The notes under the pieces: generated by a model | Databases searched by the model: none | Seen by the model: the letters and a program-made list of their open reading frames with translations, nothing else | Told to the model about the DNA's origin: nothing | In this document: piece by piece, positions 1-41,118 of the stretch | How the letters are laid out: the number at the start of each line of letters is the position of its first letter | How positions within the stretch are numbered: position 1 is the stretch's first letter | Source of the DNA: a virus | Length of the DNA stretch: 41,118 bases | Strand: one strand, 5' to 3' | Virus record (IMG/VR): IMGVR_UViG_3300012362_000001 | Span: 1 to 41,118 of that record | Position numbers and translations under genes: made by a program

Positions 1-123
1 CTTCTCTGCACTCTTCTCTCTTATCCACAGATCAGAATAAAGAGAAGAGTAGCTTGAACGCTTCAAAGCAACCGATTCAAGCCGCGCTTCAAATTGGGCT
101 TGCGCCCGTTAAAACGCCAGAAA
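1..123. repeat. Terminal direct repeat, left copy (identical to 40996..41118)
   Basis: Base-by-base comparison: 1..123 equals 40996..41118 with no mismatch. This implies a 40,995-bp circular or terminally redundant unit. Confidence 0.95.
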
Positions 124-302
124 AGAAACCGAGGAGCGGCCCGCTCATGAACGAGGAATCTGTCGAACGCTTCAAGGCCAACCCAGCTTACTCTGGCATC
201 GACGTCGACAAAGAGACTTGGAAGTTCGGCGAATGGTGTCGCACCAATGGCAAGCTCGAAACTGTCAGGAGATTCACCAATTGGCTAAACCGCGTCGCGT
301 AA
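3..302 (+). CDS. C-terminal part of a replication-initiator-like protein (continues from 40533 across the junction)
   Basis: The frame is open from base 3 and in phase with the ORF starting at 40533 once the 123-bp overlap is collapsed. That gives 254 aa in total. The track ORF 54..302 is only its TTG-started tail. The C-terminus reads ...GIDVDKETWKFGEWCRTNGKLETVRRFTNWLNRVA. Confidence 0.7.
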   Translation, partial: SLHSSLLSTDQNKEKSSLNASKQPIQAALQIGLAPVKTPEKKPRSGPLMNEESVERFKANPAYSGIDVDKETWKFGEWCRTNGKLETVRRFTNWLNRVA

Positions 303-337
303 CGTTCGATCTTTCCAGTGACGGCTTCACTGGCGAG

Positions 338-556
338 GTGCAGGACATAGACTGCTGGGCTTGTGGCCACCAAATGCTGAGCAAAGAATATTCTTTCTCT
401 GGCGTAAAACTCTGGACAACGATCCACGACACCGATCGTTGCCGGGAATTGGCTCGCCATATCAGTAACGGGTGCGCTGGCAGAATGGGTGACGCGTTCA
501 AGCACAAGCAGAAGCCAAAGGCGAAATCGAAGTATTCGCAGGCAGCGGACCCTTGA
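338..556 (+). CDS. Hypothetical small Cys/His-containing basic protein (start uncertain)
   Basis: 3' part of track ORF 218..556. The 5' part overlaps the preceding gene, so I take GTG 338 (alternative ATG 374). It contains CWACGH...DRC...GC and a Lys-rich tail. No clear RBS. Confidence 0.3.
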   Translation: MQDIDCWACGHQMLSKEYSFSGVKLWTTIHDTDRCRELARHISNGCAGRMGDAFKHKQKPKAKSKYSQAADP

Positions 557-697
557 GACATGGCCAGCAGTCGCGCACATTTTCGATTGTGGCGCATTTG
601 ATGTAAAAGAGGATGCATCTACCAGCAAGCGGGGTGCAACCTCCTATAAACGAAAAGCAAACGTTTGCGTCAGTTACTAAAGTAAAAGGAAGAAATA

Positions 698-900
698 TGA
701 CAAATAAGTACTTAGCGAACTTGATCAATGCAGCCCCGTACGTCGATAAGTGCGTGGCTTATCACGGGTTCGCGTCGCGTTCCCACATGGTCCGCCTGTG
801 CTACGACGCTCTTGATCGCATCATGAAGGACGGTGGCCGGATCAAATGGCCACCAGAATTCGTAATGTCGCTTGACCCTGAGAGGAAGGAATCCAAATGA
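698..900 (+). CDS. Hypothetical protein (67 aa)
   Basis: Internal ATG of track ORF 613..900, preceded by AAAGGAAG (an SD-like site). The stop overlaps the next start (ATGA). Confidence 0.6.
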
Positions 901-1406
901 GCCGCATGTTTATAGCTCTTGGTTTTCTCTGGGCATTGGATGCAAACGCCGGGGATCTCAGCACGACGATCCATTTCCTTAACCAATGGCACCCGAGCGA
1001 CGGCGTGGTCCACATGGAAGCGATCACCAACACCACCGGCGCAAGCTGGTACATCAAATTCATTGGTGTATCGTTCGTGTCTTCCCCCTCTGATGCAAGT
1101 ACCGGGAACCTGTTTGCAGGCATTGAGAGAGATTCAATTCCGGCGCGGCCAGAATACATTCAGCAACAAACTCCAGCTGTTATCGCCGCGGAAGTCCATG
1201 GCACGATTCAAGACACAAACCGGGATTGGTTATTCTATTCGAACGAACTCGTAAGCGCGCCATTTCACTTCCAGCACGAGAAATTCTATTCGCCTGATTA
1301 TTTCCTGGTGAACCCCGGTGAGTCAATCGAGCTTTGCGTGTCGGTTTACGGATTCAGTGGCCCAGTCAATGTTGCCGCTTACTTAGCGTACACGTCTACA
1401 CCGTGA
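897..1406 (+). CDS. Hypothetical secreted protein (169 aa)
   Basis: ATGA-coupled start. The N-terminus MSRMFIALGFLWALDANA looks like a signal peptide, and the remainder has beta-rich composition. Confidence 0.7.
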   Translation: MSRMFIALGFLWALDANAGDLSTTIHFLNQWHPSDGVVHMEAITNTTGASWYIKFIGVSFVSSPSDASTGNLFAGIERDSIPARPEYIQQQTPAVIAAEVHGTIQDTNRDWLFYSNELVSAPFHFQHEKFYSPDYFLVNPGESIELCVSVYGFSGPVNVAAYLAYTSTP

Positions 1407-1534
1407 GAACGCACAAAAACTGTTCGACTTGTAAGCTTCTGCTGCAACTCAGCCGTTTTTACTTCGGACAAAATGTGTGCAAAACCTGTTCTAAAAAGTA
1501 TCAAGCAGAGTATCGGAAGCTAGGCAGAAAGTAG
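1403..1534 (+). CDS. Hypothetical small zinc-ribbon-like protein (43 aa)
   Basis: GTG start overlaps the upstream stop (GTGA). Two CxxC pairs are present (CSTC ... CKTC). The 5' part of track ORF 1334..1534 overlaps the previous gene and is discarded. Confidence 0.4.
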   Translation: MRTHKNCSTCKLLLQLSRFYFGQNVCKTCSKKYQAEYRKLGRK

Positions 1535-1611
1535 CTCTCGATCAAAATGTTCTTGACTTCGCCCACACTTTCCGAAGACATTGTGGTGCAACCGACACCA
1601 AACGACGTCTA

Positions 1612-1935
1612 ATGTCATCAGATCTTAACGCTTGGGGTTTGTCCCCGGAAGTGATGAAAGATATCACGCCAGAACAGCGTGACCTAATCCTGTCGCTGCT
1701 GAACCGAATCGCGAACGAAGGGCGTAATTGGGAACGCTTTAAGTGGCTGCTTCAGGTCATTCTTCCGTCTCGGTTCGAGGGGATTGGGGAAAGTGCGCGC
1801 TCGTCTGGTGTCACGGTCAATAACACGATCAAGTTCACGGTAGAAGAGCACGCGGTGATCCAGGAACGTGCTAAACGGCTCTCAGATCGAGCTGATCTTT
1901 TACTCGAACAAACAACGAACGGAGAACCACAATGA
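1612..1935 (+). CDS. Hypothetical protein (107 aa)
   Basis: Clean ATG ORF after a 77-nt gap, with ordinary globular composition. The stop overlaps the next ATG. Confidence 0.7.
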   Translation: MSSDLNAWGLSPEVMKDITPEQRDLILSLLNRIANEGRNWERFKWLLQVILPSRFEGIGESARSSGVTVNNTIKFTVEEHAVIQERAKRLSDRADLLLEQTTNGEPQ

Positions 1936-2081
1936 AACTAGCAATTGCATCTTTTATCTTATCAGCGCTCGCGGTTATCGTCGCGTTTTCGTCATGCGCG
2001 TTACCGTTTAAAGACGGGGCAACTAAACACCAGTCGCACCGCGTAGCTTTCTTGTTCCCGCCTCCACCAATGATCGGGTGA
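1932..2081 (+). CDS. Putative small lipoprotein (49 aa)
   Basis: Below the track size cutoff. ATGA-coupled. MKLAIASFILSALAVIVAFSSC has a hydrophobic h-region ending in a lipobox-like FSS-C. The mature part has a PPPP tract. Confidence 0.4.
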   Translation: MKLAIASFILSALAVIVAFSSCALPFKDGATKHQSHRVAFLFPPPPMIG

Positions 2082-2082
2082 C

Positions 2083-2340
2083 ATGGGTAGGCCAGGCATG
2101 ATCGGTGGCAGCTTCAAGGGCCAGAAACGTAAGTCATGGCGCCCCACCGACGGGCATACTCGTCGACGGACAGTCGAGCATGAGATGCGTCTGGCGGCAG
2201 TCGTGAGCGCAGCTTGTGACCGGTGGTTAGCGATGAACGAGAAAGACCATGCCGAGCGACGCGCGTACTGGGATCGCACTAATCATAACACGGCTGCACC
2301 TAATCCACACTGGGGTGTAACGAATCTAAATCGAACGTGA
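2083..2340 (+). CDS. Hypothetical basic protein (85 aa)
   Basis: This is the only plausible frame across the interval. It starts 1 nt after the previous stop, and the antisense ORF 2001..2279 looks compositionally spurious. Confidence 0.5.
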   Translation: MGRPGMIGGSFKGQKRKSWRPTDGHTRRRTVEHEMRLAAVVSAACDRWLAMNEKDHAERRAYWDRTNHNTAAPNPHWGVTNLNRT

Positions 2341-2364
2341 ATAAACGAACGTTTACGCACCACG

Positions 2365-2550
2365 ATGAGCACAGAACTGAAGCCAATTAATTGGGCGCTA
2401 TTGCCGATTGGGCAATGCTCTAAACTGCGGACAGAATTAGAGCGCAACGCCGACGAGCGATACGGCCAATTGAAAAAGGATGCAGGATACGTCCCTAAGA
2501 CTTCGGCTGGTGGCAGGCTCGCGACATGGTGTGATCGGCGGCAGTTTTAA
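2365..2550 (+). CDS. Hypothetical protein (61 aa) immediately upstream of the large terminase
   Basis: ATG ORF ending 2 nt before the terL start. The position would suit a small terminase, but there is no recognisable motif and it is short. Confidence 0.55.
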   Translation: MSTELKPINWALLPIGQCSKLRTELERNADERYGQLKKDAGYVPKTSAGGRLATWCDRRQF

Positions 2551-2552
2551 AA

Positions 2553-3995
2553 ATGGAACGCGAGCCGTCTAACGTCTTAGAGCTCGCCGCAGCGCTCGGT
2601 ATAAGCCTGTACGGCTGGCAGGAAGAAATCCTGTTCACGATTGAACGGGCGGCCAGCCAAACACGCCGTAAGCTGGCCGTACGCGCACCAAACGGCGTCG
2701 GCAAGACTCAGCGCATCATAGCGATATCGGTCATTAGGTGGCTTCAACGGTTCGCGAAGGGAAAGGTGGTTATCACGTCCCATGACCAACGCCAAATTGC
2801 ACACCAGCTTTGGCCAGCGCTACTCGCATTTCAGCAACATTTCCCATCCTGGGAATATCGAAACGCAGATGGTAGACAAACTATTACAACCCCAACCGGA
2901 GGACGTCTGCTCGCTTACACGACTTCGGACCCGGGGCGGGCCGAGGGCTTCCATAGCGACACTGATTCGCCGTTGCTCATTATCGTCGATGAAGCGAAGA
3001 GCATCGAGGCGAATATTATCAAGGCGATTGATCGCTGCTCCTACAACGTCCTATTATACATTAGCTCGCCTGGCTGGATGGAAGGTCCGTTTTACGATGC
3101 ATTCTCGAAACCGGGATTTATCCAGTTCCACGCTGGTCTCGCGGACTGCCCACATAAATCGAAGGAGCAGATTGAGGATATTAAGCGCACCTACGAAGGT
3201 GATCAATCCTTCATCGATTCAACCTTGCACGGCGAATTCATGCGACACCCGGATGGAGTGCAGTACGTCCTCGACCTGGTGGACGCTGATGGGGCCCAGC
3301 AAGCGCACATAGACAAGATCTACGGTGCACGCGTCGCAGGCGTTGACGTCGCTGCCGGGCGCTGCCAGAACGTAATTTGTAAACGGAACGGGAACCATGT
3401 CGAACGAATTCAAGCCTGGCGTGAGAAAGACACAAACGCTGCGGTTGGACGGTTTGTGCGGCTGTTCAATGATCTGGCTCTTAAGCCCGGGGACATCTGG
3501 CTGGACGTGGACGGGCTTGGCATCGGGTTCTACAACGACTTCGCAGCCGTGCAATGGCGCGTCTGCCAGTACCGCGGCGGGGGTAAATCTCCGCATCCCC
3601 GTTACGCGGATCTGAACTCGTACTGCTGGCATTCGACTGCGGACAAGATCAGGAAGCATCAGATCATCCTGCCGGACAACGCTATCCTCAAAGCGCAGCT
3701 GTGTGCGCGCAGGGTGCGCTACAAACCAGATGGCCGCCTCTGGCTTGAGAGCAAAGAGGACATGGCTGGGCGCGGGGTTGAGTCGCCGGATGTCGCGGAC
3801 GCGTTCTGCATCGCGTTCGGTGTCCAGCCTGCACAATCAACTTCGTGGGTTGAGCAAGAGAGCCGGTTTGCGGAAATAGCTAAACAACACGGCTGGCAAT
3901 ACAACCAGAGCGATGACCCTGATGAACCACGGACCCCAGGCGGGTACCAGGAAAGCACGGCTCTAGGGTCGATGGGTGTGCACAGTGAATGGTGA
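2553..3995 (+). CDS. terL: Terminase large subunit
   Basis: 480 aa. Walker A-like RAPNGVGKTQ and Walker B-like LLIIVDEAKS. The C-terminal RNase-H-like nuclease has acidic motifs VAGVDVAAG, WLDVDGLGIGF and SPDVADAF. Confidence 0.92.
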   Translation: MEREPSNVLELAAALGISLYGWQEEILFTIERAASQTRRKLAVRAPNGVGKTQRIIAISVIRWLQRFAKGKVVITSHDQRQIAHQLWPALLAFQQHFPSWEYRNADGRQTITTPTGGRLLAYTTSDPGRAEGFHSDTDSPLLIIVDEAKSIEANIIKAIDRCSYNVLLYISSPGWMEGPFYDAFSKPGFIQFHAGLADCPHKSKEQIEDIKRTYEGDQSFIDSTLHGEFMRHPDGVQYVLDLVDADGAQQAHIDKIYGARVAGVDVAAGRCQNVICKRNGNHVERIQAWREKDTNAAVGRFVRLFNDLALKPGDIWLDVDGLGIGFYNDFAAVQWRVCQYRGGGKSPHPRYADLNSYCWHSTADKIRKHQIILPDNAILKAQLCARRVRYKPDGRLWLESKEDMAGRGVESPDVADAFCIAFGVQPAQSTSWVEQESRFAEIAKQHGWQYNQSDDPDEPRTPGGYQESTALGSMGVHSEW

Positions 3996-4109
3996 AATCT
4001 ATGATGGGCCAATGTTCGAGGTCGAAAACCTACCTTACATGGTAGCGCCAATCTCACTTAGTCAATGTTTGTATGTATGGGAGAGAAACGTTTTTAAAAA
4101 GGTACTTAT

Positions 4110-4817
4110 ATGGCGCTGCTTTTAAACGGATCAACTGATTATCTAACGTTGTCATCGGCTTTACTGCCAAGTCTCGCAGCTACGCCGTTTACGTTCGCTT
4201 GCTGGGTAAAGCTCGCCTCTCTACCAGGCACAGCTCAAGCGATGATGTCACTATCTAAAACTGCAGGAGCAGTGAACATTTTTCAGGAACTTTACTGGGA
4301 TAACGCCAATAGCAAACTAACTGCAAGCGCATTTGATGGTACAACCTCAGGCCCCGCTGCTTCAACGGCAACGATAGCAGATACAACGTCCTGGCATCAT
4401 TGTTGCGGTGTGTTCACTAGTTCATCGAGCCGCGCGGTCTACCTTGACGGCGCCGCTGTATCAAGCGCCGTAGCCGTGGTTACCAGCGCAACTGTGCTAG
4501 GTTTGGGCGTTTCTTTCGCGGGTACTGCAACACCGATAAGCTTGATGAACGGCTCCATAGCGTTGCCATGTATTTGGAACATTGCGCTCACTCAGTCAGA
4601 TGTTAGCGCTCTTATTGGTGGCGGACCCGGAGGTAGAGGAACTGACCCGCGTAATATTCAGCCAAATGCTGTCATCTCATTTTCGCCATTAAAAGCAGCT
4701 CCATATATGGATATAGTGTCTGGATACAAGTGGACTGTCGCCGGAAGCCCTGCCCAGGTAGCTGATCCGTTCAACATTTTACATCAACCAATTACTCACG
4801 GAGGACTTGCCGAATAA
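4110..4817 (+). CDS. LamG / concanavalin-A-like lectin-fold protein
   Basis: 235 aa. LNGSTDYLTL...FTFACWVKL...WHHCCGVF...RAVYLDG matches the Laminin_G_3 jelly-roll pattern (recalled from the family consensus). Confidence 0.75.
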   Translation: MALLLNGSTDYLTLSSALLPSLAATPFTFACWVKLASLPGTAQAMMSLSKTAGAVNIFQELYWDNANSKLTASAFDGTTSGPAASTATIADTTSWHHCCGVFTSSSSRAVYLDGAAVSSAVAVVTSATVLGLGVSFAGTATPISLMNGSIALPCIWNIALTQSDVSALIGGGPGGRGTDPRNIQPNAVISFSPLKAAPYMDIVSGYKWTVAGSPAQVADPFNILHQPITHGGLAE

Positions 4818-4819
4818 TT

Positions 4820-5698
4820 ATGAACCGATTCCTATTATCTTTATTGCTCCTCATCGGGGTGCAACTGGCAAGCGCTGGGCCACCGTCGGGATACAAGCTC
4901 GTATTCCAATCTAACTTCAACGGCAGAGGCGGCAACTCAGGCGGTTGGTTGCCGCTTTCAGAGTGGGGGCCACTGCAAAACTATACATTAGGCAGCGAGC
5001 TCTGGAACCCGGAATTCATTGACCATTACCCAGATCGCCGGGATAACAGCCATTCGACTTTCTCTTCAACAACGGCAAGCCAAGGCTACGGCAAAATGAC
5101 GTGGACCCCGTATCATGCCAATAACGCGTGGTACACAGGTGCAATTGCGACTGTCGACCCGAACGGGACCGGGTTTCACACGCGCCCGCCGTTCTTCGTG
5201 GTGACTTACATGTCGATGCCGCTTGGCAGCTGGGCGTGGACATCAAGCTGGGGGACAACGATGAACAGGCTGCAACCAAACCAGAGCACCAACTCAGCAG
5301 AGATCGATTGGCCGGAACGCTGGAACAGCGAACCGAACCGGCCGATGCCATCTCTGATCTCTGAGTTCCACGCCAACACGCGCACACCGAGCGGCGCGGA
5401 TATCACGAGTTCACCAGCGTTCATTTATGATCCTGGGATGGCGTCGCAGTACGGCGAATTCTACAGCTTGCTGGTCGACCCGGTAACCGGGGTGCACGCG
5501 TACCTGGAATCGGCAACATGGGATGGGCACCCGGCGGGCGATTTCAGGGAAGTGTTCCATTGTCCGTTCCAGGCAGCCATGAACCAAGACTGGTATTTCC
5601 TGGTCGATTACGCCCTAGATGACCGGACCTGGACCGGGCAAGGTTGGACTGACCCAAAACCGATGTGGGTCAAAGCCTTCAATATCTGGAAGCCATGA
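4820..5698 (+). CDS. Secreted glycoside hydrolase family 16-like protein
   Basis: 292 aa with signal peptide MNRFLLSLLLLIGVQLASA. GH16-like landmarks are YKLVFQSNFNG, ELWNPEF, WYTGAIATV...MPLGSWAWTSSWG and the ExDxxE-type motif SAEIDWPE. Confidence 0.7.
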   Translation: MNRFLLSLLLLIGVQLASAGPPSGYKLVFQSNFNGRGGNSGGWLPLSEWGPLQNYTLGSELWNPEFIDHYPDRRDNSHSTFSSTTASQGYGKMTWTPYHANNAWYTGAIATVDPNGTGFHTRPPFFVVTYMSMPLGSWAWTSSWGTTMNRLQPNQSTNSAEIDWPERWNSEPNRPMPSLISEFHANTRTPSGADITSSPAFIYDPGMASQYGEFYSLLVDPVTGVHAYLESATWDGHPAGDFREVFHCPFQAAMNQDWYFLVDYALDDRTWTGQGWTDPKPMWVKAFNIWKP

Positions 5699-5865
5699 GC
5701 AGGAGAATTGAACTTGATTTTTTTATACAGAGCGAAGAGGGCGGTTTCGCTGCCTGCTGCTTCTCTCATGGCATTTTTACGCAGGGACAAAACGAGGACG
5801 ATTTACAGGGAAACATCCAAGATGCCGTTCGTCTTCACTTCGATGATTTCGAGGGGGACCAATGA
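5695..5865 (+). CDS. HicB-like / UPF0150-family small protein (56 aa)
   Basis: ATGA-coupled internal ATG of track ORF 5665..5865. IELDFFIQSEEGGFAACCFSHGIFTQGQNEDDLQGNIQDAVRLHF fits the HicB N-terminal (UPF0150) pattern. No HicA-like partner is adjacent. Confidence 0.55.
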   Translation: MSRRIELDFFIQSEEGGFAACCFSHGIFTQGQNEDDLQGNIQDAVRLHFDDFEGDQ

Positions 5866-6650
5866 ATAAATTATCTTGCGTACTTCTGCTGTTGCTAGCG
5901 CACATTGCGAATGCGCAAACGATCACAATTGGTGAAACTAATATCTTGCCAGTAGCGGACGGCGGAAACGGCAACCTGCTTTTAGTACAAGACGTTACAT
6001 TAAGCCGAACCGCCACGATTGGCAGCATTTCGTTCTATGTACGTACCGCAGGCGGCCACGTAAGGCTCGGGCTCTATGACGCGAGCGGCGCTAGCGGCGC
6101 AGCCGGTAAACTGCTTACCCAGAGCGCTGATACTGCGGTAACTGCCACGGGCTGGTTAACGTTACCTGTGCCTCCAGTATCGCTTACCCCTGGAATGTAT
6201 TGGCTCGCTTATTTTCCAAGCAGCGACGCTCTTGGGTTCTGGGTTGAAAACGCGAGCGGCCAAGCGCTCTTCGTTTCTTTGCCGTACGGTTCAATGCCGT
6301 CTGCTTTTCCTGGCTCGCCTATCGATACCACGGCGCACTGGAGTATGTACGCGACTTTGCAGGTCACACCTACGCCAACCCCTACACCCACGCCAACCCC
6401 GAGGCCGAGTCCTACACCTGGGCAAGTTGTGATTTCTTGGGCGCCTCCATCCACAGCTACAGGAAACAAGATTTTATACGGTACGACCCAAGGCGGGCCG
6501 TACCCGAACGTTGTAGATATCGGGCTTCACTACACGTACACGTTAACGGGTCTCATCAGCGGTGTTCACTATTTCGCCGTGACCGAGTCCTACGACGTTA
6601 ACGGCTTAACCAGTTGTTACTCGCACGAAATCTCGTTCGTTGCGCCATGA
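5862..6650 (+). CDS. Secreted protein: N-terminal beta domain, (TP)n linker, C-terminal FN3-like domain
   Basis: 262 aa with signal peptide MNKLSCVLLLLLAHIANA, linker TPTPTPTPTPTPRPSPTP and an FN3-like tail (VVISWAPP...YTLTGLISGVHYFAVTESYD). Confidence 0.75.
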   Translation: MNKLSCVLLLLLAHIANAQTITIGETNILPVADGGNGNLLLVQDVTLSRTATIGSISFYVRTAGGHVRLGLYDASGASGAAGKLLTQSADTAVTATGWLTLPVPPVSLTPGMYWLAYFPSSDALGFWVENASGQALFVSLPYGSMPSAFPGSPIDTTAHWSMYATLQVTPTPTPTPTPTPRPSPTPGQVVISWAPPSTATGNKILYGTTQGGPYPNVVDIGLHYTYTLTGLISGVHYFAVTESYDVNGLTSCYSHEISFVAP

Positions 6651-6651
6651 A

Positions 6652-6954
6652 ATGAATGTCACATCTAGTAGTGGATGGATGCGCCCAATCTATTGGAAAC
6701 CCTGGTGGAACGGTGAACCCACCGTGCTAGCGTTCCTTAAAGCGACAAACGACGCGCTTGAATGGAATCAGGATACTAAGGAAACAACCAGGATCGGCTA
6801 CGGCGTGTACGCGCTTATCCGGCAAGCTGAAGCGTTTATGGATAGCTACAAACCTCCATGGCGCGATTGCCCTTGTGAAATATGTTGTGCAGCGCGAACA
6901 CTGCAGCAGAACATTGAACGGCTTCGGGAACTAATGCACGCAGAGAATGGATAA
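6652..6954 (+). CDS. Hypothetical protein (100 aa)
   Basis: First ATG of track ORF 6640..6954, just after the upstream stop. Contains CPCEICC. Confidence 0.6.
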   Translation: MNVTSSSGWMRPIYWKPWWNGEPTVLAFLKATNDALEWNQDTKETTRIGYGVYALIRQAEAFMDSYKPPWRDCPCEICCAARTLQQNIERLRELMHAENG

Positions 6955-7186
6955 GGAAACAAAACAATGCACGAAATGTCTAAAGATTCTTCCACTGGAC
7001 AGTTTCCGGCTTCGCATGGACAAAGGGAAGCTCCGTCTCCGGTCGCGCTGCCGGGAATGCCACAGGCTAGAGGTCAGGGAATCCCGGGTGCGCAAGCTGC
7101 GAGTGACGGGGAGCTGGGAACCGGTCCTGACCATGCAACAACTGGAGGATCTATGCAATACCCTGCGGGAGAACAAGGTCATTTAA
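6947..7186 (+). CDS. Zinc-ribbon protein (79 aa)
   Basis: KQCTKCLKILPLDSF...RSRCRECH has two CxxC pairs with typical spacing. I prefer it to the overlapping ORF 6967..7374, whose N-terminal half is G/P/A/Q-rich and looks out of frame. Confidence 0.6.
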   Translation: MDKETKQCTKCLKILPLDSFRLRMDKGKLRLRSRCRECHRLEVRESRVRKLRVTGSWEPVLTMQQLEDLCNTLRENKVI

Positions 7187-7230
7187 GAATCCGGCAGAAG
7201 TGGTACAGGTTCATTTATCGCTCGACAATA

Positions 7231-7374
7231 TTGATTGGTATACTGCCTAGGGTTCCAGACCAGTACCATTCGTTTAGCGAAGGGTATAATCCAGGTGGAT
7301 TTTGCAATTGGGATGTACGCGGACCTTTTGATAGTGAGGAAGAAGCGAAACAGGACGGATGCAAGGAAGGATAA
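7231..7374 (+). CDS. Possible small ORF (47 aa, TTG start)
   Basis: 3' part of track ORF 6967..7374 lying in an otherwise unassigned 190-nt gap. The tail ...GFCNWDVRGPFDSEEEAKQ looks protein-like. TTG 7231 is the only conventional start. Confidence 0.25.
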   Translation: MIGILPRVPDQYHSFSEGYNPGGFCNWDVRGPFDSEEEAKQDGCKEG

Positions 7375-7379
7375 TCAGT

Positions 7380-7574
7380 ATGACGTTTGACGAATTATTT
7401 AAAGGCACCGTTTTCAAAAGCAGAACTCTATGGATAGACGGCAAGCGCTATTACGATGTGACGCGCGTAGACGGAGGACGCTATTTGATTAAAGAATGTG
7501 TGCGGCGCGGCATGGCGACTGGAGACGAAGAGATCGCCAAACGGTGCCCGGATTTCGCGGAGCTGAAATCATGA
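7380..7574 (+). CDS. Hypothetical protein (64 aa)
   Basis: ATG preceded by AAGGAAGG at about 9 nt. It is an internal start of track ORF 7359..7574. Confidence 0.6.
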   Translation: MTFDELFKGTVFKSRTLWIDGKRYYDVTRVDGGRYLIKECVRRGMATGDEEIAKRCPDFAELKS

Positions 7575-7954
7575 ATACACGCTGCACATGGGGCTGTGAA
7601 TGCGATCGATGCGCTGCGGTGCGTCAACGATGGCACGAAGCCGTTACGCTGCCGTACGATCTGCTTTTGTTGCCTGCAAGCTCGGGCGCAGCGGCCAGGA
7701 TAGGGCAAAGCCTGTCACCGTGGAGCATGGAACGCCGTGCGATGCATCACGAATGCATCAGCGCTGAAGACGAACTACAAACCCTAATCAGAGTCGCAGA
7801 GCGCGATAACAAAGAAGCGTATGTGATTATCGAAGAAAAGCGCGTTCCAACTGGTTCACATTCTCCGAGTGAAGGAGTCTTGTTCTCAAGGATTAACCGG
7901 TTCGAAATCAGCATCCAGCAAAGCGATAACCTCCTCGAGGAAACAAACGAATGA
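7571..7954 (+). CDS. Hypothetical Cys-rich protein (127 aa)
   Basis: ATGA-coupled internal ATG of track ORF 7496..7954. The N-terminus is MNTRCTWGCECDRCAAV. Confidence 0.6.
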   Translation: MNTRCTWGCECDRCAAVRQRWHEAVTLPYDLLLLPASSGAAARIGQSLSPWSMERRAMHHECISAEDELQTLIRVAERDNKEAYVIIEEKRVPTGSHSPSEGVLFSRINRFEISIQQSDNLLEETNE

Positions 7955-8190
7955 AATCAGATCCTTTCCACGGCGAATGGGTTAACCTTTATGACGAAGC
8001 AATAAAGCAGGGCGTCGAGTTCACGTTTTCGCTACGTAGCGTCCCAGATGATTGGAGTGAAGAGATTCGGATCACCGATATCGTGAACAGGGAAGTCTAT
8101 ATCGCCACAGCAGGCGTTATTTACGACAGCTTGATTGCTGGACTTGAAGCCAAAAGACAGAAACTGAAAGAAAAACTAAATGCAAATTGA
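7951..8190 (+). CDS. Hypothetical protein (79 aa)
   Basis: ATGA-coupled ORF with ordinary composition. Confidence 0.65.
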   Translation: MKSDPFHGEWVNLYDEAIKQGVEFTFSLRSVPDDWSEEIRITDIVNREVYIATAGVIYDSLIAGLEAKRQKLKEKLNAN

Positions 8191-8350
8191 ACTTGATGAC
8201 GACGGGACTGCTCATCTTTACGATGAGTCAGGAAAACATGTCGGCCATTTTGCCGATGAAGCGAGCGCCAAAAAATGGTCGAAAGAAACATACGACAGGG
8301 ATGGCATCGTTAAGAAGAAAGACGTTAAGAAGAAAAACGAAGACGCATGA
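8180..8350 (+). CDS. Hypothetical acidic/basic small protein (56 aa)
   Basis: Not in the track (under 60 aa). MQIELDDDGTAHLYDESGKHVGHFADEASAKKWSKETYDRDGIVKKKDVKKKNEDA. Its stop overlaps the next ATG (ATGA). It is more protein-like than the alternative-frame track ORF 8187..8387. Confidence 0.5.
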   Translation: MQIELDDDGTAHLYDESGKHVGHFADEASAKKWSKETYDRDGIVKKKDVKKKNEDA

Positions 8351-8775
8351 GCGTGTTGCACTCAGCTGGATTCGGGTGGGTCCCTGACGCGCTTATAGCC
8401 AGTGCAGGCAAAGGAGTGGCGTCGAACGCTGACTGGGGACCTTTTCCACAGGATCGGTACATCTGGGGTATCCAGGGGGATCTGTACACGAGCTTGGCCG
8501 TGCCACCAATGGTAGCGATTGACGATTACGCTAAACGCATCGCTGACATGGGGGTTACGGTCACCAACGCGCAAACTGGCGAGATCATCTTGCAAAAGGG
8601 CGTGGACCACTATGACAACGCACCGACGCTCAATGATCGTCCGCATTTCTTCCCGAGACCGTTCTTGCTCGCGAAAGGCCAAAGCCTTCACATGAGCGCA
8701 CACGCGGAAAACGGGTACGGCGGAACGTTCGGGTTCAATGCGTGCGTAATTGTCTTTTTCACCTACGAGCCATGA
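8347..8775 (+). CDS. Hypothetical protein (142 aa)
   Basis: ATGA-coupled ORF. The antisense ORF 8362..8808 is judged spurious. Confidence 0.65.
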   Translation: MSVLHSAGFGWVPDALIASAGKGVASNADWGPFPQDRYIWGIQGDLYTSLAVPPMVAIDDYAKRIADMGVTVTNAQTGEIILQKGVDHYDNAPTLNDRPHFFPRPFLLAKGQSLHMSAHAENGYGGTFGFNACVIVFFTYEP

Positions 8776-8897
8776 GCGCCGAGATACCGGACAGGCGCTA
8801 TATCCCAAATAACAATAGGTGCATTCACTGTGGCCGCCCTTGGGTTGCTTTCCCTTCTATCTGTCCTGATTGCGTAGAGGTTTGCTTGTGTCATTAG
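8772..8897 (+). CDS. Possible tiny zinc-ribbon ORF (41 aa)
   Basis: ATGA-coupled. RCIHCGRPWVAFPSICPDC gives CxxC...CxxC. It would overlap the 5' end of the portal ORF, so the portal may start at GTG 8888. Confidence 0.3.
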   Translation: MSAEIPDRRYIPNNNRCIHCGRPWVAFPSICPDCVEVCLCH

Positions 8898-10900
8898 AAA
8901 TCTTTAAACAGATCAAGTCCGATATCGAAGAGCGGCGCATGTGGGAGGACAGGCAAGCGACAGCGTACAAGCTCCGGTTTGGTCAAGTCAAGCGGCGCAC
9001 GAAACCCTTTAAAAACGCTGCGGATTACACCTGGCCGCTCGTGGACATGTACATCGAGAAGCAGAAACCTGCCTACGTCGAGCAGGCGCTCGGACCGGAG
9101 CTGATAGCTTCATTCTTCAGCAAGAACCCGCAAGGCGACGGATTCACGCACGCGGTTGCCGAGTGGTTCGATTATCGCGTAAAACAGAAGAGCAACTTCA
9201 TCAAGGCTCTTTACCACGTGATTGATCAGCACATGCAAGGTGGCAAAGGGTTCCTGAAGACCTACTGGGATTGCGATCTAAACTGTGTCCGGCACCAGAT
9301 GATCCCAGGGCCGCTCTTCGTCGTACCGCCGTGGACTGAAGAAATTGACGATGGATACTCGAAAGCCGACCGGGCGTGCCACATCATGCACATGTCGACG
9401 CTGACATACGAGCGGCTCGGGCAGACATTGGGGTACAATCTGGACGAAGATTTTATCAAGTCGATATCCGGACGCGGCGAAGAGAAGATGTACGAGCAGG
9501 CCAAGGAACTTAAGGAAGGTATCGCGTACCACAAGAAAGACGACATGATCGTTTTGTGGGAAGTCTACGAACGGTTGCCATCCGGCAAACTTAAGATCCA
9601 CACATTTAGCCCGATGCAGCCCGAAGAAAAGGTGCGTGATGATTTCATGTTCCCCTACGACCATGGAAGAATACCTATCGTGGCTTACGATTTTGAGATT
9701 ACTGATCCCGGATTCTACTCTACGCGAGGGGTATCGGAGATCCTGGCATTGCCGCAGAGCATCCTGAAAATGCTATTGGATATGCAGATGGATTACATGA
9801 TCTACTGCAACCGGCCGGTCTGGAAACCAGGGCCAACAAATCCAGGAGTAAATTACGAGAACCTCGAGATTGTTCCAGGCCAAGTGATCAACGCAGACGT
9901 AGTACCGCTTGAATGGCCGCAGCCCACAATCGACTTCTTCCAGGCACAAGAACAGATTCGTTCGGTCTGGGAACAGAGAATGGGATCGGCGGACTATGGT
10001 ATTGGGAACGAAGAGCAGCAAGGCGAGGGGCACAAGACGGCCACCGAGATTGTCCAGCTCGGCGCGGTCAAAGAGAGCACGGCAACACTAAAGGGCAGGT
10101 TCTTCGGCGGCTCGCTTACCGAGAGCCTGAAAATGCATTGGTCGCTTGAACTGCAATACTGCAAAAATGATCTGAAGTACTTCTATCAACGGGAATACAA
10201 GCAGCTCGATCAAGGAGCATTGCGAGATTATTACCAGCTTGAGGTCAATGGCGGGAAGGACGGATACTCGCGCGAGAAGCATCTCCAAAAACTGATTCAG
10301 CTTTGGCAAACGTTCCAGCAAAGCCCGAATGTAAACCTACCAGAGCTTGTGCGCCTAATCCTTGAGAATGTCGATACTCAACTTGCGAAAACGCTATTCG
10401 TTCCGACTGATGTTGGCCAGAACGATCAGATGGAAAAGCAGGCGAACGAGATTAACGCAATGAAGCTCGGTTTTAACCCGCAACCTGACCCTGACGACAA
10501 CCACATTGCGCATATCCAGGCCATTGAAGTATTTAAACAGTACGCGCGCGGCAACCCGCAGGCGCAGGTAGGACCGGATGTCCAGATCCGAATCATGCAG
10601 CACGAGGACGCGCATATCGCAGCCGAGAAACAAGAGAACCCGCAACAGTACAAGGCGAATAAGCCCATGCTGGACAAGATCACAAGCGACAATAAAGCGC
10701 TCGTTCACGCTATCGCTCGAACTGTTGAGCAAGCCCTCCGCCAGCAATCGCCAAATGGCGAACAAACATCAGCTGGACAGCCTGGGCCTCCGGGACCCCA
10801 ACCCGGCGCAACCCAGGTACCTGCTGCGCCTCCGCCAGGTCCACCTATTGGATCGCCCACAGCAGGCATGCAAGGTTCGCCTCCGAGAACCTTTGTCTAG
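8870..10900 (+). CDS. Portal protein
   Basis: 676 aa, the largest ORF between terminase and the scaffold/capsid pair. It has a Pro/Gly-rich C-terminal tail. The call rests on size and synteny. The start is uncertain (TTG 8870, GTG 8888 or ATG 8939). Confidence 0.8.
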   Translation: MRRGLLVSLEIFKQIKSDIEERRMWEDRQATAYKLRFGQVKRRTKPFKNAADYTWPLVDMYIEKQKPAYVEQALGPELIASFFSKNPQGDGFTHAVAEWFDYRVKQKSNFIKALYHVIDQHMQGGKGFLKTYWDCDLNCVRHQMIPGPLFVVPPWTEEIDDGYSKADRACHIMHMSTLTYERLGQTLGYNLDEDFIKSISGRGEEKMYEQAKELKEGIAYHKKDDMIVLWEVYERLPSGKLKIHTFSPMQPEEKVRDDFMFPYDHGRIPIVAYDFEITDPGFYSTRGVSEILALPQSILKMLLDMQMDYMIYCNRPVWKPGPTNPGVNYENLEIVPGQVINADVVPLEWPQPTIDFFQAQEQIRSVWEQRMGSADYGIGNEEQQGEGHKTATEIVQLGAVKESTATLKGRFFGGSLTESLKMHWSLELQYCKNDLKYFYQREYKQLDQGALRDYYQLEVNGGKDGYSREKHLQKLIQLWQTFQQSPNVNLPELVRLILENVDTQLAKTLFVPTDVGQNDQMEKQANEINAMKLGFNPQPDPDDNHIAHIQAIEVFKQYARGNPQAQVGPDVQIRIMQHEDAHIAAEKQENPQQYKANKPMLDKITSDNKALVHAIARTVEQALRQQSPNGEQTSAGQPGPPGPQPGATQVPAAPPPGPPIGSPTAGMQGSPPRTFV

Positions 10901-10901
10901 A

Positions 10902-11009
10902 ATGACATTGATAGAGAAAATCAAACACTCAACGCCGAATCAGACGTTCCGGTACGGATTAATTATCGGGATGATCATCGGATTCGTGCTTCCGCATCTT
11001 TTAAGATGA
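10902..11009 (+). CDS. Possible small membrane protein (35 aa)
   Basis: ATG 1 nt after the portal stop, and its own stop overlaps the next ATG. Hydrophobic segment YGLIIGMIIGFVLPHLL. Confidence 0.4.
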   Translation: MTLIEKIKHSTPNQTFRYGLIIGMIIGFVLPHLLR

Positions 11010-11410
11010 CGCTACTCGCTTACTTGATCTACCGACTCAAAGCCATCCACGTGATGATCGGCCTACGGACCGCGGTGTCATGGACCGAGCAAGACCGTGT
11101 TAATCTCAACATCTTTTTCAAAAGCCAGACCGGCCAACGATTTGTTCACTCGCTGCACAATCGCGCGATGGAAGTGACGCAGCGCGCCGTGTTCACCGGT
11201 GGCCGCGAATCAGCCCGCGGTTGGCAGGAAGCTTTTCTTTTTATTTGTCAGTCTTCAGCTCGCGACCCGCTGAAAGTGGTCGCCAATGACGGTCGTGTCT
11301 CATTGACCGAAACAAAGAACGAGACATCGGACACCGAAGAGGACAAGGAAAGCCTCTCTATCGGCAGTACGGAAGGATTAGGCTTTCCCATCGGATACCC
11401 AACAGGCTAA
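11006..11410 (+). CDS. Hypothetical protein (134 aa)
   Basis: ATGA-coupled. Hydrophobic N-terminus and acidic tail. Confidence 0.65.
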   Translation: MTLLAYLIYRLKAIHVMIGLRTAVSWTEQDRVNLNIFFKSQTGQRFVHSLHNRAMEVTQRAVFTGGRESARGWQEAFLFICQSSARDPLKVVANDGRVSLTETKNETSDTEEDKESLSIGSTEGLGFPIGYPTG

Positions 11411-12486
11411 TGAGCGAGGCTCTACGCGCACTTAACGACGGAGGTCAAACTTTCGAACCCGAACCTCAAGAGGGAGCGGAACTAGAAAGCCATGATTACC
11501 ATTCTGTTGTCTCAGATGCACCCCAAGAAGGTGCAGAAGCTACTCCAGAACCAACCGCACCAGAGCAGGAGCTTCCTGTAGAGCGAAAAACGGAGAAGGA
11601 AAGAAAGCTCTCCAAATTCGAGCTTCAGAAAGCAGCTAAGGAACGGGATAAGCGCAGAGCTGATCAGGCTTACGCCAAGCTTCAGCAAGCAGAAGAGCAG
11701 AAGCGGCTTGCGTTGGAGGAGACAGCCCGCCTCAAAGCGGAATTGCAGCAGCAAGCTGAGAAAGCCCGTGTTCAGGCAAATCCGATCCTAAGGGAAGCCG
11801 TCGACCTAATAGATCAAGGCTATAAACCCGAAGACGTGGAAGCAGAGGCGCAACGTCTCGAAGCGAACGGCGACACGGAAGGCGCACGCGGAGCTCGAGC
11901 AATCGCAATCCAGATGCGCAACCATGCGCAAGCTGAGAGCATGCGCGCTCAGCAAGCTCAAGCTGAACAGTCTCAAACCGCATGGCGCAACTATCAGTTC
12001 GGCACCCCCGAATTTGATCAAGCCTTGGGAAACCTTAAACCAGGGAACCAAGAATTTGATGATGCGTGGGGAACCGTCGAGCAGGGAATAATCGATCGCT
12101 GCAAGACCAGCCAAGATCCGATTGATCAGGAGATAGCCAAAACATTCCGGGACCATAATTCCTCTTTTGGAAAGTCTATGGTCGAATTTTTGAATCGCAC
12201 CCCGATGGGGAACGCTTTCAAGAAGTTCGCTCTCGGGATGTTGCCAGCCGTCGACATCGTTAAACAGAAACTCGTCATTGAACGCCAACAGGCGACTATT
12301 CAACAACTTACTCAAGAACTTCAACGCACCCGCGGATTAACCGCAATCGCTTCGAGCGCGCCCGCCGGATACACGAACGGCAGCTCAGACCCGCACCACC
12401 TAAGTCCAGATCTCTCGTATAACGATCTGATGAAGCTGGACATGGGAAAGTTCCGGGAACGCTTGCGTCGCGGGTTAACAGACTAA
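11410..12486 (+). CDS. Scaffolding protein
   Basis: 358 aa, highly charged and A/E/Q/K/R-rich with coiled-coil character. It lies directly between portal and major capsid. TAATG coupling. Confidence 0.7.
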   Translation: MSEALRALNDGGQTFEPEPQEGAELESHDYHSVVSDAPQEGAEATPEPTAPEQELPVERKTEKERKLSKFELQKAAKERDKRRADQAYAKLQQAEEQKRLALEETARLKAELQQQAEKARVQANPILREAVDLIDQGYKPEDVEAEAQRLEANGDTEGARGARAIAIQMRNHAQAESMRAQQAQAEQSQTAWRNYQFGTPEFDQALGNLKPGNQEFDDAWGTVEQGIIDRCKTSQDPIDQEIAKTFRDHNSSFGKSMVEFLNRTPMGNAFKKFALGMLPAVDIVKQKLVIERQQATIQQLTQELQRTRGLTAIASSAPAGYTNGSSDPHHLSPDLSYNDLMKLDMGKFRERLRRGLTD

Positions 12487-12493
12487 CTTCATT

Positions 12494-13561
12494 ATGCCAG
12501 TCACGATCCTTGCTGATAGACCGAACGAATTCGAGGTTTATTTCAGCCGCATGATGCTGGACCATGCAATCGACGAAGTGCACCTCGCCGATTTTGCCCA
12601 GCTAAGGCCTTTGCCGAAAAACAATGGGAACAACTCTGTTCGATTCTTTCGGATACCTATTGCGACCGCAGCCAATGTCCAGGCCGTTACCGAAGGTGTT
12701 CTGGTATCTGCCGCGCGGAAACTGGTCTTCGAGTTTGTCACGATCGGGCTTTCGCAATGGTACGATTTCGTGCAGGTATCTGACCTTTTGAATGATACGG
12801 AATTTAACGATACTGGCGAAGCGTGTTCAATCCAGTTCGGTGAAGAGGCAGCGCTCTGGTACGATCAGCAGATACGGGATAGAACTTGCAGAACCAACGC
12901 GCCGACGCCGACCGTTGCGCTGTCGACATTGAGCGCTCCATACGGTCTATTTAAACGCTACGTTGGTGGTGCAACCTCGCTTGCAACCCTTGACGCCGTA
13001 ACGACATCAGCGGCGGCATTGGCCATCAAGAACATTATCCAGGCGACTACAAACCTTCGGATCAATAAAGCGCCCAAGGTAAAGAATGGACCCGCTAAAG
13101 GAAGCTACGCAGCAGTCATCAGCCCGCACGGTCAAGCCGATTTATTCCTGGAGACGAACAACTCTGCATTCATCCAAGCGGATGCATTTTCACATGGCGG
13201 TAAACAGATCCGGTCCGGGTGGATTGATAACCTTTACGGGATCGGCTTCTTCCTTACCACTGCCCCGTTTATCGAAAACCTGGCGCAAGGCGAGGGCGTC
13301 TACTCGAACCTGAACGTCAACACACTGGCGGCAGGCGCAAGTATCTACTCGTGCACCGTGACCGGGAAGGACGCGTTTGGGGCTACGGCCCTGCAAGGCA
13401 ATACACCATGGAGTCCGCAAGTCATGGTGAACGGCAAACCGGATAAGTACGATGTTATCGGTCAATTCGTTAACTTCAGCTGGAAAGCGTTCGCCGGATG
13501 GGAAGTTTTGAACCCGATGTTCGGCATCACGCTTCGCCACAAATCGCAGTGGAACCTGTAA
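12494..13561 (+). CDS. Major capsid protein (HK97 fold, N4-gp56-like family by recollection)
   Basis: 355 aa directly after the scaffold. The N-terminal pattern ...FAQLRPLPKNNGNSVRFFR... and overall length fit phage major capsid proteins. Confidence 0.85.
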   Translation: MPVTILADRPNEFEVYFSRMMLDHAIDEVHLADFAQLRPLPKNNGNNSVRFFRIPIATAANVQAVTEGVLVSAARKLVFEFVTIGLSQWYDFVQVSDLLNDTEFNDTGEACSIQFGEEAALWYDQQIRDRTCRTNAPTPTVALSTLSAPYGLFKRYVGGATSLATLDAVTTSAAALAIKNIIQATTNLRINKAPKVKNGPAKGSYAAVISPHGQADLFLETNNSAFIQADAFSHGGKQIRSGWIDNLYGIGFFLTTAPFIENLAQGEGVYSNLNVNTLAAGASIYSCTVTGKDAFGATALQGNTPWSPQVMVNGKPDKYDVIGQFVNFSWKAFAGWEVLNPMFGITLRHKSQWNL

Positions 13562-13610
13562 CAATTTAAATGGTCGGAACAAGAGAGCGTATCTACCGAA
13601 AGGCGTGAAC

Positions 13611-13635
13611 GGGCTCCGGGTTCCGTGAGGAGCCC
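13611..13635 (+). terminator. GC-rich hairpin downstream of the capsid gene (possible attenuator or terminator)
   Basis: GGGCTCC (13611-13617) pairs with GGAGCCC (13629-13635) across an 11-nt loop. No U-tract follows, so intrinsic-terminator status is doubtful. Confidence 0.3.
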
Positions 13636-13652
13636 CCGACCACCATTCTACA

Positions 13653-13826
13653 ATGCCAAAAGACCAATCAAAACAGAATCGGACCCCGCAAGCCAAGGGG
13701 GACAATATAATTACGCCTCCTAAAAAGGCGTCAGCACATGGTAACGAGAACAAGCGCCAGATTTCTAGCTCAGGCGGCATGACGCCATCGGGCGGGACGT
13801 TGGGCGGGTACCCGAGCGGTGCGTAA
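13653..13826 (+). CDS. Possible small basic low-complexity protein (57 aa)
   Basis: Below the track cutoff. It is the only sense-strand ORF in the 13562..13833 gap. MPKDQSKQNRTPQAKGDNIITPPKK... Confidence 0.3.
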   Translation: MPKDQSKQNRTPQAKGDNIITPPKKASAHGNENKRQISSSGGMTPSGGTLGGYPSGA

Positions 13827-13833
13827 ACCAGAG

Positions 13834-14253
13834 ATGGCGAAAGGAATCGTCATTATGATCGCTCCCAAAAAAAACTCAGGCGCTAAAGGCGGCATCATGC
13901 AGTCGCGCGCTGATATGATGAACGACCCGGAAGATCAAGCCGACCAGGGCGCAGATGAAGATACCGAGGACAACGGCGGCGGCGCCACGTGCAGTGTGCC
14001 AATAAGTTCATTATCCGTTGACGGTACGCCTCCCTCCGTTGGCGACACGGTCAACTTCTCAGTCGAAGGAACCGTAGGCAATATCTCGGGAGGCATGGCG
14101 CAGGTCGACATTAAAACAATCGATGGCGAATCGGCTCAAGACGACAGCGGAGATCAAGCCGGTGATGGAAGCAGCCCGGCGGGCACAGAAAGTCTTTCGG
14201 CAATGGGTGATCGACTCCGCAAAAAAGCGGCGGTGAGCAGCGGGGGGTATTAA
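13834..14253 (+). CDS. Hypothetical acidic protein (139 aa)
   Basis: First ATG of track ORF 13819..14253. Asp/Gly/Ser-rich, in the head-gene neighbourhood. Confidence 0.6.
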   Translation: MAKGIVIMIAPKKNSGAKGGIMQSRADMMNDPEDQADQGADEDTEDNGGGATCSVPISSLSVDGTPPSVGDTVNFSVEGTVGNISGGMAQVDIKTIDGESAQDDSGDQAGDGSSPAGTESLSAMGDRLRKKAAVSSGGY

Positions 14254-14421
14254 ATGCCGTTGCACGAATCCAATGCGAGCGATTCAATTTACGCGCATTT
14301 CTGGTTCGTGCTCTTCGGCGCCCTGCTCATGACGATAATCGGTTGCGCTGCGGTGCTTGCAGCGCTCGTTACGTTCTGGGGTAGGACACTCGTTCGCGCG
14401 ATTGGAGGCCCACCGCGGTGA
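14254..14421 (+). CDS. Possible small membrane protein (55 aa)
   Basis: ATG directly after the upstream stop, and its own stop overlaps the next GTG (GTGA). TM segment FWFVLFGALLMTIIGCAAVLAALVTFW. Confidence 0.45.
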   Translation: MPLHESNASDSIYAHFWFVLFGALLMTIIGCAAVLAALVTFWGRTLVRAIGGPPR

Positions 14422-14723
14422 ACGGCATTGCCGAAATACTGGCCGCTGGGAAATGCCCTGGAATAATCGTCAGTGACGGCAAGACTGAACAACGCAAGCT
14501 GGAGGACCAGAGCGCGCGCGACATCCTAAAAACCTGCCGCTGGCTAGAAGAGCGCGACGGCTCCAGGTGGACAAACGGCATGAACTGCGATATCGGCCCG
14601 CGCGTGATCAAAGAAGTTTGGCAAAGCGAGCTCTCGGATCAGCGCAAGAATTCGATCACTGAACGTTATGACGATGCCATCGCGCGCTGCGAAGAAAAGG
14701 CGGCGAAACTAGAGGATACCTAA
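14418..14723 (+). CDS. Hypothetical protein (101 aa)
   Basis: GTGA-coupled ORF with ordinary composition. Confidence 0.6.
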   Translation: MNGIAEILAAGKCPGIIVSDGKTEQRKLEDQSARDILKTCRWLEERDGSRWTNGMNCDIGPRVIKEVWQSELSDQRKNSITERYDDAIARCEEKAAKLEDT

Positions 14724-15088
14724 TGCAGATAAAGCAGGTCAGAAGTCTTTCGGCAGCGGCAGCAAATGTAAACGGCATAAGTTTTGACGGCGTTAACGCG
14801 CAGTTGCCTCCTATGGGCGGCGGACATGCGTGGACGGTGATGCTTACCGGTTCAGCGCCGACGCTCCATTACCAGATCCAGGTACAAATGATAGACGGAA
14901 CATGGGTGCCTATAGCAGCAATGGATGGATCTTCCGGCGTTCCGGGATCAGATGTCACGCTCGCAGGATCATTCCCGGCAGCTCAAGGCCAGGCATTCAC
15001 GTTTCCAGGTCCATTTATCAATATGCGCGTATCGATAAATACATACACATCAGGCACTCTGACGGCAGATATCCTCGTCAACTTCTAA
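14723..15088 (+). CDS. Hypothetical virion-module protein (121 aa)
   Basis: TAATG-coupled, with beta-rich composition. Confidence 0.65.
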   Translation: MQIKQVRSLSAAAANVNGISFDGVNAQLPPMGGGHAWTVMLTGSAPTLHYQIQVQMIDGTWVPIAAMDGSSGVPGSDVTLAGSFPAAQGQAFTFPGPFINMRVSINTYTSGTLTADILVNF

Positions 15089-15095
15089 ACATGCT

Positions 15096-15413
15096 TTGAC
15101 TCTGATGATCTGGGATATCCTGGCAACGCTTTTAGATAATCCGCAAGCCGAGACAACGGAGATTGTCAAGCAGCAGGTAACCTACGCAGCGGTTGATCCC
15201 AATGTGATGATCGGCGGCTTCATCAGTTCTGCTGCTGCCGTAATCGTATCGATCATGGGGGTTTGGGCTTCATTGATTAACCGAAAGAAAATCAGCGAAG
15301 TGCACGTTCTGGTGAACAGCCAGTTCTCCGCGTACAAAGAAGCCGTCGCGCGAATCCTTGAGCTTGAGAAAGCCAAGAGCATATCGGAAGAACAGTCGTC
15401 AAAGAAAGAATGA
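15096..15413 (+). CDS. Single-pass membrane protein (holin or spanin candidate)
   Basis: 105 aa (TTG 15096, alternative ATG 15105). One TM segment (VMIGGFISSAAAVIVSIMGVWASLI) is followed by a charged helix. Confidence 0.6.
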   Translation: MTLMIWDILATLLDNPQAETTEIVKQQVTYAAVDPNVMIGGFISSAAAVIVSIMGVWASLINRKKISEVHVLVNSQFSAYKEAVARILELEKAKSISEEQSSKKE

Positions 15414-15655
15414 AAGACTTTTTCCTTAATCTGCTCGGTCCAAGCTGGAAAAGTAGCCTCATGGGTTTAAGCGAAGCTGTTGCGGTGCAAGCGCTCACGT
15501 ACACTCTCAACACCCAGTACCATGATCCGCGTGTCTTTTGGTCCGGGCTGGGACTGAGTGTCTTGACGATTATCCGGGGACGCCTGACGAAGGATGCGAA
15601 CGTCAGTAACGCGCCAAATCCGATACCGGTAGCGCAGCCGGTTAAAACGCCATGA
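15410..15655 (+). CDS. Small hydrophobic protein (holin candidate)
   Basis: 81 aa, ATGA-coupled on both sides, with two moderately hydrophobic segments. It lies directly upstream of the DPBB protein. Confidence 0.6.
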   Translation: MKDFFLNLLGPSWKSSLMGLSEAVAVQALTYTLNTQYHDPRVFWSGLGLSVLTIIRGRLTKDANVSNAPNPIPVAQPVKTP

Positions 15656-16245
15656 GCGCTCCCCGAGCTGTACTGGACGCAATCAAAATCCTCGAAGATT
15701 ACCTCCAGAGCGTTCAGGAGCCGCGACCAATACCACCGACGCCGACCAATACCATAGCGCCGCCATACGGTGTTCTGGTGACAATGATGACCATCTGGGG
15801 ACTGAACTACGACGGATCAGACGATCATGGCGACATTGACGGGAATGGTAATCCGCTAAAAGGCGCATGGGGCGCTGAGACGCACAATAAAGACATCATT
15901 GGCTGCGCGCTCCCGATCAAACTTTTGCAAGCTACATTCGGCGGACTGGAGCCATCGCACATCAAGGGTTACACGGTTGAAATCTATTCTGAGGTCACGC
16001 ATAAAACTGTTCATGCAGTAGACATAGTAGACGAGGGGCCGGCGGCGTGGACGCACCGCGGGATAGATGGCACCTACGCCCTGCACCAAGCCTTAGGACA
16101 TCTGGACTACGGGGAAGCGAACTACGGATCGTTTTCGAAATGGCCGGCCGGATTTCACGTTTCGTATTGGATCAACGATGCGGCTGGCAAACCGGTTGAG
16201 ATAAAAGGCTGGGATTTCCACAAGGGCAGGGTGATAGGATCATAA
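15652..16245 (+). CDS. RlpA-like double-psi beta-barrel (DPBB) protein, candidate peptidoglycan lytic enzyme
   Basis: 197 aa. ...GCALPIKLL...GYTVEIYSEVTHKTVHAVDIVDEGPAAWTHRGIDGTYALHQALG resembles the DPBB/3D-domain pattern (VAlp...G..V.v....v.a.V.D.GP...iDls..a...lG). The function is inferred. Confidence 0.6.
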   Translation: MSAPRAVLDAIKILEDYLQSVQEPRPIPPTPTNTIAPPYGVLVTMMTIWGLNYDGSDDHGDIDGNGNPLKGAWGAETHNKDIIGCALPIKLLQATFGGLEPSHIKGYTVEIYSEVTHKTVHAVDIVDEGPAAWTHRGIDGTYALHQALGHLDYGEANYGSFSKWPAGFHVSYWINDAAGKPVEIKGWDFHKGRVIGS

Positions 16246-16252
16246 AGAGCGC

Positions 16253-17566
16253 ATGTCAGATTTCTTCACAACGAAGATCTTCCTAGATAACCAGCTAGGT
16301 GTAAACGGGCACGATCTAAATCAAATAACGTCCGGGATGGCACCGAACCCGGACTTTATCACAAATAAGACGCTCGCGAATCAACCGAGCGCTAACGGCT
16401 CTGATCAGATTCTCCTGTGCCAGGGCGGGACCACGCTCGTCCGAACTCCGTACAGCGGATTCTTTCTACCCGCCTACGTCCGTCCAGCAGCAGGACTGCC
16501 GCAATATGTGTCGACGATCAACGGGGACATGTCAGTCTGGCAACCCGGGGTTTCATTTCCAAATGTCGCTTCCGGCACTCTTACTGCTGACATGTACAAG
16601 CCGACTACGACGCTTGCAACCGGTCAGGCGAATATCACGCAGCTTAATCTACTTGGAAGCCTGGTTGGTACAGCCAATAATTACAGGCCGCGCTCCGGGT
16701 ACCGCGTCACGGTCGCAACCTCGCAATCGTCACTTGGCGCTGGAGAATACTTCGCAATCACTCAAAAGATCGAACGCAGTCAGGCGCGCAAACTTTTCGA
16801 TCAACCAAGCTCTAATCAAGTCTGGGTACGATCAAGTGTTGCAGGTACGTTCTCATTTGGCCTGCGCAACGCTGACCAGTCGCAAACATATAAGGCTGAT
16901 TTCTCAGTTGGCACTCCGAATGTCTGGCAACGGCTTACGATGCCGAATATTGCAACCATGCCGGATGCTTCCGGCGATTGGGGTACGGCTGAAACGGATC
17001 TTTCTTATGTTATCGGCATCACTCTTGGGTGCGGGTCCACGTTTCAATCAGCGACACAGAATGCTTGGGTGGCAGGGAATTTCCTGGGCAGCGCCAGTCA
17101 GACAAACTTGTTCGCAACCGGCGCTGCAACGTTCGATATCTGTTTGCTGCAACATGAATCAGGAACTGTCTGCACCCCGTTTGCTCCAGATAAATCTTTC
17201 AGTGACACATTGCTGCGATGCAAACGCTATTTCCAAAAGACGTATCCATACGGGAGTTATGCTGGCACAGCTAACCTAAGCGGGTCAGCAATTTTAACCT
17301 GCGATACAACAGCCGTTGCGCGCGGTACATGGCAGCTGAACCCGTCAATGAGAATTACTCCTACATGGAGCGTGTATAATGCCAGTACCGGGGCTGGCCC
17401 CGGATCTACGGTGTGGGATCTTACGTCATCAGCTTCAATTGGTTCAGTAGCGGCAGTCGGTGCGCCATTAGCATCCGCTGATAGCGCAGGATCAGTTGGC
17501 TATACCTCTGGTGGCACAGTTGGCCATCTCCTTGCTGTTCACTTAACGGCAGACGCTAGCCTATGA
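16253..17566 (+). CDS. Tail fibre or receptor-binding-like structural protein
   Basis: 437 aa. The motif FDICLLQHESGTVCTPFAPDKSFSDTLLRCKRYFQKTY resembles a motif (vQlE.G..aT.Fe......EL..C.RYy) that I recall from phage fibre-type proteins. The embedded alternative-frame ORF 16506..17279 is rejected. Confidence 0.75.
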   Translation: MSDFFTTKIFLDNQLGVNGHDLNQITSGMAPNPDFITNKTLANQPSANGSDQILLCQGGTTLVRTPYSGFFLPAYVRPAAGLPQYVSTINGDMSVWQPGVSFPNVASGTLTADMYKPTTTLATGQANITQLNLLGSLVGTANNYRPRSGYRVTVATSQSSLGAGEYFAITQKIERSQARKLFDQPSSNQVWVRSSVAGTFSFGLRNADQSQTYKADFSVGTPNVWQRLTMPNIATMPDASGDWGTAETDLSYVIGITLGCGSTFQSATQNAWVAGNFLGSASQTNLFATGAATFDICLLQHESGTVCTPFAPDKSFSDTLLRCKRYFQKTYPYGSYAGTANLSGSAILTCDTTAVARGTWQLNPSMRITPTWSVYNASTGAGPGSTVWDLTSSASIGSVAAVGAPLASADSAGSVGYTSGGTVGHLLAVHLTADASL

Positions 17567-18570
17567 CCGTAAACGATATCGCGACACTGGCTTGCCTGGA
17601 CTGCGGCCAGACCAGCGCTGTTACACTGGCGTTCGCTAAGACCCAACTCAGGATGCGGTACGAGATCCTGTACAACGCCCACAATTGGAAAGAAGCAATG
17701 GGCGACCCGCCTATGGAGTTCGATCTCGCTGCGCCGGTCCTGGTTCCACCGTTACCTGGGACAAGCACCTCAATCAGCTACATGCAAACCCTGGCATTGC
17801 CGCTCGGGTACGATAAAATCGTATGGGTAAAAGGCTCTCAGGATGGTGGCGCAAGTTTCACTTACGAACTAAAACCTAGGGACCGTGGATGGATCGAGCA
17901 CAACGACGGAAGCGCGTTCCTGACTGCGACAACGCCCCAGATCCCGCGTTACTATTATCATGGTGTCCCGCGCGGATTTCCTACACTGTCCCCCGGTATC
18001 CTGACAATAACCCCGATCACTAGCGCAGGCACTTTTCAGATCACCGTTGAAGGAAGGGACTCTGGCGGGCTTGAACAAAGCGAAACGCTTTCGGTATCTG
18101 GCACAACACCGGTGTCTACCTTGAACTCTTATTCAGAAGTCCACAACATTTCGAAGTCCATTACTCCAACCGTTGCGTTAACGATTGCGCCAGCAGTGGG
18201 CTCCAGCATCACGATGCAGCCGAACGACGAGAACTTGCGCTACACGATCCTTGTTGTCTGGCCAGCGTACTCAGGACCTTTCAGGCTGCGTGTAGGGGCG
18301 AAGCTCAAGATGGACACGATCCCGAATGACTCGAGTATTCCCCGGATCAGTGGCCTTTTCCAGGCTCTTTATTATTTCACGCGCGCAGCAATTAAGGGTC
18401 GCCAGAAACAGGCTGACGCTGATCAGGCCGATACGAAAGTTGCAGAAGGGTTATGGCTTCAAGCCAAAAACGCCGAGCTGGCACAGAGCGGCAGCTTTCA
18501 ACAGATTCAGCCTAAGGTAAGCTTTGATCCGGCACAGGTTTGGGAATGGGGAACCGAAGGAAACTGGTAA
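17563..18570 (+). CDS. Virion structural protein (335 aa; adaptor or tail-associated by position)
   Basis: ATGA-coupled large ORF in the tail module. No diagnostic motif. Confidence 0.8.
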   Translation: MTVNDIATLACLDCGQTSAVTLAFAKTQLRMRYEILYNAHNWKEAMGDPPMEFDLAAPVLVPPLPGTSTSISYMQTLALPLGYDKIVWVKGSQDGGASFTYELKPRDRGWIEHNDGSAFLTATTPQIPRYYYHGVPRGFPTLSPGILTITPITSAGTFQITVEGRDSGGLEQSETLSVSGTTPVSTLNSYSEVHNISKSITPTVALTIAPAVGSSITMQPNDENLRYTILVVWPAYSGPFRLRVGAKLKMDTIPNDSSIPRISGLFQALYYFTRAAIKGRQKQADADQADTKVAEGLWLQAKNAELAQSGSFQQIQPKVSFDPAQVWEWGTEGNW

Positions 18571-18573
18571 ACT

Positions 18574-20223
18574 ATGCCACTCTTCAAACTGCCTAGTGTC
18601 GCCGAACCGGCAGTAAGATCCTCGCCGGTCATTGTCGCGGTAAATAATGGCATCCCAGGAAACCTGATTCAAGACACAGAATGCCAGCAGCAGTACAATC
18701 GACTAGCGAGCGTAGACGGACTAAATCGGTGCAGGCCTGGGATAAAAAACGTCGTCAATACCGGAGCGAACCCGGTCTTAAAAATCATATTCAACGATAA
18801 TACGCTCGGAAATTACATCCTGACTGATGGCACTAACCTCTGGCGCTGGAACACCCAAAGCAGCACTTTAACACTCCTTTTCAGCTCAGTCCCGTTTAAC
18901 CCGGCGCTCGGGCCGATCAACGCGTGTTGCTCAAATTCCGTTGTCTTTTTCAATCAAGGCGCTGGTCTGTTCTACTGGGACGGCGTGAATTGGAATACGG
19001 TATCAATGCCGATCCAGAGTCCTCTGGCTAGTTATCCGATCTGGGCAAGCCAACGCTTGATCTACGCTGCGACCGGAACAAACAATATTGTGTTCGGAGA
19101 TCTGGATTCGTCAGCTCCCCCGAACTTTGGGCCGTCCAATAATTCAACTACGGTCACAGTCAAGCTCGACAACGATAACCGGGACCCGATCACCGGGATG
19201 TGTCCGTACGGCATCTCGGCAGGCACGCTCCTTGTGGGGCAAAAATCAAAGCTTTGGGCAATCTTTAATGATCCAACGTTATCGGTAGCGAATTTCGCTA
19301 AACAGCGGATATCGGGCGTTATCGGTGTTGCTGAACACAACACGATGAAACATCTCGGTAACGATGTGATTTTTCTATCGGAGACCGGGAACGGAATATT
19401 CAAGGCGTCTACCCTTGTCGGCACGAATAATGTGGGATTGAGCGGAAAACTGTCGCAACCAATCTCAGCCGATATCGAACGGATAAACTGGTCAGCGGTT
19501 AATACGGCCAGGGCGGAAGTCTGGCAGGATCTCTACATCCTTTCGGTGCCCATTGACGGTTCGTCCACCCCTAACGCGGTGTTCGTTTATTCCAACGCCC
19601 TGAATCAATGGCAAGGAATCTGGACCGGAGCGACAGTCCTTTCAGCGCCGATCTCTTCTCCAGCGCTCTCGATTTACTCCATGAGCGTTAACCCGACGTC
19701 CGTTGCTTCAGCCGGATTAACCGCGGGAGCGGAACTTATATACGGGTTATCAAACGGCAACCTGGCTATCCAGACAAAGCCGCGAGACGCTCTTTTTAAT
19801 GATATCGCGGTTGGCGGAGGAGTGGTCCAGATCCCGAGCGCGATATTGACAAAGGCATTTTCTCCAGCACCGATATCAGCTCAATGGAGCGAAGCCAGCG
19901 CGACAACGTTTAATCGGATTTCACCGTATGCGGTCAGGTTCCGATTCCCAAATTCCAGTTCCCCGGTTAACCTGGACATCATTTCGGATACTGGCACTGT
20001 CGCGAACTTCAGGACCGGGATAGCCACAAATAACAACCTGCTGCAATTGCCGCATGACCTGCCTTGGGACCTCGACAGCCAGGGCGACAGGTATCAGACA
20101 ATCGATATTCAGGACATAGGCGTCTGCCAGCAGGTGGCGTTCAATATCAGCGGGGTAGGCGATTGGCGGCTGCAATCGATCGATTTTGCGGCGTTCACAG
20201 CGGAGGCAAAAGACGCGGCATGA
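18574..20223 (+). CDS. Virion structural protein (549 aa; tail tube or nozzle candidate)
   Basis: Large beta-rich ORF with recurring W/G-containing segments that suggest a propeller-like repeat. Called by position only. Confidence 0.8.
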   Translation: MPLFKLPSVAEPAVRSSPVIVAVNNGIPGNLIQDTECQQQYNRLASVDGLNRCRPGIKNVVNTGANPVLKIIFNDNTLGNYILTDGTNLWRWNTQSSTLTLLFSSVPFNPALGPINACCSNSVVFFNQGAGLFYWDGVNWNTVSMPIQSPLASYPIWASQRLIYAATGTNNIVFGDLDSSAPPNFGPSNNSTTVTVKLDNDNRDPITGMCPYGISAGTLLVGQKSKLWAIFNDPTLSVANFAKQRISGVIGVAEHNTMKHLGNDVIFLSETGNGIFKASTLVGTNNVGLSGKLSQPISADIERINWSAVNTARAEVWQDLYILSVPIDGSSTPNAVFVYSNALNQWQGIWTGATVLSAPISSPALSIYSMSVNPTSVASAGLTAGAELIYGLSNGNLAIQTKPRDALFNDIAVGGGVVQIPSAILTKAFSPAPISAQWSEASATTFNRISPYAVRFRFPNSSSPVNLDIISDTGTVANFRTGIATNNNLLQLPHDLPWDLDSQGDRYQTIDIQDIGVCQQVAFNISGVGDWRLQSIDFAAFTAEAKDAA

Positions 20224-20639
20224 TGGACAAATTGACTGCGGTCTGCCAATTCGTGAAAGAGCATTACAAGCCGTGGAGCGGCGTGAAGTTATCAAGGCTT
20301 GAAGCCTATTTCGAATGGTACGATCGAGTCCGCACCCTTGGCGTAGTTGGACACGGAGGAAGAATCGACGCGGTGATTACCTGCCGGGCCTTTGACGATC
20401 CATCTGACTATTGGGAAGAATTCGTGCACCGACCTTGGGGTAAATACGTCAAATGCTCAGTCTGGGGCGCGGTTCATCCCCGGTTCATTCCTCCGGCCGT
20501 CCAGCAGATCCAATCTCGGCACACATACCGAGAGGACAGAATTTTCATGTGGCACAGAGACCACATTGAACTCGGGCCACCTCGTAAGTATAACGCCCAC
20601 CAGTTTGAGCGTATCCTCGCAAAACTATCCAAATCATGA
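20220..20639 (+). CDS. Hypothetical protein (139 aa)
   Basis: ATG overlapping the upstream stop. It is an internal start of track ORF 20064..20639. Confidence 0.65.
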   Translation: MMDKLTAVCQFVKEHYKPWSGVKLSRLEAYFEWYDRVRTLGVVGHGGRIDAVITCRAFDDPSDYWEEFVHRPWGKYVKCSVWGAVHPRFIPPAVQQIQSRHTYREDRIFMWHRDHIELGPPRKYNAHQFERILAKLSKS

Positions 20640-21112
20640 GCGGCGGAGGAAGCGCACCACAACCACCAAGTCCAACTGAAAGCGCGCAAGCGCAAGCAAG
20701 CGCGCAATTGGCTGGCCAGATGTTCCAATCGGCTAACGCGCCTACTCTTGCTTACGAGGACGCTAGGACGCGCGGATTGATTCAGCCATACGAATCTCAG
20801 CTCGCAAGCGCCCTGGCTGCGAAAAGCGCTTACAACACGGACCCGCGCGCGTATGAAGCGCGCCAGATGGCGTTACAAGGTTCAAACGCCAGGATGGGCC
20901 ATTTGTATGATCAACAACCAGGGTTAATGACACCAGAGAACGCAGGGGTAAGGATGCCTAGCCAGTCAATGTTGCCAGATCTTGGCTACATCCAGCAGTT
21001 ATCCAGGATGATTGCTCCGCTGCTTTCGAGTGTCAGCATTGACCGTAGCGGCAACGTAGGATTGCTCTCGCCTCAAGGCAGTACAACTAATCTAAACGCA
21101 AGATCCGTATAA
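20636..21112 (+). CDS. Hypothetical Q/A/S-rich protein (158 aa), internal-virion candidate
   Basis: ATGA-coupled, with low-complexity A/Q composition like its neighbours. Confidence 0.65.
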   Translation: MSGGGSAPQPPSPTESAQAQASAQLAGQMFQSANAPTLAYEDARTRGLIQPYESQLASALAAKSAYNTDPRAYEARQMALQGSNARMGHLYDQQPGLMTPENAGVRMPSQSMLPDLGYIQQLSRMIAPLLSSVSIDRSGNVGLLSPQGSTTNLNARSV

Positions 21113-22435
21113 ATGGCCTCAGCGCTCACAGACTGGAAAGCGGCTTCGGCAAACCCGGAAGCTTATAGCCAGGACCAGCTTCAATCGATGGCGATGGCGG
21201 CCGGGATCGGTATACCAGAGCTGCAAGAGGCCGTCCGGAGAGGATTCGCAACTAATCAGGCTAAGCTCGCAGATTATAAGCCGCCTGAGATCAAGGCTTC
21301 CGAAGATATCGCGAAGATCGACCCTGCCGCTGCTGCGCTTACGTCGACAGTCGCCAACGCGTATAACACACAGGTTCCGCAAGCGCAGGCGACTTCGCCC
21401 GCGACTGCTGCGCTTAATACGGCCGTTGTTAATTCGTACAACCCGACTCTGGCGGCAGCTCACGCGCAGTTGCCAGGGACAAGCGCCCTGTCAGGAGATG
21501 TCCTCAACAGCTACAACACCTCTCTGGGGCAGGCCAATAAAGAACTCGCTCTAGGGACGCATCTCGACCCGGCTATGCAGCGCGAGATTGCGCAATACGT
21601 GAGGGGGGCCCAGATAGGCCGCGGAAATTCAGAGGGCGGCGCGCAGACTGTCGAGGAAGCAATGACCCAAGGCGGAGCTGGTCTAGCACTCCAGCAACAA
21701 CGCCGAGCATACGCTCAAGCCGTTCAACAGCAGGGCGCACAGCTGGCAGGCGCGCGGCAGAGCTATCTAGGAGCCGTGCAGGGTCAGGGCCAGGGGCTTG
21801 TAGCGCAGCAACAGAACTATTTACAGAACGTTCTCCAGCAGGCGACAGGATATCTGGGCAGCGGCCAGACGAAAGGCGGCCAGGCGACAACCTACCTCAA
21901 TAATGCGATTAACCAGAATAGCGCGGCCCTGGGCGGGTACCCGATTGGGCAGAATGCGCAACCACCGGCTCCTGCTTACATGTACCTGGACCCGAATGCA
22001 GGCGCGCAATTCGCTCAAGGCACCCAAGGATTCATGAATCAAGGGGTAGGCGCTACGACTGGAAGCCCTGGAAGCACGGTTCCCTGGGGCTCTATCGCCG
22101 GGGCCGCCGGTAGTGCAATAGGCGGATTAGCTGGATCATTCATCACGCCAGGGGTTGGTACGGTAATCGGAGCTGGCCTCGGCGGACTGGCTGGCACCGC
22201 AATCGGTCAAGGTGCCAGTGCCAGTGGTGTCCATTGTTGGGTAGCGCGCCAGGTGTTCGGCGAGAATAATCCTCGCTGGCTGCAATTCCGTAACTGGCTG
22301 CTCACTAGAGCGCCCACATGGCTCATGCAATTTTACGCGCGAAACGGGCAACAGCTCGCCGAGCGCATCAAAAACAAACCAAGAATACAACGTGTAATCA
22401 AGGGCTGGATGGAAATGCAGCTCGCAACTATTTAA
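21113..22435 (+). CDS. Internal-virion candidate with peptide repeats, a glycine zipper and a Trp-rich C-terminal module
   Basis: 440 aa. Three copies of AL(T/N/S)xxVxN(A/S)YN(T/P) and four xYL repeats. Glycine-zipper segment GSIAGAAGSAIGGLAGSFITPGVGTVIGAGLGGLAGTAIG, then HCWVARQVFGENNPRWLQFRNWLL. Confidence 0.75.
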   Translation: MASALTDWKAASANPEAYSQDQLQSMAMAAGIGIPELQEAVRRGFATNQAKLADYKPPEIKASEDIAKIDPAAAALTSTVANAYNTQVPQAQATSPATAALNTAVVNSYNPTLAAAHAQLPGTSALSGDVLNSYNTSLGQANKELALGTHLDPAMQREIAQYVRGAQIGRGNSEGGAQTVEEAMTQGGAGLALQQQRRAYAQAVQQQGAQLAGARQSYLGAVQGQGQGLVAQQQNYLQNVLQQATGYLGSGQTKGGQATTYLNNAINQNSAALGGYPIGQNAQPPAPAYMYLDPNAGAQFAQGTQGFMNQGVGATTGSPGSTVPWGSIAGAAGSAIGGLAGSFITPGVGTVIGAGLGGLAGTAIGQGASASGVHCWVARQVFGENNPRWLQFRNWLLTRAPTWLMQFYARNGQQLAERIKNKPRIQRVIKGWMEMQLATI

Positions 22436-22440
22436 ACAAT

Positions 22441-23286
22441 ATGCCAGGAGTACTCCTATCGAGCGGTGATTTTTCATTCCCCGTCTACGATGATTTTCCC
22501 GCGACCATCGCGGGCATGCTGGGGTGGACAAGCGCAGTCACCGGCACGGGTGCTGCGAATACCGCCCTTTCAGCTTCCGCAGCTACAGCTGCACTATTGC
22601 GCTTTAGCGGCGGCACCGTATCAGTCGTCGGAACTACCGCAGCCGGGATCGCAGCCCAGGAACTTCTCGGCATGACGATCAATAACGCAAACGGGATGGG
22701 GTTCGAGGGCGACATGTCGATGGCGTTCGATACCGCATTCCCGACGGCGACCAATGCGTATGTATTCCTGTTTGGTATCTTTGATTCATCCGGAGCAGTC
22801 ACGACCGGCAACTTCATTGGGCTCAAGTTCGGCTGGAGCGCGCAAGGAAACGCCGTGGCCAATAACTGGTTCGTTTGTGCCGATACGGTTTCGAGACTCA
22901 TCGGGAACACGCCGACAGCAGGCGAGATCGCAATACCTGCACCTGCACCGAACCCGGTTGCAACGTTGCCGCCTGGAATCGCTCTTGATGTTCCACAGCT
23001 TTTGCGGTTTAGAATCGAGTCATTGGTTCCTCAATCGCCTATAGGTCAGGCTGCGGTCTGGCTTGCTGTGAAAGGATTCGCTAACGGAGTGCCCTCGAAC
23101 ATCCTGGTAAGCGCTCTCGGTGCGAACGTTTATCCGTCAGGAATTGTTCCCACGAACGGGTTCCCGGCTATCACCAATGGATGGCTCGGTTACAAAATGC
23201 TGGCTTTGGCAGGTACGGCCAATACCGGGAAAGCGATCGTTGATGAAGTGAGTTATGCGATCCTGAATAGGTTCCAGGTAGGATAA
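22441..23286 (+). CDS. Hypothetical structural protein (281 aa)
   Basis: First ATG after the upstream stop. It is an internal start of track ORF 22318..23286. Confidence 0.7.
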   Translation: MPGVLLSSGDFSFPVYDDFPATIAGMLGWTSAVTGTGAANTALSASAATAALLRFSGGTVSVVGTTAAGIAAQELLGMTINNANGMGFEGDMSMAFDTAFPTATNAYVFLFGIFDSSGAVTTGNFIGLKFGWSAQGNAVANNWFVCADTVSRLIGNTPTAGEIAIPAPAPNPVATLPPGIALDVPQLLRFRIESLVPQSPIGQAAVWLAVKGFANGVPSNILVSALGANVYPSGIVPTNGFPAITNGWLGYKMLALAGTANTGKAIVDEVSYAILNRFQVG

Positions 23287-23291
23287 AGATT

Positions 23292-23567
23292 ATGGCTAAG
23301 CCTGGCATGAAAGCCAAGCATGGAGGGCCGCTCGGGACAAAGGATTCCAGGACCATGCCGAATAAAGGCGGCTCTGGATCAGCGAAGAAGCACGTCATTC
23401 CGGCCATGTATAAATTCAAGTACCCAAGCGTCAGCAGCGCTTACGATGCGCCCAGCATGCATTCCGAGGTGGACGGTGGAGCTCAGGGAGGCGGGCTCAT
23501 GGGGGTGAATTTCCCGGACAGTAAAGTTCGCGTCTCGGGTCGCAAGGGAGTAAAGCGGAGCTACTAG
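23292..23567 (+). CDS. Small basic protein (91 aa)
   Basis: K/G-rich, ending ...GRKGVKRSY. Confidence 0.55.
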   Translation: MAKPGMKAKHGGPLGTKDSRTMPNKGGSGSAKKHVIPAMYKFKYPSVSSAYDAPSMHSEVDGGAQGGGLMGVNFPDSKVRVSGRKGVKRSY

Positions 23568-23571
23568 GAAG

Positions 23572-23859
23572 GTGGCGCGGATAAGTCCAATATCGCAGGC
23601 GTTGAAGAACGTACGCCCCTACGTCAAGAATATCCCCAAGGGGAAACCGCCTGCCGCCCGGACAGCTCCGCAGGCTTCCGCGGCAATAGCGGGCGGTCAC
23701 CCGTTCCTTAGCCCGTATCATCCTAACCCCTATTCGTTACCCGGCAGAGGATCCCCAGCCGCAGGACCGCAGGCAATGCCAGGAATGGCTCCGTACAAAC
23801 CTGCAGTTACGCCACCGACCGGAATGGTAGGACAACCAGGCATGAGGATGTACAGATGA
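23572..23859 (+). CDS. Small Pro-rich basic protein (95 aa, GTG start)
   Basis: GTG preceded by AGGAAGG, although the spacing is very short. P/A/G-rich. Confidence 0.5.
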   Translation: MARISPISQALKNVRPYVKNIPKGKPPAARTAPQASAAIAGGHPFLSPYHPNPYSLPGRGSPAAGPQAMPGMAPYKPAVTPPTGMVGQPGMRMYR

Positions 23860-24041
23860 GCATCCACATTAAAGCGAAGAACAAGGGAAAGTTTACAGCG
23901 TTCAAGAAGCGGACCGGGGATACGACCGCGGAAGCTCTGCATTCAAAGGATCCGCACGTACGCCAGATGGCCAACTTTGCCAGGAACGCGAAAAAATGGA
24001 ATCACGGCGGAAAGAAAAGCCCTAAAAGGAGTTATCGGTGA
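23856..24041 (+). CDS. Small basic protein (61 aa)
   Basis: ATGA-coupled. K-rich, ending ...KKSPKRSYR, similar to the C-terminus of the 91-aa protein. Confidence 0.55.
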   Translation: MSIHIKAKNKGKFTAFKKRTGDTTAEALHSKDPHVRQMANFARNAKKWNHGGKKSPKRSYR

Positions 24042-25072
24042 GCTGGTTTGATACCGCCCTGGCTGCTTGGTACCGCTCTAAGGAGCAGGAGCGCGCTATT
24101 AACGCGCAGGGGATTGAGCAAGCAGGACAAGCTTTGACGCAAGGCTTGCAACAGGCCAGGCAGGACAATATCGCAAATCAAGTATCTCGATCGCTAGTAA
24201 ACTCCGGGGCTTATGCTGATCAGAACTCAGGTGCCAACGCGCCTCGGGCGGGACTAGTGAGCGCTGGCACAAATCCAATCACGGGCGCAGTAAATAGAGT
24301 AGCTGCGGGAGTACCGACGGCGGGAACTGCTCCTGTTGGCGGTGGCGGAGGCATGCTTGGATTCCAACTGCGCAACGCATTGGCTAACCAAGGCGTCGAG
24401 AGGGATCTCAAACGCGCCCAGATAGGCTATTACGGAGCGCACGGGGCCGCTGCATTGCAGGGTGCAGCGTCGAATGAATCTTGGCGCAAATCAGAACAGG
24501 ATCGAGCGGATGCTCAGGCCGCAGCTATTAGGGCCGCTACTGCTGGTGGAGGCCCTGCCGCGGCGAGGACTCAAGCGCAAGCGCAAAGAGATGCGCTGAT
24601 GCAGGCACAGAAGGACGCAGAAGCAAAAGCGCAGACACCGGAAACTCTAATGCGCGATTTTGACGTGAATCATGGGAAAGGCGCAGCTCAATCCTTTTAT
24701 GATGCATATACGAACAATACCGGAGCGCGAGGCGATTTCTCAGGTGGTAAATGGATCGGGAACCCGAACGGGCCGTTATTTACTGCAGACCCAGAGGCGC
24801 AGGCATATGGGCAACCTCCAAACGCGGCTGATATAAAAGCGGTTCCGATTACGGAGCTCGACGCTTACAGAACGAACTTACAAAAAGTTCAAGCAGCAGG
24901 CGGAAGGATTGTTCCGCCGATCGTAATGCCAGCACAAGCACCCGGACAGTCAGCACCAGCGCAAGGTGGGAGCGTTCCGACATTTCAAACTACTCAGCAG
25001 GCATTGCAAAGCGGACTTCCGCGCGGCAGCCCGTTCCAAGATCCAACTGGCACAATCCGATACATGCCGTGA
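24038..25072 (+). CDS. A/Q/G-rich protein (344 aa), internal-virion candidate
   Basis: GTGA-coupled. Low-complexity helical composition similar to 20636..22435. Confidence 0.7.
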   Translation: MSWFDTALAAWYRSKEQERAINAQGIEQAGQALTQGLQQARQDNIANQVSRSLVNSGAYADQNSGANAPRAGLVSAGTNPITGAVNRVAAGVPTAGTAPVGGGGGMLGFQLRNALANQGVERDLKRAQIGYYGAHGAAALQGAASNESWRKSEQDRADAQAAAIRAATAGGGPAAARTQAQAQRDALMQAQKDAEAKAQTPETLMRDFDVNHGKGAAQSFYDAYTNNTGARGDFSGGKWIGNPNGPLFTADPEAQAYGQPPNAADIKAVPITELDAYRTNLQKVQAAGGRIVPPIVMPAQAPGQSAPAQGGSVPTFQTTQQALQSGLPRGSPFQDPTGTIRYMP

Positions 25073-25073
25073 T

Positions 25074-27791
25074 ATGGCTGCAGGCGAAGTTCTTCTTAAT
25101 GGAGCGCAGTTAGATGATGGCGGGACAACCAGTCATGCTACTGCTCCAAACGTGCTCGATGGGAATTCTCTCACCTATTGGCATACTGATCCTCAGGCCA
25201 ATACTGGGTATGTCGGAATCGATGCTGGAGCATCGTGCTCACTTACGCGAGTAAGGTTGTCGGCATTTGGAGGCTCCGAGGACGCATTGGTTGGCGGGTT
25301 AGTGCAAGGCGGTTCGTCCAGCGCATTTGCGCAACAATTAGGATTTCAGCAGGCTAATGGCGTAGGAGTAAACGCCACCAATCAAACCAGTGTTCCAGTC
25401 ATCTTTACTGGCGTCCAAACCGCAGGAAATGCCAACATCATTTTCATTTTCAGCAGCGCTTCCGCGGTTATAAGCGGAGTCACCGATACTAAAGGTAACG
25501 TATATACGTTCTTGTATAGGGATAATGTCGCGTCTGGTGCACACGTATCTTGTTACATTGCCACTGGAATAGTCGCTGCCCTTGCTAATGCCAATACGGT
25601 TACAGTTTCCTTGTCAACTGCCAGCGATTATCCTACAGTATTCATATCTGAGTATTCTGGTATTTCCGGAACAGGTTTGGCCACAATAAATGCTCATTCG
25701 TCTAATAGCGGGACCGGTACAGCTATTGATTCTGGCAACATAACGACGACTAATCCAAATACTGTATTAGTGTCTATAGGTGGATTCGGTGATTCACCCG
25801 CAGTAAGCACTGGTCCAGGATTCATACTGAATAAAAACCTTTCTCCGTGGGGCGCGGTGATGGAAGAAAGGCCGGTAATAAGTACCGTTACATCGTCAGG
25901 TTCATTCACTATTAGTACTAGCCAAAGCTGGAATTGTACAGTGGCGGCGTTTAATTTGACTGGCGTATACGATCCAAATGCGTTCCTATTTGTCGCGGCC
26001 AGGCCGCTTACAGGAACCTTGTTAAACGAGTACTCAATTACAGCCGCTCCGCTATTTCGTTATTATCGTTATAGTGCCCCATCTGCCTCCAACGGCAACC
26101 TGGCTGATCTTGATTTAATCGTACAATACACGGCGGGTGTAACTGCAGCAGCGGTATCGCCAACCATACTGCCAACTGGCCGCTCTTTCGATTTGCCGAC
26201 AGTTATAACCCTTAGCAGCATAACAACGGATGCGGCCATTTATTACACCTTAGATGGCACCACGCCAACTGTTGGTTCGATTCTATATAATGCTCCGTTT
26301 GTATTGAGCGCCAGTGCCACACTTAAAGCTATAGCCGTTAGTCCAGGACTCACCAATAGTCGTGTAACGAGCACGAAGTTTAACATACCATCAAGTCTAG
26401 TGTCACTGAATAGTCAAATCGATGACCGAAATTATAAGACATGGGCTGTTGATCCCTTTTTTTTCCTAGATCCTAATAGTGGTTGGTGGTACATGTATGG
26501 AATCAACCTTGATTGTAACGGGATTGCTACATTCGGCTATCTAGGAGTTGATACATATAAATCTGCCGATTTGCGTAACTGGATATTCGTTAACACAGTT
26601 ATAGGTCCATCGCTTGGTACTCAGGTGAACAGTTCCACTTACTTCGCACGCCCTTGGGTGGCGTATAATGCATCTACTGCAAGATACGTCCTGTGGATTA
26701 ATTCTGCGAGTCGGCCAACTGTGTATACGGCTCCATCGCCAGAAGGGCCGTGGACGTTTGTTGCACAATATACCAGCTTAAATGGATGGATTAGCAATGG
26801 AGATCCGTGCTGGTTTTTAGATTCGGATGGAATTAGTGCATACTTGGTATTCACTTCTAATTTCAACGCTGTGTTCAATAAGCTCACGGCCGCATGGACT
26901 AATGTAGATGGAGTCAACTTTGCGTCCTATGATGTAGCATCGACATTTGGCGAACAGGGCGGCTCAGGAGACGGGACAAAATTAGATGGTCCGCACATGT
27001 TTAAGAGGGGAAATACCTATTTCTTCATGTCCAACGCGCAATGGAATTGGGCTCCTATGGTGAATTGCTACGCAACCAGCTCTAATCCTCTAGGGCCGTG
27101 GACAAATAAAGGGAACCCGTTTCAGGCGGTGCAGGGTGGCAACCCGGATAATTCTGTTGCATTTGGTGCTCAAAATAATTATCCAATATTCATTCCTGGA
27201 AGGAACGCATTTATCTATACTGGCGATGCGTACAATACTGGGCTACCCGGCACTGTCAGCACGTCCACTACGGCTAATTTCCAGGCATGCACGTTGTTTT
27301 ATCTTCCTATCATTTTTCCTACGGCGTCCACTATGTCCATAGCATGGAATCCATCATGGGCACTGGATAACGTATTCCCGACGTTATCGGGAGCTCCGGT
27401 TGCACCCAATAATCTAAAGTTGAGTACTTTGGGAAGTGTTACGGCAGGAATTAAGATCAGTTGGAATAATTCTGAACCGAATCCTCATGCGCTCTACGTA
27501 GATCGCTCTAGCGACATGCTTTGGACTATCGGAGTCAGATCCTATTCTGTGCCATTCGGAGCAACATCATTTACGGATACATTCGCGGTTCCTGGCCAAA
27601 AGTACATTTATCGCGTGCGAGCAGTTAACGCGAATGGCACCGCTAATTCGCCGGACGTAACGTCCGGAGGAACATTGGTGACATTCAGGCCATCTAAAGC
27701 AAGGCGGCTTTACAATCTGGAATTGCTAAAGGATGAAATGACGAAGGATGAATACGCCAAACGCGAAGCGTCGATTCTAAATGAGCGATGA
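25074..27791 (+). CDS. Tail spike or fibre with a GH43-like five-bladed propeller
   Basis: 905 aa from ATG 25074 (track ORF 24966..27791). The N-terminal discoidin-like segment is NVLDGNSLTYWHT. A chitobiase-C-like beta-sandwich follows (AAIYYTLDGTTPTVGSILYNAPFVLSASATLKAIAV). GH43-like blades are DPFFFLDPNSGWWYMYG, GDPCWFLDSDGISAYLVF and LDGPHMFKRGNTYFFMSN. The C-terminus is an FN3 domain. Confidence 0.85.
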   Translation: MAAGEVLLNGAQLDDGGTTSHATAPNVLDGNSLTYWHTDPQANTGYVGIDAGASCSLTRVRLSAFGGSEDALVGGLVQGGSSSAFAQQLGFQQANGVGVNATNQTSVPVIFTGVQTAGNANIIFIFSSASAVISGVTDTKGNVYTFLYRDNVASGAHVSCYIATGIVAALANANTVTVSLSTASDYPTVFISEYSGISGTGLATINAHSSNSGTGTAIDSGNITTTNPNTVLVSIGGFGDSPAVSTGPGFILNKNLSPWGAVMEERPVISTVTSSGSFTISTSQSWNCTVAAFNLTGVYDPNAFLFVAARPLTGTLLNEYSITAAPLFRYYRYSAPSASNGNLADLDLIVQYTAGVTAAAVSPTILPTGRSFDLPTVITLSSITTDAAIYYTLDGTTPTVGSILYNAPFVLSASATLKAIAVSPGLTNSRVTSTKFNIPSSLVSLNSQIDDRNYKTWAVDPFFFLDPNSGWWYMYGINLDCNGIATFGYLGVDTYKSADLRNWIFVNTVIGPSLGTQVNSSTYFARPWVAYNASTARYVLWINSASRPTVYTAPSPEGPWTFVAQYTSLNGWISNGDPCWFLDSDGISAYLVFTSNFNAVFNKLTAAWTNVDGVNFASYDVASTFGEQGGSGDGTKLDGPHMFKRGNTYFFMSNAQWNWAPMVNCYATSSNPLGPWTNKGNPFQAVQGGNPDNSVAFGAQNNYPIFIPGRNAFIYTGDAYNTGLPGTVSTSTTANFQACTLFYLPIIFPTASTMSIAWNPSWALDNVFPTLSGAPVAPNNLKLSTLGSVTAGIKISWNNSEPNPHALYVDRSSDMLWTIGVRSYSVPFGATSFTDTFAVPGQKYIYRVRAVNANGTANSPDVTSGGTLVTFRPSKARRLYNLELLKDEMTKDEYAKREASILNER

Positions 27792-30700
27792 TTGGAGCCA
27801 GTTTCCGACAACGCCTCCGGCAGAACATGACTGGAGCGCATTCCCGACAGAGGCACCAGCTGCGAATGATCCGGTGCAGAGCGAGGAACTTTTTCAGCCG
27901 GACACTTCAGGTTCAAGGCGTTTAAACGCTAGATTTAATAATCCTGGAGCATTGGGGTTATCGCCTCTTGGCCGGTCATTTGGAGCGACCGCATCAGGGG
28001 TATATGACACCGGGCATCCTTTTGCCGCATTTCCTACGAAGGAGGCTGGGGCTGCTGCACAGTTTTCCTTATGGCAAAACAGAGAGCACTACCTTGGCCA
28101 CACGTTAAGGGACGCTATTACAAATTGGATAGGACCTGGTGAACATGGCGAGGCTGAGTACATATCACAAAAGACTGGCATACCGTTACATCAGCCAATT
28201 ACCGCTGAGTTATTAAGAAGTCCGCAAGGAATCAGGTTAATGCAGGCTCAAGCCCAGTATGAGGGCCAGAATGTTTTAAGCCCGGAAGAATGGCAGCGCG
28301 CGCAGGATAGGGCTTACAATCATCCACATGGCAGGCAGGATGCAGTCAGGAATAATTTGGCAGATATGGCGCGCCAAATTTCATCGGGTCAAACACCAGC
28401 AATCCCTGATGCCGGCTCAGACGACTGGAGCGCTTTCCCGACAACTTCGCCACAGCCACCGCAGAAACAGGCGCAACCACCAGATAGAAATCTAGTCGAT
28501 GACGGAACCGAGACCGGCAGGAACGCGCGCGCTATCGCAGGAGCACCGGCGCAGCCTCAAGACTGGTCAGCATTCCCGACTACACCTCCTGCACCCCAAG
28601 ATGTTCCACGTGGAACACAAGAGGCTATTACTGGAACTGGAACCAAACAACAATCAACACAAACAGAACAATCATCACAACCACAAGAATTCCAGCCCCA
28701 GAAATCATATTCGCAAGCTACGCAATTTGAGCCTGAGACACAACCACCGCAGGATACCGCATTCGATACGGTCCATAAAACGGTCCAGAACTTCTGGGAG
28801 AACGCGAAACAGAGCGCGGCGCAACTCAACCTCGGGGCGCAAGAGGGAAGCGCTTACAACCCGACGCTGCCCACTGATCCGATTGAACAGGAAATCAGGG
28901 CTACTCAAGCGAGTACGATCTTAAGCGATGAGCAGAAAGCCCAGACTATCGCGGCTTTGCGTAAAGGCCAGACGACAGTTCAAGCCAACCGAATGGGGTC
29001 AATCGCCACCGAGAAGGCCAATATCGCACAGGCTGAGGCCGCAAAGCCAGATAAAGCGTTCCAGCAAGGCGTTCTGGGCCAGGTAAGCTCGTTCGCGGGT
29101 CAAGCAACCCCTTACCTGGCAAGCGGCGCTGCAGGGCCCATTGCGCCGATTCTAATGGCCACACAGATGACAGCAGGCGCGTACGCTAGCGCAATTGACC
29201 GTTCAACCGCCGATATCAAGCGCTTGCATCCAGACTGGGATGATGCGCGGGTGCTTACCGAGGCCAATGCTGTAGCGAACGAAAGCGGAAAAGCGGCTGG
29301 CTTAAGCGGGCTGGCGCTTTCTCTGATTCCGATCCCGGTCGCTGGCCCGCTCATTGCGCGCATTGTGGAGAGAATGGGCATATCAGGCGCAACCATTGCC
29401 ATTGCTCAAGTTTATGCTGGAGCACAGGAAAATATTGCACTTAAAAAGAGCATTAATCCTAGCCAGGACGTATACGAGGGCCTCGACCAGCTCGCAAAAA
29501 CTGGCTTCGTTCAAGGTTTAGCTTTCGGCGGCGCTCATGCTCTTGGAGAGATTGGGATAGGCGGTGCAGTACCTCAACGGCCTGCAGCAGAAGTTCCGAG
29601 ACCGGAGAAAACGCAGGTAACGCCGCCTCCACCAGAGCCAAGGCCTGAAGCACAAACGCAAACGCAACCGCAACCCCAAGGGCAAGCAGCGGCCGTAATT
29701 GAGGATAACGGTGAATCGGTCGAAGAGAGAACTCCTGCACCAACTCCACCAACCCCAGAGCGAATAGCCAGGGCTTACGTAAAGATCGGAGGAAAAGTTT
29801 ACGAGGGACCAAGCCATCCCATGGCGCTCCAGCAATATCTGGAAGCAACCGGTCTGGATCAGAATCCATATTCTTTAGGGGCTGATTACATCGATAGGCA
29901 AGGTGGGACGGAAGGATTCGTTACGAATACCGGTAGGCTGGTGAACGCGGATGAAGCCCATAGGATAGCCACGGCCAGTAACCAGATAACGCCGGGTTAC
30001 ACTAGGGAGCCTGGTATGCCAGCCCTCGTTTCAGAGCAGGTATCAGATACATATCCAAGGGGAGCCAATGAACCGGCCGAATTCTATTCCGGTATCCCGC
30101 TGCCGAAAATCGGGCCGATGATCGAATCTCCGATCGGCCGTGCGATACGCGAGACAGTATTGCCTAACCGGGAAGTCGTAGCGCAATATCCGCACACGGA
30201 CCAACTGCTGACGCAGCTCGATCAATTCCGGGCCGAGCAAGGAGAATTGCAAGGCCGGGTTGCGCAGCTCAACCACCTTTACGGACAGCTCGAAAAGAAG
30301 AATCCGAAGCTGACAGACGAGATCAATTCTATCGGCAAGTATGTCGAGGAGAATCAAGCATTGCCATCCAAGATGAGCCCGGAAGCGCAACGATGGCTAA
30401 ATGAGGCGAATAACGGCCTGTACCGCGATATTGGAGACAGGATGCGAGCAGGCGGATTCAAGACTGTGCTACCCGACGGAACAACGCGGCCGTTTATTGG
30501 CGCTCCACCGGACGTCACCCCGTTCCCTCGCATCATGCGGCCAGATGTCGCCGATGTGCTCGATAACAAGGAGCTCACCGACGCTCAAGGTCGCCTAACG
30601 CCGGAAGCAAGGGCAATCTACGACGAGGGGGTCAGGACGATTAATAAAAATACTGGCAACCCGTTCTTCTCAAGCGAACAGGATTTATTGGATTTGGCCG

Positions 30701-32586
30701 ATCAGCGACGTGCGGCAAACGAAATGAACGCCAAAAACAATCCAGCGATGAGCGGATTAGAGAAGGCGCGAGTCGTCAAATATCCATCCTTTTTCTATAC
30801 CTATAGCCCGCAAGCGATGCTCGACACCATGATGAGGCAATCGACCGAGATCGCGCGCCTCAACGCTTTCGGGCAGAAGATCGGGCGAGCGCCGGATCTA
30901 TTCGATAAGACTGAAGAAGCGATTAATAAGGATCTAAGTCTAAGTGGGAACAAGATTAAAAGCGCCGTAAACTCCATCGGGGACTTGCGTAGCTTCGTTT
31001 ATGGCACCAATCGCCGGGGAGCGGCAACACGGATACTTCGCGGGATCTCAAGCGCAGGCCTCGCGGGTAGCCCGCACACGAGCACCAAGATTGGCCTTTC
31101 AATGCTTTTCAATGTGCCTGCTTATCGCGGGCTGGGACGCACGCTTAGCGGAATCCTCAACACCTCTTTCCGCTACAGCCAGAACATGACCGAGCTCCGG
31201 CGCCTGGGGCTTTCCAACGATGTCATACTCAACCTGCATGATGACCCAACCGCGGTGACGACAGCAGAGCAGAAGGCGAGCAATATCTTTACTGGTGTTC
31301 TGCGGGTCGCGGGCCATGCTCTGGCACAAGATATCGGCAAAAGCGTCACGGCGGCCGCATCGAAGTCTTGGCTGACTAAGTTTGCAATTCCGAAATTGCA
31401 ATCAGATCCAGGAATGACCCGCGGGATCACCAGAATGATCGCAGCGGACATTAGGCGTCGCGGAATGGATCCGGCAGCTTTCAAAGCTCCGAACATTGAC
31501 CCGAAACTGGTCGACCGTTTTATCCGCGAGGACGTGAACGATATCCAAACCGCCTACCGGCCAGAGGATTATCCCGCATGGGCAAGCAAGAGCGAGCTGG
31601 GCTCCCTGGCGTTCCAGTTTGGGCACTGGGCATATAACGGAGCCAGGACCATCATCCGTGATTCAGTCATGCCAATGGCGCGCGCAGCGCAAAATAATGA
31701 TTTCTCGCTCGTCGGCCACTACATGGGACGCCTCGCCGGTATTGCCCTTGCTTCTGCTGGAGCAAGCGAAGCGTGGCGTCAGGTTGATAAGCTTTTCGGA
31801 GGAAGCTCGAACGTCGCGACAATCGCAGAAATCACGCAGGCTTTCATTCGCGGGAACCCGGCAGCAGCGCACCTTCTAGTCAATCGACTGGTCCAGGATA
31901 TCATTGGGGCGCCTACAATCGGTATGTTCGGCGACATTGCAAATTGGGTAAAAGGCATCGCGAGCGGAACCGCTGACACAACGCATTTCTTCAATCCATC
32001 GGCACCGGCAGGCTTCGGATATCTGAAGATTATGCTGACAGCGACCAACCAGGCAATGCAGCAAGGAGGCAAGCTATCTGACCGCCAAAAAGCGAATTTC
32101 GCTTCACAGTTGGCCGGGCTTGTAAAAGGTTACTACGATCTCGCGAACACGGTGCAGGCGCCATTACCGGGCCACGCTGAGGCAATGGGACGCCGGGAGG
32201 ATAAATTCGTCAAGAGCAGGCTCGATCTCTTCTATCAGGAAAATCCCGCATGGGACAAGCGAATGAAAGGAGGCACATTCGCCGGGAACGTGCACACGCC
32301 GTATCTGCAAAACCTCAATGAAGCTCTGATCTCAGGCAACGCGACAAGCGCGAGACAAATCATGCGCCAAATGCAGAAAGATCTAAAGCTTGACTCGAAG
32401 CAGCTTGAGACATCGGTCAGGGAAAGTGTGCGCTCTCACGAGCCGATGCCTACCGGGAAGGCGGGGCAAGCCTTTAGCCTGTGGGCTCGACGGACTCTAA
32501 CCCCGGACGAAACGCAGAGGATGCGAGCGATCCAGGGGGTGTACTCGCGGACGGCGACCCGGGCGGGGATTGCGTTAAAGGAATAA
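27781..32586 (+). CDS. Giant internal-virion / ejection-type protein (1601 aa)
   Basis: The longest ORF. It carries four DWSxFPT motifs and an N-terminal NNPG-containing globular domain (aa about 50-190). P/Q-rich linkers and hydrophobic membrane-like segments (aa about 440-590) follow, then a long helical C-terminal part. Size and position resemble podovirus ejection proteins. Confidence 0.9.
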   Translation: MSDDWSQFPTTPPAEHDWSAFPTEAPAANDPVQSEELFQPDTSGSRRLNARFNNPGALGLSPLGRSFGATASGVYDTGHPFAAFPTKEAGAAAQFSLWQNREHYLGHTLRDAITNWIGPGEHGEAEYISQKTGIPLHQPITAELLRSPQGIRLMQAQAQYEGQNVLSPEEWQRAQDRAYNHPHGRQDAVRNNLADMARQISSGQTPAIPDAGSDDWSAFPTTSPQPPQKQAQPPDRNLVDDGTETGRNARAIAGAPAQPQDWSAFPTTPPAPQDVPRGTQEAITGTGTKQQSTQTEQSSQPQEFQPQKSYSQATQFEPETQPPQDTAFDTVHKTVQNFWENAKQSAAQLNLGAQEGSAYNPTLPTDPIEQEIRATQASTILSDEQKAQTIAALRKGQTTVQANRMGSIATEKANIAQAEAAKPDKAFQQGVLGQVSSFAGQATPYLASGAAGPIAPILMATQMTAGAYASAIDRSTADIKRLHPDWDDARVLTEANAVANESGKAAGLSGLALSLIPIPVAGPLIARIVERMGISGATIAIAQVYAGAQENIALKKSINPSQDVYEGLDQLAKTGFVQGLAFGGAHALGEIGIGGAVPQRPAAEVPRPEKTQVTPPPPEPRPEAQTQTQPQPQGQAAAVIEDNGESVEERTPAPTPPTPERIARAYVKIGGKVYEGPSHPMALQQYLEATGLDQNPYSLGADYIDRQGGTEGFVTNTGRLVNADEAHRIATASNQITPGYTREPGMPALVSEQVSDTYPRGANEPAEFYSGIPLPKIGPMIESPIGRAIRETVLPNREVVAQYPHTDQLLTQLDQFRAEQGELQGRVAQLNHLYGQLEKKNPKLTDEINSIGKYVEENQALPSKMSPEAQRWLNEANNGLYRDIGDRMRAGGFKTVLPDGTTRPFIGAPPDVTPFPRIMRPDVADVLDNKELTDAQGRLTPEARAIYDEGVRTINKNTGNPFFSSEQDLLDLADQRRAANEMNAKNNPAMSGLEKARVVKYPSFFYTYSPQAMLDTMMRQSTEIARLNAFGQKIGRAPDLFDKTEEAINKDLSLSGNKIKSAVNSIGDLRSFVYGTNRRGAATRILRGISSAGLAGSPHTSTKIGLSMLFNVPAYRGLGRTLSGILNTSFRYSQNMTELRRLGLSNDVILNLHDDPTAVTTAEQKASNIFTGVLRVAGHALAQDIGKSVTAAASKSWLTKFAIPKLQSDPGMTRGITRMIAADIRRRGMDPAAFKAPNIDPKLVDRFIREDVNDIQTAYRPEDYPAWASKSELGSLAFQFGHWAYNGARTIIRDSVMPMARAAQNNDFSLVGHYMGRLAGIALASAGASEAWRQVDKLFGGSSNVATIAEITQAFIRGNPAAAHLLVNRLVQDIIGAPTIGMFGDIANWVKGIASGTADTTHFFNPSAPAGFGYLKIMLTATNQAMQQGGKLSDRQKANFASQLAGLVKGYYDLANTVQAPLPGHAEAMGRREDKFVKSRLDLFYQENPAWDKRMKGGTFAGNVHTPYLQNLNEALISGNATSARQIMRQMQKDLKLDSKQLETSVRESVRSHEPMPTGKAGQAFSLWARRTLTPDETQRMRAIQGVYSRTATRAGIALKE

Positions 32587-32770
32587 ATTGGCTGTGATAC
32601 ATTTCAGACCCGAATGCATCTGCTGCTTGCCAAGCTTCCTCGGCCTCAAGCATAAATGGCGTGTCATCTTGGCTATGAGCGATGAAATACGCTACAGCCA
32701 CCTCCAGTCTTATTTGATAAATGCTTTTACCGTAGGTGCTTAAGACGTATTGTGGGAATGTTTGACTCAT
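32474..32770 (-). CDS. Hypothetical protein (98 aa), last gene of the leftward operon
   Basis: Internal ATG (32770) of track ORF 32474..32869. MSQTFPQYVLSTYGKSIYQIRLEVAVAYFIAHSQDD... Its low-complexity 3' end overlaps the convergent giant gene by 113 nt. Confidence 0.5.
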   Translation of the reverse strand: MSQTFPQYVLSTYGKSIYQIRLEVAVAYFIAHSQDDTPFMLEAEEAWQAADAFGSEMYHSQFIPLTQSPPGSPSASTPPGSLASSAFRPGLESVEPTG

Positions 32771-32795
32771 AAATCTTTCAAGGAGAAGGCTTTGT

Positions 32796-33131
32796 TTATC
32801 GCGTTGGTGACGCTGGGGCCGTACCTGCTTGCCCTTGCGGTAATACAACTGTCGGAATTGCTTGCGCAATTTCTACTGCTGCTAGGGAACTCGTTGCAGC
32901 AGCCCTCATGCTGACCTTGTTCAAATGAACATAGCGTTGATTGGCGCCGAGTGAAGCTGTTATCGTCTCAAGCTGCGTGTTTACGCGAGCCAATGCGGTT
33001 TGCGCATCTTTAAGTTGCGTGTTTTTTGCAGCCAAGGCTGCCTGCGATTCTCCAAGCTGAAAAACGGCAGCGCTCACATCAAGTTGAGCCTTTTCTAGAA
33101 GGATGCGCAATGTGCGGGAATCGTCATTCAT
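32796..33131 (-). CDS. Coiled-coil protein (111 aa)
   Basis: A/Q/L-rich heptad-like sequence with a 4-nt start/stop overlap to the upstream gene on the minus strand. Confidence 0.6.
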   Translation of the reverse strand: MNDDSRTLRILLEKAQLDVSAAVFQLGESQAALAAKNTQLKDAQTALARVNTQLETITASLGANQRYVHLNKVSMRAAATSSLAAVEIAQAIPTVVLPQGQAGTAPASPTR

Positions 33132-33340
33132 TTGTAGACTTTCCTGAAATTGTGCAACCGTGGAGGATCGGGAATATTTGTCGGTTTTGGTTCTCGATGC
33201 TCAGGTGGATAAACCCGCGTCTTTTTAATATTCCAATATTCTTTGTAATGGCATAATGGACATTCAAAAGCCCGATCATAAAACAGGATGTGTCCTAAGG
33301 GTTTCATCATAGCATGACACTGAAGGCATGGTTCGTTCAT
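33128..33340 (-). CDS. Zinc-ribbon protein (70 aa)
   Basis: CLQC...CPLC are two CxxC pairs. 4-nt overlaps with both neighbours. Confidence 0.65.
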   Translation of the reverse strand: MNEPCLQCHAMMKPLGHILFYDRAFECPLCHYKEYWNIKKTRVYPPEHREPKPTNIPDPPRLHNFRKVYK

Positions 33341-33522
33341 TTTTTCGGATACGTTCGGCCAAACTCTTTGTCGATAAAATCGTCAACCGCCATTCGGAGC
33401 AGTGTCGCCATAGAGACCAGGTCCCGGTATTTGACGCGCTTTAGTTCGCGCAGATCTTTCAGTTGATCAACGGGAATCCTCAACCCCGTTTGTACCAGTT
33501 TGCGGTGCGTTCGGCCATTCAT
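33337..33522 (-). CDS. Ribbon-helix-helix (Arc/CopG-type) DNA-binding protein
   Basis: 61 aa. TGLRIPVDQLKDLRELKRV...VSMATLLRMAVDDFIDK fits strand, helix A, turn, helix B. It is the first gene of the leftward operon and faces the divergent promoter region. Confidence 0.7.
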   Translation of the reverse strand: MNGRTHRKLVQTGLRIPVDQLKDLRELKRVKYRDLVSMATLLRMAVDDFIDKEFGRTYPKK

Positions 33523-33538
33523 GATTTTCTGAGTCGCA

Positions 33539-33567
33539 ATTATGGCACGTTGTTACCGGATGCGCAA
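33539..33567 (-). promoter_or_regulatory. Candidate leftward sigma70-type promoter
   Basis: On the minus strand, TTGCGC (33562-33567), 17 nt, then CATAAT (33539-33544), about 17 nt upstream of the RHH start codon. Confidence 0.35.
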
Positions 33568-33601
33568 CAGAAATAATCAGTATAAACACTTTCGGCTGCT
33601 A

Positions 33602-33629
33602 TTGACATGTTTAAAAAGGGGCTTAAAGT
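33602..33629 (+). promoter_or_regulatory. Candidate rightward early promoter
   Basis: TTGACA (33602-33607), 16 nt, then TAAAGT (33624-33629), in the 193-nt divergent intergenic region. Confidence 0.45.
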
Positions 33630-33715
33630 GCAATTACCAAATGAATTCGGGCGAGTCCTGGTGAGTACAAAATGCCCCTAATTTCACCTAGCCTATTTTA
33701 TATGACATTTATTGT

Positions 33716-33907
33716 ATGAGCAGCTTCAAGCCAGATCCAGCGCCGAAAGAATCCTGCGCATCCGAACAAGAGCATTCAGGCATTTTCCCTTTCGAATTTT
33801 TCACCCCGCTTCAGTTGGTCAGGCTGCGCAGGATAGCGAAAGAAAAGGGAACCACCGTCAGGGCTGTCGTCATGGCCGCAATCGAGGATTTTCTCAAAAA
33901 CTCATGA
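33716..33907 (+). CDS. Ribbon-helix-helix DNA-binding protein (63 aa)
   Basis: FPFEFFTPLQLVRLRRIAKEKGTTVRAVVMAAIEDFLK fits strand, helix, G-T-T turn, helix. It is the first gene of the rightward operon. Confidence 0.65.
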   Translation: MSSFKPDPAPKESCASEQEHSGIFPFEFFTPLQLVRLRRIAKEKGTTVRAVVMAAIEDFLKNS

Positions 33908-34173
33908 ATGTGCAAGAACAGGAATACGCGACGTACAGAGAAGTTAAGGCACGCTTCGCGATGAACCGGTTCATGCTTTATTCACTGGCTCGCGAGGGGA
34001 AAATCAAAAGCGTGTCACTCAGGAGACCCGGCAAGCGGTGGGGCATCCGGCTATTTCACGTGCCGAGTGTCCGTGAATTTCTGGAATCTCTAGAACAAGA
34101 AAAAGCGCCCGATCAACCCTCAAGGGACCGAGCGCTTCGAAGGAAGGAAAACAAATATGACAACTCAAAGTAA
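33904..34173 (+). CDS. Excisionase/MerR-type helix-turn-helix protein (89 aa)
   Basis: ATGA-coupled internal ATG of track ORF 33712..34173. YATYREVKARFAMNRFMLYSLAREGKIKSVSL...RLFHVPSVREFLES matches the HTH_17/Xis-like pattern. Confidence 0.7.
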   Translation: MNVQEQEYATYREVKARFAMNRFMLYSLAREGKIKSVSLRRPGKRWGIRLFHVPSVREFLESLEQEKAPDQPSRDRALRRKENKYDNSK

Positions 34174-35176
34174 AGCACTTGTCACTTTAGAAGACAAGGC
34201 AAAACAATTGGACAAGGTCGCGACCAAGTTCAGCGATTCACTGAATTTTGCCGCAAGTCCATTTGGTGCGGCAATTGCGCTGTCTCAAAACATCTCCGTT
34301 CTCCGGGAGCTCCTCGACGACGGTATCATGGCGGAAATCATGAGACTCGCCGATAGCCCGCTCGGATTCCTGACCGACAAAAAGGACAGAGGCGGATATC
34401 AAGCTCGCGAGGTTAGGGACGCGATTATCGAGGCGACGCTGCGCGGCTTTCGCGTGTGCGGCAATGAATTCAACATCATCGCTGGCCGATTCTACGGCGC
34501 AAAGGCAGGATTGCATAGAAAGGTGATCAGCTATCCGGGAGTAACTGATTTCAAGGAGACTTTCGGGATTCCCAAGATGTCTGGGGACAAGGGCGCCATC
34601 GTGGTTGCCAAAGCAACCTGGAAACTCAATGGCACCAAGGATGCGCTCGAGCGCGAATTCGCAATCCGAGTCAATTCTGGCATGGGTGTGGACGCCATTA
34701 TCGGCAAAGGACAGCGTAAACTTTACGCGGCAGTCCTAAATCAGCTTTCGGGAATCATCACGCCGGATGGTGAAGTCGAACAGGACGCAAATGGTGGACC
34801 GGTAAAGACTCTGACGTTCACAAAGGAAGGACCAAAGATTTTTGCTTCGGAAGCACCGCAAGAGGCGTCATCGCAACCCACAGAGGCGCAAGAGGAAACA
34901 CCTAACCTGCCATTTGAATCAAATACTGCCAAAGCCGTTAAACCAGGAGAGATCGAAGATGATTTCATTCACAGAGAAACGGAGCTCGATCAGTTAAAGC
35001 TTCTCATGGTTAAATACCAAGTCACGACAGCTGAGATCCTGCGCGTGTGCGAGAATAATCACTGGAAGGTTAATAGCCTTGAAGAGATTACGCCCTACTA
35101 TATCAGGAATTTTGTCGAGTATTGGGACGATGCAATGTTTGAGATAAATGCGTTTCGGAAGGAGGCGGCAAAGTGA
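34157..35176 (+). CDS. Putative single-strand annealing protein (RecT-like)
   Basis: 339 aa. IIEATLRGFRVCGNEFNIIAGRFYGAKAGLHRKV and ...GKGQRKLYAAVLNQL loosely resemble RecT-family landmarks. It lies upstream of a RecB/Cas4-type exonuclease. The function is inferred. Confidence 0.6.
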   Translation: MTTQSKALVTLEDKAKQLDKVATKFSDSLNFAASPFGAAIALSQNISVLRELLDDGIMAEIMRLADSPLGFLTDKKDRGGYQAREVRDAIIEATLRGFRVCGNEFNIIAGRFYGAKAGLHRKVISYPGVTDFKETFGIPKMSGDKGAIVVAKATWKLNGTKDALEREFAIRVNSGMGVDAIIGKGQRKLYAAVLNQLSGIITPDGEVEQDANGGPVKTLTFTKEGPKIFASEAPQEASSQPTEAQEETPNLPFESNTAKAVKPGEIEDDFIHRETELDQLKLLMVKYQVTTAEILRVCENNHWKVNSLEEITPYYIRNFVEYWDDAMFEINAFRKEAAK

Positions 35177-35415
35177 AATTTAATCTTCAAGCGGAATACA
35201 TTGAAGCTTGTGAGGATGTTCTGCGATTAAGCCTTGAAGTTAAATCTCTAAAGGCTGAGATCGAGCGGCTCACCAATATTGTCAGAACAACAGAGGTGGA
35301 GCGAGATGCTGGCGACATGGTTATATCCCATTTACGCAACCGCGTCAACTGGCTGGAAGTCGGCATATTGGTAAAGGATAACCTCATCGCCGAACTACAA
35401 AAGGCGGCAAAATGA
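35173..35415 (+). CDS. Small coiled-coil protein (80 aa)
   Basis: GTGA-coupled with an AGGAGG RBS. Contains EIERL and ends ELQKAAK. Confidence 0.6.
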   Translation: MKFNLQAEYIEACEDVLRLSLEVKSLKAEIERLTNIVRTTEVERDAGDMVISHLRNRVNWLEVGILVKDNLIAELQKAAK

Positions 35416-35705
35416 GCTTAAGCGCAGAACGGTTTAACGAGCGAATTGCGGAGTTAGTAGAGGAGATTGAGCGGTTGAAGGCTGAGGTGAAAAGGCTGGA
35501 ATGGGTGCGTAACAATCTTACGGCTTTTCTAGATGAGAAAGATGTTTGTGCGTTGGAGCAGGCACACAATGAGTATGAGGTCTTCGTATCCGACAAAGAA
35601 CACCTAGGTTTCAACGCTGAAGGTTATTGGATGGCGTCACGCGGTCTTCTTGATACGTGGTTAGCCCGGAAGCGAGCCGACGCATACGCTAAGGAGGCCA
35701 AATGA
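35412..35705 (+). CDS. Small coiled-coil protein (97 aa)
   Basis: ATGA-coupled. Contains EEIERLKAEVKRLE. Confidence 0.6.
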   Translation: MSLSAERFNERIAELVEEIERLKAEVKRLEWVRNNLTAFLDEKDVCALEQAHNEYEVFVSDKEHLGFNAEGYWMASRGLLDTWLARKRADAYAKEAK

Positions 35706-35998
35706 GCGGACTTATGAATAATGATGAGCTAAAGGCAACGCACAAAGCTATTGATGAAATAAGGCGCCTAAAGACCATTGAGACTCGGGACGAAGCCTAT
35801 TCGGAGGCGATGGATGAGATTCGTCAGAAGGACGATGAAATCGAGCGGCTCAAGATTAAGATCCTCCGCGCGGCTGATGAGTTGGAGGATTCTCCAATAA
35901 ATCACGCGTCAGGGTGTCCTGTTTCTGGCATATGCGTTTGTGACGATGGAAAAGAGCGCGTCAATATCGTTTCCGAACTGCGAAAGGCGGCAGAATGA
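35702..35998 (+). CDS. Small coiled-coil protein (98 aa)
   Basis: ATGA-coupled with an AGGAGG RBS. Contains DEIERLKIKIL and ends ELRKAAE. Confidence 0.6.
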   Translation: MSGLMNNDELKATHKAIDEIRRLKTIETRDEAYSEAMDEIRQKDDEIERLKIKILRAADELEDSPINHASGCPVSGICVCDDGKERVNIVSELRKAAE

Positions 35999-36090
35999 AT
36001 GAAGAACTTTGGTTGAATAGCCTCCCGCTCACTGACGCTGAGATCATGGCTGAATGGATGGAAGCGCAACTAGTGGGTAGCAGGATATAA
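35995..36090 (+). CDS. Possible tiny ORF (31 aa)
   Basis: ATGA-coupled and fills the gap to the next gene. MNEELWLNSLPLTDAEIMAEWMEAQLVGSRI. Confidence 0.25.
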   Translation: MNEELWLNSLPLTDAEIMAEWMEAQLVGSRI

Positions 36091-36091
36091 A

Positions 36092-36316
36092 ATGAACAAG
36101 ATGTTAGTGATGAGTCCTCTTGGGCACGCATTGCAGCTTACTCCTTGCGGGGACAACGAGAATGTGTTCGTGGAAAGGCCGATAGAGATTAATTTACATC
36201 AGGCGAAGTACACCCAAATGTTGGCTGAAAATAACTGGCTGGTAAGAGAGGGATTTGTTGAGCTAGCCATAGGCAGTATAACGCTCGAACCTAACCCTGA
36301 ATTGGAAGCACTATGA
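36092..36316 (+). CDS. Hypothetical protein (74 aa)
   Basis: ATG ORF whose stop overlaps the next ATG. Confidence 0.6.
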   Translation: MNKMLVMSPLGHALQLTPCGDNENVFVERPIEINLHQAKYTQMLAENNWLVREGFVELAIGSITLEPNPELEAL

Positions 36317-37455
36317 AAGAAGAACGAGCAGGTTTAGGCAGTGGCAGTGGATACGCCAGGGATAAGCATTGCGCCGCTAATCGCAAGATGGAGCGTATTG
36401 CCAAGGAGACCGGAAAGGAGCCGCCATCAGAAAAGGACGCGGAGGACGGGGACGTCGTTCACCAAATTCTTGTTTATCCAGATCCCGCTCACCCTTGTCA
36501 TCCTAGAAATGTAACTCCCGAGCAATATGAATCGGCAATGTTTCTTGCCGACAGGCAGGCCAAAATCTGGGATGAGTTTTTAGCCGGTAGGGTAGGCGGA
36601 GGAATCACGCCGCCAATAAGAGAAAAGCGTTTCTGGCTATACAAGGGTATCACACCGATACGCTCAAGTAAGCCTGATTTTGTTCTAATCGTGATGGAGC
36701 CTGACGGCGCCGATATCCTGATAATAGATCACAAAACCGGGCACGCGGAGATTGAACCACAAGAGGCTGACACATGGGCGCAGCTGGAGGAGTACGCCCT
36801 CACGGTCGCAATCAACACGCAGCATCCAAGGGGGATCAAACGCGTTCGGGCTGTGATCAATTCGCGTTGGAGCGGGGTGCACAGCAAGGATTTTCCGCCA
36901 GAGTACTTAATCGCTGTTCATCGAGAGCTTTTGGCGACGATAGCAGCCGGTGGCGTGAAAGATCCTAAGGCCACGCCGGGCTGGTACTGCCGATACTGCT
37001 CCGGCCGTCTGGTTTGCCCATCGGCCGTGCTTGAGATCGAGCTCGTGGAACGCAGGACGGCCTTGCCGTTACCGGAAGGAAAAGAGGGCGAGGTGTTTAT
37101 TGATCAAGTTAAACGAGTCAACTCGCTGTGTGATCAGATCCTAAGGCATTACAAGAAACGGCTCTACGCTGAACCTGGATGCGTAGGCGCATGGCAGGTA
37201 AGCGAGGGGGATGAGTACCGATCAATCAAGGATCTGGAGGGTGCATTCATGGCGCTAGTGAGCGACGGCCGCATTACCCAGGACGAATTCATGGAATGCT
37301 GCGATGGACACATAGGCAAGCTTGAAAAGAAGTATTGCAACAGGGCTAAGAAACCAGCGGTCCAAGCGAAGCAAGATTTCAACGATCTACTGGCAGACTG
37401 CATCGAGATGAAGCGCAGGGCAGGGTCCTTAGAGAAAGTGAAGGAATTGACATGA
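36313..37455 (+). CDS. PD-(D/E)XK exonuclease, Cas4/RecB-like, with an Fe-S-type cysteine signature
   Basis: 380 aa. Contains ...DFVLIVMEPDGADILIIDHKTG (D...D-x-K) and QLEEYAL (the QxxxY motif). There is one N-terminal Cys (KHCAA) plus a C-terminal CRYCSGRLVC (Cx2Cx5C). Confidence 0.85.
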   Translation: MKEERAGLGSGSGYARDKHCAANRKMERIAKETGKEPPSEKDAEDGDVVHQILVYPDPAHPCHPRNVTPEQYESAMFLADRQAKIWDEFLAGRVGGGITPPIREKRFWLYKGITPIRSSKPDFVLIVMEPDGADILIIDHKTGHAEIEPQEADTWAQLEEYALTVAINTQHPRGIKRVRAVINSRWSGVHSKDFPPEYLIAVHRELLATIAAGGVKDPKATPGWYCRYCSGRLVCPSAVLEIELVERRTALPLPEGKEGEVFIDQVKRVNSLCDQILRHYKKRLYAEPGCVGAWQVSEGDEYRSIKDLEGAFMALVSDGRITQDEFMECCDGHIGKLEKKYCNRAKKPAVQAKQDFNDLLADCIEMKRRAGSLEKVKELT

Positions 37456-37613
37456 GTTTTCTAGATGACGCCATTGAACATGTTCTCCGTGAAAGATTGG
37501 AGCATCTTCATTATCGATTAAATCTTTTAATCAACCCGCCTGAGTCTAAAAAGTCTTTCAATAGGCATGAATGGAAAACACAAACACTCAGATTCTTTAA
37601 AAGGACGGCGTGA
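37452..37613 (+). CDS. Possible small protein (53 aa)
   Basis: Below the track cutoff. ATGA-coupled upstream and GTGA-coupled downstream, and it exactly fills the gap. Confidence 0.4.
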   Translation: MSFLDDAIEHVLRERLEHLHYRLNLLINPPESKKSFNRHEWKTQTLRFFKRTA

Positions 37614-37926
37614 AAATTGAGTTATGGCTACCCGCGTATCTTGGAAAGAACAAAAACCGGCTCTATGGGCAGCACTGGAAAGCTGTTTACGGCGAGCGCC
37701 GGAGAGCGGCAAAAGCATTACTGTCAGCTTTGTTAAATGTTCAACAGGAACTAGCGACTACTCAGGGCTCGTTGGATCTCAAGAAGCTCTCCTTGATCAA
37801 CTCCGCGATTGCCACCTTATCCCTGACGATGATTTCAAAACGATCGGGAAACCGAACTATGACCAAATCAAGGTCGGAACGATCAAGGAAAAAGGAACCT
37901 ATATTGCCATTGAATTTCGAGAATGA
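37610..37926 (+). CDS. rusA: RusA-like Holliday-junction resolvase, split by a -1 frameshift
   Basis: The N-terminal RusA pattern (IELWLPAYLGKNKNRLYGQHWK...) is in the frame of 37610. The C-terminal pattern (SITVSFVKC...SDYSGLVGSQEALLDQLRDCHLIPDDD...GTYIAIEF) is in the frame of 37624..37926. The frames can be joined at the A4 run 37711-37714. Confidence 0.65.
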
Positions 37927-38008
37927 TTAGGATGAAAGCAATTCACATTATTGATATCGGGCTCCCTTTGCTTGCGATCTTGCTTTACGCTTTACCTTAT
38001 TTACTACA

Positions 38009-38698
38009 ATGAATATTACATTTAAAACACTGCCAAAGGGTGATCGCAAAGATGCCCGGCAACCCGCAACAATACTTGAACCGTGCCCATTCTGCGGCGC
38101 GAAAGGATTCCTTGGCGCTGAGGCCACTTACTCACATAACGCCAGGGCTGGGGAAATGGATTACGCGATTCGGTGTGGCAATTGCGATTCGCTCGGTCCA
38201 TGGGGTGCAACGGCATATGTCGCGGCTAGTCTCTGGAACAAGCGGGAAGAGCCTCGGAACACACATCGCGGAAGATCGGCAGTCGTAAAGGTGGCCACTG
38301 CGGCCATCGTAGCGCTGTTGGCGTTCATGGTGCCAGTGCAAGCAGGGGAAGACTGGAGCGCATTTCCGACAACTCCACCCAATGTAGGGAATAATCGTTT
38401 CTGGTGCTATGACAGCAGGTATTTTTCTTATCAGGATTCTCCTAAACCTGCGGCTCAAGTTATTGACTCGAGTCCTGGAGTGATAGATGACCCGGCCTGT
38501 CGAGGGCTGATAGTTGCCCAGCTTAAAGATGTAAATAGCACGGTAGCTGATTGGATAATTGAATACAACCGGGCGTTCATGCTGCCGGATAGTAACGGCG
38601 GCGCTAACGTTTATCATGCCACCAACCGAAAGAACGGCAAGATCTGGGAGATAATCGTTGCTTTCCATTTTGAACAGGTACAGGCGCATGACAAATGA
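38009..38698 (+). CDS. Lar-like zinc-ribbon domain, TM segment, DWSAFPTTPP motif and C-terminal domain
   Basis: 229 aa. LEPCPFCGAKG...IRCGNCDSLGPWGATAYVAASLWNKR matches the Lar restriction-alleviation family pattern. The TM segment is VVKVATAAIVALLAFMVPV. GEDWSAFPTTPP starts at aa 113. Confidence 0.8.
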   Translation: MNITFKTLPKGDRKDARQPATILEPCPFCGAKGFLGAEATYSHNARAGEMDYAIRCGNCDSLGPWGATAYVAASLWNKREEPRNTHRGRSAVVKVATAAIVALLAFMVPVQAGEDWSAFPTTPPNVGNNRFWCYDSRYFSYQDSPKPAAQVIDSSPGVIDDPACRGLIVAQLKDVNSTVADWIIEYNRAFMLPDSNGGANVYHATNRKNGKIWEIIVAFHFEQVQAHDK

Positions 38699-38891
38699 GA
38701 CTCGGGCAAAGCTGAGCTACTGGAAGCTTGGCTCGAGAAATCCGCGTTCCAAGCTATCAGTTAACGAAGTCCTCCGAATAAGAGAATTGCGAGCCAGTGG
38801 CGTAGGGGCCGGAACGATAGCTCTGAAGTTCGGGGTCAGTAAAAACACCATCATCAGCATAGGGACCGGAAGAATCTGGCGGCATATTTAA
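38688..38891 (+). CDS. Small helix-turn-helix DNA-binding protein (67 aa)
   Basis: Internal ATG of track ORF 38658..38891. SKLSVNEVLRIRELRASGVGAGTIALKFGVSKNTIISIGTGRIWRHI is a sigma-70 region 4-like HTH pattern common in phages. Confidence 0.65.
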   Translation: MTNETRAKLSYWKLGSRNPRSKLSVNEVLRIRELRASGVGAGTIALKFGVSKNTIISIGTGRIWRHI

Positions 38892-39110
38892 ATGATCGAC
38901 TGGGACAAAGCTGAGATTCACGACATTCAGCGCTTCGGGAAATGGCTCTACTGGGCTGAGGAATGGGCCACGTTCAAGACTCAGACCAATGACGAGCTTA
39001 AGGAATCGTGGCGCTGTGAGCTCCGGTACGTCATGCTCGAGCAGGACAGGCTGCGCGAAGCGATCAACGCCCGGAAATGCATGTACACGAGCCGGGGACC
39101 GTCAATGTGA
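38892..39110 (+). CDS. Hypothetical protein (72 aa)
   Basis: ATG directly after the upstream stop. Confidence 0.55.
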   Translation: MIDWDKAEIHDIQRFGKWLYWAEEWATFKTQTNDELKESWRCELRYVMLEQDRLREAINARKCMYTSRGPSM

Positions 39111-39123
39111 TGCACCCCGTTGC

Positions 39124-39151
39124 TTGACATGTGGAACGCATGTGGTAAAGC
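39124..39151 (+). promoter_or_regulatory. Candidate internal promoter upstream of the methyltransferase
   Basis: TTGACA (39124-39129), 16 nt, then TAAAGC (39146-39151). It shares TTGACATGT-N13-TAAAG with the promoter candidate at 33602. Confidence 0.35.
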
Positions 39152-39171
39152 GTAAACAAAACGTTTATGAC

Positions 39172-40047
39172 ATGAGGAAATACAAGATTAATGCCGTAGA
39201 GGCTCAACTCGAGCTTTTCTCAGCGGAAGCGGCAGAGATAAGGAAGTTGCATACCGAACTTTTAGGGCACGTTCGAATTACGATTAAACAAGCGATTCGA
39301 ATAGGGGAATTGCTTACGGCCGTCAAGGAAGGGCTCGAGCACGGCCGCTGGCTGCCGTGGCTCAAGGCTAATGTCGAGTTTCACGAAAGAACGGCTCGCA
39401 GATATATCCGAGTCTTCGAGAACCGAGAACAACTCAAAACGGACAGCGTGTCCGATTTGACGGACGCCTACCGGCTGCTGGCGGATAAAGTGCCTAGAGA
39501 AGAAAAGCAGGCCAGGGACTTCGCTGATTTCGAGTGGCCACAAGGTAAATTTAGGGTGTTGTATGCTGATCCTCCGTGGACATACAACGATCATAGATTA
39601 GGCAGCGTGGATGGAGGAGGAGCCACGGGAACATACAGCACAATGTCTTTAGAGGGAATTTGCAACCTTGACATACCCAATATCGCATTGCCTGACTCGG
39701 TCTTGTTTTTATGGATAACTTCACCTTTACTTCCTGATGGGCTCACCGTTATGGGTAGATGGGGTTTTACTTATAAAGCGAGTTTTATTTGGGATAAGGT
39801 CCAAGGATTCAACGGCCATTACAATGATGTCAGGCACGAGCTTTTATTAGTTGGCACAAAGGGCACATGCCTGCCTGAAGTAAGTGAGCTTTTAGATAGT
39901 GTGATCGAAATTAAGAAAACTAATCATTCCGAAAAACCAGAGAGATTCCCTGAAATAATTGACTTACTCTACCCTAGTGGCCCACGGTTAGAACTGTTTG
40001 CCAGAAAGCAAAGAAAAGGGTGGAAATGCTTGGGCAACGAAGCCTAG
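39172..40047 (+). CDS. MT-A70-family N6-adenine DNA methyltransferase with an N-terminal DUF3102-like domain
   Basis: 291 aa from ATG 39172 (track ORF 38989..40047). Contains LYADPPWTY (the DPPW motif), FLWITSP, WGFTY...IWDK, HSEKP and LELFARKQRKGWKCLGNE. The N-terminus HGRWLPWLKANVEFHERTARRYIRV is DUF3102-like. Confidence 0.9.
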   Translation: MRKYKINAVEAQLELFSAEAAEIRKLHTELLGHVRITIKQAIRIGELLTAVKEGLEHGRWLPWLKANVEFHERTARRYIRVFENREQLKTDSVSDLTDAYRLLADKVPREEKQARDFADFEWPQGKFRVLYADPPWTYNDHRLGSVDGGGATGTYSTMSLEGICNLDIPNIALPDSVLFLWITSPLLPDGLTVMGRWGFTYKASFIWDKVQGFNGHYNDVRHELLLVGTKGTCLPEVSELLDSVIEIKKTNHSEKPERFPEIIDLLYPSGPRLELFARKQRKGWKCLGNEA

Positions 40048-40529
40048 AGGATTTTCATAAATCCTTACGTGAAGGGAAAGTTTTTGAAGCAAAAGTTAAT
40101 CGACTTTTAGAACGAGAGAATTTTCCTATCGGTATGTATTGGACGAAATCAGGACAACACGAATTTGGAGAGAGCCGTGCTCACGTAGAGATTAAAAACG
40201 ACACGCGTTTTAAAGACACTGGAAACAATGCGATCGAAACTGAAGAACGCCGAACCAGTGCATCTAAGTGGAGGCCTGCTGGGATATATGACAAAAGCAA
40301 TCCTTGGTTTTATGTCATTGGGGATGAATCAAAACTATGGATGCTTGGTGTTCGCCAGCTGCAACGAATGTTTGTTCAAAAACTCGAGGACGGCAGCTGG
40401 AAATATAAGCGTTTTACTAACTGGACCAATACTGGAAAAGGATTCCTGTTAAAAGTTGAGGTGGCGAACTGGATAGCCATCAAAATATGGGAAAATTGGG
40501 ATGTGCCACTTCTGCACCCCAACATGTAA
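40020..40529 (+). CDS. Hypothetical protein (about 168 aa), weak PD-(D/E)XK-like signature
   Basis: GTG 40020 or ATG 40026, overlapping the methyltransferase 3' end. GESRAHVEIKND contains an E-x-K element. The nuclease assignment is speculative. Confidence 0.6.
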   Translation: MEMLGQRSLEDFHKSLREGKVFEAKVNRLLERENFPIGMYWTKSGQHEFGESRAHVEIKNDTRFKDTGNNAIETEERRTSASKWRPAGIYDKSNPWFYVIGDESKLWMLGVRQLQRMFVQKLEDGSWKYKRFTNWTNTGKGFLLKVEVANWIAIKIWENWDVPLLHPNM

Positions 40530-40532
40530 CTC

Positions 40533-41118
40533 ATGGGCTTCACCAAACTCTTTAGCGACATTCTTTGTTCTTCCGTCTGGAACGAGGACGACAAGACGCG
40601 CATTGTCTGGATAACGCTGCTCGCCTTACGCGGCCCGAACAACGTAGCGCGCGGCTCAATTGACGGCTTAGCGCATCAAGCCCGCGTATCGATTGAAGAC
40701 TGCGAGAAAGCTGTAACGAAGCTTTCGTCACCAGATCAGCACTCAGGGGACCCGGAATTCGACGGGCGCCGAATCGAGAAGGTGCCACACGGCTGGCTTA
40801 TCCTGAACGGCGAGAAGTACCGGGTGCGCAAGGACGGTGAGGACCGCAAAGAGTACATGAACGAGTACATGCGCCAGTACCGCCGTAAACAGTCCGTAAA
40901 CAATCGTAAACAATGTAAACAAAACGTAAATGTTTACGTAAACAAAAACGTAAACAATGTAAACAAAAAGGGCCAAAACGTAAACCCTTCTCTCTCTTCT
41001 CTGCACTCTTCTCTCTTATCCACAGATCAGAATAAAGAGAAGAGTAGCTTGAACGCTTCAAAGCAACCGATTCAAGCCGCGCTTCAAATTGGGCTTGCGC
41101 CCGTTAAAACGCCAGAAA
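40533..41118 (+). CDS. Replication-initiator-like DNA-binding protein, 5' part (open at window end, continues at 3..302)
   Basis: ATG 40533 with no stop before 41118, so it is absent from the ORF track. The N-terminus FTKLFSDILCSSVWNEDDKTRIVWITLLALRGPNNVARGSIDGLAHQARVSIEDCEKAV...GRRIEKVPHGWLILNGEKYR resembles a winged-helix phage replication/DnaD-like module (from recollection). The low-complexity linker coincides with the iteron array. Confidence 0.75.
   Translation, partial: MGFTKLFSDILCSSVWNEDDKTRIVWITLLALRGPNNVARGSIDGLAHQARVSIEDCEKAVTKLSSPDQHSGDPEFDGRRIEKVPHGWLILNGEKYRVRKDGEDRKEYMNEYMRQYRRKQSVNNRKQCKQNVNVYVNKNVNNVNKKGQNVNPSLSSLHSSLLSTDQNKEKSSLNASKQPIQAALQIGLAPVKTPE
40885..40985 (+). repeat. 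Iteron-like array, putative origin of replication
   Basis: GTAAAC occurs at 40885, 40896, 40906, 40915, 40938, 40950, 40959 and 40980. GTAAAT is at 40926 and an inverted GTTTAC at 40932. Spacing is mostly 9-12 bp. Confidence 0.6.
40996..41118. repeat. Terminal direct repeat, right copy (identical to 1..123)
   Basis: Same comparison as the left copy. The repeat lies inside an open reading frame that runs off the window end. Confidence 0.95.
41005..41045. other. Bulged 14-bp dyad next to the iterons (also present at 10..50)
   Basis: ACTCTTCTCTCTTAT pairs with ATAAAGAGAAGAGT, with one bulged C and a 12-nt loop. It lies in a polypyrimidine tract about 20 nt downstream of the last iteron. Confidence 0.4.

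Follow-up and report, generated by a model that had tools for sequence, protein, structure and literature searches.

The window, by which we mean the whole 41,118-nt stretch of DNA analysed here, derives from an uncultured soil phage with related clade genomes of ~41-kb, and no close GenBank phages were found for it. Positions 4110-6650 open a variable accessory region that is kept between terL and portal in this phage clade, and they hold four plus-strand ORFs (4110-4817, 4820-5698, 5665/5695-5865 and 5862-6650). The features on which the following analysis is based are:

2553..3995, + strand: large terminase, bounding the variable region on the left (480 aa; weak ATPase/terminase matches)
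4110..4817, + strand: stand-alone LamG / ConA-like lectin-fold protein, 235 aa (Pfam Laminin_G_3)
4820..5698, + strand: divergent GH16-family glycanase-like protein, 292 aa (family profile and predicted fold)
4820..4876, + strand: predicted Sec (SPase I) leader of the GH16-like protein, MNRFLLSLLLLIGVQLASA (sequence heuristic)
5300..5317, + strand: predicted catalytic motif E161-I-D163-W-P-E166 of the GH16-like protein (ExDxxE, beta-bulge type; residues 161-166)
5695..5865, + strand: 56-aa ORF without recognisable family, joined to both neighbours by ATGA overlaps
5862..5915, + strand: predicted Sec leader of the CBM/FN3 protein, MNKLSCVLLLLLAHIANA (sequence heuristic)
5916..6365, + strand: 150-aa beta-sandwich, CBM-like domain (DUF4082-like, below threshold)
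6366..6422, + strand: (TP)n / PT-rich linker, residues 169-187 (read from the sequence)
6423..6650, + strand: FN3 domain (PDB FN3 sequence matches)
6652..8775, + strand: rest of the variable terL-portal region (~7 small ORFs)
6947..7186, + strand: Zn-ribbon/HNH-like ORF (PHROG endonuclease matches)
8870..10900, + strand: portal, right boundary (weak SU10_portal match, 4e-6)
24966..27791, + strand: GH43-containing tail protein, a virion-borne glycosidase (Pfam Glyco_hydro_43, 1.7e-12)

The preliminary description had presented the four genes as a tightly coupled set that splits the terL-portal pair. The ORFs and their overlaps are real: the LamG stop codon (TAA, 4815-4817) is followed by the ATG of the GH16-like gene at 4820 (TAAttATG), and the 56-aa ORF shares an ATGA with the GH16-like gene at 5695-5698 and another with the FN3-protein gene at 5862-5865. 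However, the tight coupling runs on past 6650 (TGA-a-ATG, 6648-6654), and the complete terL-portal gap measures 4.9 kb with ~12 ORFs. The terminase (480 aa) is 80% identical to a 500-aa gene of the related phage L001, and the portal shares 73% identity with that of L001 and 90% with that of L064; the content of 6652-8775 is not the same in these two relatives. Searches for Rfam families and tRNAs found none, and a PADLOC search for membership in a defence or exclusion system was negative. Paralogy of the leader-bearing ORF 897-1406 with 8347-8775 was considered and dropped as unsupported (E 0.39).

The first gene encodes a lectin-fold protein as initially proposed, matching Laminin_G_3 (PF13385) at 1.3e-19 over residues 6-166, with 71.3 bits against a gathering cutoff of 27.6 bits and model positions 1-151 of 151 covered. 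Its PHROG matches are LamG segments in virion structural proteins, and its homologues are found at 15915-16607 of L001 (structural module), at 426-1130 of L064 and among tail-fibre-like genes in L065. Because a leader peptide is absent and the copies in relatives sit within structural or tail-fibre modules, LamG is probably not secreted, at variance with its initial placement among secreted proteins; as a lectin, it is more likely cytoplasmic or associated with the virion. The gene has a GC3 of 0.424, which is 2 SD under the genome mean, and a dN/dS of ~0.14. A 19-nt inverted repeat around LamG is statistically unusual; it lacks conservation and is left unexplained.

Assignment of the second gene required a more sensitive approach. 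Single-sequence searches of its product against Pfam, PHROGs, NCBIfam and the PDB gave no matches, and the GH16 identity was reached only by building a 10-member family profile, which matched the GH16 laminarinases 2vy0 (2e-5), 5wut (8e-5) and 8va4 (1e-3). The AF2 model (pTM 0.64, pLDDT 58.8, which is moderate; residues 33-107 unmodelled) has a beta-jelly-roll (ConA-like) fold that superposes on solved GH16 structures, and its best 50 Foldseek matches in the PDB were all GH16 (E down to 8e-8, TM 0.4-0.65). The lack of a GH16 HMM hit had been named beforehand as counting against this assignment, and for Pfam PF00722 a hit is literally lacking at E<=1, both for the window protein and for every one of the 10 clade members, but profile and fold together override this result. 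The clade profile collected 228 matches that grade into PF00722 proteins; as 30/33 sampled relatives reached in this way match PF00722, the link of the clade to that family is a transitive one.

The ExDxxE motif noted earlier reads EIDWPE at residues 161-166 of 292 and aligns with EIDIME/EIDILE/EIDIAE of the solved enzymes 2vy0, 5wut, 8va4 and 3iln. E161, D163 and E166 are invariant in the 10 clade members and in 33 wider relatives, and in the alignment with the latter the two tryptophans flanking the motif, W140 and W144, are invariant as well. The strict PROSITE active-site signature of GH16, E-[LIV]-D-[LIVF]-x(0,1)-E-x(2)-[GQ]-[KRNF]-x-[PSTA], is matched by 5/10 clade members (EIDVIEMYGNAP) and fails on the window copy, which reads EIDWPERWNSEP. 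Near the active site, substitutions (WPAFWM to WTSSWG, EIDVIEMYGNAP to EIDWPERWNSEP) and a 6-aa insertion set the window copy and its 79% relative apart, so that activity or specificity may not be those of the other clade members. The gene is under purifying selection (dN/dS ~0.08). Taken together, profile, predicted fold and motif well support that the 4820-5698 product is a divergent GH16 member with an intact Glu-x-Asp-x-x-Glu.

The fourth gene encodes a modular protein of 262 aa in which a predicted leader is followed by the CBM-like beta-sandwich of 150 aa, the (TP)n linker and FN3; leader, linker and FN3 agree with the first description. The N-domain scored 21.6 bits against a DUF4082 (PF13313) cutoff of 28.4 and covered the model only in part, which is below membership. 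The linker coding region contains an 18-nt tandem DNA repeat (6366-6401). Although Pfam fn3 did not match the window protein itself at E<=0.1, PDB FN3 consensus and monobody sequences matched residues 169-254 at 1.5e-3 to 7e-3, PF00041 is recorded on the homologues P0011 and P0014, and the FN3 model is a beta-sandwich (pLDDT ~80-89) with tandem FN3 proteins as fold matches. In cellular proteins, the CBM-like N-domain is fused to GDSL esterase, DUF4038, Collagen_bind_2, PKD or FN3 domains, or occurs in tandem. It was found at 53 GTDB loci in more than 12 phyla, a spread that makes it uninformative for host identification; no GH16-like or LamG genes were linked to these cellular loci, and the context of a Methylocapsa locus gave nothing useful toward the host. 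The homologue P0014, which has the same architecture, is encoded among Wzm/Wzt(Wzt_C), glycosyltransferase, methyltransferase and epimerase genes, that is, in a bacterial O-antigen/ABC-transporter cluster.

Both the GH16-like and the FN3 protein were claimed to begin with Sec-type signal peptides, and the leaders bear scrutiny across homologues. Our heuristic looked for a positive n-region, a hydrophobic h-region of 7-15 residues and small residues at -3/-1. The GH16-like leader reads MNR-FLLSLLLLIGVQL-ASA↓G, with Arg3 in the n-region and an 8-residue hydrophobic peak of 3.31; its A-S-A stands before an invariant (A/G/S)PPxGY, and an equivalent n/h/c architecture with AXA site is present in 10/10 clade members, its character being kept and its sequence not. 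The FN3-protein leader reads MNK-LSCVLLLLLAHI-ANA↓Q (Lys3, hydrophobic peak 3.44), and an ANA↓QT-type junction is common to its phage and cellular homologues P0011, P0014 and P0035. Among the 48 window genes, those at 4820 and 5862 show the top N-terminal hydrophobic peaks that are accompanied by both an AXA site and a positively charged n-region; the ORFs at 897 and 1932 are also leader-like. Since the Sec-type leaders are conserved in character across homologues, export rather than virion assembly is the most economical reading for both proteins. The original proposal that the locus encodes exported, not assembled, proteins is thus supported for these two, but not for the leaderless LamG.

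Between them lies the 56-aa ORF, for which the label HicB-like had been suggested. It had no matches in Pfam, PHROGs, NCBIfam, PADLOC or the PDB at E<=10, and its single homologue, P0195 (82%), is located on a different phage-like contig and has no GH16-like gene nearby. Its neighbours here are the GH16-like and FN3 genes and not a HicA toxin partner, and none is recorded by P0195 either. With all libraries negative, an unrelated P0195 context and no HicA, we abandoned the HicB reading.

The GH16-like clade is small (10 members) and was found only on phage-like contigs, which come from soil or sediment-type metagenomes; no relatives were found in 185,579 GTDB species genomes, IMG/VR or GenBank phages. 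Identity to cellular GH16 proteins is only ~25-29%, which, together with the finding on phage-like contigs only, argues against recent capture from a host. The clade occupies at least five different phage backbones and positions. In L003/L080, the gene is directly 3' of the capsid gene and overlaps it, in L001 it lies elsewhere within the terL-portal gap, and in L064 the LamG and FN3-protein genes are adjacent without it. In the otherwise distant phage L002, it adjoins a homologue of the FN3-protein gene, and this pair in turn lies near the L002 homologue of the GH43 tail gene. The idea of one horizontally acquired island did not survive this comparison: sibling phages place the genes differently, and GC3 differs sharply between genes, with LamG and the GH16-like gene deviating in opposite directions. 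The segment 4110-6650 is therefore a set of four co-oriented genes of mixed origin and not a coherent island.

A glycosidase of a different kind is encoded in the tail region, where the expected GH43-like enzyme was confirmed: besides Glyco_hydro_43, the 24966-27791 product matches Fn3_assoc (1.8e-18) and CHB_HEX_C_1 (3.5e-16) in Pfam. When the larger ORFs throughout the window were searched with Pfam and PHROGs, no endolysin, holin or integrase was recognised, and no spanin family was recognised in the window.

The identities of the proteins are well supported, and from them we infer a biological role. We give about an even chance to the working model that these are late accessory genes and that their products, once exported, target a beta-linked glycan of the host envelope or matrix, complementing the GH43 tail enzyme. 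The four genes would be transcribed together with the late structural operon, for which the overlapping or near-abutting junctions speak; promoter-like and terminator-like sites in 4110-6650 were no more frequent than expected by chance. Before lysis, the two leader-bearing proteins would pass through the cytoplasmic membrane of the infected cell and reach the periplasm of a diderm or the surface of a monoderm host. There, the GH16 enzyme may cleave a beta-1,3/1,4-type host glycan, such as a periplasmic or capsular glucan or galactan, O-antigen or EPS, and the CBM/FN3 protein may bind the same kind of polymer. The glycan link is suggested by the O-antigen-type cluster around P0014 and by the fusion of the N-domain to CAZyme-type and esterase-type domains. 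The most likely benefit would be that receptor or matrix glycan is cleared from inside off the infected cell and its debris, such that progeny are not trapped and late-arriving phages are excluded; the virion-borne GH43 enzyme acting from outside and the exported GH16 enzyme acting from inside would be complementary.

A bolder version, which we put forward tentatively and regard as possible rather than probable, is that the always leader-bearing GH16 clade, found only on phage-like contigs, and its exported CBM/FN3 partner form an "inside-out" receptor-destroying system. Produced late and exported before lysis, it would strip or fragment the surface or periplasmic beta-glycan of the host, allowing progeny to escape from debris and denying competitors a site for adsorption. 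Such a system would match the virion GH43 depolymerase on the exported side and, among bacterial viruses, be comparable to release factors of the neuraminidase type; the repeated repositioning of these genes among siblings could then reflect selection that keeps the function while host glycans change.

One might instead propose that these are auxiliary metabolic genes (AMGs), and that an exported laminarinase-like GH16 and its CBM/FN3 partner digest environmental polysaccharide, for example soil fungal or plant beta-glucan, thereby feeding the infected host and raising phage yield. The GH16-like gene has viral flanks (terL, portal), and a close host-derived origin is not seen, with no relatives in GTDB genomes. 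The soil or sediment-type origin of the contigs and the laminarinases as nearest solved relatives are consistent with this, as are the frequent GH16 beta-1,3-glucanase annotations in soil viral catalogues (133 genes; bioRxiv 10.1101/2024.12.20.629349) and the signal peptides on ~5% of prophage CAZymes (PMC13507307). We nevertheless consider it unlikely. The clade was found only on phage-like contigs and is only ~25-29% identical to cellular GH16. As part of the late structural operon in a phage without recognisable integrase, the gene would have little time to pay off nutritionally, and a virion GH43 enzyme and an O-antigen-cluster-type protein occur alongside it. The finding of the clade on phage-like contigs only, its presence on at least five backbones and the pairing in L002 favour a role in the phage cycle over recently captured host metabolism.

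The overlap with the capsid gene in L003/L080 and the weak similarity of the FN3-protein N-domain to a capsid cement protein speak against export and fit a role in the virion. The hydrophobic N-termini would then remain uncleaved, and the CBM/FN3, GH16-like and LamG proteins would sit on the capsid or tail as adhesins that bind or cut glycans. Phage particles commonly bear FN3/Ig-like decorations, the genes lie within the structural block, and the LamG homologues lie within structural and tail-fibre modules. Still, we judge this quite improbable: virion proteins assemble in the cytoplasm, yet every homologue, cellular secreted ones included, has a canonical n/h/c leader and an AXA site, and gene position varies among close relatives, unlike that of core structural genes. 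The resemblance to the cement protein of cyanophage A4, gp25, recovered in both fold and profile searches, is weak (9jwb_Z, TM 0.36-0.45, sequence E 1.9). The absence of a recognised endolysin from the window leaves room for a function in lysis, in which the exported GH16-like enzyme would degrade a non-peptidoglycan envelope glycan for efficient host disruption, similar to a Sec-delivered endolysin or mycobacteriophage LysB. Holin and spanin families are likewise unrecognised, signal-peptide endolysins are known, and the BFVD fold matches include Gordonia phage proteins annotated "Lipase". This is the least probable of the readings in our estimation, as GH16 is not known to act on peptidoglycan, the gene has no membrane or holin-like neighbour and varies in position, and in soil viral contigs lysis cassettes lie near 30% of GH16 genes compared to 85-90% of true endolysins.

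Compared with the GH16 laminarinases (P. furiosus LamA 2vy0, T. maritima 3azx, ULam111 5wut and CapGH16_3 8va4), the clade shares the beta-jelly-roll and the ExDxxE beta-bulge motif with W-x3-W ahead of it, and most members also share WPAFW and EIDVIEMYGNAP. However, identity is only 12-16%, no clade member reaches PF00722, and the clade is set apart by a conserved, unmodelled N-terminal segment (~75 residues); the window copy differs further by WTSSW, EIDWPE and the 6-aa insertion, and the clade is seen only in phage contexts. Viral genes for GH16-fold enzymes, described as AMGs, are known from soil viromes, chloroviruses, giant viruses and "laminarinase-like" Siphoviridae entries in BFVD. 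While a minority of phage CAZymes carry signal peptides, members of this clade always bear a leader; they are too divergent for the standard HMM, move between positions in related phages and, in two lineages, come paired with a GH43 tail enzyme and a CBM/FN3 protein predicted to be exported. As GH16 genes of soil viruses and leader-bearing phage CAZymes have already been reported, this locus is unusual but not unprecedented.

Tailspike depolymerases are likewise phage enzymes acting on host surface glycans, the predicted target of the GH16-like protein, but they are large, multi-domain particle components without a leader. The GH16-like protein does not fit this type (292 aa with leader, predicted to yield a 273-aa single-domain enzyme after cleavage), whereas the GH43 protein at 24966-27791 does. 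Phage proteins with Sec leaders that protect progeny or exclude superinfection, working on the receptor or entry pathway within the infected cell's envelope, include the T5 lipoprotein Llp and T4 Imm/Sp. Any parallel to the GH16-like protein would be a functional analogy only, since these are small blockers and not enzymes and have no sequence or fold relation to it.

If the exported GH16 enzyme and its CBM/FN3 partner indeed act on the host's own envelope glycan, phages would attack surface polysaccharide from outside with tail enzymes and from inside, the latter via the host Sec pathway, which would be a rarely documented release or exclusion strategy. Should these be ordinary AMG-type or decoration proteins, they would add one more example to a known class. 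In practice, the clade is a predicted source of small, naturally secreted beta-glycanases that Pfam PF00722 misses, so that CAZyme censuses of soil viruses could count too few such genes where they depend on comparable family HMMs.

Regarding the CBM/FN3 protein, A4 gp25 (PDB 9jwb chain Z; PMC12002296) is an auxiliary cement protein with a CBM beta-sandwich that weakly resembles the N-domain, and both share a short pattern around "L-F-V-TA-GN-R-G-Y". The two differ in what surrounds this domain, which is an N-terminal capsid anchor in gp25 and a predicted secretion leader, PT linker and FN3 in the window protein.

Almost all genes of this nearly complete phage genome (~41 kb) lie on the + strand. 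ORF calls recovered the four ORFs of 4110-6650 exactly as the preliminary description had claimed, among the following landmarks:

2553-3995, + strand: terL
4110-4817, + strand: LamG ORF, 235 aa
4820-5698, + strand: GH16-like ORF, 292 aa
5665/5695-5865, + strand: small ORF, 66 or 56 aa
5862-6650, + strand: FN3-protein ORF, 262 aa
8870-10900, + strand: portal
12494-13561: major capsid
24966-27791, + strand: GH43 tail protein
27781-32586: 1601-aa protein

The tight coupling ascribed to the four genes was likewise found, with TAA-tt-ATG, ATGA and ATGA as junctions. This packing goes on past them (TGA-a-ATG at 6648-6654, where the next start lies one base past the stop) and is nothing peculiar to the four ORFs. 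The terL-portal gap measures 4.9 kb and holds about 12 ORFs in total. Promoter-like and terminator-like sites showed no excess over shuffled controls, and the window contains no Rfam families and no tRNA. Among the larger ORFs across the window, Pfam and PHROGs searches revealed neither an endolysin nor a holin, spanin family or integrase.

Single-sequence searches with the GH16-like protein gave no match in Pfam, PHROGs, NCBIfam or PDB sequences, and only ten clusters of homologues (48-100% identity) were found among 5.8 billion proteins. The profile of this ten-cluster clade, whose alignment consensus reads VWPAFWMTT ... NSAEIDVIEMYGNAP, matched solved GH16 laminarinases (2vy0, 2.1e-5; 5wut, 7.9e-5; 8va4, 1.2e-3; and 3iln), and the clade's EIDVIE lined up with EIDIME, EIDILE and EIDIAE of solved GH16 enzymes. 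An AF2 model (pTM 0.64, pLDDT 58.8, with residues 33-107 modelled poorly) was compared with the PDB, where all top 50 matches were GH16 structures (best E 8e-8), and with BFVD, where it matched chlorovirus, pithovirus and 'laminarinase-like' phage proteins. When the clade profile was searched exhaustively against 1.84 billion representatives, 228 matches were obtained at E<=1e-3; PF00722 proteins made up 30 of the 33 that were aligned. Only W140, W144, E161, D163 and E166 were invariant among the aligned relatives, which upholds the ExDxxE motif described earlier. Because profile matches, fold matches, the transitive PF00722 link and the invariant residues agree, we conclude from sequence and model that the protein is a divergent GH16-family member with its predicted catalytic triad in place. 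The proposed enzyme identity thus holds at the level of profile, fold and aligned motif, but not at that of the Pfam GH16 model, which no clade member reached. Drift around the cleft has turned WPAFWM into WTSSWG and EIDVIEMYGNAP into EIDWPERWNSEP in the window copy and its 79% relative, and has inserted 6 residues. The window copy therefore fails the strict PROSITE-type GH16 signature, which five of ten relatives satisfy. The dN/dS between the window copy and its 79% relative is ~0.08, and the gene is therefore functional.

The two strongest N-terminal hydrophobic peaks among the 48 window genes belong to 4820 and 5862 (8-residue Kyte-Doolittle means of 3.3 and 3.4), and both are accompanied by a basic residue 3 and an A-x-A site. 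Each of the ten GH16-clade proteins begins with a leader (17-33 residues) that keeps the n/h/c character but not the sequence, and that ends in small residues directly before an invariant (A/G/S)-P-P-x-G-Y; this combination is what a real signal peptide should show. The ANA/QT junction of the FN3 protein recurs in phage homologues and in secreted cellular homologues. The signal peptides attributed to these two proteins are thus supported by n/h/c architecture, A-x-A sites and homologues, and we infer that both carry cleavable, predicted Sec-type leaders.

Other leader-like N-termini were seen. One belongs to a 169-aa protein (897-1406; MSRMFIALGFLWALDANA/G), which matched no family and shows no detectable paralogy with 8347-8775. 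A 49-aa ORF at 1932-2081, overlapping the upstream 107-aa ORF (1612-1935) by ATGA, combines a leader with a lipobox-like AFSS/C and a C-terminal PPPP; its product is possibly a lipoprotein of the o-spanin type, in which case the host would be a diderm.

In the FN3 protein, the leader (residues 1-18) is followed by a 150-aa beta-sandwich N-domain (19-168), a (TP)n linker (169-187) and FN3 (188-262), so that the predicted signal peptide, linker and FN3 described previously are all present. The N-domain scored under threshold against DUF4082. In cellular proteins, it is PT-linked to GDSL esterase, DUF4038, Collagen_bind_2, PKD or FN3, or occurs in tandem copies, and on sequence and model it appears to behave like a carbohydrate-binding module. 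MAGs from over 12 phyla (GTDB loci L011-L063) encode this domain at 40-53% identity, the phyla being CPR, Verrucomicrobia, Chloroflexi, Planctomycetes, Alpha-, Gamma- and Deltaproteobacteria, Actinobacteria, Acidobacteria, Gemmatimonadetes, Spirochaetes and Bacteroidota, and so does Methylocapsa polymorpha RX1. The module is exchanged widely, and no Pfam model fits it. Fold searches returned CBM-plus-FN3 and tandem-FN3 proteins, including cyanophage A4 capsid chain Z, which the sequence profile also matched weakly. Chain Z corresponds to gp25, an auxiliary cement protein described with a CBM fold and an N-terminal anchor (PMC12002296); the N-domain weakly resembles gp25 in its CBM-like fold, whereas the N-terminal anchor is gp25's own.

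A homologue of the same architecture, P0014, is encoded on a bacterial contig of 101 kb, where it is surrounded by two pairs of Wzm/Wzt (Wzt_C) ABC transporters, glycosyltransferases, FkbM-type methyltransferases and a sugar epimerase, in what is by its gene content a predicted O-antigen/polysaccharide export locus. Another homologue of the FN3 protein, P0011, is located upstream of the terminase in an unrelated lambda-like phage. At L064 1366-2424, homologues of window 6652-6954 and of the FN3 protein form one uninterrupted ORF, in the order opposite to the window and with the leader-like segment (MRTLLLFLLLAPKLFA/QT) internal; an internal start, a fusion or an assembly artefact could account for it. 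Just downstream of the N-domain module on two IMG/VR contigs (L073 7040-9229, L075 7043-9247) we observed genes for a ~730-aa protein with a clear signal-peptide-like N-terminus (MMKKLGTVLFAALAAAMAVALHA/QP), a candidate for another exported phage protein.

The remaining two ORFs departed from the preliminary description. LamG covered the full Pfam Laminin_G_3 model (1.3e-19), in agreement with the proposed lectin fold, but a hydrophobic leader was looked for at its N-terminus and not found, contrary to the proposed secretion. Its 45% homologue in L001 lies not beside terL but inside the structural block, flanked by homologues of window 14418-14723 and 14723-15088, and a 31% relative in L065 is surrounded by tail-fibre-like genes. 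A dN/dS of ~0.14, at a dS close to saturation, shows LamG to be under purifying selection; LamG is more likely a particle-associated or cytoplasmic lectin-fold protein than a secreted one. The 19-nt arms of an inverted repeat (TATATGGCGCTGCTTTTAA; 4107-4125 and 4689-4707), which differ by one mismatch, enclose most of its ORF, where shuffles predict 0.03 such matches. The right arm coincides with the sole + strand promoter-like site, and neither L064 nor L001 conserves the repeat. The 56-aa ORF, described as HicB-like, matched nothing in the PDB or any library searched, and its single homologue (82%), encoded by a different phage-like contig, is distant from any GH16-like gene and lacks a HicA-like partner; the HicB identity thus has no support.

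The preliminary description had treated the four ORFs as one secreted glycan-gene island. The arrangements in relatives are as follows.

Arrangement of homologous genes in related and distant phages.
L001 (terL 80%, portal 73%, capsid 92%): GH16-like gene in the terL-portal gap with other neighbours; LamG in the structural block
L064 (portal 90%): LamG, 80-aa gene, 6652-6954 homologue, then FN3-protein homologue; no GH16-like gene
L003/L079, L004, L080 (window's lineage, capsid 91-92%): GH16-like gene overlaps the capsid gene end
L002 (distant phage): FN3-protein homologue (56%) directly upstream of GH16-like gene; GH43 tail gene nearby
L005, L008 (other phage backbones): GH16-like gene in further differing contexts

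These differing positions, together with opposed GC3 values (0.676, +1.9 SD, for the GH16-like gene; 0.424, 2 SD under the genome mean, for LamG), rule out a coherent island. Low GC3 is common to LamG and the GH43 tail gene (0.429), i.e., 0.42-0.43 against a mean of 0.55, and the contrast of these two with the GH16-like gene suggests separate, possibly recent, exchange histories. The GH16 clade was absent from 185,579 GTDB species genomes, IMG/VR and 50,697 GenBank phages, and its context was phage-like in every case seen. Because of the relatives' arrangements, the GC3 contrast and the phage-only contexts, we regard the LamG, GH16-like and FN3-protein genes as individually mobile accessory genes, persistently kept and reshuffled in position within the phage group. 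The GH16-like and FN3-protein genes are linked in two distant lineages. A small Zn-ribbon ORF (6947-7186) inside the variable gap matches phage HNH/endonuclease VII-type PHROGs (1.7e-7); a homing-type nuclease could add to gene shuffling.

As described earlier, two glycosidase folds occur in this genome, which holds a virion GH43 enzyme (24966-27791) besides the GH16-fold protein, and the four ORFs belong to the late gene block and lack signals of their own. We favour, at about an even chance, a role in the phage cycle: the GH16-like and FN3 proteins would be made late, exported before lysis and target a beta-linked envelope or matrix glycan of the host; the enzyme would rid infected cells and debris of receptor or matrix glycan and perhaps exclude other phages. 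This role is preferred because the clade has evidently been resident in phages for a long time, is spread among backbones and travels with glycan-targeting virion genes. That it amounts to an exported 'inside-out' receptor-destroying system is a tentative suggestion.

Laminarinase similarity, and a literature on viral GH16 and leader-bearing CAZymes, would suit a soil auxiliary metabolic gene for external beta-glucan use, but a late-operon gene with phage contexts only fits this poorly, and we consider it improbable. Virion decoration would agree with the structural-block location and the gp25 resemblance; the leaders are, however, canonical and common to secreted cellular homologues, making this still less probable. 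The absence of a recognisable endolysin among the larger ORFs of the window could point to a lysis accessory, the reading to which we give least credence; GH16 is not known to act on murein. Moreover, GH16 genes of soil viruses show no enrichment around lysis cassettes (bioRxiv 10.1101/2024.12.20.629349).

Viral GH16 genes and some leader-bearing phage CAZymes were already known: GH16 accounts for 133 of 149 beta-1,3-glucanase annotations in the Global Soil Virus Atlas (bioRxiv 10.1101/2024.12.20.629349), and signal peptides are predicted on ~5% of prophage CAZymes (PMC13507307). New are a divergent GH16 clade that was seen only on phage-like contigs, always bears a predicted leader and is missed by the Pfam GH16 model, its recurrent pairing with a predicted-exported CBM/FN3 protein, and its positional mobility among sibling phages.

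Near the right end (38009-40047), a protein with a Lar-like restriction-alleviation domain (8.7e-9) adjoins an MT-A70 methyltransferase fused to DUF3102 (2.2e-24), and both genes have putative anti-restriction functions.

Follow-up and report, generated by a model that had tools for sequence, protein, structure and literature searches.

A repeated Trp-Pro peptide in a giant ejection-type phage protein and a candidate partner tail encoded upstream

The window analysed here is the whole 41,118-nucleotide stretch of IMG/VR virus record IMGVR_UViG_3300012362_000001 (positions 1 to 41,118), which encodes an ejection-type protein of 344 residues, a GH43 tailspike, a large internal or ejection-type protein of 1601 residues and, further along, an early protein of 229 residues (Table 1). 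The 1601-aa protein carries a putative wall-hydrolase module in its N-terminal part, is hydrophobic and rich in Gly, Ala and Pro in the middle and has a unique C-terminal half, and from this architecture together with synteny we infer that it is an ejection protein. It matched no Pfam or PHROG family and gave no tblastn match in 50,697 phage records, the DNA of its gene had no match among GenBank phages, and its C-terminal half is not significantly similar to either the separate 504-aa ORF at the sibling locus L001 or the large protein of locus L120. The globular 'NNPG' domain near its N-terminus, which is kept in P0002, P0003 and P0005-P0008, is modelled by AlphaFold2 with moderate confidence (pLDDT about 70-88 for residues 58-181), and the best PDB fold match of this model is the catalytic domain of the Enc34 endolysin (7q47, probability 1.0, E 5e-3, TM 0.63 on target), found without any sequence-level match, which points to a probable peptidoglycan hydrolase. 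In the homologue P0004 an RlpA-like DPBB-type domain (weak match to the RlpA-like DPBB 9ce9, E 0.35) replaces it. The most hydrophobic segment, AGLSGLALSLIPIPVAGPLIARIVE, lies in a region conserved in P0002-P0004 and is a possible membrane-inserting element.

Table 1. Genes, domains and peptide elements of the window considered in this study
Feature	Position	Strand	Remarks
Gene, 344-aa upstream ejection-type protein, proposed partner	24038..25072	+	alignment A5
C-terminal tail FQTTQQALQSGLPRGSPFQDPTGTIRYMP*, proposed socket for the DWSxFPT copies	24983..25069	+	divergent form of the conserved tail
GH43 tailspike gene, 2.7 kb	about 25075..27791		between the 344-aa and giant-protein genes
Gene, 1601-aa large internal/ejection-type protein	27781..32586	+	ORF and translation
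Motif copy 1, DWSQFPTTPP, aa 4-13	27790..27819	+	extreme N-terminus of the protein
Motif copy 2, DWSAFPTEAP, aa 17-26	27829..27858	+	
'NNPG' globular domain, aa 38-179	27892..28317	+	probable peptidoglycan hydrolase
Motif copy 3, DWSAFPTTSP, aa 215-224	28423..28452	+	
Motif copy 4, DWSAFPTTPP, aa 261-270	28561..28590	+	
Most hydrophobic segment of the 1601-aa protein, AGLSGLALSLIPIPVAGPLIARIVE	29296..29370	+	Kyte-Doolittle 19-residue mean 1.84-1.92
Gene, 229-aa early protein	38009..38698	+	Lar-type zinc ribbon N-terminal, hydrophobic helix, C-terminal part
Signal-peptide or signal-anchor-like helix AVVKVATAAIVALLAFMVPVQA	38279..38344	+	hydropathy 2.36 over 19 residues
Motif copy 5, DWSAFPTTPP (EDWSAFPTTPP from 38348)	38351..38380	+	two residues past the predicted cleavage/exit point
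Second-motif remnant FSYQDSPKP (PW..DP[VI]I type)	38423..38449	+	alignment A2, motif scan

The original prediction described four DWSxFPT copies in the 1601-aa protein, and all are present at their noted sites: matches to the pattern DWS.FPT begin at 27790, 27829, 28423 and 28561 (residues 4, 17, 215 and 261), the coordinates being those of a 10-residue core that starts with D-W. The 11-mers quoted there begin one codon earlier than the coordinates given with them, a trivial offset. To these four we add copy 5, in the early protein. With the protein's own composition, 8.6e-6 matches are expected by chance in the 1601 residues, against four observed, and the six-frame translation of the window holds five against an expectation of 4.7e-4. 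The peptide and not the DNA is conserved, as had been proposed: between copies, 1-6 of the 6-9 degenerate codons at identical residues differ, and copies 4 and 5, although identical in 10/10 residues, differ in 6/9 degenerate codons, including AGC versus TCA for Ser. Nothing but the low-complexity surroundings would speak for chance or for a recent DNA duplication without function, an explanation to which we give practically no credence and which is already refuted by the expectation of 8.6e-6 per protein, by the differing codons and by the retention of the motif in P0004 and in six early-protein orthologues. The disordered setting of the copies likewise holds, with P, Q, T, S, A, G, E and D making up 75-79% of the surrounding residues and AlphaFold2 pLDDT below 50 in the motif-bearing stretches (residues 1-57 and 182-330).

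Comparison of the 1601-aa protein homologues (P0001-P0004) revealed that DWSxFPT occupies four slots in the window protein and in P0004, and that in P0002 and P0003 the same four slots are filled by (G/N)PWDNDPVI(T/A)P, with W aligned to W and P to P, while the domain between the slots is swapped independently of motif type (NNPG versus RlpA-like DPBB). Two homologues thus lack DWSxFPT, formally the outcome that was to count against a docking role, yet because an alternative motif fills the same slots the docking idea is strengthened rather than refuted. The multiple copies, the disordered setting, the kept position and the joint exchange of all four slots give good support to a short linear docking motif selected at the level of the peptide; what did not survive is the notion that the exact string might be lineage-wide, since it is limited to a small clade, in slots of the far wider motif W-x-x-[A/D]-P-[I/V]-[V/I]. 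On sequence grounds, the DWSxFPT repeat is most likely a clade-specific form of this widespread Trp-Pro 'plug'. A profile of the five window copies is too short for its empty result (0 matches at E<=0.001 among 1.84 billion representatives, the query's own relatives included) to count as evidence of absence, and a word-indexed search with concatenated motifs returned six proteins, gave P0016-P0018 and missed known multi-copy proteins. No relatives were found on metagenome contigs scanned with the giant-protein alignment or on viral contigs scanned with the early protein, and the window clade is absent from these two collections.

The class W-x-x-[A/D]-P-[I/V]-[V/I], which includes PWDNDPV, is large: more than 100 uncultured phage contigs encode large internal proteins with tandem copies at their very N-terminus. 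Its PWDNDP type forms arrays of 2-3 copies starting at residue 3-5; the large proteins concerned, from 612 to more than 2567 aa long, span many lineages (GC 0.40-0.64), and at every PWDNDP-type locus the gene just upstream ends in a conserved tail, [DE]Y..LP.G..[FY].DP.G..R.KP*. Scanning viral contigs for the tail alone yielded at least 120 contigs; among the tail matches listed, 104/119 lie at the C-terminus of an ORF, and the 75 distinct listed tails with exactly six residues after DPxG have R at the third of these in 73 cases and K at the fifth in all 75. Trp falls within the first 10 residues of 80 of the 84 distinct downstream N-termini among the matches listed, 70 of the 84 fit the motif and 43 hold at least two copies within the first 60 aa. 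In the listed class members with Trp, Pro follows at +4 in 61/80, with I/V at +5 and +6, and A or D immediately precedes the Pro in 71/80. A relaxed motif regex gave 100 matches in 757,637 ORF residues, 91 of them within the first 60 residues of the ORF. Loci L007 and L008, two genome-contig matches and 11/24 metagenome matches were discarded as non-coding or out-of-frame DNA. The motif and tail consensus found weak matches or none among GenBank phages; the match in SIO1 proved to be a genuine tail that lacks annotation. At locus L012 the module that holds the pair also contains a gene matching the 'putative injection protein' of Rhizobium phage RHph_N65, and MW202573 has a 'DNA injection protein' annotated close by. 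Searches of PDB sequences with the consensus of the tail and of the plug returned nothing significant, and a weak resemblance of the tail to the first hairpin of a PAS domain (1mzu, E 1) is a lead only. A literature search did not find the motif strings in papers, neither plug nor tail elements are mentioned in papers on ejectosomes or on the Sulfitobacter phage ΦGT1, no plug/socket code was found described for P22 or T7, and we found no prior description of such a pair.

The window has a candidate for this tail in the 344-aa protein, whose gene has orthologues in the siblings L001 and L002 that directly precede the gene for the giant protein. Within the six-frame translation of the window, the tail pattern matches nowhere but at the C-terminus of the 344-aa protein, FQTTQQALQSGLPRGSPFQDPTGTIRYMP*. 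As in the class, six residues follow DPTG and the last of them is Pro (..GLPRGSPFQDPTGTIRYMP*); this tail departs from the class in having Met for the invariant Lys and no Tyr before L-P. L001 shares these departures: the two tails end ..RYMP* (window) and ..LYMP* (L001), with Met again replacing the invariant Lys and the constant Tyr missing, and both genomes combine F in the tail with Phe before the Pro in all copies. In sibling L002 the tail aromatic is Y, the end is basic (..LKRK) and the motif is of the WDNDP type. The window clade follows the same tail/motif logic as the class. In the 1601-aa protein the Trp of copy 1 is residue 5, inside the first ten as elsewhere; copies 1 and 2 lie 13 residues apart, where the class has two or more copies about 10-20 apart; and the Pro four after Trp is followed by two beta-branched residues (W-S-A-F-P-T-T), Thr-Thr rather than the usual Ile/Val. 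Three features differ: the tailspike gene intervenes in the window between partner and giant-protein genes, which in L001, L002 and the class are directly adjacent, their stop and start codons overlapping or separated by a few nt; copies 3 and 4 are internal, the class being otherwise mostly N-terminal; and Phe takes the place of Ala/Asp before Pro in all five window copies. This Phe makes the window motif a divergent relative by slot homology and no canonical class member, and since the window pair (F tail, F before Pro, T-T after) lies outside the canonical states, the class assignment rests on slot homology across three genomes.

We consider it probable that the DWSxFPT copies are plugs by which the 1601-aa protein docks onto the C-terminal tail of the 344-aa protein, as a recoded form of the widespread pair. 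The plugs would bind a C-terminal socket of about 25 residues, and each large protein, having several plugs, would hold more than one copy of the smaller. Since the probable wall-degrading domain has two plugs before it and two after it, the pair would link successive parts of the ejection apparatus, be it in the virion core, in a trans-envelope conduit or in both.

Besides the co-occurrence of motif and tail, covariation across the class argues for direct docking. The tail aromatic and the residue before the motif Pro form 68 distinct pairs among the matches listed, 37 of them F-A and 27 Y-D with 4 exceptions, and this pair of positions scores z=53, the next pair z=9. Clustering the listed upstream proteins by their bodies gave 15 clusters with F/A only, 13 with Y/D only and 5 in which both coordinated states occur, and the rule is kept by both tandem copies in 49/52 of the matches listed. 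The covarying positions lie about 60 nt apart over the gene junction in most loci, so linkage of two ancient junction alleles could contribute to these counts; against this, only one position pair is tightly coupled and the farther second copies keep the same rule. In one lineage the placement of the two elements is exchanged: at six loci (L063, L088, L106, L110, L112 and L120) the upstream protein ends in the W-motif (..DKPWENDPIQK*, ..DAPWLRDPVKP*) and the downstream protein begins with 2-3 tandem tail elements. Charge complementarity between an acidic WDNDP and a basic RTKR tail fits the PWDNDP subset and fails in the wider class (for example GWRDAPIVK), and was rejected as the pairing rule.

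The same data bear on two explanations without direct contact between plug and tail. Both elements could be incorporation signals that bind a shared third partner such as the portal, scaffold or core, and not each other; the class is almost always at the extreme N-terminus, which recalls the N-terminal capsid-targeting sequences of T4 internal proteins, and the two elements always co-occur. We regard this as improbable, because a third partner could hardly make a single tail residue covary with a single motif residue, a packaging signal would be pointless on an early protein predicted to be exported, and we identified no covarying third protein. Fainter still is the prospect that the copies, which bracket the hydrolase domain, are processing sites that release it or conserved linkers without a binding role; P22 gp7 is N-terminally processed by a host protease (annotation, NC_002371). 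Protease sites need no matching tail on another protein and would not covary with one, cleavage at a site at residue 3-5 would remove almost nothing, and linker peptides do not stay this constant while their codons change synonymously.

Copy 5 places the peptide in a second kind of protein. Residues 23-79 of the early protein match Pfam PF14354 (E 8.7e-9, 35.9 bits against a cut-off of 28.6), and the Lar_restr_allev family is also precomputed for its homologues, of which we compared P0009-P0015. Lar is a small cytoplasmic protein, whereas in the early protein a predicted membrane helix and a docking-peptide domain, predicted to be exported, are joined to the ribbon. The helix AVVKVATAAIVALLAFMVPVQA is preceded by basic RNTHRGRS and ends in V-Q-A, an AxA-type signal-peptidase motif, with LLA..P.QA conserved among the homologues; the positive-inside rule predicts an N-in/C-out topology, by which copy 5, directly after the helix, would probably be displayed in the periplasm. 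An AlphaFold2 model of this protein was uninformative (pLDDT 37.6). DDWSAFP stands at the same place in P0009, P0010, P0011, P0013 and P0015 and is degenerate in P0014 (DDRSAFPRADS). Most orthologues also carry an intact second motif (EPWMGDPVIT), reduced in the window to a remnant, so that the window protein has the DWSAFPT type intact and the PW..DPVI type degenerate; in L001 both types are intact, and in L002 and L003, 99.5% identical over 4182 bp, PW..DPVI is intact and DWSAFPT degenerate. The early protein keeps whichever motif type is found in the ejection protein of the same phage. A protein combining a signal peptide with a plug was not found in the partial loci of other lineages, which says little because these cover mainly structural genes.

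A periplasmic copy 5 bears on the partners first suggested for the motif, a host envelope protein or a phage chaperone or protease. The peptide could bind a conserved periplasmic or envelope component of the host (a chaperone, Tol/Ton-type or peptidoglycan-associated machinery), positioning the leading end of the ejected protein and its wall hydrolase, with the early protein occupying the same host site. For copy 5 such a partner fits equally well; moreover, the domain between the motifs is a probable wall hydrolase, whose place of action must be the periplasm, and a host target common to many bacteria would agree with conservation of the class in phages of very different GC. There is a resemblance between W-x-x-x-P and the SurA-binding peptide WEYIPNV, and a looser one between D-P-[IV]-[IV]-T and TonB boxes; the TolB and TonB boxes of colicins and pyocins are Trp- or beta-branched-residue peptides in the disordered N-terminal regions of envelope-crossing proteins. 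The consensus of neither the TolB box DGSGWSSE nor the TonB box D/E-T-x-x-V matches DWSxFPT, however, and the partner indicated here is a phage protein. As a reading of the motif, the TonB-box, TolB-box and SurA-peptide resemblances leave the upstream tail unexplained. Host docking in general accounts neither for this constant tail nor for the exchanged placement in one lineage nor for the tracking of A/D by F/Y, and it would require different host targets for closely related phages (81-92% nt identity); no motif-bearing or mimicking host protein was found, the scan of genome contigs giving non-coding matches only. We therefore hold a host partner to be unlikely, and the C-terminal tail of the upstream ejection protein is the better supported one.

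If plug and socket pair as proposed, copy 5 would engage the same tail from its predicted periplasmic position on the early protein and either cap the ejection proteins of superinfecting relatives, thereby excluding them, or seal the phage's own spent conduit. The first possibility suggests that copy 5 is a decoy against rival phages, a conjectural exclusion function. Phage-encoded superinfection exclusion acting on the ejection step is exemplified by Spackle and Imm of T4, and the early protein would, if membrane-anchored or exported as predicted, resemble SieA of P22, which excludes at the same step. SieA is polytopic, is not homologous to the early protein and carries no motif common to its targets, whereas the early protein shares its peptide with an ejection protein; mutations that escape SieA lie away from the extreme termini (gp20 T41I, T338I, A348T and G350D; gp16 G532W and P546S). 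More tentatively, the docking code may be subject to an arms race, in which early proteins mimic plugs and cap incoming tails, the recoded pair DWSxFPT/..RYMP* arose as an orthogonal escape from canonical-type decoys, and the decoys followed by gaining the new peptide; most relatives' early proteins would on this account display both the DWSAFPT and PW..DPVI types. Although we think this less likely than not to be the full history, mimicry of an ejection-protein motif would, if true, constitute a new mechanism of superinfection exclusion and would explain the joint switch in type of all copies.

The arrangement invites comparison with the ejectosomes of P22 (gp7, gp20, gp16) and T7 (gp14, gp15, gp16), likewise encoded by consecutive genes at the end of the structural module. 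T7 gp16 carries an N-terminal wall-degrading module, and the last and largest protein here would, by its predicted fold, be similar in combining such a module with hydrophobic segments. The 1601-aa protein has no sequence homology to P22 or T7 ejection proteins, gp16 included, by Pfam, PHROG or tblastn, and P22 and T7 are without the Trp-Pro plug and the ..DP.G..R.KP* tail. A formal parallel is offered by the docking domains of modular polyketide and non-ribosomal peptide synthases, in which a short C-terminal element pairs with the N-terminal element of the next polypeptide and covarying code residues create orthogonal pairs; the proteins and folds are unrelated, and here one side is a repeated linear peptide, with a valency of 1 to 2-4. 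Except for T7 and P22, little is understood of how the internal proteins of short-tailed phages meet in the capsid core and then again in the periplasm. The two-part signature would mark ejection-protein genes in hundreds of unannotated genomes of uncultured phages and predicts which proteins and residues touch, the F/A and Y/D pairs being testable by compensatory mutagenesis; orthogonal peptide-tail pairs could serve as small docking tags. Ejection proteins of P22 and T7 are thought to stack into a trans-envelope conduit (PMC10883804). P22 gp20 ends ..GGSYTSKSGIKFTVE* where gp16 begins, so that this junction too has short terminal elements.

The giant protein, a 1601-amino acid (aa) large internal/ejection-type protein encoded by what appears to be a complete phage contig of 41 kb, contains DWSxFPT at residues 4, 17, 215 and 261, the four copies and nucleotide positions that the original prediction had given. 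Since only 8.6e-6 matches are expected in a protein of its composition and 4.7e-4 across the six-frame translation of the window, we regard chance as a practically negligible explanation that fits poorly. Identical residues are encoded in the different copies by codons that vary at many positions, as had been claimed, and the fourth copy shares 10/10 residues with a fifth found elsewhere in the window, yet 6/9 degenerate codons differ; it is thus the peptide that is under selection. The proposed disorder was borne out by the P/Q/T-rich surroundings of the copies and AlphaFold2 pLDDT values below 50, while the "NNPG" domain between the two pairs was modeled with pLDDT of about 70-88, its predicted fold best matching, in the PDB, the catalytic domain of Enc34 endolysin, which has a variant lysozyme fold. 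The giant protein itself had no match in Pfam, PHROG or GenBank phages.

The fifth copy, EDWSAFPTTPP, was retrieved by a six-frame regular-expression search of the window and lies in a protein that we refer to as the early protein (see table). Its N-terminus is a Lar-type zinc ribbon (PF14354, E 8.7e-9), followed by a basic stretch and a single strongly hydrophobic helix ending in P-V-Q-A, two residues past which the motif begins. This layout is common to 7/7 database relatives, in which DDWSAFP follows directly after ..P(L/M)(Q/H)A, except that one has a 30-residue insertion and another a degenerate DDRSAFPRADS. Based on the positive-inside rule and the AxA-type helix end, the fifth copy is predicted to be displayed in the periplasm, where it would be part of a signal-anchored protein or, after cleavage, lie at the new N-terminus. 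The JGI gene call at this locus is a 135-aa product (P0012) that starts within the helix, so translation from an internal start might yield a second, secreted product. Directly after the early protein gene lies an MT-A70 DNA methyltransferase gene with an N-terminal DUF3102, and the window also encodes a PD-(D/E)XK nuclease.

A metagenome protein search yielded few relatives of the giant protein. One of them, P0004 from the 40.6-kb sibling contig L001, has four DWSxFPT copies in the same positions and, separating copies 2 and 3, an alternative domain that weakly matches an RlpA-like double-psi beta-barrel (DPBB; E 0.35); P0002 and P0003 retain the NNPG domain and carry (G/N)PWDNDPVI(T/A)P in all four slots. 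Close relatives exchange the putative wall-degrading module that the motif pairs enclose, having either an NNPG domain of Enc34-endolysin-like fold or an RlpA-like DPBB-type domain. When the two motifs are aligned, W falls over W and P over P, and we term DWSxFPT type A and PW..DPVI type B. Most early-protein orthologues contain both, DDWSAFP being followed ~24 residues on by EPW(M/L)GDP(V/I)I(T/G). In the window population, a type A giant protein is accompanied by an early protein with type A intact and type B degenerate (FSYQDSP); in the L001 population, the giant protein is again type A and both early-protein motifs are intact; in the sibling contigs L002 and L003, taken as one population (99.5% identity over their 4182-bp overlap), the giant protein is type B and the early protein has type A degenerate and type B intact. 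In this comparison of three genomes, the early protein always keeps intact the type of its own phage's giant protein (n=3 populations). Where the window has a single 1601-aa ORF, the giant-protein gene of the relatives is shorter (926-1018 aa, ending ..PCVTR), and downstream of it come a homing-endonuclease-like gene (Endonuclease_7) and a further ORF of 364-504 aa; the C-terminal half of the window ORF and the 504-aa ORF of L001 had no significant similarity. The NNPG domain was also seen at the C-terminus of the tape-measure-like P0008 and beside DPBB-like domains in P0005. A short element, G-x-[IV]-[FY]-x-G-x-x-H, occurs mid giant protein, in P0002-P0004 (..GRIFTGTWHGD, ..GVIYSGTNHGD) and in an unrelated large protein of contig L112 (..GKIYTGVNHQ).

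A lineage-wide distribution of the original string did not hold up, the exact type A motif not being found beyond the window's clade. When viral contigs, metagenome contigs and metagenome proteins were scanned by DNA pattern and non-coding matches set aside, PWDNDP-type motifs turned up in all three. Every coding match has the motif beginning at residue 3-5 (M-[AKSP]-[NL]-P-W-D-N-D-P-[IV]), in 2-3 tandem copies; the carriers are large proteins (612 to >2567 aa) of phages with a GC content of 0.40-0.64, and in one, P0016, a lysozyme-type domain follows (PHROG endolysin, E 1.8e-32). By this pattern, type B falls within an N-terminal motif of very wide distribution. The tandem WDNDP DNA pattern was also matched, in low-GC (0.33-0.37) metagenome contigs, by a conserved DNA element, non-coding or out of frame, that is almost identical between samples.

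The gene upstream of each PWDNDP-type protein encodes a common C-terminal tail, [DE]-Y-x-x-L-P-x-G-x-x-[FY]-x-D-P-x-G-x-x-R-x-K-[PKR], directly before the stop codon. The single match in the whole window is the C-terminus of the 344-aa protein, ..ALQSGLPRGSPFQDPTGTIRYMP; the corresponding upstream protein ends in ..GLPSGSPFKNPQGQVLYMP in L001, and that of L002 carries ..DYAALAPGSAYYAPDGSLKRK.. as its tail. A scan of viral contigs with the tail alone returned at least 120 contigs, and among the matches listed it stands at the very end of the ORF in 104/119. In the 75 distinct tails of these matches with exactly six residues after DPxG, the third residue is Arg (73/75), the fifth Lys (75/75) and the last Pro (51/75). 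The next gene, among the same matches, encodes a Trp within its first ten residues in 80/84 distinct N-termini (consensus M-[AG]-x-W-[EQRD]-[DNE]-[AD]-P-[IV]-[VI]); 70/84 fit W..x[PAST][IVLAT], 43/84 with at least two copies. A relaxed motif expression matched 100 times in the 757,637 ORF residues of the matches listed, 91 of these matches falling within 60 residues of the ORF start.

In six contigs among the matches listed the placement is reversed: the upstream protein (553-586 aa) has a C-terminal W-motif (..DKPWENDPIQK, ..DAPWLRDPVKP, each before the stop), and the downstream protein (977-1026 aa) opens with the tail element in two or three tandem copies. We then compared the tail aromatic with the residue before the motif Pro in the 68 distinct pairs of the matches listed, and found F/A in 37, Y/D in 27 and exceptions in 4; the reversed lineage likewise pairs Y with D. 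The two coupled positions are tightly linked physically, but against linkage alone, only this position pair is strongly coupled (z=53 versus shuffles; next-best pair z=9, among the matches listed), and more distant copies, including those of the window at distances of 800 nt and 10 kb, also follow the rule. When the upstream-protein bodies of the matches listed were clustered at >=30% identity, 15 of the 38 clusters were purely F/A, 13 purely Y/D, 5 contained both coordinated states and only 2 were F/D. In two-copy proteins of these matches both copies track the tail (F-A-A 25, Y-D-D 24, exceptions 3). A Phe-Ala contact in place of Tyr-Asp would be chemically sensible. Read from the sequences, the rule has held in the window clade through a recent switch: L002 combines a tail Y with WDNDP, and the window and L001 a tail F with Phe before Pro. 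Among the tails listed, those of the window and L001 alone replace the Lys that is invariant elsewhere by Met, and they alone are without the Tyr of [DE]-Y-x-x-L-P. At the level of sequence, the repeated peptide (plug) and the C-terminal tail co-occur, exchange carriers and covary. A host periplasmic partner that binds the motif, as the fifth copy taken alone would suggest, is unlikely, leaving the tail, the reciprocal arrangement and the covariation unexplained. A third phage partner or packaging signal common to the carriers is a poorer fit still and improbable, and processing sites, which also fit less well, are very improbable.

We infer that the plugs bind the tail, which probably folds as a beta-hairpin with DPxG at its turn, so that each giant protein would hold as many as four 344-aa proteins, two on each side of its putative wall hydrolase. 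Through this contact, successive parts of the ejectosome would be joined within the capsid core, the periplasmic conduit or both, and the type A pair would represent the canonical one re-coded to be orthogonal. The early protein, predicted to be exported, would offer identical plugs in the periplasm, and the most economical reading is a decoy that caps incoming tails and thereby causes superinfection exclusion; alternatively, it might seal the phage's own conduit. A precedent is SieA of P22, an inner-membrane protein for which interference with the gp20/gp16 conduit has been proposed (PMC10883804).

Ejection proteins that assemble on one another and docking linear motifs are known in kind; the specific plug/tail code, its breadth and its possible mimicry by an early protein with a predicted exported part all seem to be undescribed so far. 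None of the papers searched contains the motif strings, papers on ejectosomes or Sulfitobacter phage ΦGT1 made no mention of such elements, and the elements had no Pfam family, no solved structure in the PDB and, as sole PHROG match, a family of unknown function.

Positions of the features in the window and in compared phages and contigs
Feature	Source	Positions	Remark
Large terminase	window	2553..3995
Portal	window	8870..10900	weak SU10_portal match
440-aa protein	window	21113..22435	glycine-zipper segment aa 330-368 (weak Pfam match)
344-aa protein	window	24038..25072	upstream protein with tail
941-aa ORF	window	~25075..27791	Fn3_assoc / CHB_HEX_C_1 + GH43 domains
Giant protein	window	27781..32586 (+)	1601 aa
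Exchanged module	window	27892..28317	versus P0004 aa 25-165
Short element	window	29788..29817	GGKVYEGPSH
PD-(D/E)XK nuclease	window	36313..37455
Early protein	window	38009..38698 (+)	229 aa; contains fifth copy; PF14354 ribbon fused to membrane helix and predicted exported domain of ~115 aa
Fifth copy	window	38348..38380
MT-A70 methyltransferase	window	38989..40047
Endonuclease_7 gene of relatives	L001	13063..13515
Endonuclease_7 gene of relatives	L002	8609..9112
Endonuclease_7 gene of relatives	L003	1415..1918
Extension after gp25	Roseophage SIO1 (L159, NC_002519)	8794..9070
Other N-terminal tandem elements	L130
Other N-terminal tandem elements	L160 (MW202573)	3917..6205
Other N-terminal tandem elements	L014 (RHph_N65)	8590..10716
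Other N-terminal tandem elements	L161 (P22 gp16)
Reversed placement	L063, L088, L106, L110, L112, L120
Non-coding WDNDP-pattern element	L019, L022, L024, L025, L026, L033, L037, L040

The motif and tail genes form a module at the end of the structural genes, which include a major head protein with a PHROG match, and analogy, not homology, points to a P22/T7-like ejection-protein set. The motif protein of contig L011 is 32% identical to EVC08_011 of Rhizobium phage RHph_N65, whose gene is flanked by "putative injection protein" and "lysin A", and the upstream protein of L012 matches that "putative injection protein". At the plug position some phages have other tandem elements, TMFGD(E/T)AV (x3) or FVFED(K/E) (x2), and RHph_N65 and P22 gp16 have (I/F)xFPDGT, which suggests several families of terminal docking elements among ejection proteins. 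In MW202573, a "DNA injection protein" gene is followed by genes for a protein with a hairpin-like tail and for the N-terminally tandem FVFED protein, another flavour of the plug/tail arrangement. Short elements also occupy the termini that meet at the P22 gp20/gp16 junction, although their sequences are different. In SIO1, the frame runs ~90 codons past the annotated gp25 stop, and this unannotated extension has a canonical tail, ..FYNSLPSGSYFIDPSDGKTYRKP, before its stop; the annotated gp24 start overlaps it, and a later start (MTSAWNKGQTL) would suit the plug position. GenBank probably misannotates this junction, unless the stop results from a sequencing error. Lentibacter phage ICBM1 has a tail as well.

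Based on its domains, the 941-aa ORF is a probable glycan-degrading tailspike, starting probably at ATG 25075, two bases past the stop of the 344-aa gene, rather than at GTG 24966; in L002 the tailspike gene is found across the 335-aa gene, on its opposite flank, and L001 lacks it. Further upstream in the same module, the glycine zipper of the 440-aa protein recalls the Gly-rich C-terminus of P22 gp7, and by this likeness it may be a third ejection protein. No integrase was noticed in the window. The large terminase is closest to those of Akkermansia phages (31-34% identity), and the host may belong to the Verrucomicrobiota.

Follow-up and report, generated by a model that had tools for sequence, protein, structure and literature searches.

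We describe a gene in the early region of a phage whose 229-aa product (hereinafter ORF229) couples a Lar-family zinc ribbon to a basic stretch, a short hydrophobic segment ending in a signal-peptidase-like P-V-Q-A, the motif DWSAFPTTPP directly after it, a variable linker and a confidently folding helix-plus-three-strand domain of about 70 aa as predicted by AF2. The same short motif is carried four times by the giant protein of this phage, a putative ejection protein. As the zinc ribbon is predicted to lie inside the cell and the motif outside the inner membrane, the protein may block rival phages by mimicry or be drawn to the DNA-entry site, both functions being inferred from sequence alone. 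The window analysed is the entire 41,118-nucleotide stretch of the virus record IMGVR_UViG_3300012362_000001. An earlier note, made from the sequence alone, had drawn attention to the Lar-like ribbon, the adjacent hydrophobic helix, the motif shared with the giant protein and an extra C-terminal domain, and this observation is confirmed. Its interpretation, namely that an early and a virion protein may be recruited to the same partner or site at the envelope, is partly supported. The features of the gene and its neighbors are:

38009..38698 (+), CDS of the 229-aa Lar/signal-anchor/motif/C-domain protein
38075..38245 (+), Lar-family zinc ribbon, aa 23-79 (CPFC...CGNC), predicted cytoplasmic
38246..38281 (+), basic juxtamembrane stretch, aa 80-91 (EEPRNTHRGRSA)
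38282..38344 (+), hydrophobic signal-anchor or internal signal-peptide-like segment, aa 92-112, ending P-V-Q-A
38351..38380 (+), copy of motif A, DWSAFPTTPP, aa 115-124
38381..38461 (+), variable linker, aa 125-151
38462..38674 (+), C-terminal domain predicted to be exported, aa about 152-222 (DSSPGVIDDPAC...IIVAFH), predicted as one helix plus three antiparallel strands
38688..38891 (+), downstream HTH gene
38989..40047 (+), neighboring DUF3102 + MT-A70 DNA methyltransferase

The ORF runs from ATG to TGA, and its start is supported by six full-length or near-full-length orthologues that begin in the same way and show the same architecture. The public gene call for this contig (P0004, 135 aa) starts at an internal GTG and misses the Lar half, but the orthologues show that the long ORF is the real one. 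The Pfam profile PF14354 (Lar_restr_allev) matches aa 23-79 over profile positions 3-57 of 58 with 35.9 bits, above the gathering score of 28.6, and PHROG 599 ("Lar-like") also matches, whereas the score against the narrower NCBIfam model TIGR03655 (anti_R_Lar) is below its cut-off (33.6 against 39.6 bits). The two CxxC pairs (C26/C29 and C56/C59) are conserved in all full-length orthologues, and the ribbon is the most conserved part of the protein, with 85% identity among orthologues.

The hydrophobic core at aa 92-110 (VVKVATAAIVALLAFMVPV) has a mean Kyte-Doolittle score of 2.36, with five K/R in the 15 residues preceding it and none in the 15 following it, which fits the positive-inside rule. 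The P-x-Q/H-A ending is conserved in the orthologues, and the segment resembles the N-terminal signal peptide of P0029, a relative of the C-terminal domain, which reads LLLAFTMPVHPA. The C-terminal domain itself belongs to an unnamed family (DNPGxLDDPxC...Y.VT.K.G...V.VA.H), whose other members are proteins of 95-140 aa. An exhaustive profile search recovered 13 standalone relatives over the 70-75 aa domain with E-values from 9e-11 to 4e-4, and all 14 full-length remote relatives are 94-143 aa proteins with a classical N-terminal signal peptide, encoded in phage early or replication modules. In the phage contig L003, the relative sits in the same early gene neighborhood, a short way downstream of the PD-(D/E)XK exonuclease. 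The internal hydrophobic segment of ORF229 is positionally equivalent to these signal peptides, lying directly upstream of the domain. Taken together, these observations suggest that the motif and the C-terminal domain are exported, a prediction resting on hydrophobicity, charge bias and the signal-peptide-bearing relatives. The AF2 model of the C-terminal domain has a pLDDT of 86-95, whereas the linker falls below 50; the full-length model was unusable, with a mean pLDDT of 42.6, and hence nothing structural links the parts.

A six-frame scan of the window finds DWSxFP only five times, once in ORF229 and four times in the N-terminal region of the giant protein (aa 4, 17, 215 and 261), the last of these being an exact 10-mer match. 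Every shared 6-mer or longer between ORF229 and the six-frame translation of the window is one of these copies, with 11 such matches against 0.3 expected from shuffles. The copies use different synonymous codons, indicating conservation at the protein level rather than a recent DNA duplication. The motif is present in five of the six orthologues, while the flanking linker is only 33% identical. The relevant features of the giant protein are:

27781..32586 (+), giant protein (1601 aa), a putative ejection/internal virion protein
27790..27819 (+), motif A copy 1 (DWSQFPTTPP), at the extreme N-terminus (MSDDWSQ...)
27829..27858 (+), motif A copy 2 (DWSAFPTEAP)
27886..28320 (+), "NNPGALG" module, aa 36-180, flanked by the motif pairs
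28423..28452 (+), motif A copy 3 (DWSAFPTTSP)
28561..28590 (+), motif A copy 4 (DWSAFPTTPP)
29311..29367 (+), strongest hydrophobic segment of the giant protein, aa 511-529 (Kyte-Doolittle score 1.92)

The giant protein is encoded by the last gene of the structural block, after the GH43 fibre protein, and has the orthologues P0008-P0011. Its status as an ejected protein, which the earlier note took for granted, is inferred from this position, its size and its architecture. The NNPGALG module is mobile, being 66-73% identical in four otherwise unrelated large proteins, but it has no Pfam or PDB match and belongs to no recognised enzyme family. Analogous motif-bearing proteins elsewhere carry SLT or glucosaminidase-like modules at the same place. 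The giant protein as a whole had no PHROG or PDB hit.

We next investigated if the motif type varies between phages. The giant orthologues P0009 and P0010, at 64-67% identity, replace all four copies of motif A with PWDNDPVI (motif B) at W-aligned positions. Their contig overlaps, with 99.5% identity over 4182 nt, the contig encoding the one ORF229 orthologue whose motif A is degenerate (DDRSAFPRADS) and which keeps a B-like EPWLGDPIIG (PWxGDPxI). In contrast, the two phages with A-type giants keep an intact motif A in the Lar-membrane protein; in a 42%-identical relative, the motif co-occurs with a DWSxFPT-bearing giant protein. However, this co-variation rests on three phage types, one of which was stitched from two contigs from sister samples, and the match is not one-to-one, as the phage L001 keeps a B-like motif although its giant is A-type. 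Orthologues carry the motif-B-like EPWMGDPVIT in the linker, and this is deleted in the window.

Motif B is widespread. NPWDNDP was found in 52 IMG/VR loci against about 7 expected, nearly always at the extreme N-terminus of ORFs of 600-2285 aa and often flanking SLT or glucosaminidase-like modules. It is also found in prophages of Stenotrophomonas, Luteimonas, Rhizobium, Bosea and Acidobacteriota, all of which are diderms. A phmmer search of the window's giant protein against 47 motif-B-bearing large ORFs gave no homology, leading us to reject the idea that all motif-bearing giants form one family. An independent second case was found in the unrelated phage L077, where a 146-aa two-TM protein of ambiguous topology carries GNPWDNDPIIW and GNFWDNDVLIRPAPG, and lies 1 kb from a 756-aa protein that starts MANPWDNDEIIRPAP and also carries ANPWDNDVVIRPAPG. 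A broader IMG/VR scan for small membrane proteins with motif B found no further clear case beyond L063/L077. A metagenome scan for motif B, in a collection lacking the samples of the relatives' own contigs, did not return those contigs but yielded one informative unrelated phage, L032. In contrast, two scans of IMG/VR for motif A returned 16 hits, consistent with a rough estimate for chance and mostly in frames interrupted by stop codons; motif A therefore seems confined to this clade, which is absent from IMG/VR.

Thus, the descriptive claims of the earlier note all hold, including the points it had set as tests: Lar similarity on profile search, the hydrophobic segment as a predicted export or anchor signal, the presence of the motif in orthologues and its co-occurrence with a DWSxFPT-bearing giant. 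The C-terminal domain it left unassigned is real. The idea of a shared partner or site is strengthened by the switching of motif type between phages in both proteins and by the similar pattern in the unrelated L077, although no partner was identified. However, the hydrophobic segment looks more like an internal cleavable signal peptide than a classical TM helix. Moreover, the two motif-bearing regions can only share the periplasm during a secondary infection or at the site left by the primary one, which favors competition, i.e. exclusion, at least as much as co-recruitment.

Our preferred but tentative reading is that ORF229 is a Sec-inserted bitopic protein with its N-terminus in the cytoplasm and its C-terminus in the periplasm. 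The hydrophobic segment would be a former signal peptide that now lies internally and may still be cut after P-V-Q-A; a predicted cleavage after VQA or LQA would leave the motif at the new N-terminus, mirroring the MSDDWSQFP of the giant. In this view, the motif is a docking peptide for a conserved envelope partner, placed by the giant at its extreme N-terminus and at three further sites around its putative cell-wall-acting module. By displaying it from the inner membrane, or as a released periplasmic protein, ORF229 would occupy or compete for that partner and prevent the ejection proteins of later-arriving phages of the same motif type from building a DNA conduit, i.e. superinfection exclusion by molecular mimicry. 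The Lar ribbon would be a separate cytoplasmic function on the same polypeptide, probably modulation of restriction-modification. A precedent is the inner-membrane protein SieA of P22, which blocks the ejection-protein conduit (PMC10883804). What our analysis establishes is the architecture, the predicted export signal, the sharing of the motif, the switching of its type and the generality of motif B, whereas the topology, the cleavage, the ejection role of the giant, the partner, the exclusion phenotype and any restriction-alleviating activity are inferences. This reading is weakened by the absence of sequence similarity to known exclusion proteins or PADLOC models (PHROGs returned only the Lar family for ORF229 and nothing for the C-terminal domain), and the strong conservation of the Lar ribbon is not explained by an exclusion role. 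Further, the window shows no integrase, and exclusion in a purely lytic cycle is known, as with Imm and Sp of T4, but is less common.

The main rival, which we consider less likely, is co-recruitment, the idea raised by the earlier note. In the form considered here, the periplasmic motif would bring the protein to the envelope partner or site used by the giant, thereby placing the Lar ribbon at the cytoplasmic mouth of the DNA-entry conduit to modulate a Type I restriction-modification enzyme while the rest of the genome enters. The conservation of the ribbon and its score above the Pfam threshold are consistent with this, as are weak but consistent tblastn hits to genes annotated as restriction alleviation, including that of Rac, and the position of the gene two genes upstream of an orphan MT-A70 methyltransferase. 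Likewise, lambda Ral, the functional analogue of Lar, acts through HsdM to speed up modification (PMC12707154), and the protein's own motif type is retained in all three phage types. However, cleavage after VQA would uncouple the Lar half from the motif, and the protein can only be made after its own gene has entered the cell. The L077 protein has motifs and TM segments but no Lar domain, and the standalone C-domain relatives also lack one, suggesting that motif display does not need Lar. Moreover, orthologues also carry a motif type that their own giant lacks, as in L001.

It is also conceivable, though unlikely, that the architecture is an incidental fusion of a Lar gene with a downstream gene for a secreted early protein upon loss of a stop codon, with the internal signal peptide still cleaved and the halves acting independently. 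The motif would then belong only to the secreted protein, which might, for example, inhibit or regulate the cell-wall-acting module of ejection proteins, as T4 Spackle does. The segment indeed has signal-peptide features (a short h-region, P at -4, and small residues at -3 and -1), the C-terminal domain exists as a standalone secreted protein in the same early gene neighborhood in other phages, and even the public gene caller called only the C-terminal 135 aa. However, the fusion is conserved in all six orthologues down to 50% identity, and no relative was found with adjacent, separate Lar and secreted-protein genes; this reading also overlaps our preferred one for the periplasmic half. A cytoplasmic virion-incorporation (capsid-targeting) or chaperone-binding signal, with ORF229 as a membrane-tethered assembly factor or packaged protein, is very unlikely: while the motifs sit at the extreme N-terminus of the giants, as do capsid-targeting sequences in T4 internal proteins, in ORF229 the motif follows a predicted export signal and precedes a domain whose relatives all carry signal peptides, the opposite topology would put the four cysteines of a zinc ribbon in the periplasm, and the occurrence of motif B in giants without detectable homology to each other or to this one better fits a conserved host partner. 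Chance resemblance, despite the Pro/Thr-rich context of the motif and the Q-, P- and T-rich linker of the giant, is effectively refuted by the exact 10-mer plus three 6-8-mer matches against 0.3 expected 6-mers, the conservation of the motif between diverging flanks and the concerted switch of all four sites to motif B.

A broader and more speculative possibility, which we consider unlikely but not excluded, is that phage ejection proteins carry interchangeable N-terminal docking peptides, of which DWSxFPT and NPWDNDP[IV]V are two types sharing a W-x3-P skeleton, that engage a conserved periplasmic host factor. Early membrane or periplasmic decoys displaying the same peptide types would then create a motif-specific code for superinfection exclusion. 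ORF229 would be one such decoy fused to an anti-restriction ribbon, with some orthologues displaying two types at once and thereby also excluding sister phages.

The closest known systems share some features with ORF229 and differ in others. Annotated Lar proteins are standalone and soluble, at about 53-67 aa (genes of 159-201 nt); the ribbon of ORF229, of about 57 aa, is about 30% identical to annotated phage Lar proteins over 86% of the domain and is likewise encoded in a phage early region next to a DNA methyltransferase, but it forms the N-terminal third of a larger protein with a predicted export signal and periplasmic half. P22 SieA, which acts on the ejection proteins gp16 and gp20 (PMC10883804), is also a phage-encoded inner-membrane protein linked to the ejection-protein conduit, a link that is only proposed for ORF229, but it shows no sequence similarity, is prophage-expressed and polytopic, and no peptide motif shared with its target has been described. 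T4 Spackle (Sp) and Imm are small early proteins exported to the periplasm or membrane by a lytic phage, with Sp inhibiting the cell-wall-degrading tail lysozyme of superinfecting phage. The standalone C-domain relatives have the same size and layout, with a signal peptide plus about 75 aa, but the predicted fold differs, and there is no homology and no evidence of enzyme inhibition. The colicin TolB-box and other Tol- or Ton-dependent translocation epitopes are similarly short, Trp-containing, Asp/Asn/Pro/Gly-rich linear motifs in disordered N-terminal regions of proteins that must cross the periplasm, and mimic a host ligand to bind a periplasmic protein; however, there is no sequence match, and the present motifs sit on putative phage ejection proteins and a predicted phage membrane protein. 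Finally, zinc-binding anti-sigma factors share the overall layout of an N-terminal cytoplasmic zinc-binding domain, a single hydrophobic segment and an extracytoplasmic (sensor) domain, but the zinc domain of ORF229 is Lar-type, not zf-HC2, no Pfam hit other than Lar was found, and no sigma factor gene is adjacent.

How short-tailed phages get their ejection proteins to assemble a conduit at the right place in the periplasm, and how exclusion proteins recognise them, is poorly understood. A short peptide that marks the extreme N-terminus of large ejection-type proteins in many unrelated phages of diderm bacteria, switches type in concert at four sites between sister phages and is copied onto predicted early membrane proteins offers a concrete and inexpensive experimental handle on the host factor and on exclusion by mimicry. 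Our analysis also adds an undescribed family of small, predicted secreted phage early proteins, and indicates that Lar-type ribbons can be membrane-tethered, as inferred from sequence, which bears on where restriction alleviation takes place.

Other searches delimit these findings. Searches by tblastn and megablast with the ORF and 21 kb of the window against 50,697 phage records gave no match, and only the isolated ribbon gave weak hits (E 0.2-5) to annotated Lar genes; tblastn with the short peptides against cultured phages also gave no match. Foldseek searches with the C-terminal model against PDB and BFVD gave no hit at E below 1e-3, and PDB sequence and profile searches with ORF229, the giant protein, the NNPGALG module and the C-domain family gave nothing. 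Pfam, PHROG and PADLOC likewise gave nothing for the C-domain relatives and the L077 membrane protein. No tRNAs were found and a genome scan with the NNPGALG module recovered nothing; hosts were obtained only for the motif-B prophages. A literature search found no paper containing the motif strings. A promoter and terminator scan gave counts at chance level. With respect to the immediate context, the DUF3102 + MT-A70 methyltransferase points to an anti-restriction neighborhood, and the ATG of the downstream gene, which shows HTH_38/HTH_7 hits, overlaps the end of ORF229 by 11 nt, suggesting translational coupling.

The ORF at 38009..38698 (+), hereafter ORF229, is real and encodes a protein of 229 aa, whose start is supported by six orthologues (50-62% identity) that begin in the same way and have the same layout. 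The public annotation of this contig calls only a product corresponding to the last 135 aa, from an internal GTG (P0004); this call is almost certainly wrong and hides the Lar fusion in protein databases. The window is a complete genome of 41,118 bp with 52% GC, no tRNAs and predicted genes almost all on the + strand. Its completeness is shown by an exact direct terminal repeat of 123 bp (1..123 and 40996..41118), which implies either circular closure or true terminal repeats, with the break point lying inside the early region. We found no relative of it among 50,697 cultured-phage records, though a weak SU10-type portal hit and a capsid PHROG mark the structural block. Dissection of the protein revealed the following parts:

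aa 23-79, a four-cysteine zinc ribbon of the Lar type
aa 80-91, a basic stretch
aa 92-110, a hydrophobic segment
aa 115-124, the motif DWSAFPTTPP
aa 125-151, a variable linker
aa about 152-222, a C-terminal domain

The zinc ribbon matches Pfam PF14354 (Lar_restr_allev) at 35.9 bits, above the gathering score of 28.6, as well as PHROG 599, but falls below the cut-off of the narrower NCBIfam TIGR03655 (33.6 against 39.6 bits). When used alone in tblastn searches it recovers only weak hits (E 0.2-5); however, these fall consistently on genes of 53-67 aa annotated as restriction alleviation, including one in a Rac-type phage. It is the most conserved part of the protein, with 85% identity among orthologues. 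The hydrophobic segment has a mean Kyte-Doolittle score of 2.36 and is preceded by 5 K/R in 15 residues and followed by none in 15, which predicts an N-in, C-out orientation. Its hydrophobic core is only about 14-16 residues long, and in the window protein and every full-length orthologue it ends in P-x-(Q/H)-(A/V), with the motif following at once. The orthologue P0005 (10001..10786 of the related 40.6-kb contig L001) has a 29-aa insertion (PLRAMDLEDTVPAWLTLDYDESYLFLGPE) between the segment and the motif, and V instead of A at the predicted -1 cleavage position. Thus, the earlier note's observation of a Lar-like ribbon joined to a hydrophobic helix, a shared motif and an extra domain holds, but the segment has the look of a signal peptide with a type I signal-peptidase site rather than of a long TM helix. 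The linker is only 33% identical among orthologues and is predicted to be disordered. While the full-length structural model was unusable, the C-terminal domain is confidently predicted (pLDDT 86-95), once a deeper alignment is supplied, to fold as one helix packed on three antiparallel strands.

We next investigated the distribution of the C-terminal domain. An exhaustive profile search of 1.84 billion representative proteins recovered 18 proteins, which, apart from the orthologues, comprise 13 small proteins, and a k-mer-based search added four more. All 14 full-length ones consist of a classical N-terminal signal peptide followed by the same domain of 70-75 aa. In one of these, P0029, the signal peptide reads LLLAFTMPVHPA, which is close to ALLAFMVPVQAG in ORF229. 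Their contigs are phage early or replication modules carrying ERF, a PD-(D/E)XK exonuclease, DNA polymerase A or an AAA_25 helicase. In the contig L003 the gene lies in the same neighborhood as ORF229, about 1.2 kb downstream of the exonuclease and after a small RusA-like ORF, whereas another standalone relative, P0036 (contig L006, 2251..5144), sits next to an integrase-like gene and a YcaO/TfuA pair on a possibly integrated element. Searches for counterparts of this family in Pfam, PHROG, PADLOC, PDB and BFVD recovered none. None of the standalone members has a Lar ribbon or the motif. Taken together with the charge bias, this makes export of aa 113-229 the only reasonable topology, as predicted from sequence alone.

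A six-frame scan of the window showed that DWSxFP occurs five times, once in ORF229 and four times in a giant protein, the relevant features of which are:

27781..32586, the giant ORF of 1601 aa, with motif copies at aa 4, 17, 215 and 261
27886..28320, the 'NNPGALG' module of the giant (aa 36-180), between the motif pairs

The first copy is at the extreme N-terminus of the giant, MSDDWSQFPTTPP. All shared 6-mers or longer between ORF229 and the six-frame translation of the window are these copies, with 11 observed against 0.3 expected. The copies differ at many synonymous positions, and the motif is kept in 5 of 6 orthologues of ORF229. The giant orthologue P0011 (42% identity), which is encoded on the same contig, L001, as the Lar-membrane orthologue P0005, also has four DWSxFPT copies. 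Hence, the shared motif is real, specific and selected.

Two other orthologues of the giant, P0009 and P0010, are 64-67% identical to the window protein over aa 18-680 but have no DWSxFPT (motif A). At the same four places, with the tryptophans aligned and the flanks conserved, they instead carry PW(L/A/D)(D/N)D(P/L)VI(S/T/A), which we call motif B; both motifs share a W-x3-P-x3-P skeleton. The Lar-membrane orthologues P0001, P0003, P0005 and P0006 carry a B-like element (EPWMGDPVIT or EPWLGDPIIG) in the linker in addition to motif A, while the window protein, P0002 and P0007 lack it. The contig of P0009 (L023) overlaps that of P0006 (L002) by 4182 nt at 99.5% identity, so they represent one phage type. 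In this type the giant is B-type, and the Lar-membrane protein has a degenerate A motif (DDRSAFPRADS, with the tryptophan lost) and keeps the B-like element. Across the phage types the Lar-membrane protein always retains the motif type of its own giant, although this co-variation rests on three phage types only. In these loci neither motif occurs in any other reading frame or gene.

Table. Motif types in the giant and Lar-membrane proteins of the three phage types.
Phage type; giant protein; Lar-membrane protein
Window; 4 x A; A
L001; 4 x A; A plus B-like
L023 / L002; 4 x B; degenerate A plus B-like

To examine the wider distribution of motif B, we scanned IMG/VR with a DNA pattern for NPWDNDP, which returned 52 loci against a rough estimate of about 7 by chance. 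In nearly all of these the motif is in frame at the extreme N-terminus, M(A)NPWDNDP(I/V)V, of ORFs of 600-2285 aa; it is often repeated, and the host GC content ranges from 38 to 69%. A different context is seen in low-GC phages (L042, L069 and L085; GC 38-39%), which carry ASNPWDNDPKFKGK inside acidic, coiled-coil-like proteins of about 250 aa that have no hydrophobic segment. In several loci the two copies flank a cell-wall enzyme module, namely an SLT lytic transglycosylase in L071 and L032 and a glucosaminidase-like module in L041. In the window this slot is occupied by the 145-aa NNPGALG module, which is 66-73% identical in four otherwise unrelated large proteins (P0012-P0015), where it lies at different positions. 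It gave no match in Pfam, PDB or PHROG, but its placement raises the possibility that it is an unrecognized cell-wall-acting domain. It contains FAAFPT, which resembles motif A, and in P0013 and P0014 it is preceded by DSFFPS and DSLFPS. In P0011 the module is a different, weakly expansin/DPBB-like segment.

These motif-B proteins show no detectable homology to the giant of the window; the motif is therefore portable and would be defined by its partner, not by the protein that carries it. A genome scan found the same N-terminal motif in prophage-borne large ORFs of Stenotrophomonas maltophilia, Luteimonas, [Pseudomonas] boreopolis, Rhizobium, Bosea, Bryobacterales and another Acidobacteriota, all of which are diderms. 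Additionally, gammaproteobacterial MAGs, including Steroidobacteraceae, encode secreted proteins (L096 1235..1732; L100 2084..2791; L101 5562..6074; L105 7073..7648) whose predicted signal peptide ends in ALA and is followed directly by ANPWDNDPAVQEVLKLR. These sequences look NTF2/DUF4440-like by eye, and could represent a host protein carrying motif B at its mature N-terminus or a mere coincidence. In the phage locus L077 (identical in L063), a 146-aa protein with an N-terminal and a C-terminal hydrophobic segment carries between them GNPWDNDPIIW and GNFWDNDVLIRPAPG. It lies 1 kb downstream of a 756-aa protein that starts MANPWDNDEIIRPAP, carries ANPWDNDVVIRPAPG, and matches a PHROG of large virion-associated hydrolases. 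The extended flavor WDNDV(V/L)IRPAPG is shared within that phage. This constitutes an independent instance, without a Lar domain, of a small phage membrane protein copying the motif of the large protein of its phage.

The analysis thus establishes the architecture of ORF229, its export signal, the family of its C-terminal domain, the specificity and selection of the motif, the concerted switch of motif type, and the wide use of motif B at the N-termini of large phage proteins next to cell-wall enzymes. In contrast, it is an inference that the giant is an ejection protein whose N-terminal part works in the periplasm and that the motif is a docking peptide for a conserved envelope component, as is any function ascribed to ORF229. 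In this view, the N-terminus of the giant would reach the periplasm only on injection, and ORF229 would be made only afterwards; therefore, the two motif-bearing regions could meet the same partner only at the site left by the primary infection or during a secondary infection. We favor competition: the exported half of ORF229, either tethered or released by signal peptidase (in which case the motif would sit at the new N-terminus, as in the giant), would occupy the docking site and prevent later phages of the same motif type from building a conduit. P22 SieA provides a precedent for an inner-membrane protein that acts on ejection proteins (PMC10883804). T4 Spackle provides a precedent for a small exported early protein that acts on an incoming cell-wall enzyme. 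The presence of two motif types in some orthologues and the absence of a Lar domain in the L077 case fit a decoy better than a self-targeting device.

The main rival builds on the proposal of the earlier note, which is only partly supported, that the motif brings the protein to the same partner or site at the envelope as the giant; in this reading the motif would place the Lar ribbon at the cytoplasmic mouth of the entry site. It is supported by the strong conservation of the ribbon, the action of Ral-type proteins through HsdM (PMC12707154), and a nearby methyltransferase, found in the region downstream of ORF229:

38688..38891, a gene with HTH_38/HTH_7 hits, probably starting at an ATG that overlaps the end of ORF229 by 11 nt (ATGACAAATGA)
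38989..40047, a gene for a DUF3102 + MT-A70 methyltransferase

Together with the Lar ribbon these look like an anti-restriction neighborhood. A third possibility is an incidental fusion of two early genes whose products are separated by signal peptidase. These three readings are not mutually exclusive for the periplasmic half.

In terms of known systems, the ribbon is a member of the broad Pfam Lar family but not of the curated NCBIfam subfamily, and it departs from the small, soluble format of the family, while the predicted periplasmic domain belongs to an undescribed family. We found no similarity to any described exclusion protein, and no paper in the library searched contains the motif strings. 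The assignment of ORF229 as an envelope-located exclusion factor is putative. What is new here is a pair of interchangeable peptide motifs shared between ejection-type proteins and early membrane proteins.

The giant gene itself also varies in organization. While it is a single ORF in the window, in three related contigs (L001 1..4039; L002 1..3429; L023 5782..10604) it is split into a part of about 940-1018 aa and a part of about 504 aa, with an Endonuclease_7 (homing-endonuclease-like) ORF of 150-167 aa between them; in L023 the 504-aa part is split further into 364 and 134 aa. Directly upstream of the giant in the window (24966..27791) is a gene for a 941-aa protein combining F5/8-type-C-like, CHB_HEX_C / Fn3_assoc and GH43 domains, which is probably a glycan-degrading receptor-binding protein; the related L023 adds a pectate-lyase-like protein upstream.

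Follow-up and report, generated by a model that had tools for sequence, protein, structure and literature searches.

Helically phased repeats inside an initiator-like gene of an uncultured phage as a probable origin of replication

The virus record analyzed here, a stretch of 41,118 nt that we refer to as the window, raises the question why a short hexamer, GTAAAC, recurs about once per helical turn of DNA inside a gene for an initiator-like protein. The first-pass annotation, made from the letters alone, had likened this arrangement to gene O and the origin of phage lambda. Our analysis leaves little doubt that the array is a functional protein-binding DNA element, and we consider it likely that it is the replication origin of the phage, bound by the product of the very gene in which it resides.

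The gene can only be read once the ends of the window are understood. As the first 123 nt are exactly identical to the last 123 nt (1-123 = 40996-41118), the window represents a circularly assembled phage genome of 40,995 bp. An exact overlap of 123 nt would fit the k-1 overlap of a de Bruijn assembly with k = 124, a setting that we assume. A terminal repeat marking true genome ends at the array is unlikely because relatives carry the gene in the middle of their contigs. The 254-aa open reading frame is real only if the window is circular, since reconstruction and translation let it cross the junction, from 40533 to 41118 and then from 124 to 302. The features concerned are:

1-123, plus strand: terminal overlap copy, identical to 40996-41118; it duplicates part of the tract, the dyad and the DnaA box described below
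40533-41118, plus strand: initiator-like gene, first 586 nt (aa 1-195), from the ORF reconstruction; continues at 124
124-302, plus strand: remainder of the initiator-like gene (aa 196-254, stop codon at 300-302), from the ORF reconstruction

Nearly all long ORFs of the window lie on the plus strand. Most ORFs of the phage are without any match, and those with matches in Pfam or PHROG characterize the genome as phage-like:

2553-3995: probable packaging ATPase, about 2.5 kb downstream of the array
8870-10900: portal-like protein
24966-27791: GH43 tail-enzyme-like protein
36313-37455: PD-(D/E)XK exonuclease
38009-38698: Lar
38658-38891: small helix-turn-helix (HTH) protein
38989-40047: MT-A70 methyltransferase

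In agreement with the first-pass annotation, no gene for a helicase, primase or polymerase was recognized in the Pfam and PHROG scans of the ORFs; a novel replication enzyme may be hidden among the unmatched ones. Searches of PDB sequences with the ORFs at 2553-3995 and 34157-35176 gave no matches. A gene for a P-like or DnaC-like helicase loader was not found downstream of the initiator-like gene, where the ORFs at 218-556, 613-900, 897-1406 and 1612-1935 are without PHROG match and the ORF at 897-1406 lacks a Pfam match as well. Cumulative GC skew had been suggested as a means of locating the origin and fails in this respect: most 1-kb bins have a positive skew, and no turning point is seen in the cumulative curve.

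The repeat array itself is made up of the following elements:

40884-40986, plus strand: iteron array with the consensus YGTAAACAA, from motif positions, cluster statistics and phasing
40924-40939, unstranded: dyad ACGTAAA-TG-TTTACGT, made by the lone inverted copy, GTTTAC at 40932

All of the copies that had been counted within about 100 bp are present in 40885-40985, namely eight GTAAAC (starting at 40885, 40896, 40906, 40915, 40938, 40950, 40959 and 40980), one GTAAAT at 40926 and the inverted GTTTAC, and the latter does create the near-palindrome noted before. Repeats on the same strand follow one another at distances of 11, 10, 9, 11, 12, 12, 9 and 21 bp. The spacing of 9-12 bp given in the first-pass annotation thus holds for all gaps except the last one, which measures 21 bp or two turns. 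The count of GTAAAC on both strands of the window exceeds expectation (30 vs 12.4 +/- 3.8 in dinucleotide shuffles), and nine of these 30 copies fall in the array. The eight GTAAAC within 101 nt form the top hexamer cluster of the genome; the next unrelated cluster has four copies, and the maximum cluster in 200 order-3 Markov genomes comprises three to four. The nine same-strand sites are phased with a best period of 10.6 bp and a vector strength of 0.87, which has a chance of about 0.001 under unphased spacing, and all of them lie no more than 2 bp off one helical face. Within the gene, the array starts at nt 353 and occupies nt 353-453, and its copies are read in two frames, either as GTA-AAC (Val-Asn) or as xGT-AAA-Cxx (Arg/Cys-Lys-Gln).

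Which kind of protein is interrupted by such an array? An AlphaFold2 model, built with 22 homologues, divides the 254 residues into three structured parts, whose coding regions are:

40533-40832, plus strand: winged-helix N-domain (aa 1-100), pLDDT mostly >90
40833-40901, plus strand: basic helix (aa 101-123, GEDRKEYMNEYMRQYRRKQ), leading directly into the first repeats
144-299, plus strand: helical C-domain (aa 203-252), modeled with confidence

The predicted winged-helix topology is H20-31, E38-40, H43-50, H54-65, E81-84 and E87-90. The linker of aa 127-190, encoded by the repeats and the tract that follows them, is predicted to be disordered. The linker peptide quoted in the first-pass annotation is correct on translation, and the placement of the array between a winged-helix N-domain and a C-domain is borne out by the model. 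Foldseek searches against the PDB found generic winged-helix DNA binders only (E >= 0.05). The named viral neighbours in BFVD are mostly annotated as replication initiator, DUF1376, HTH or RepL and include one O protein, so that the comparison of the predicted structure with initiators, proposed earlier, did lead to proteins of the initiator type. A profile search of PDB sequences revealed no solved relative. The window protein has no Pfam or NCBIfam match, which includes Phage_rep_O, Rep_3, Phage_rep_org_N and DnaD, and 22 family members are likewise without Pfam match, Phage_rep_O (PF04492) included.

Among PHROGs, the full-length window protein matches only weakly (phrog_10469 at E = 0.017). 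Matches of the N-domain alone are also weak (E = 8e-4 to 0.3); they fall at equivalent N-terminal positions of proteins annotated as 'DnaD-like helicase loader', 'replisome organizer' and 'replication initiation protein'. Protein P0043 matches phrog_10469 at 1.3e-29 over aa 81-272, and in several family members it is the C-terminal part that matches PHROGs with the annotations replication initiation, O-like or DnaD-like loader. P0043 also shares phrog_345 with lambda O. We have withdrawn the transitive link to lambda O via this group, as the N-domain alone does not match phrog_345 and the match of P0043 resides mainly in the C-terminal half. C-terminal halves vary within the family, and the C-domain of the window protein occurs fused to a DUF1376 N-domain in protein P0050. 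Phage initiators typically show such shuffling of modules. Taken together, the model points to an initiator architecture.

The family to which this protein belongs is very large and undescribed, and is known only from uncultured phages or prophages and environmental sequences. While a word-index search retrieved 165 homologues of the window protein, an exhaustive search with the N-domain yielded 8,608 cluster representatives, defined at 50% identity, at E <= 1e-3 and 5,833 at E <= 1e-10. Viral contigs contain relatives, and so do genomes classified as Verrucomicrobiota, Planctomycetota, Acidobacteriota, Gemmatimonadota, Proteobacteria and other groups; the best match lies in a genome classified as Verrucomicrobiota. 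No family relative is present in 50,697 GenBank phage records or in 72,556 plasmid records, the latter searched by tblastn. In the literature that we searched, neither the protein family nor in-gene iterons with 10.5-bp phasing are described.

If the array had a function as DNA, it should be recognizable in these relatives. We gathered about 190 related loci, scored 160 distinct genes in a linker window of gene nt 281-620, used 1,893 flanking windows as the control set and counted chains of an identical hexamer only where the spacings are not all multiples of three. Chains of at least four exact copies occur in 65 of the 160 relatives (41%) vs none of the 1,893 control windows, and chains of at least three copies in 96 relatives (60%) vs 34 control windows (1.8%). 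By this chain criterion, about 40% of the relatives have no exact array of at least three copies. Among the spacings, 10 bp was counted 106 times and 11 bp 123 times, with 20 and 21 bp appearing as doubles. When whole viral loci of about 8 kb are considered, the best such array falls in the linker window in 36 of 73. A typical array alternates 11 and 10 bp, so that a double unit of 21 nt spans two turns of the helix and seven codons and the reading frame switches from one copy to the next; the clearest case is locus L052 with ten copies of GTAACG. The close relatives L081, L082 and L083 have kept GTAAAC in three or four direct copies, and the array of L082 opens with the perfect palindrome GTTTACGTAAAC.

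Elsewhere in the family the core differs by lineage: GTAAAC, GTCAAC, GTGAAC, GTTAAC, GTAACGC, GTCACG, ATGTCCC, TCCGAC, CGTTACC and GTTGCA have been found. The encoded linker peptides change along with the core, while position and phasing stay. The first-pass annotation had named relatives that conserve the linker and lose the repeat phasing as a result that would speak against the hypothesis; the opposite is seen, in that the 10.5-bp phasing is kept and both core and peptide change. Because core and encoded peptide differ by lineage and the geometry is constant, the constraint acts on the DNA, and the conserved property, as judged by comparing sequences, is the geometry of the DNA and not the peptide. 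We regard this comparison as the decisive evidence and as strong support for the lambda-like interpretation.

The DNA that follows the last repeat carries further elements:

40986-41021, plus strand: polypyrimidine tract (33 of 36 pyrimidines), encoding PSLSSLHSSLLS; proposed unwinding region
41005-41045, unstranded: dyad/hairpin with perfect 10-nt arms, ACTCTTCTCT (41005-41014) and AGAGAAGAGT (41036-41045), from inverted-repeat search and folding
41016-41028, plus strand: DnaA-box consensus TTATCCACA (41016-41024) followed by GATC (41025-41028); the sole perfect DnaA box in the window

Both the tract and the bulged hairpin that had been reported to follow the array are real. The hairpin arms extend with a bulge and the DNA fold amounts to -10.4 kcal/mol (z = -2.5). 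The tract has a G+C content of about 50% and is not A+T-rich. A stretch of 30 nt with at least 80% purines or pyrimidines follows the array in 75% of 65 relatives vs 6.6% of the controls. In most cases the purines are on the coding strand; the window and L082 belong to a minority with pyrimidines there. The strand that carries the purines varies between close relatives. It is conceivable that the tract merely encodes a low-complexity peptide linker. The DnaA box, which is of the E. coli type, sits between the arms of the dyad, 31 nt after the last repeat, and its function is uncertain. As a feature of the family, DnaA boxes were rejected: they are not enriched at the array position in relatives, where six of 138 boxes with one mismatch fall within 6.3% of the sequence.

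One pair of relatives is particularly instructive with regard to the question which part of the protein reads the repeats. Over 6.5 kb, loci L052 and L068 share about 90% identity, and their initiator-like proteins do not differ at all in aa 1-103, yet gene nt 309-468, comprising the basic helix and the repeats, have been replaced outright, so that GTAACGC is present ten times in L052 and ATGTCCC seven times in L068. Since the winged helices are identical and the cores differ, the winged helix alone does not set the specificity for the repeat. A second replaced segment, an ORF about 1 kb upstream (91 vs 87 aa), was considered as the source of the reader and dismissed, as nothing about it suggests DNA binding. 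In the sub-family of L052 and L068, three classes of the basic helix pair with three cores, and such pairs are found across the family: EYM..YM goes along with GTAAAC or GTTAAC, EYL..K(Q/K) with GTCAAC, EYR.KW with GTGAAC, N..RQ.R with GTAACGC and EA.RK.RY with TGTCCC. At all levels of N-domain identity the sequence identity of the helix is higher in pairs of proteins that share a core, e.g. 0.55 vs 0.24 at 80-90%, these pairs being non-independent observations. The basic helix (aa ~104-123) is therefore most likely the candidate for the specificity determinant on the basis of this co-variation. Recombination needs conserved flanks, and the joint inheritance of helix and repeats could thus be hitch-hiking.

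A bolder proposal is that the basic helix, and not the winged helix, reads the core by a simple residue-to-base code, that helix and repeats form a portable cassette of about 160 nt and that one monomer is bound per turn. We put this forward tentatively and regard it as rather doubtful at present. If it were true, recombination could move the cassette between otherwise identical initiators and thereby readily change origin specificity; the family would offer initiator-origin pairs that are naturally orthogonal to one another; and binding of one monomer per helical turn would be unlike the dimer-per-iteron mode of lambda O and plasmid Rep proteins. The natural specificity variants, one clean cassette swap included, provide material for studying initiator-origin recognition and its evolution.

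Copies of the core are not restricted to the array. In the window, one further site deserves mention:

39123-39168, plus strand: possible operator consisting of TTGACA and then CGTAAACA-aaac-GTTTAT, an inverted pair of the repeat core at 39151-39168

It is located directly upstream of the methyltransferase start codon at 39172, ahead of the block of genes that runs from the methyltransferase to the initiator, and contains the only copy of CGTAAACA outside the array. Its interpretation as an operator is speculative. Several relatives have further copies of the in-gene core shortly before the gene, L034 for instance four copies of TAACGC at -37 to -7. Such upstream copies would fit an initiator that regulates its own synthesis.

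These copies also lend themselves to another explanation, according to which the array is a regulatory protein-binding site, an operator or roadblock, that is read by the gene product or by a different protein such as the HTH protein encoded at 38658-38891, with the origin residing elsewhere. The phased direct repeats just upstream of the gene in some relatives (L034, L006, L027, L078) and the core-like inverted pair near TTGACA upstream of the operon in the window speak for it, as does the swap between L052 and L068, where the identity of the winged helices in the face of different cores means that another protein could be the reader. On the other hand, the array has a fixed position in the inter-domain linker of an initiator-type protein, just as in lambda, it is accompanied by a strand-asymmetric tract, and the genome contains no other comparable repeat cluster that could act as origin. 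Known iteron replicons, moreover, use the same sites for regulation and as origin, so that the two possibilities are in part no rivals. We therefore judge a purely regulatory site to be unlikely.

Two further explanations are far less probable still. The repeats could be a by-product of replication slippage in a low-complexity linker, with selection acting on the flexible linker only and the DNA being without function. The encoded region is indeed predicted to be disordered, close relatives differ in copy number, with 3 to 10 repeats, and the (GAAGCA)n, (CAGATA)n and polypyrimidine tracts next to the array code for typical linkers such as EAEA, TDTD and PSxSS. Slippage of a peptide repeat, however, gives multiples of three in a single frame, whereas the hexamer alternates frames at 10 and 11 bp here; the phasing matches the helical repeat of DNA, and unrelated cores share geometry and gene position across hundreds of lineages with none of the 1,893 control windows doing so. 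We thus hold this origin of the array to be very improbable. Hardly any more can be said for a partition centromere, comparable to the ten 11-bp repeats of R1 parC, or for a pac site of the terminase. Type II centromeres consist of about ten direct repeats of 10-11 bp and so have the same geometry as the array, the contig ends fall 10 nt past the last repeat, and the gene for the probable packaging ATPase follows at a distance of about 2.5 kb. Against this stand the lack of ParM, ParR or ParA matches (Pfam, PHROGs) among the scanned ORFs upstream and downstream, the presence of an integrase in the relative L083, the appearance of the 123-nt terminal overlap as an overlap of a circular assembly, and the position of the array in most relatives, which is in the middle of the contig and always inside the initiator-like gene.

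The reading of the array as an origin is supported by a phased cluster that is not due to chance, by its conservation in the family, by the initiator-type protein, by the lambda-like position, by the conserved tract, by the natural swap of helix plus repeats between L052 and L068 and by the upstream copies of the core in some relatives. We infer the following sequence of events. The 254-aa protein would bind the approximately ten GTAAAC repeats via its winged-helix domain and the basic helix. With one repeat per turn, bound proteins would line up next to each other along a single face of the DNA and may build up a nucleoprotein filament like that of lambda O at ori lambda. Strain in this filament could help to open the adjoining polypyrimidine-polypurine tract and the dyad, upon which the helical C-domain would recruit the replicative helicase of the host or its loader; host DnaA at the neighbouring TTATCCACA may assist. 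The reader, i.e. the basic helix, and its site would be passed on jointly, in a single cassette of about 160 nt. For annotation, the combination of the family N-domain, 10.5-bp phased repeats and then a purine-rich tract offers a signature for thousands of environmental phage genomes.

How does this arrangement relate to well-known replicons? In P4 ori/crr and in R1 parC, direct repeats of 8-11 bp recur every ~10-11 bp, and a protein binds to them co-operatively on one side of the helix. P4 relies on a large primase-helicase (alpha) and parC is a centromere bound by ParR; neither type of protein is found in the window, and unlike the array described here, the P4 and R1 arrays lie outside the gene for the binding protein. 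An origin inside the initiator gene is realized in phage SPP1, where oriL is located in gene 38 for G38P, and in phage P1 with RepL and oriL. Weak PHROG matches of the N-domain and the BFVD neighbours named RepL point in the direction of such replisome organizers and of DnaD-like initiators, but the matches of the window protein are not significant and there is no Pfam match to Phage_rep_org_N or DnaD.

In iteron plasmids (F RepE, pPS10 RepA, R6K pi, RK2 TrfA), a winged-helix initiator binds direct repeats beside an unwinding region and a DnaA box, and inverted copies of the repeat serve as operators for autoregulation. The DnaA box at 41016-41024 and the inverted pair at 39151-39168 are possible counterparts in the window. 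Plasmid iterons measure 17-22 bp, follow one another at intervals of about two turns and are located outside the rep gene; Rep proteins contain two winged-helix domains (Rep_3). In contrast, the model of the window protein shows a single winged helix, and the protein has neither a Rep_3 match nor a relative among the 72,556 plasmids.

The closest parallel in layout is provided by phage lambda, whose origin lies in the middle of gene O, with iterons followed by an A+T-rich tract and with extra iterons lengthening the protein (PMC7466680). Differences are obvious. Four to six lambda iterons of 18 bp with internal dyad symmetry are spaced 20-24 bp apart, and the GenBank record of lambda shows four of them at spacings of 20, 24 and 23 bp, whereas the arrays of the new family consist of 3-10 direct repeats with a core of 6-9 bp, one per helical turn. 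The lambda tract is A+T-rich and that of the window has about 50% G+C, and the adjacent P-like loader of lambda has no counterpart found downstream in the window. Homology to lambda O is undetected at the sequence level, hhalign giving a probability of 0.2% for the family profile against this protein. The lambda O/ori-like architecture put forward in the first-pass annotation accordingly stands as far as layout, likely logic, position and conservation in relatives are concerned and does not extend to homology or repeat geometry. In both systems, the array resides inside the initiator gene, in the linker between a DNA-binding N-terminal part and a C-terminal part, at almost the same place (nt 353-453 here vs nt 349-433 in O); in both, iterons are followed by a strand-asymmetric tract and are accompanied by a palindrome, and the number of iterons varies between relatives and alters the length of the protein (PMC7466680). 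An origin within the initiator gene is thus textbook knowledge for lambda. New are the undescribed protein family, the distinctive geometry with one iteron per turn and the apparent portability of reader and site as a cassette, and the same principle would be realized here in a simpler and more regular form throughout a very large family.

A perfect DnaA box lies beside the array of phased GTAAAC repeats that forms the proposed replication origin inside the initiator gene, and the repeat core recurs as an inverted pair further upstream:

41016-41028 (duplicate at 21-33), DnaA box of sequence TTATCCACA and, immediately after it, GATC
39123-39172, TTGACA followed by CGTAAACA-aaac-GTTTAT, with the ATG of the MT-A70 methyltransferase directly after

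The box is situated between both arms of the dyad that comes after the array and is the sole perfect match to the DnaA-box consensus within the window; a DnaA box at this position is not conserved among the relatives. Outside the array, CGTAAACA occurs only once in the window, in the element at 39123-39172, which could be an operator of the block comprising the genes for the methyltransferase, a 169-aa ORF and the initiator.

The termini of the window overlap exactly over 123 nt (1-123 = 40996-41118), which, if k = 124 is assumed for the assembly, would match k-1. The circular junction is located 10 nt past the last repeat of the array, possibly because repeats break the assembly graph, and in many relatives, too, the initiator gene resides within 0.5-3 kb of one contig end.

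Three genes of the window deserve mention:

38989-40047, MT-A70 adenine methyltransferase with a DUF3102 domain fused at the N-terminus
24966-27791, protein of 941 aa whose domains include Fn3_assoc/CHB_HEX_C and glycoside hydrolase family 43
2553-3995, 480-aa ORF with a weak, below-threshold match to ResIII (SF2 ATPase)

L081, a related locus carrying an initiator-family gene, shares with the window the arrangement Lar, methyltransferase, unknown ORF, initiator. The 941-aa protein is probably a tail-associated enzyme degrading polysaccharide and could give a clue to the surface glycans of the host. Judged by its position, the 480-aa ORF probably encodes the large terminase; it is possible that it specifies a helicase instead, a reading that touches the claim that the phage lacks a helicase.

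The 12-nt tandem repeat AGTACATGNNNN (40852-40880, 2.4 copies) codes for the EYMxEYMxQY stripe of the initiator's basic helix. It arises because Tyr and Met codons recur every four residues along this helix, as does the TACATG-N6-TACATG pattern retained in close relatives. Some related phages have long in-frame tandem repeats with 12-nt or 9-nt units and up to 50 copies in genes neighbouring the initiator (L049 2714-3110, L054 56-404, L035 5048-5600, L045 6032-6180); these repeats bear no relation to the iteron arrays. Besides the cassette of basic helix and repeats, the 90% identical loci L052 and L068 differ by one replaced segment (2879-3154 and 2954-3217, respectively); the small ORFs that it encodes, 91 aa long in L052 and 87 aa in L068, are unrelated.

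Some relatives feature a phased array with the same or a related core directly 5' of the initiator start codon, which either accompanies or replaces the in-gene array:

L034, 2722-2752
L006, about 1513-1553
L027, 3954-3975
L078, 2906-2950
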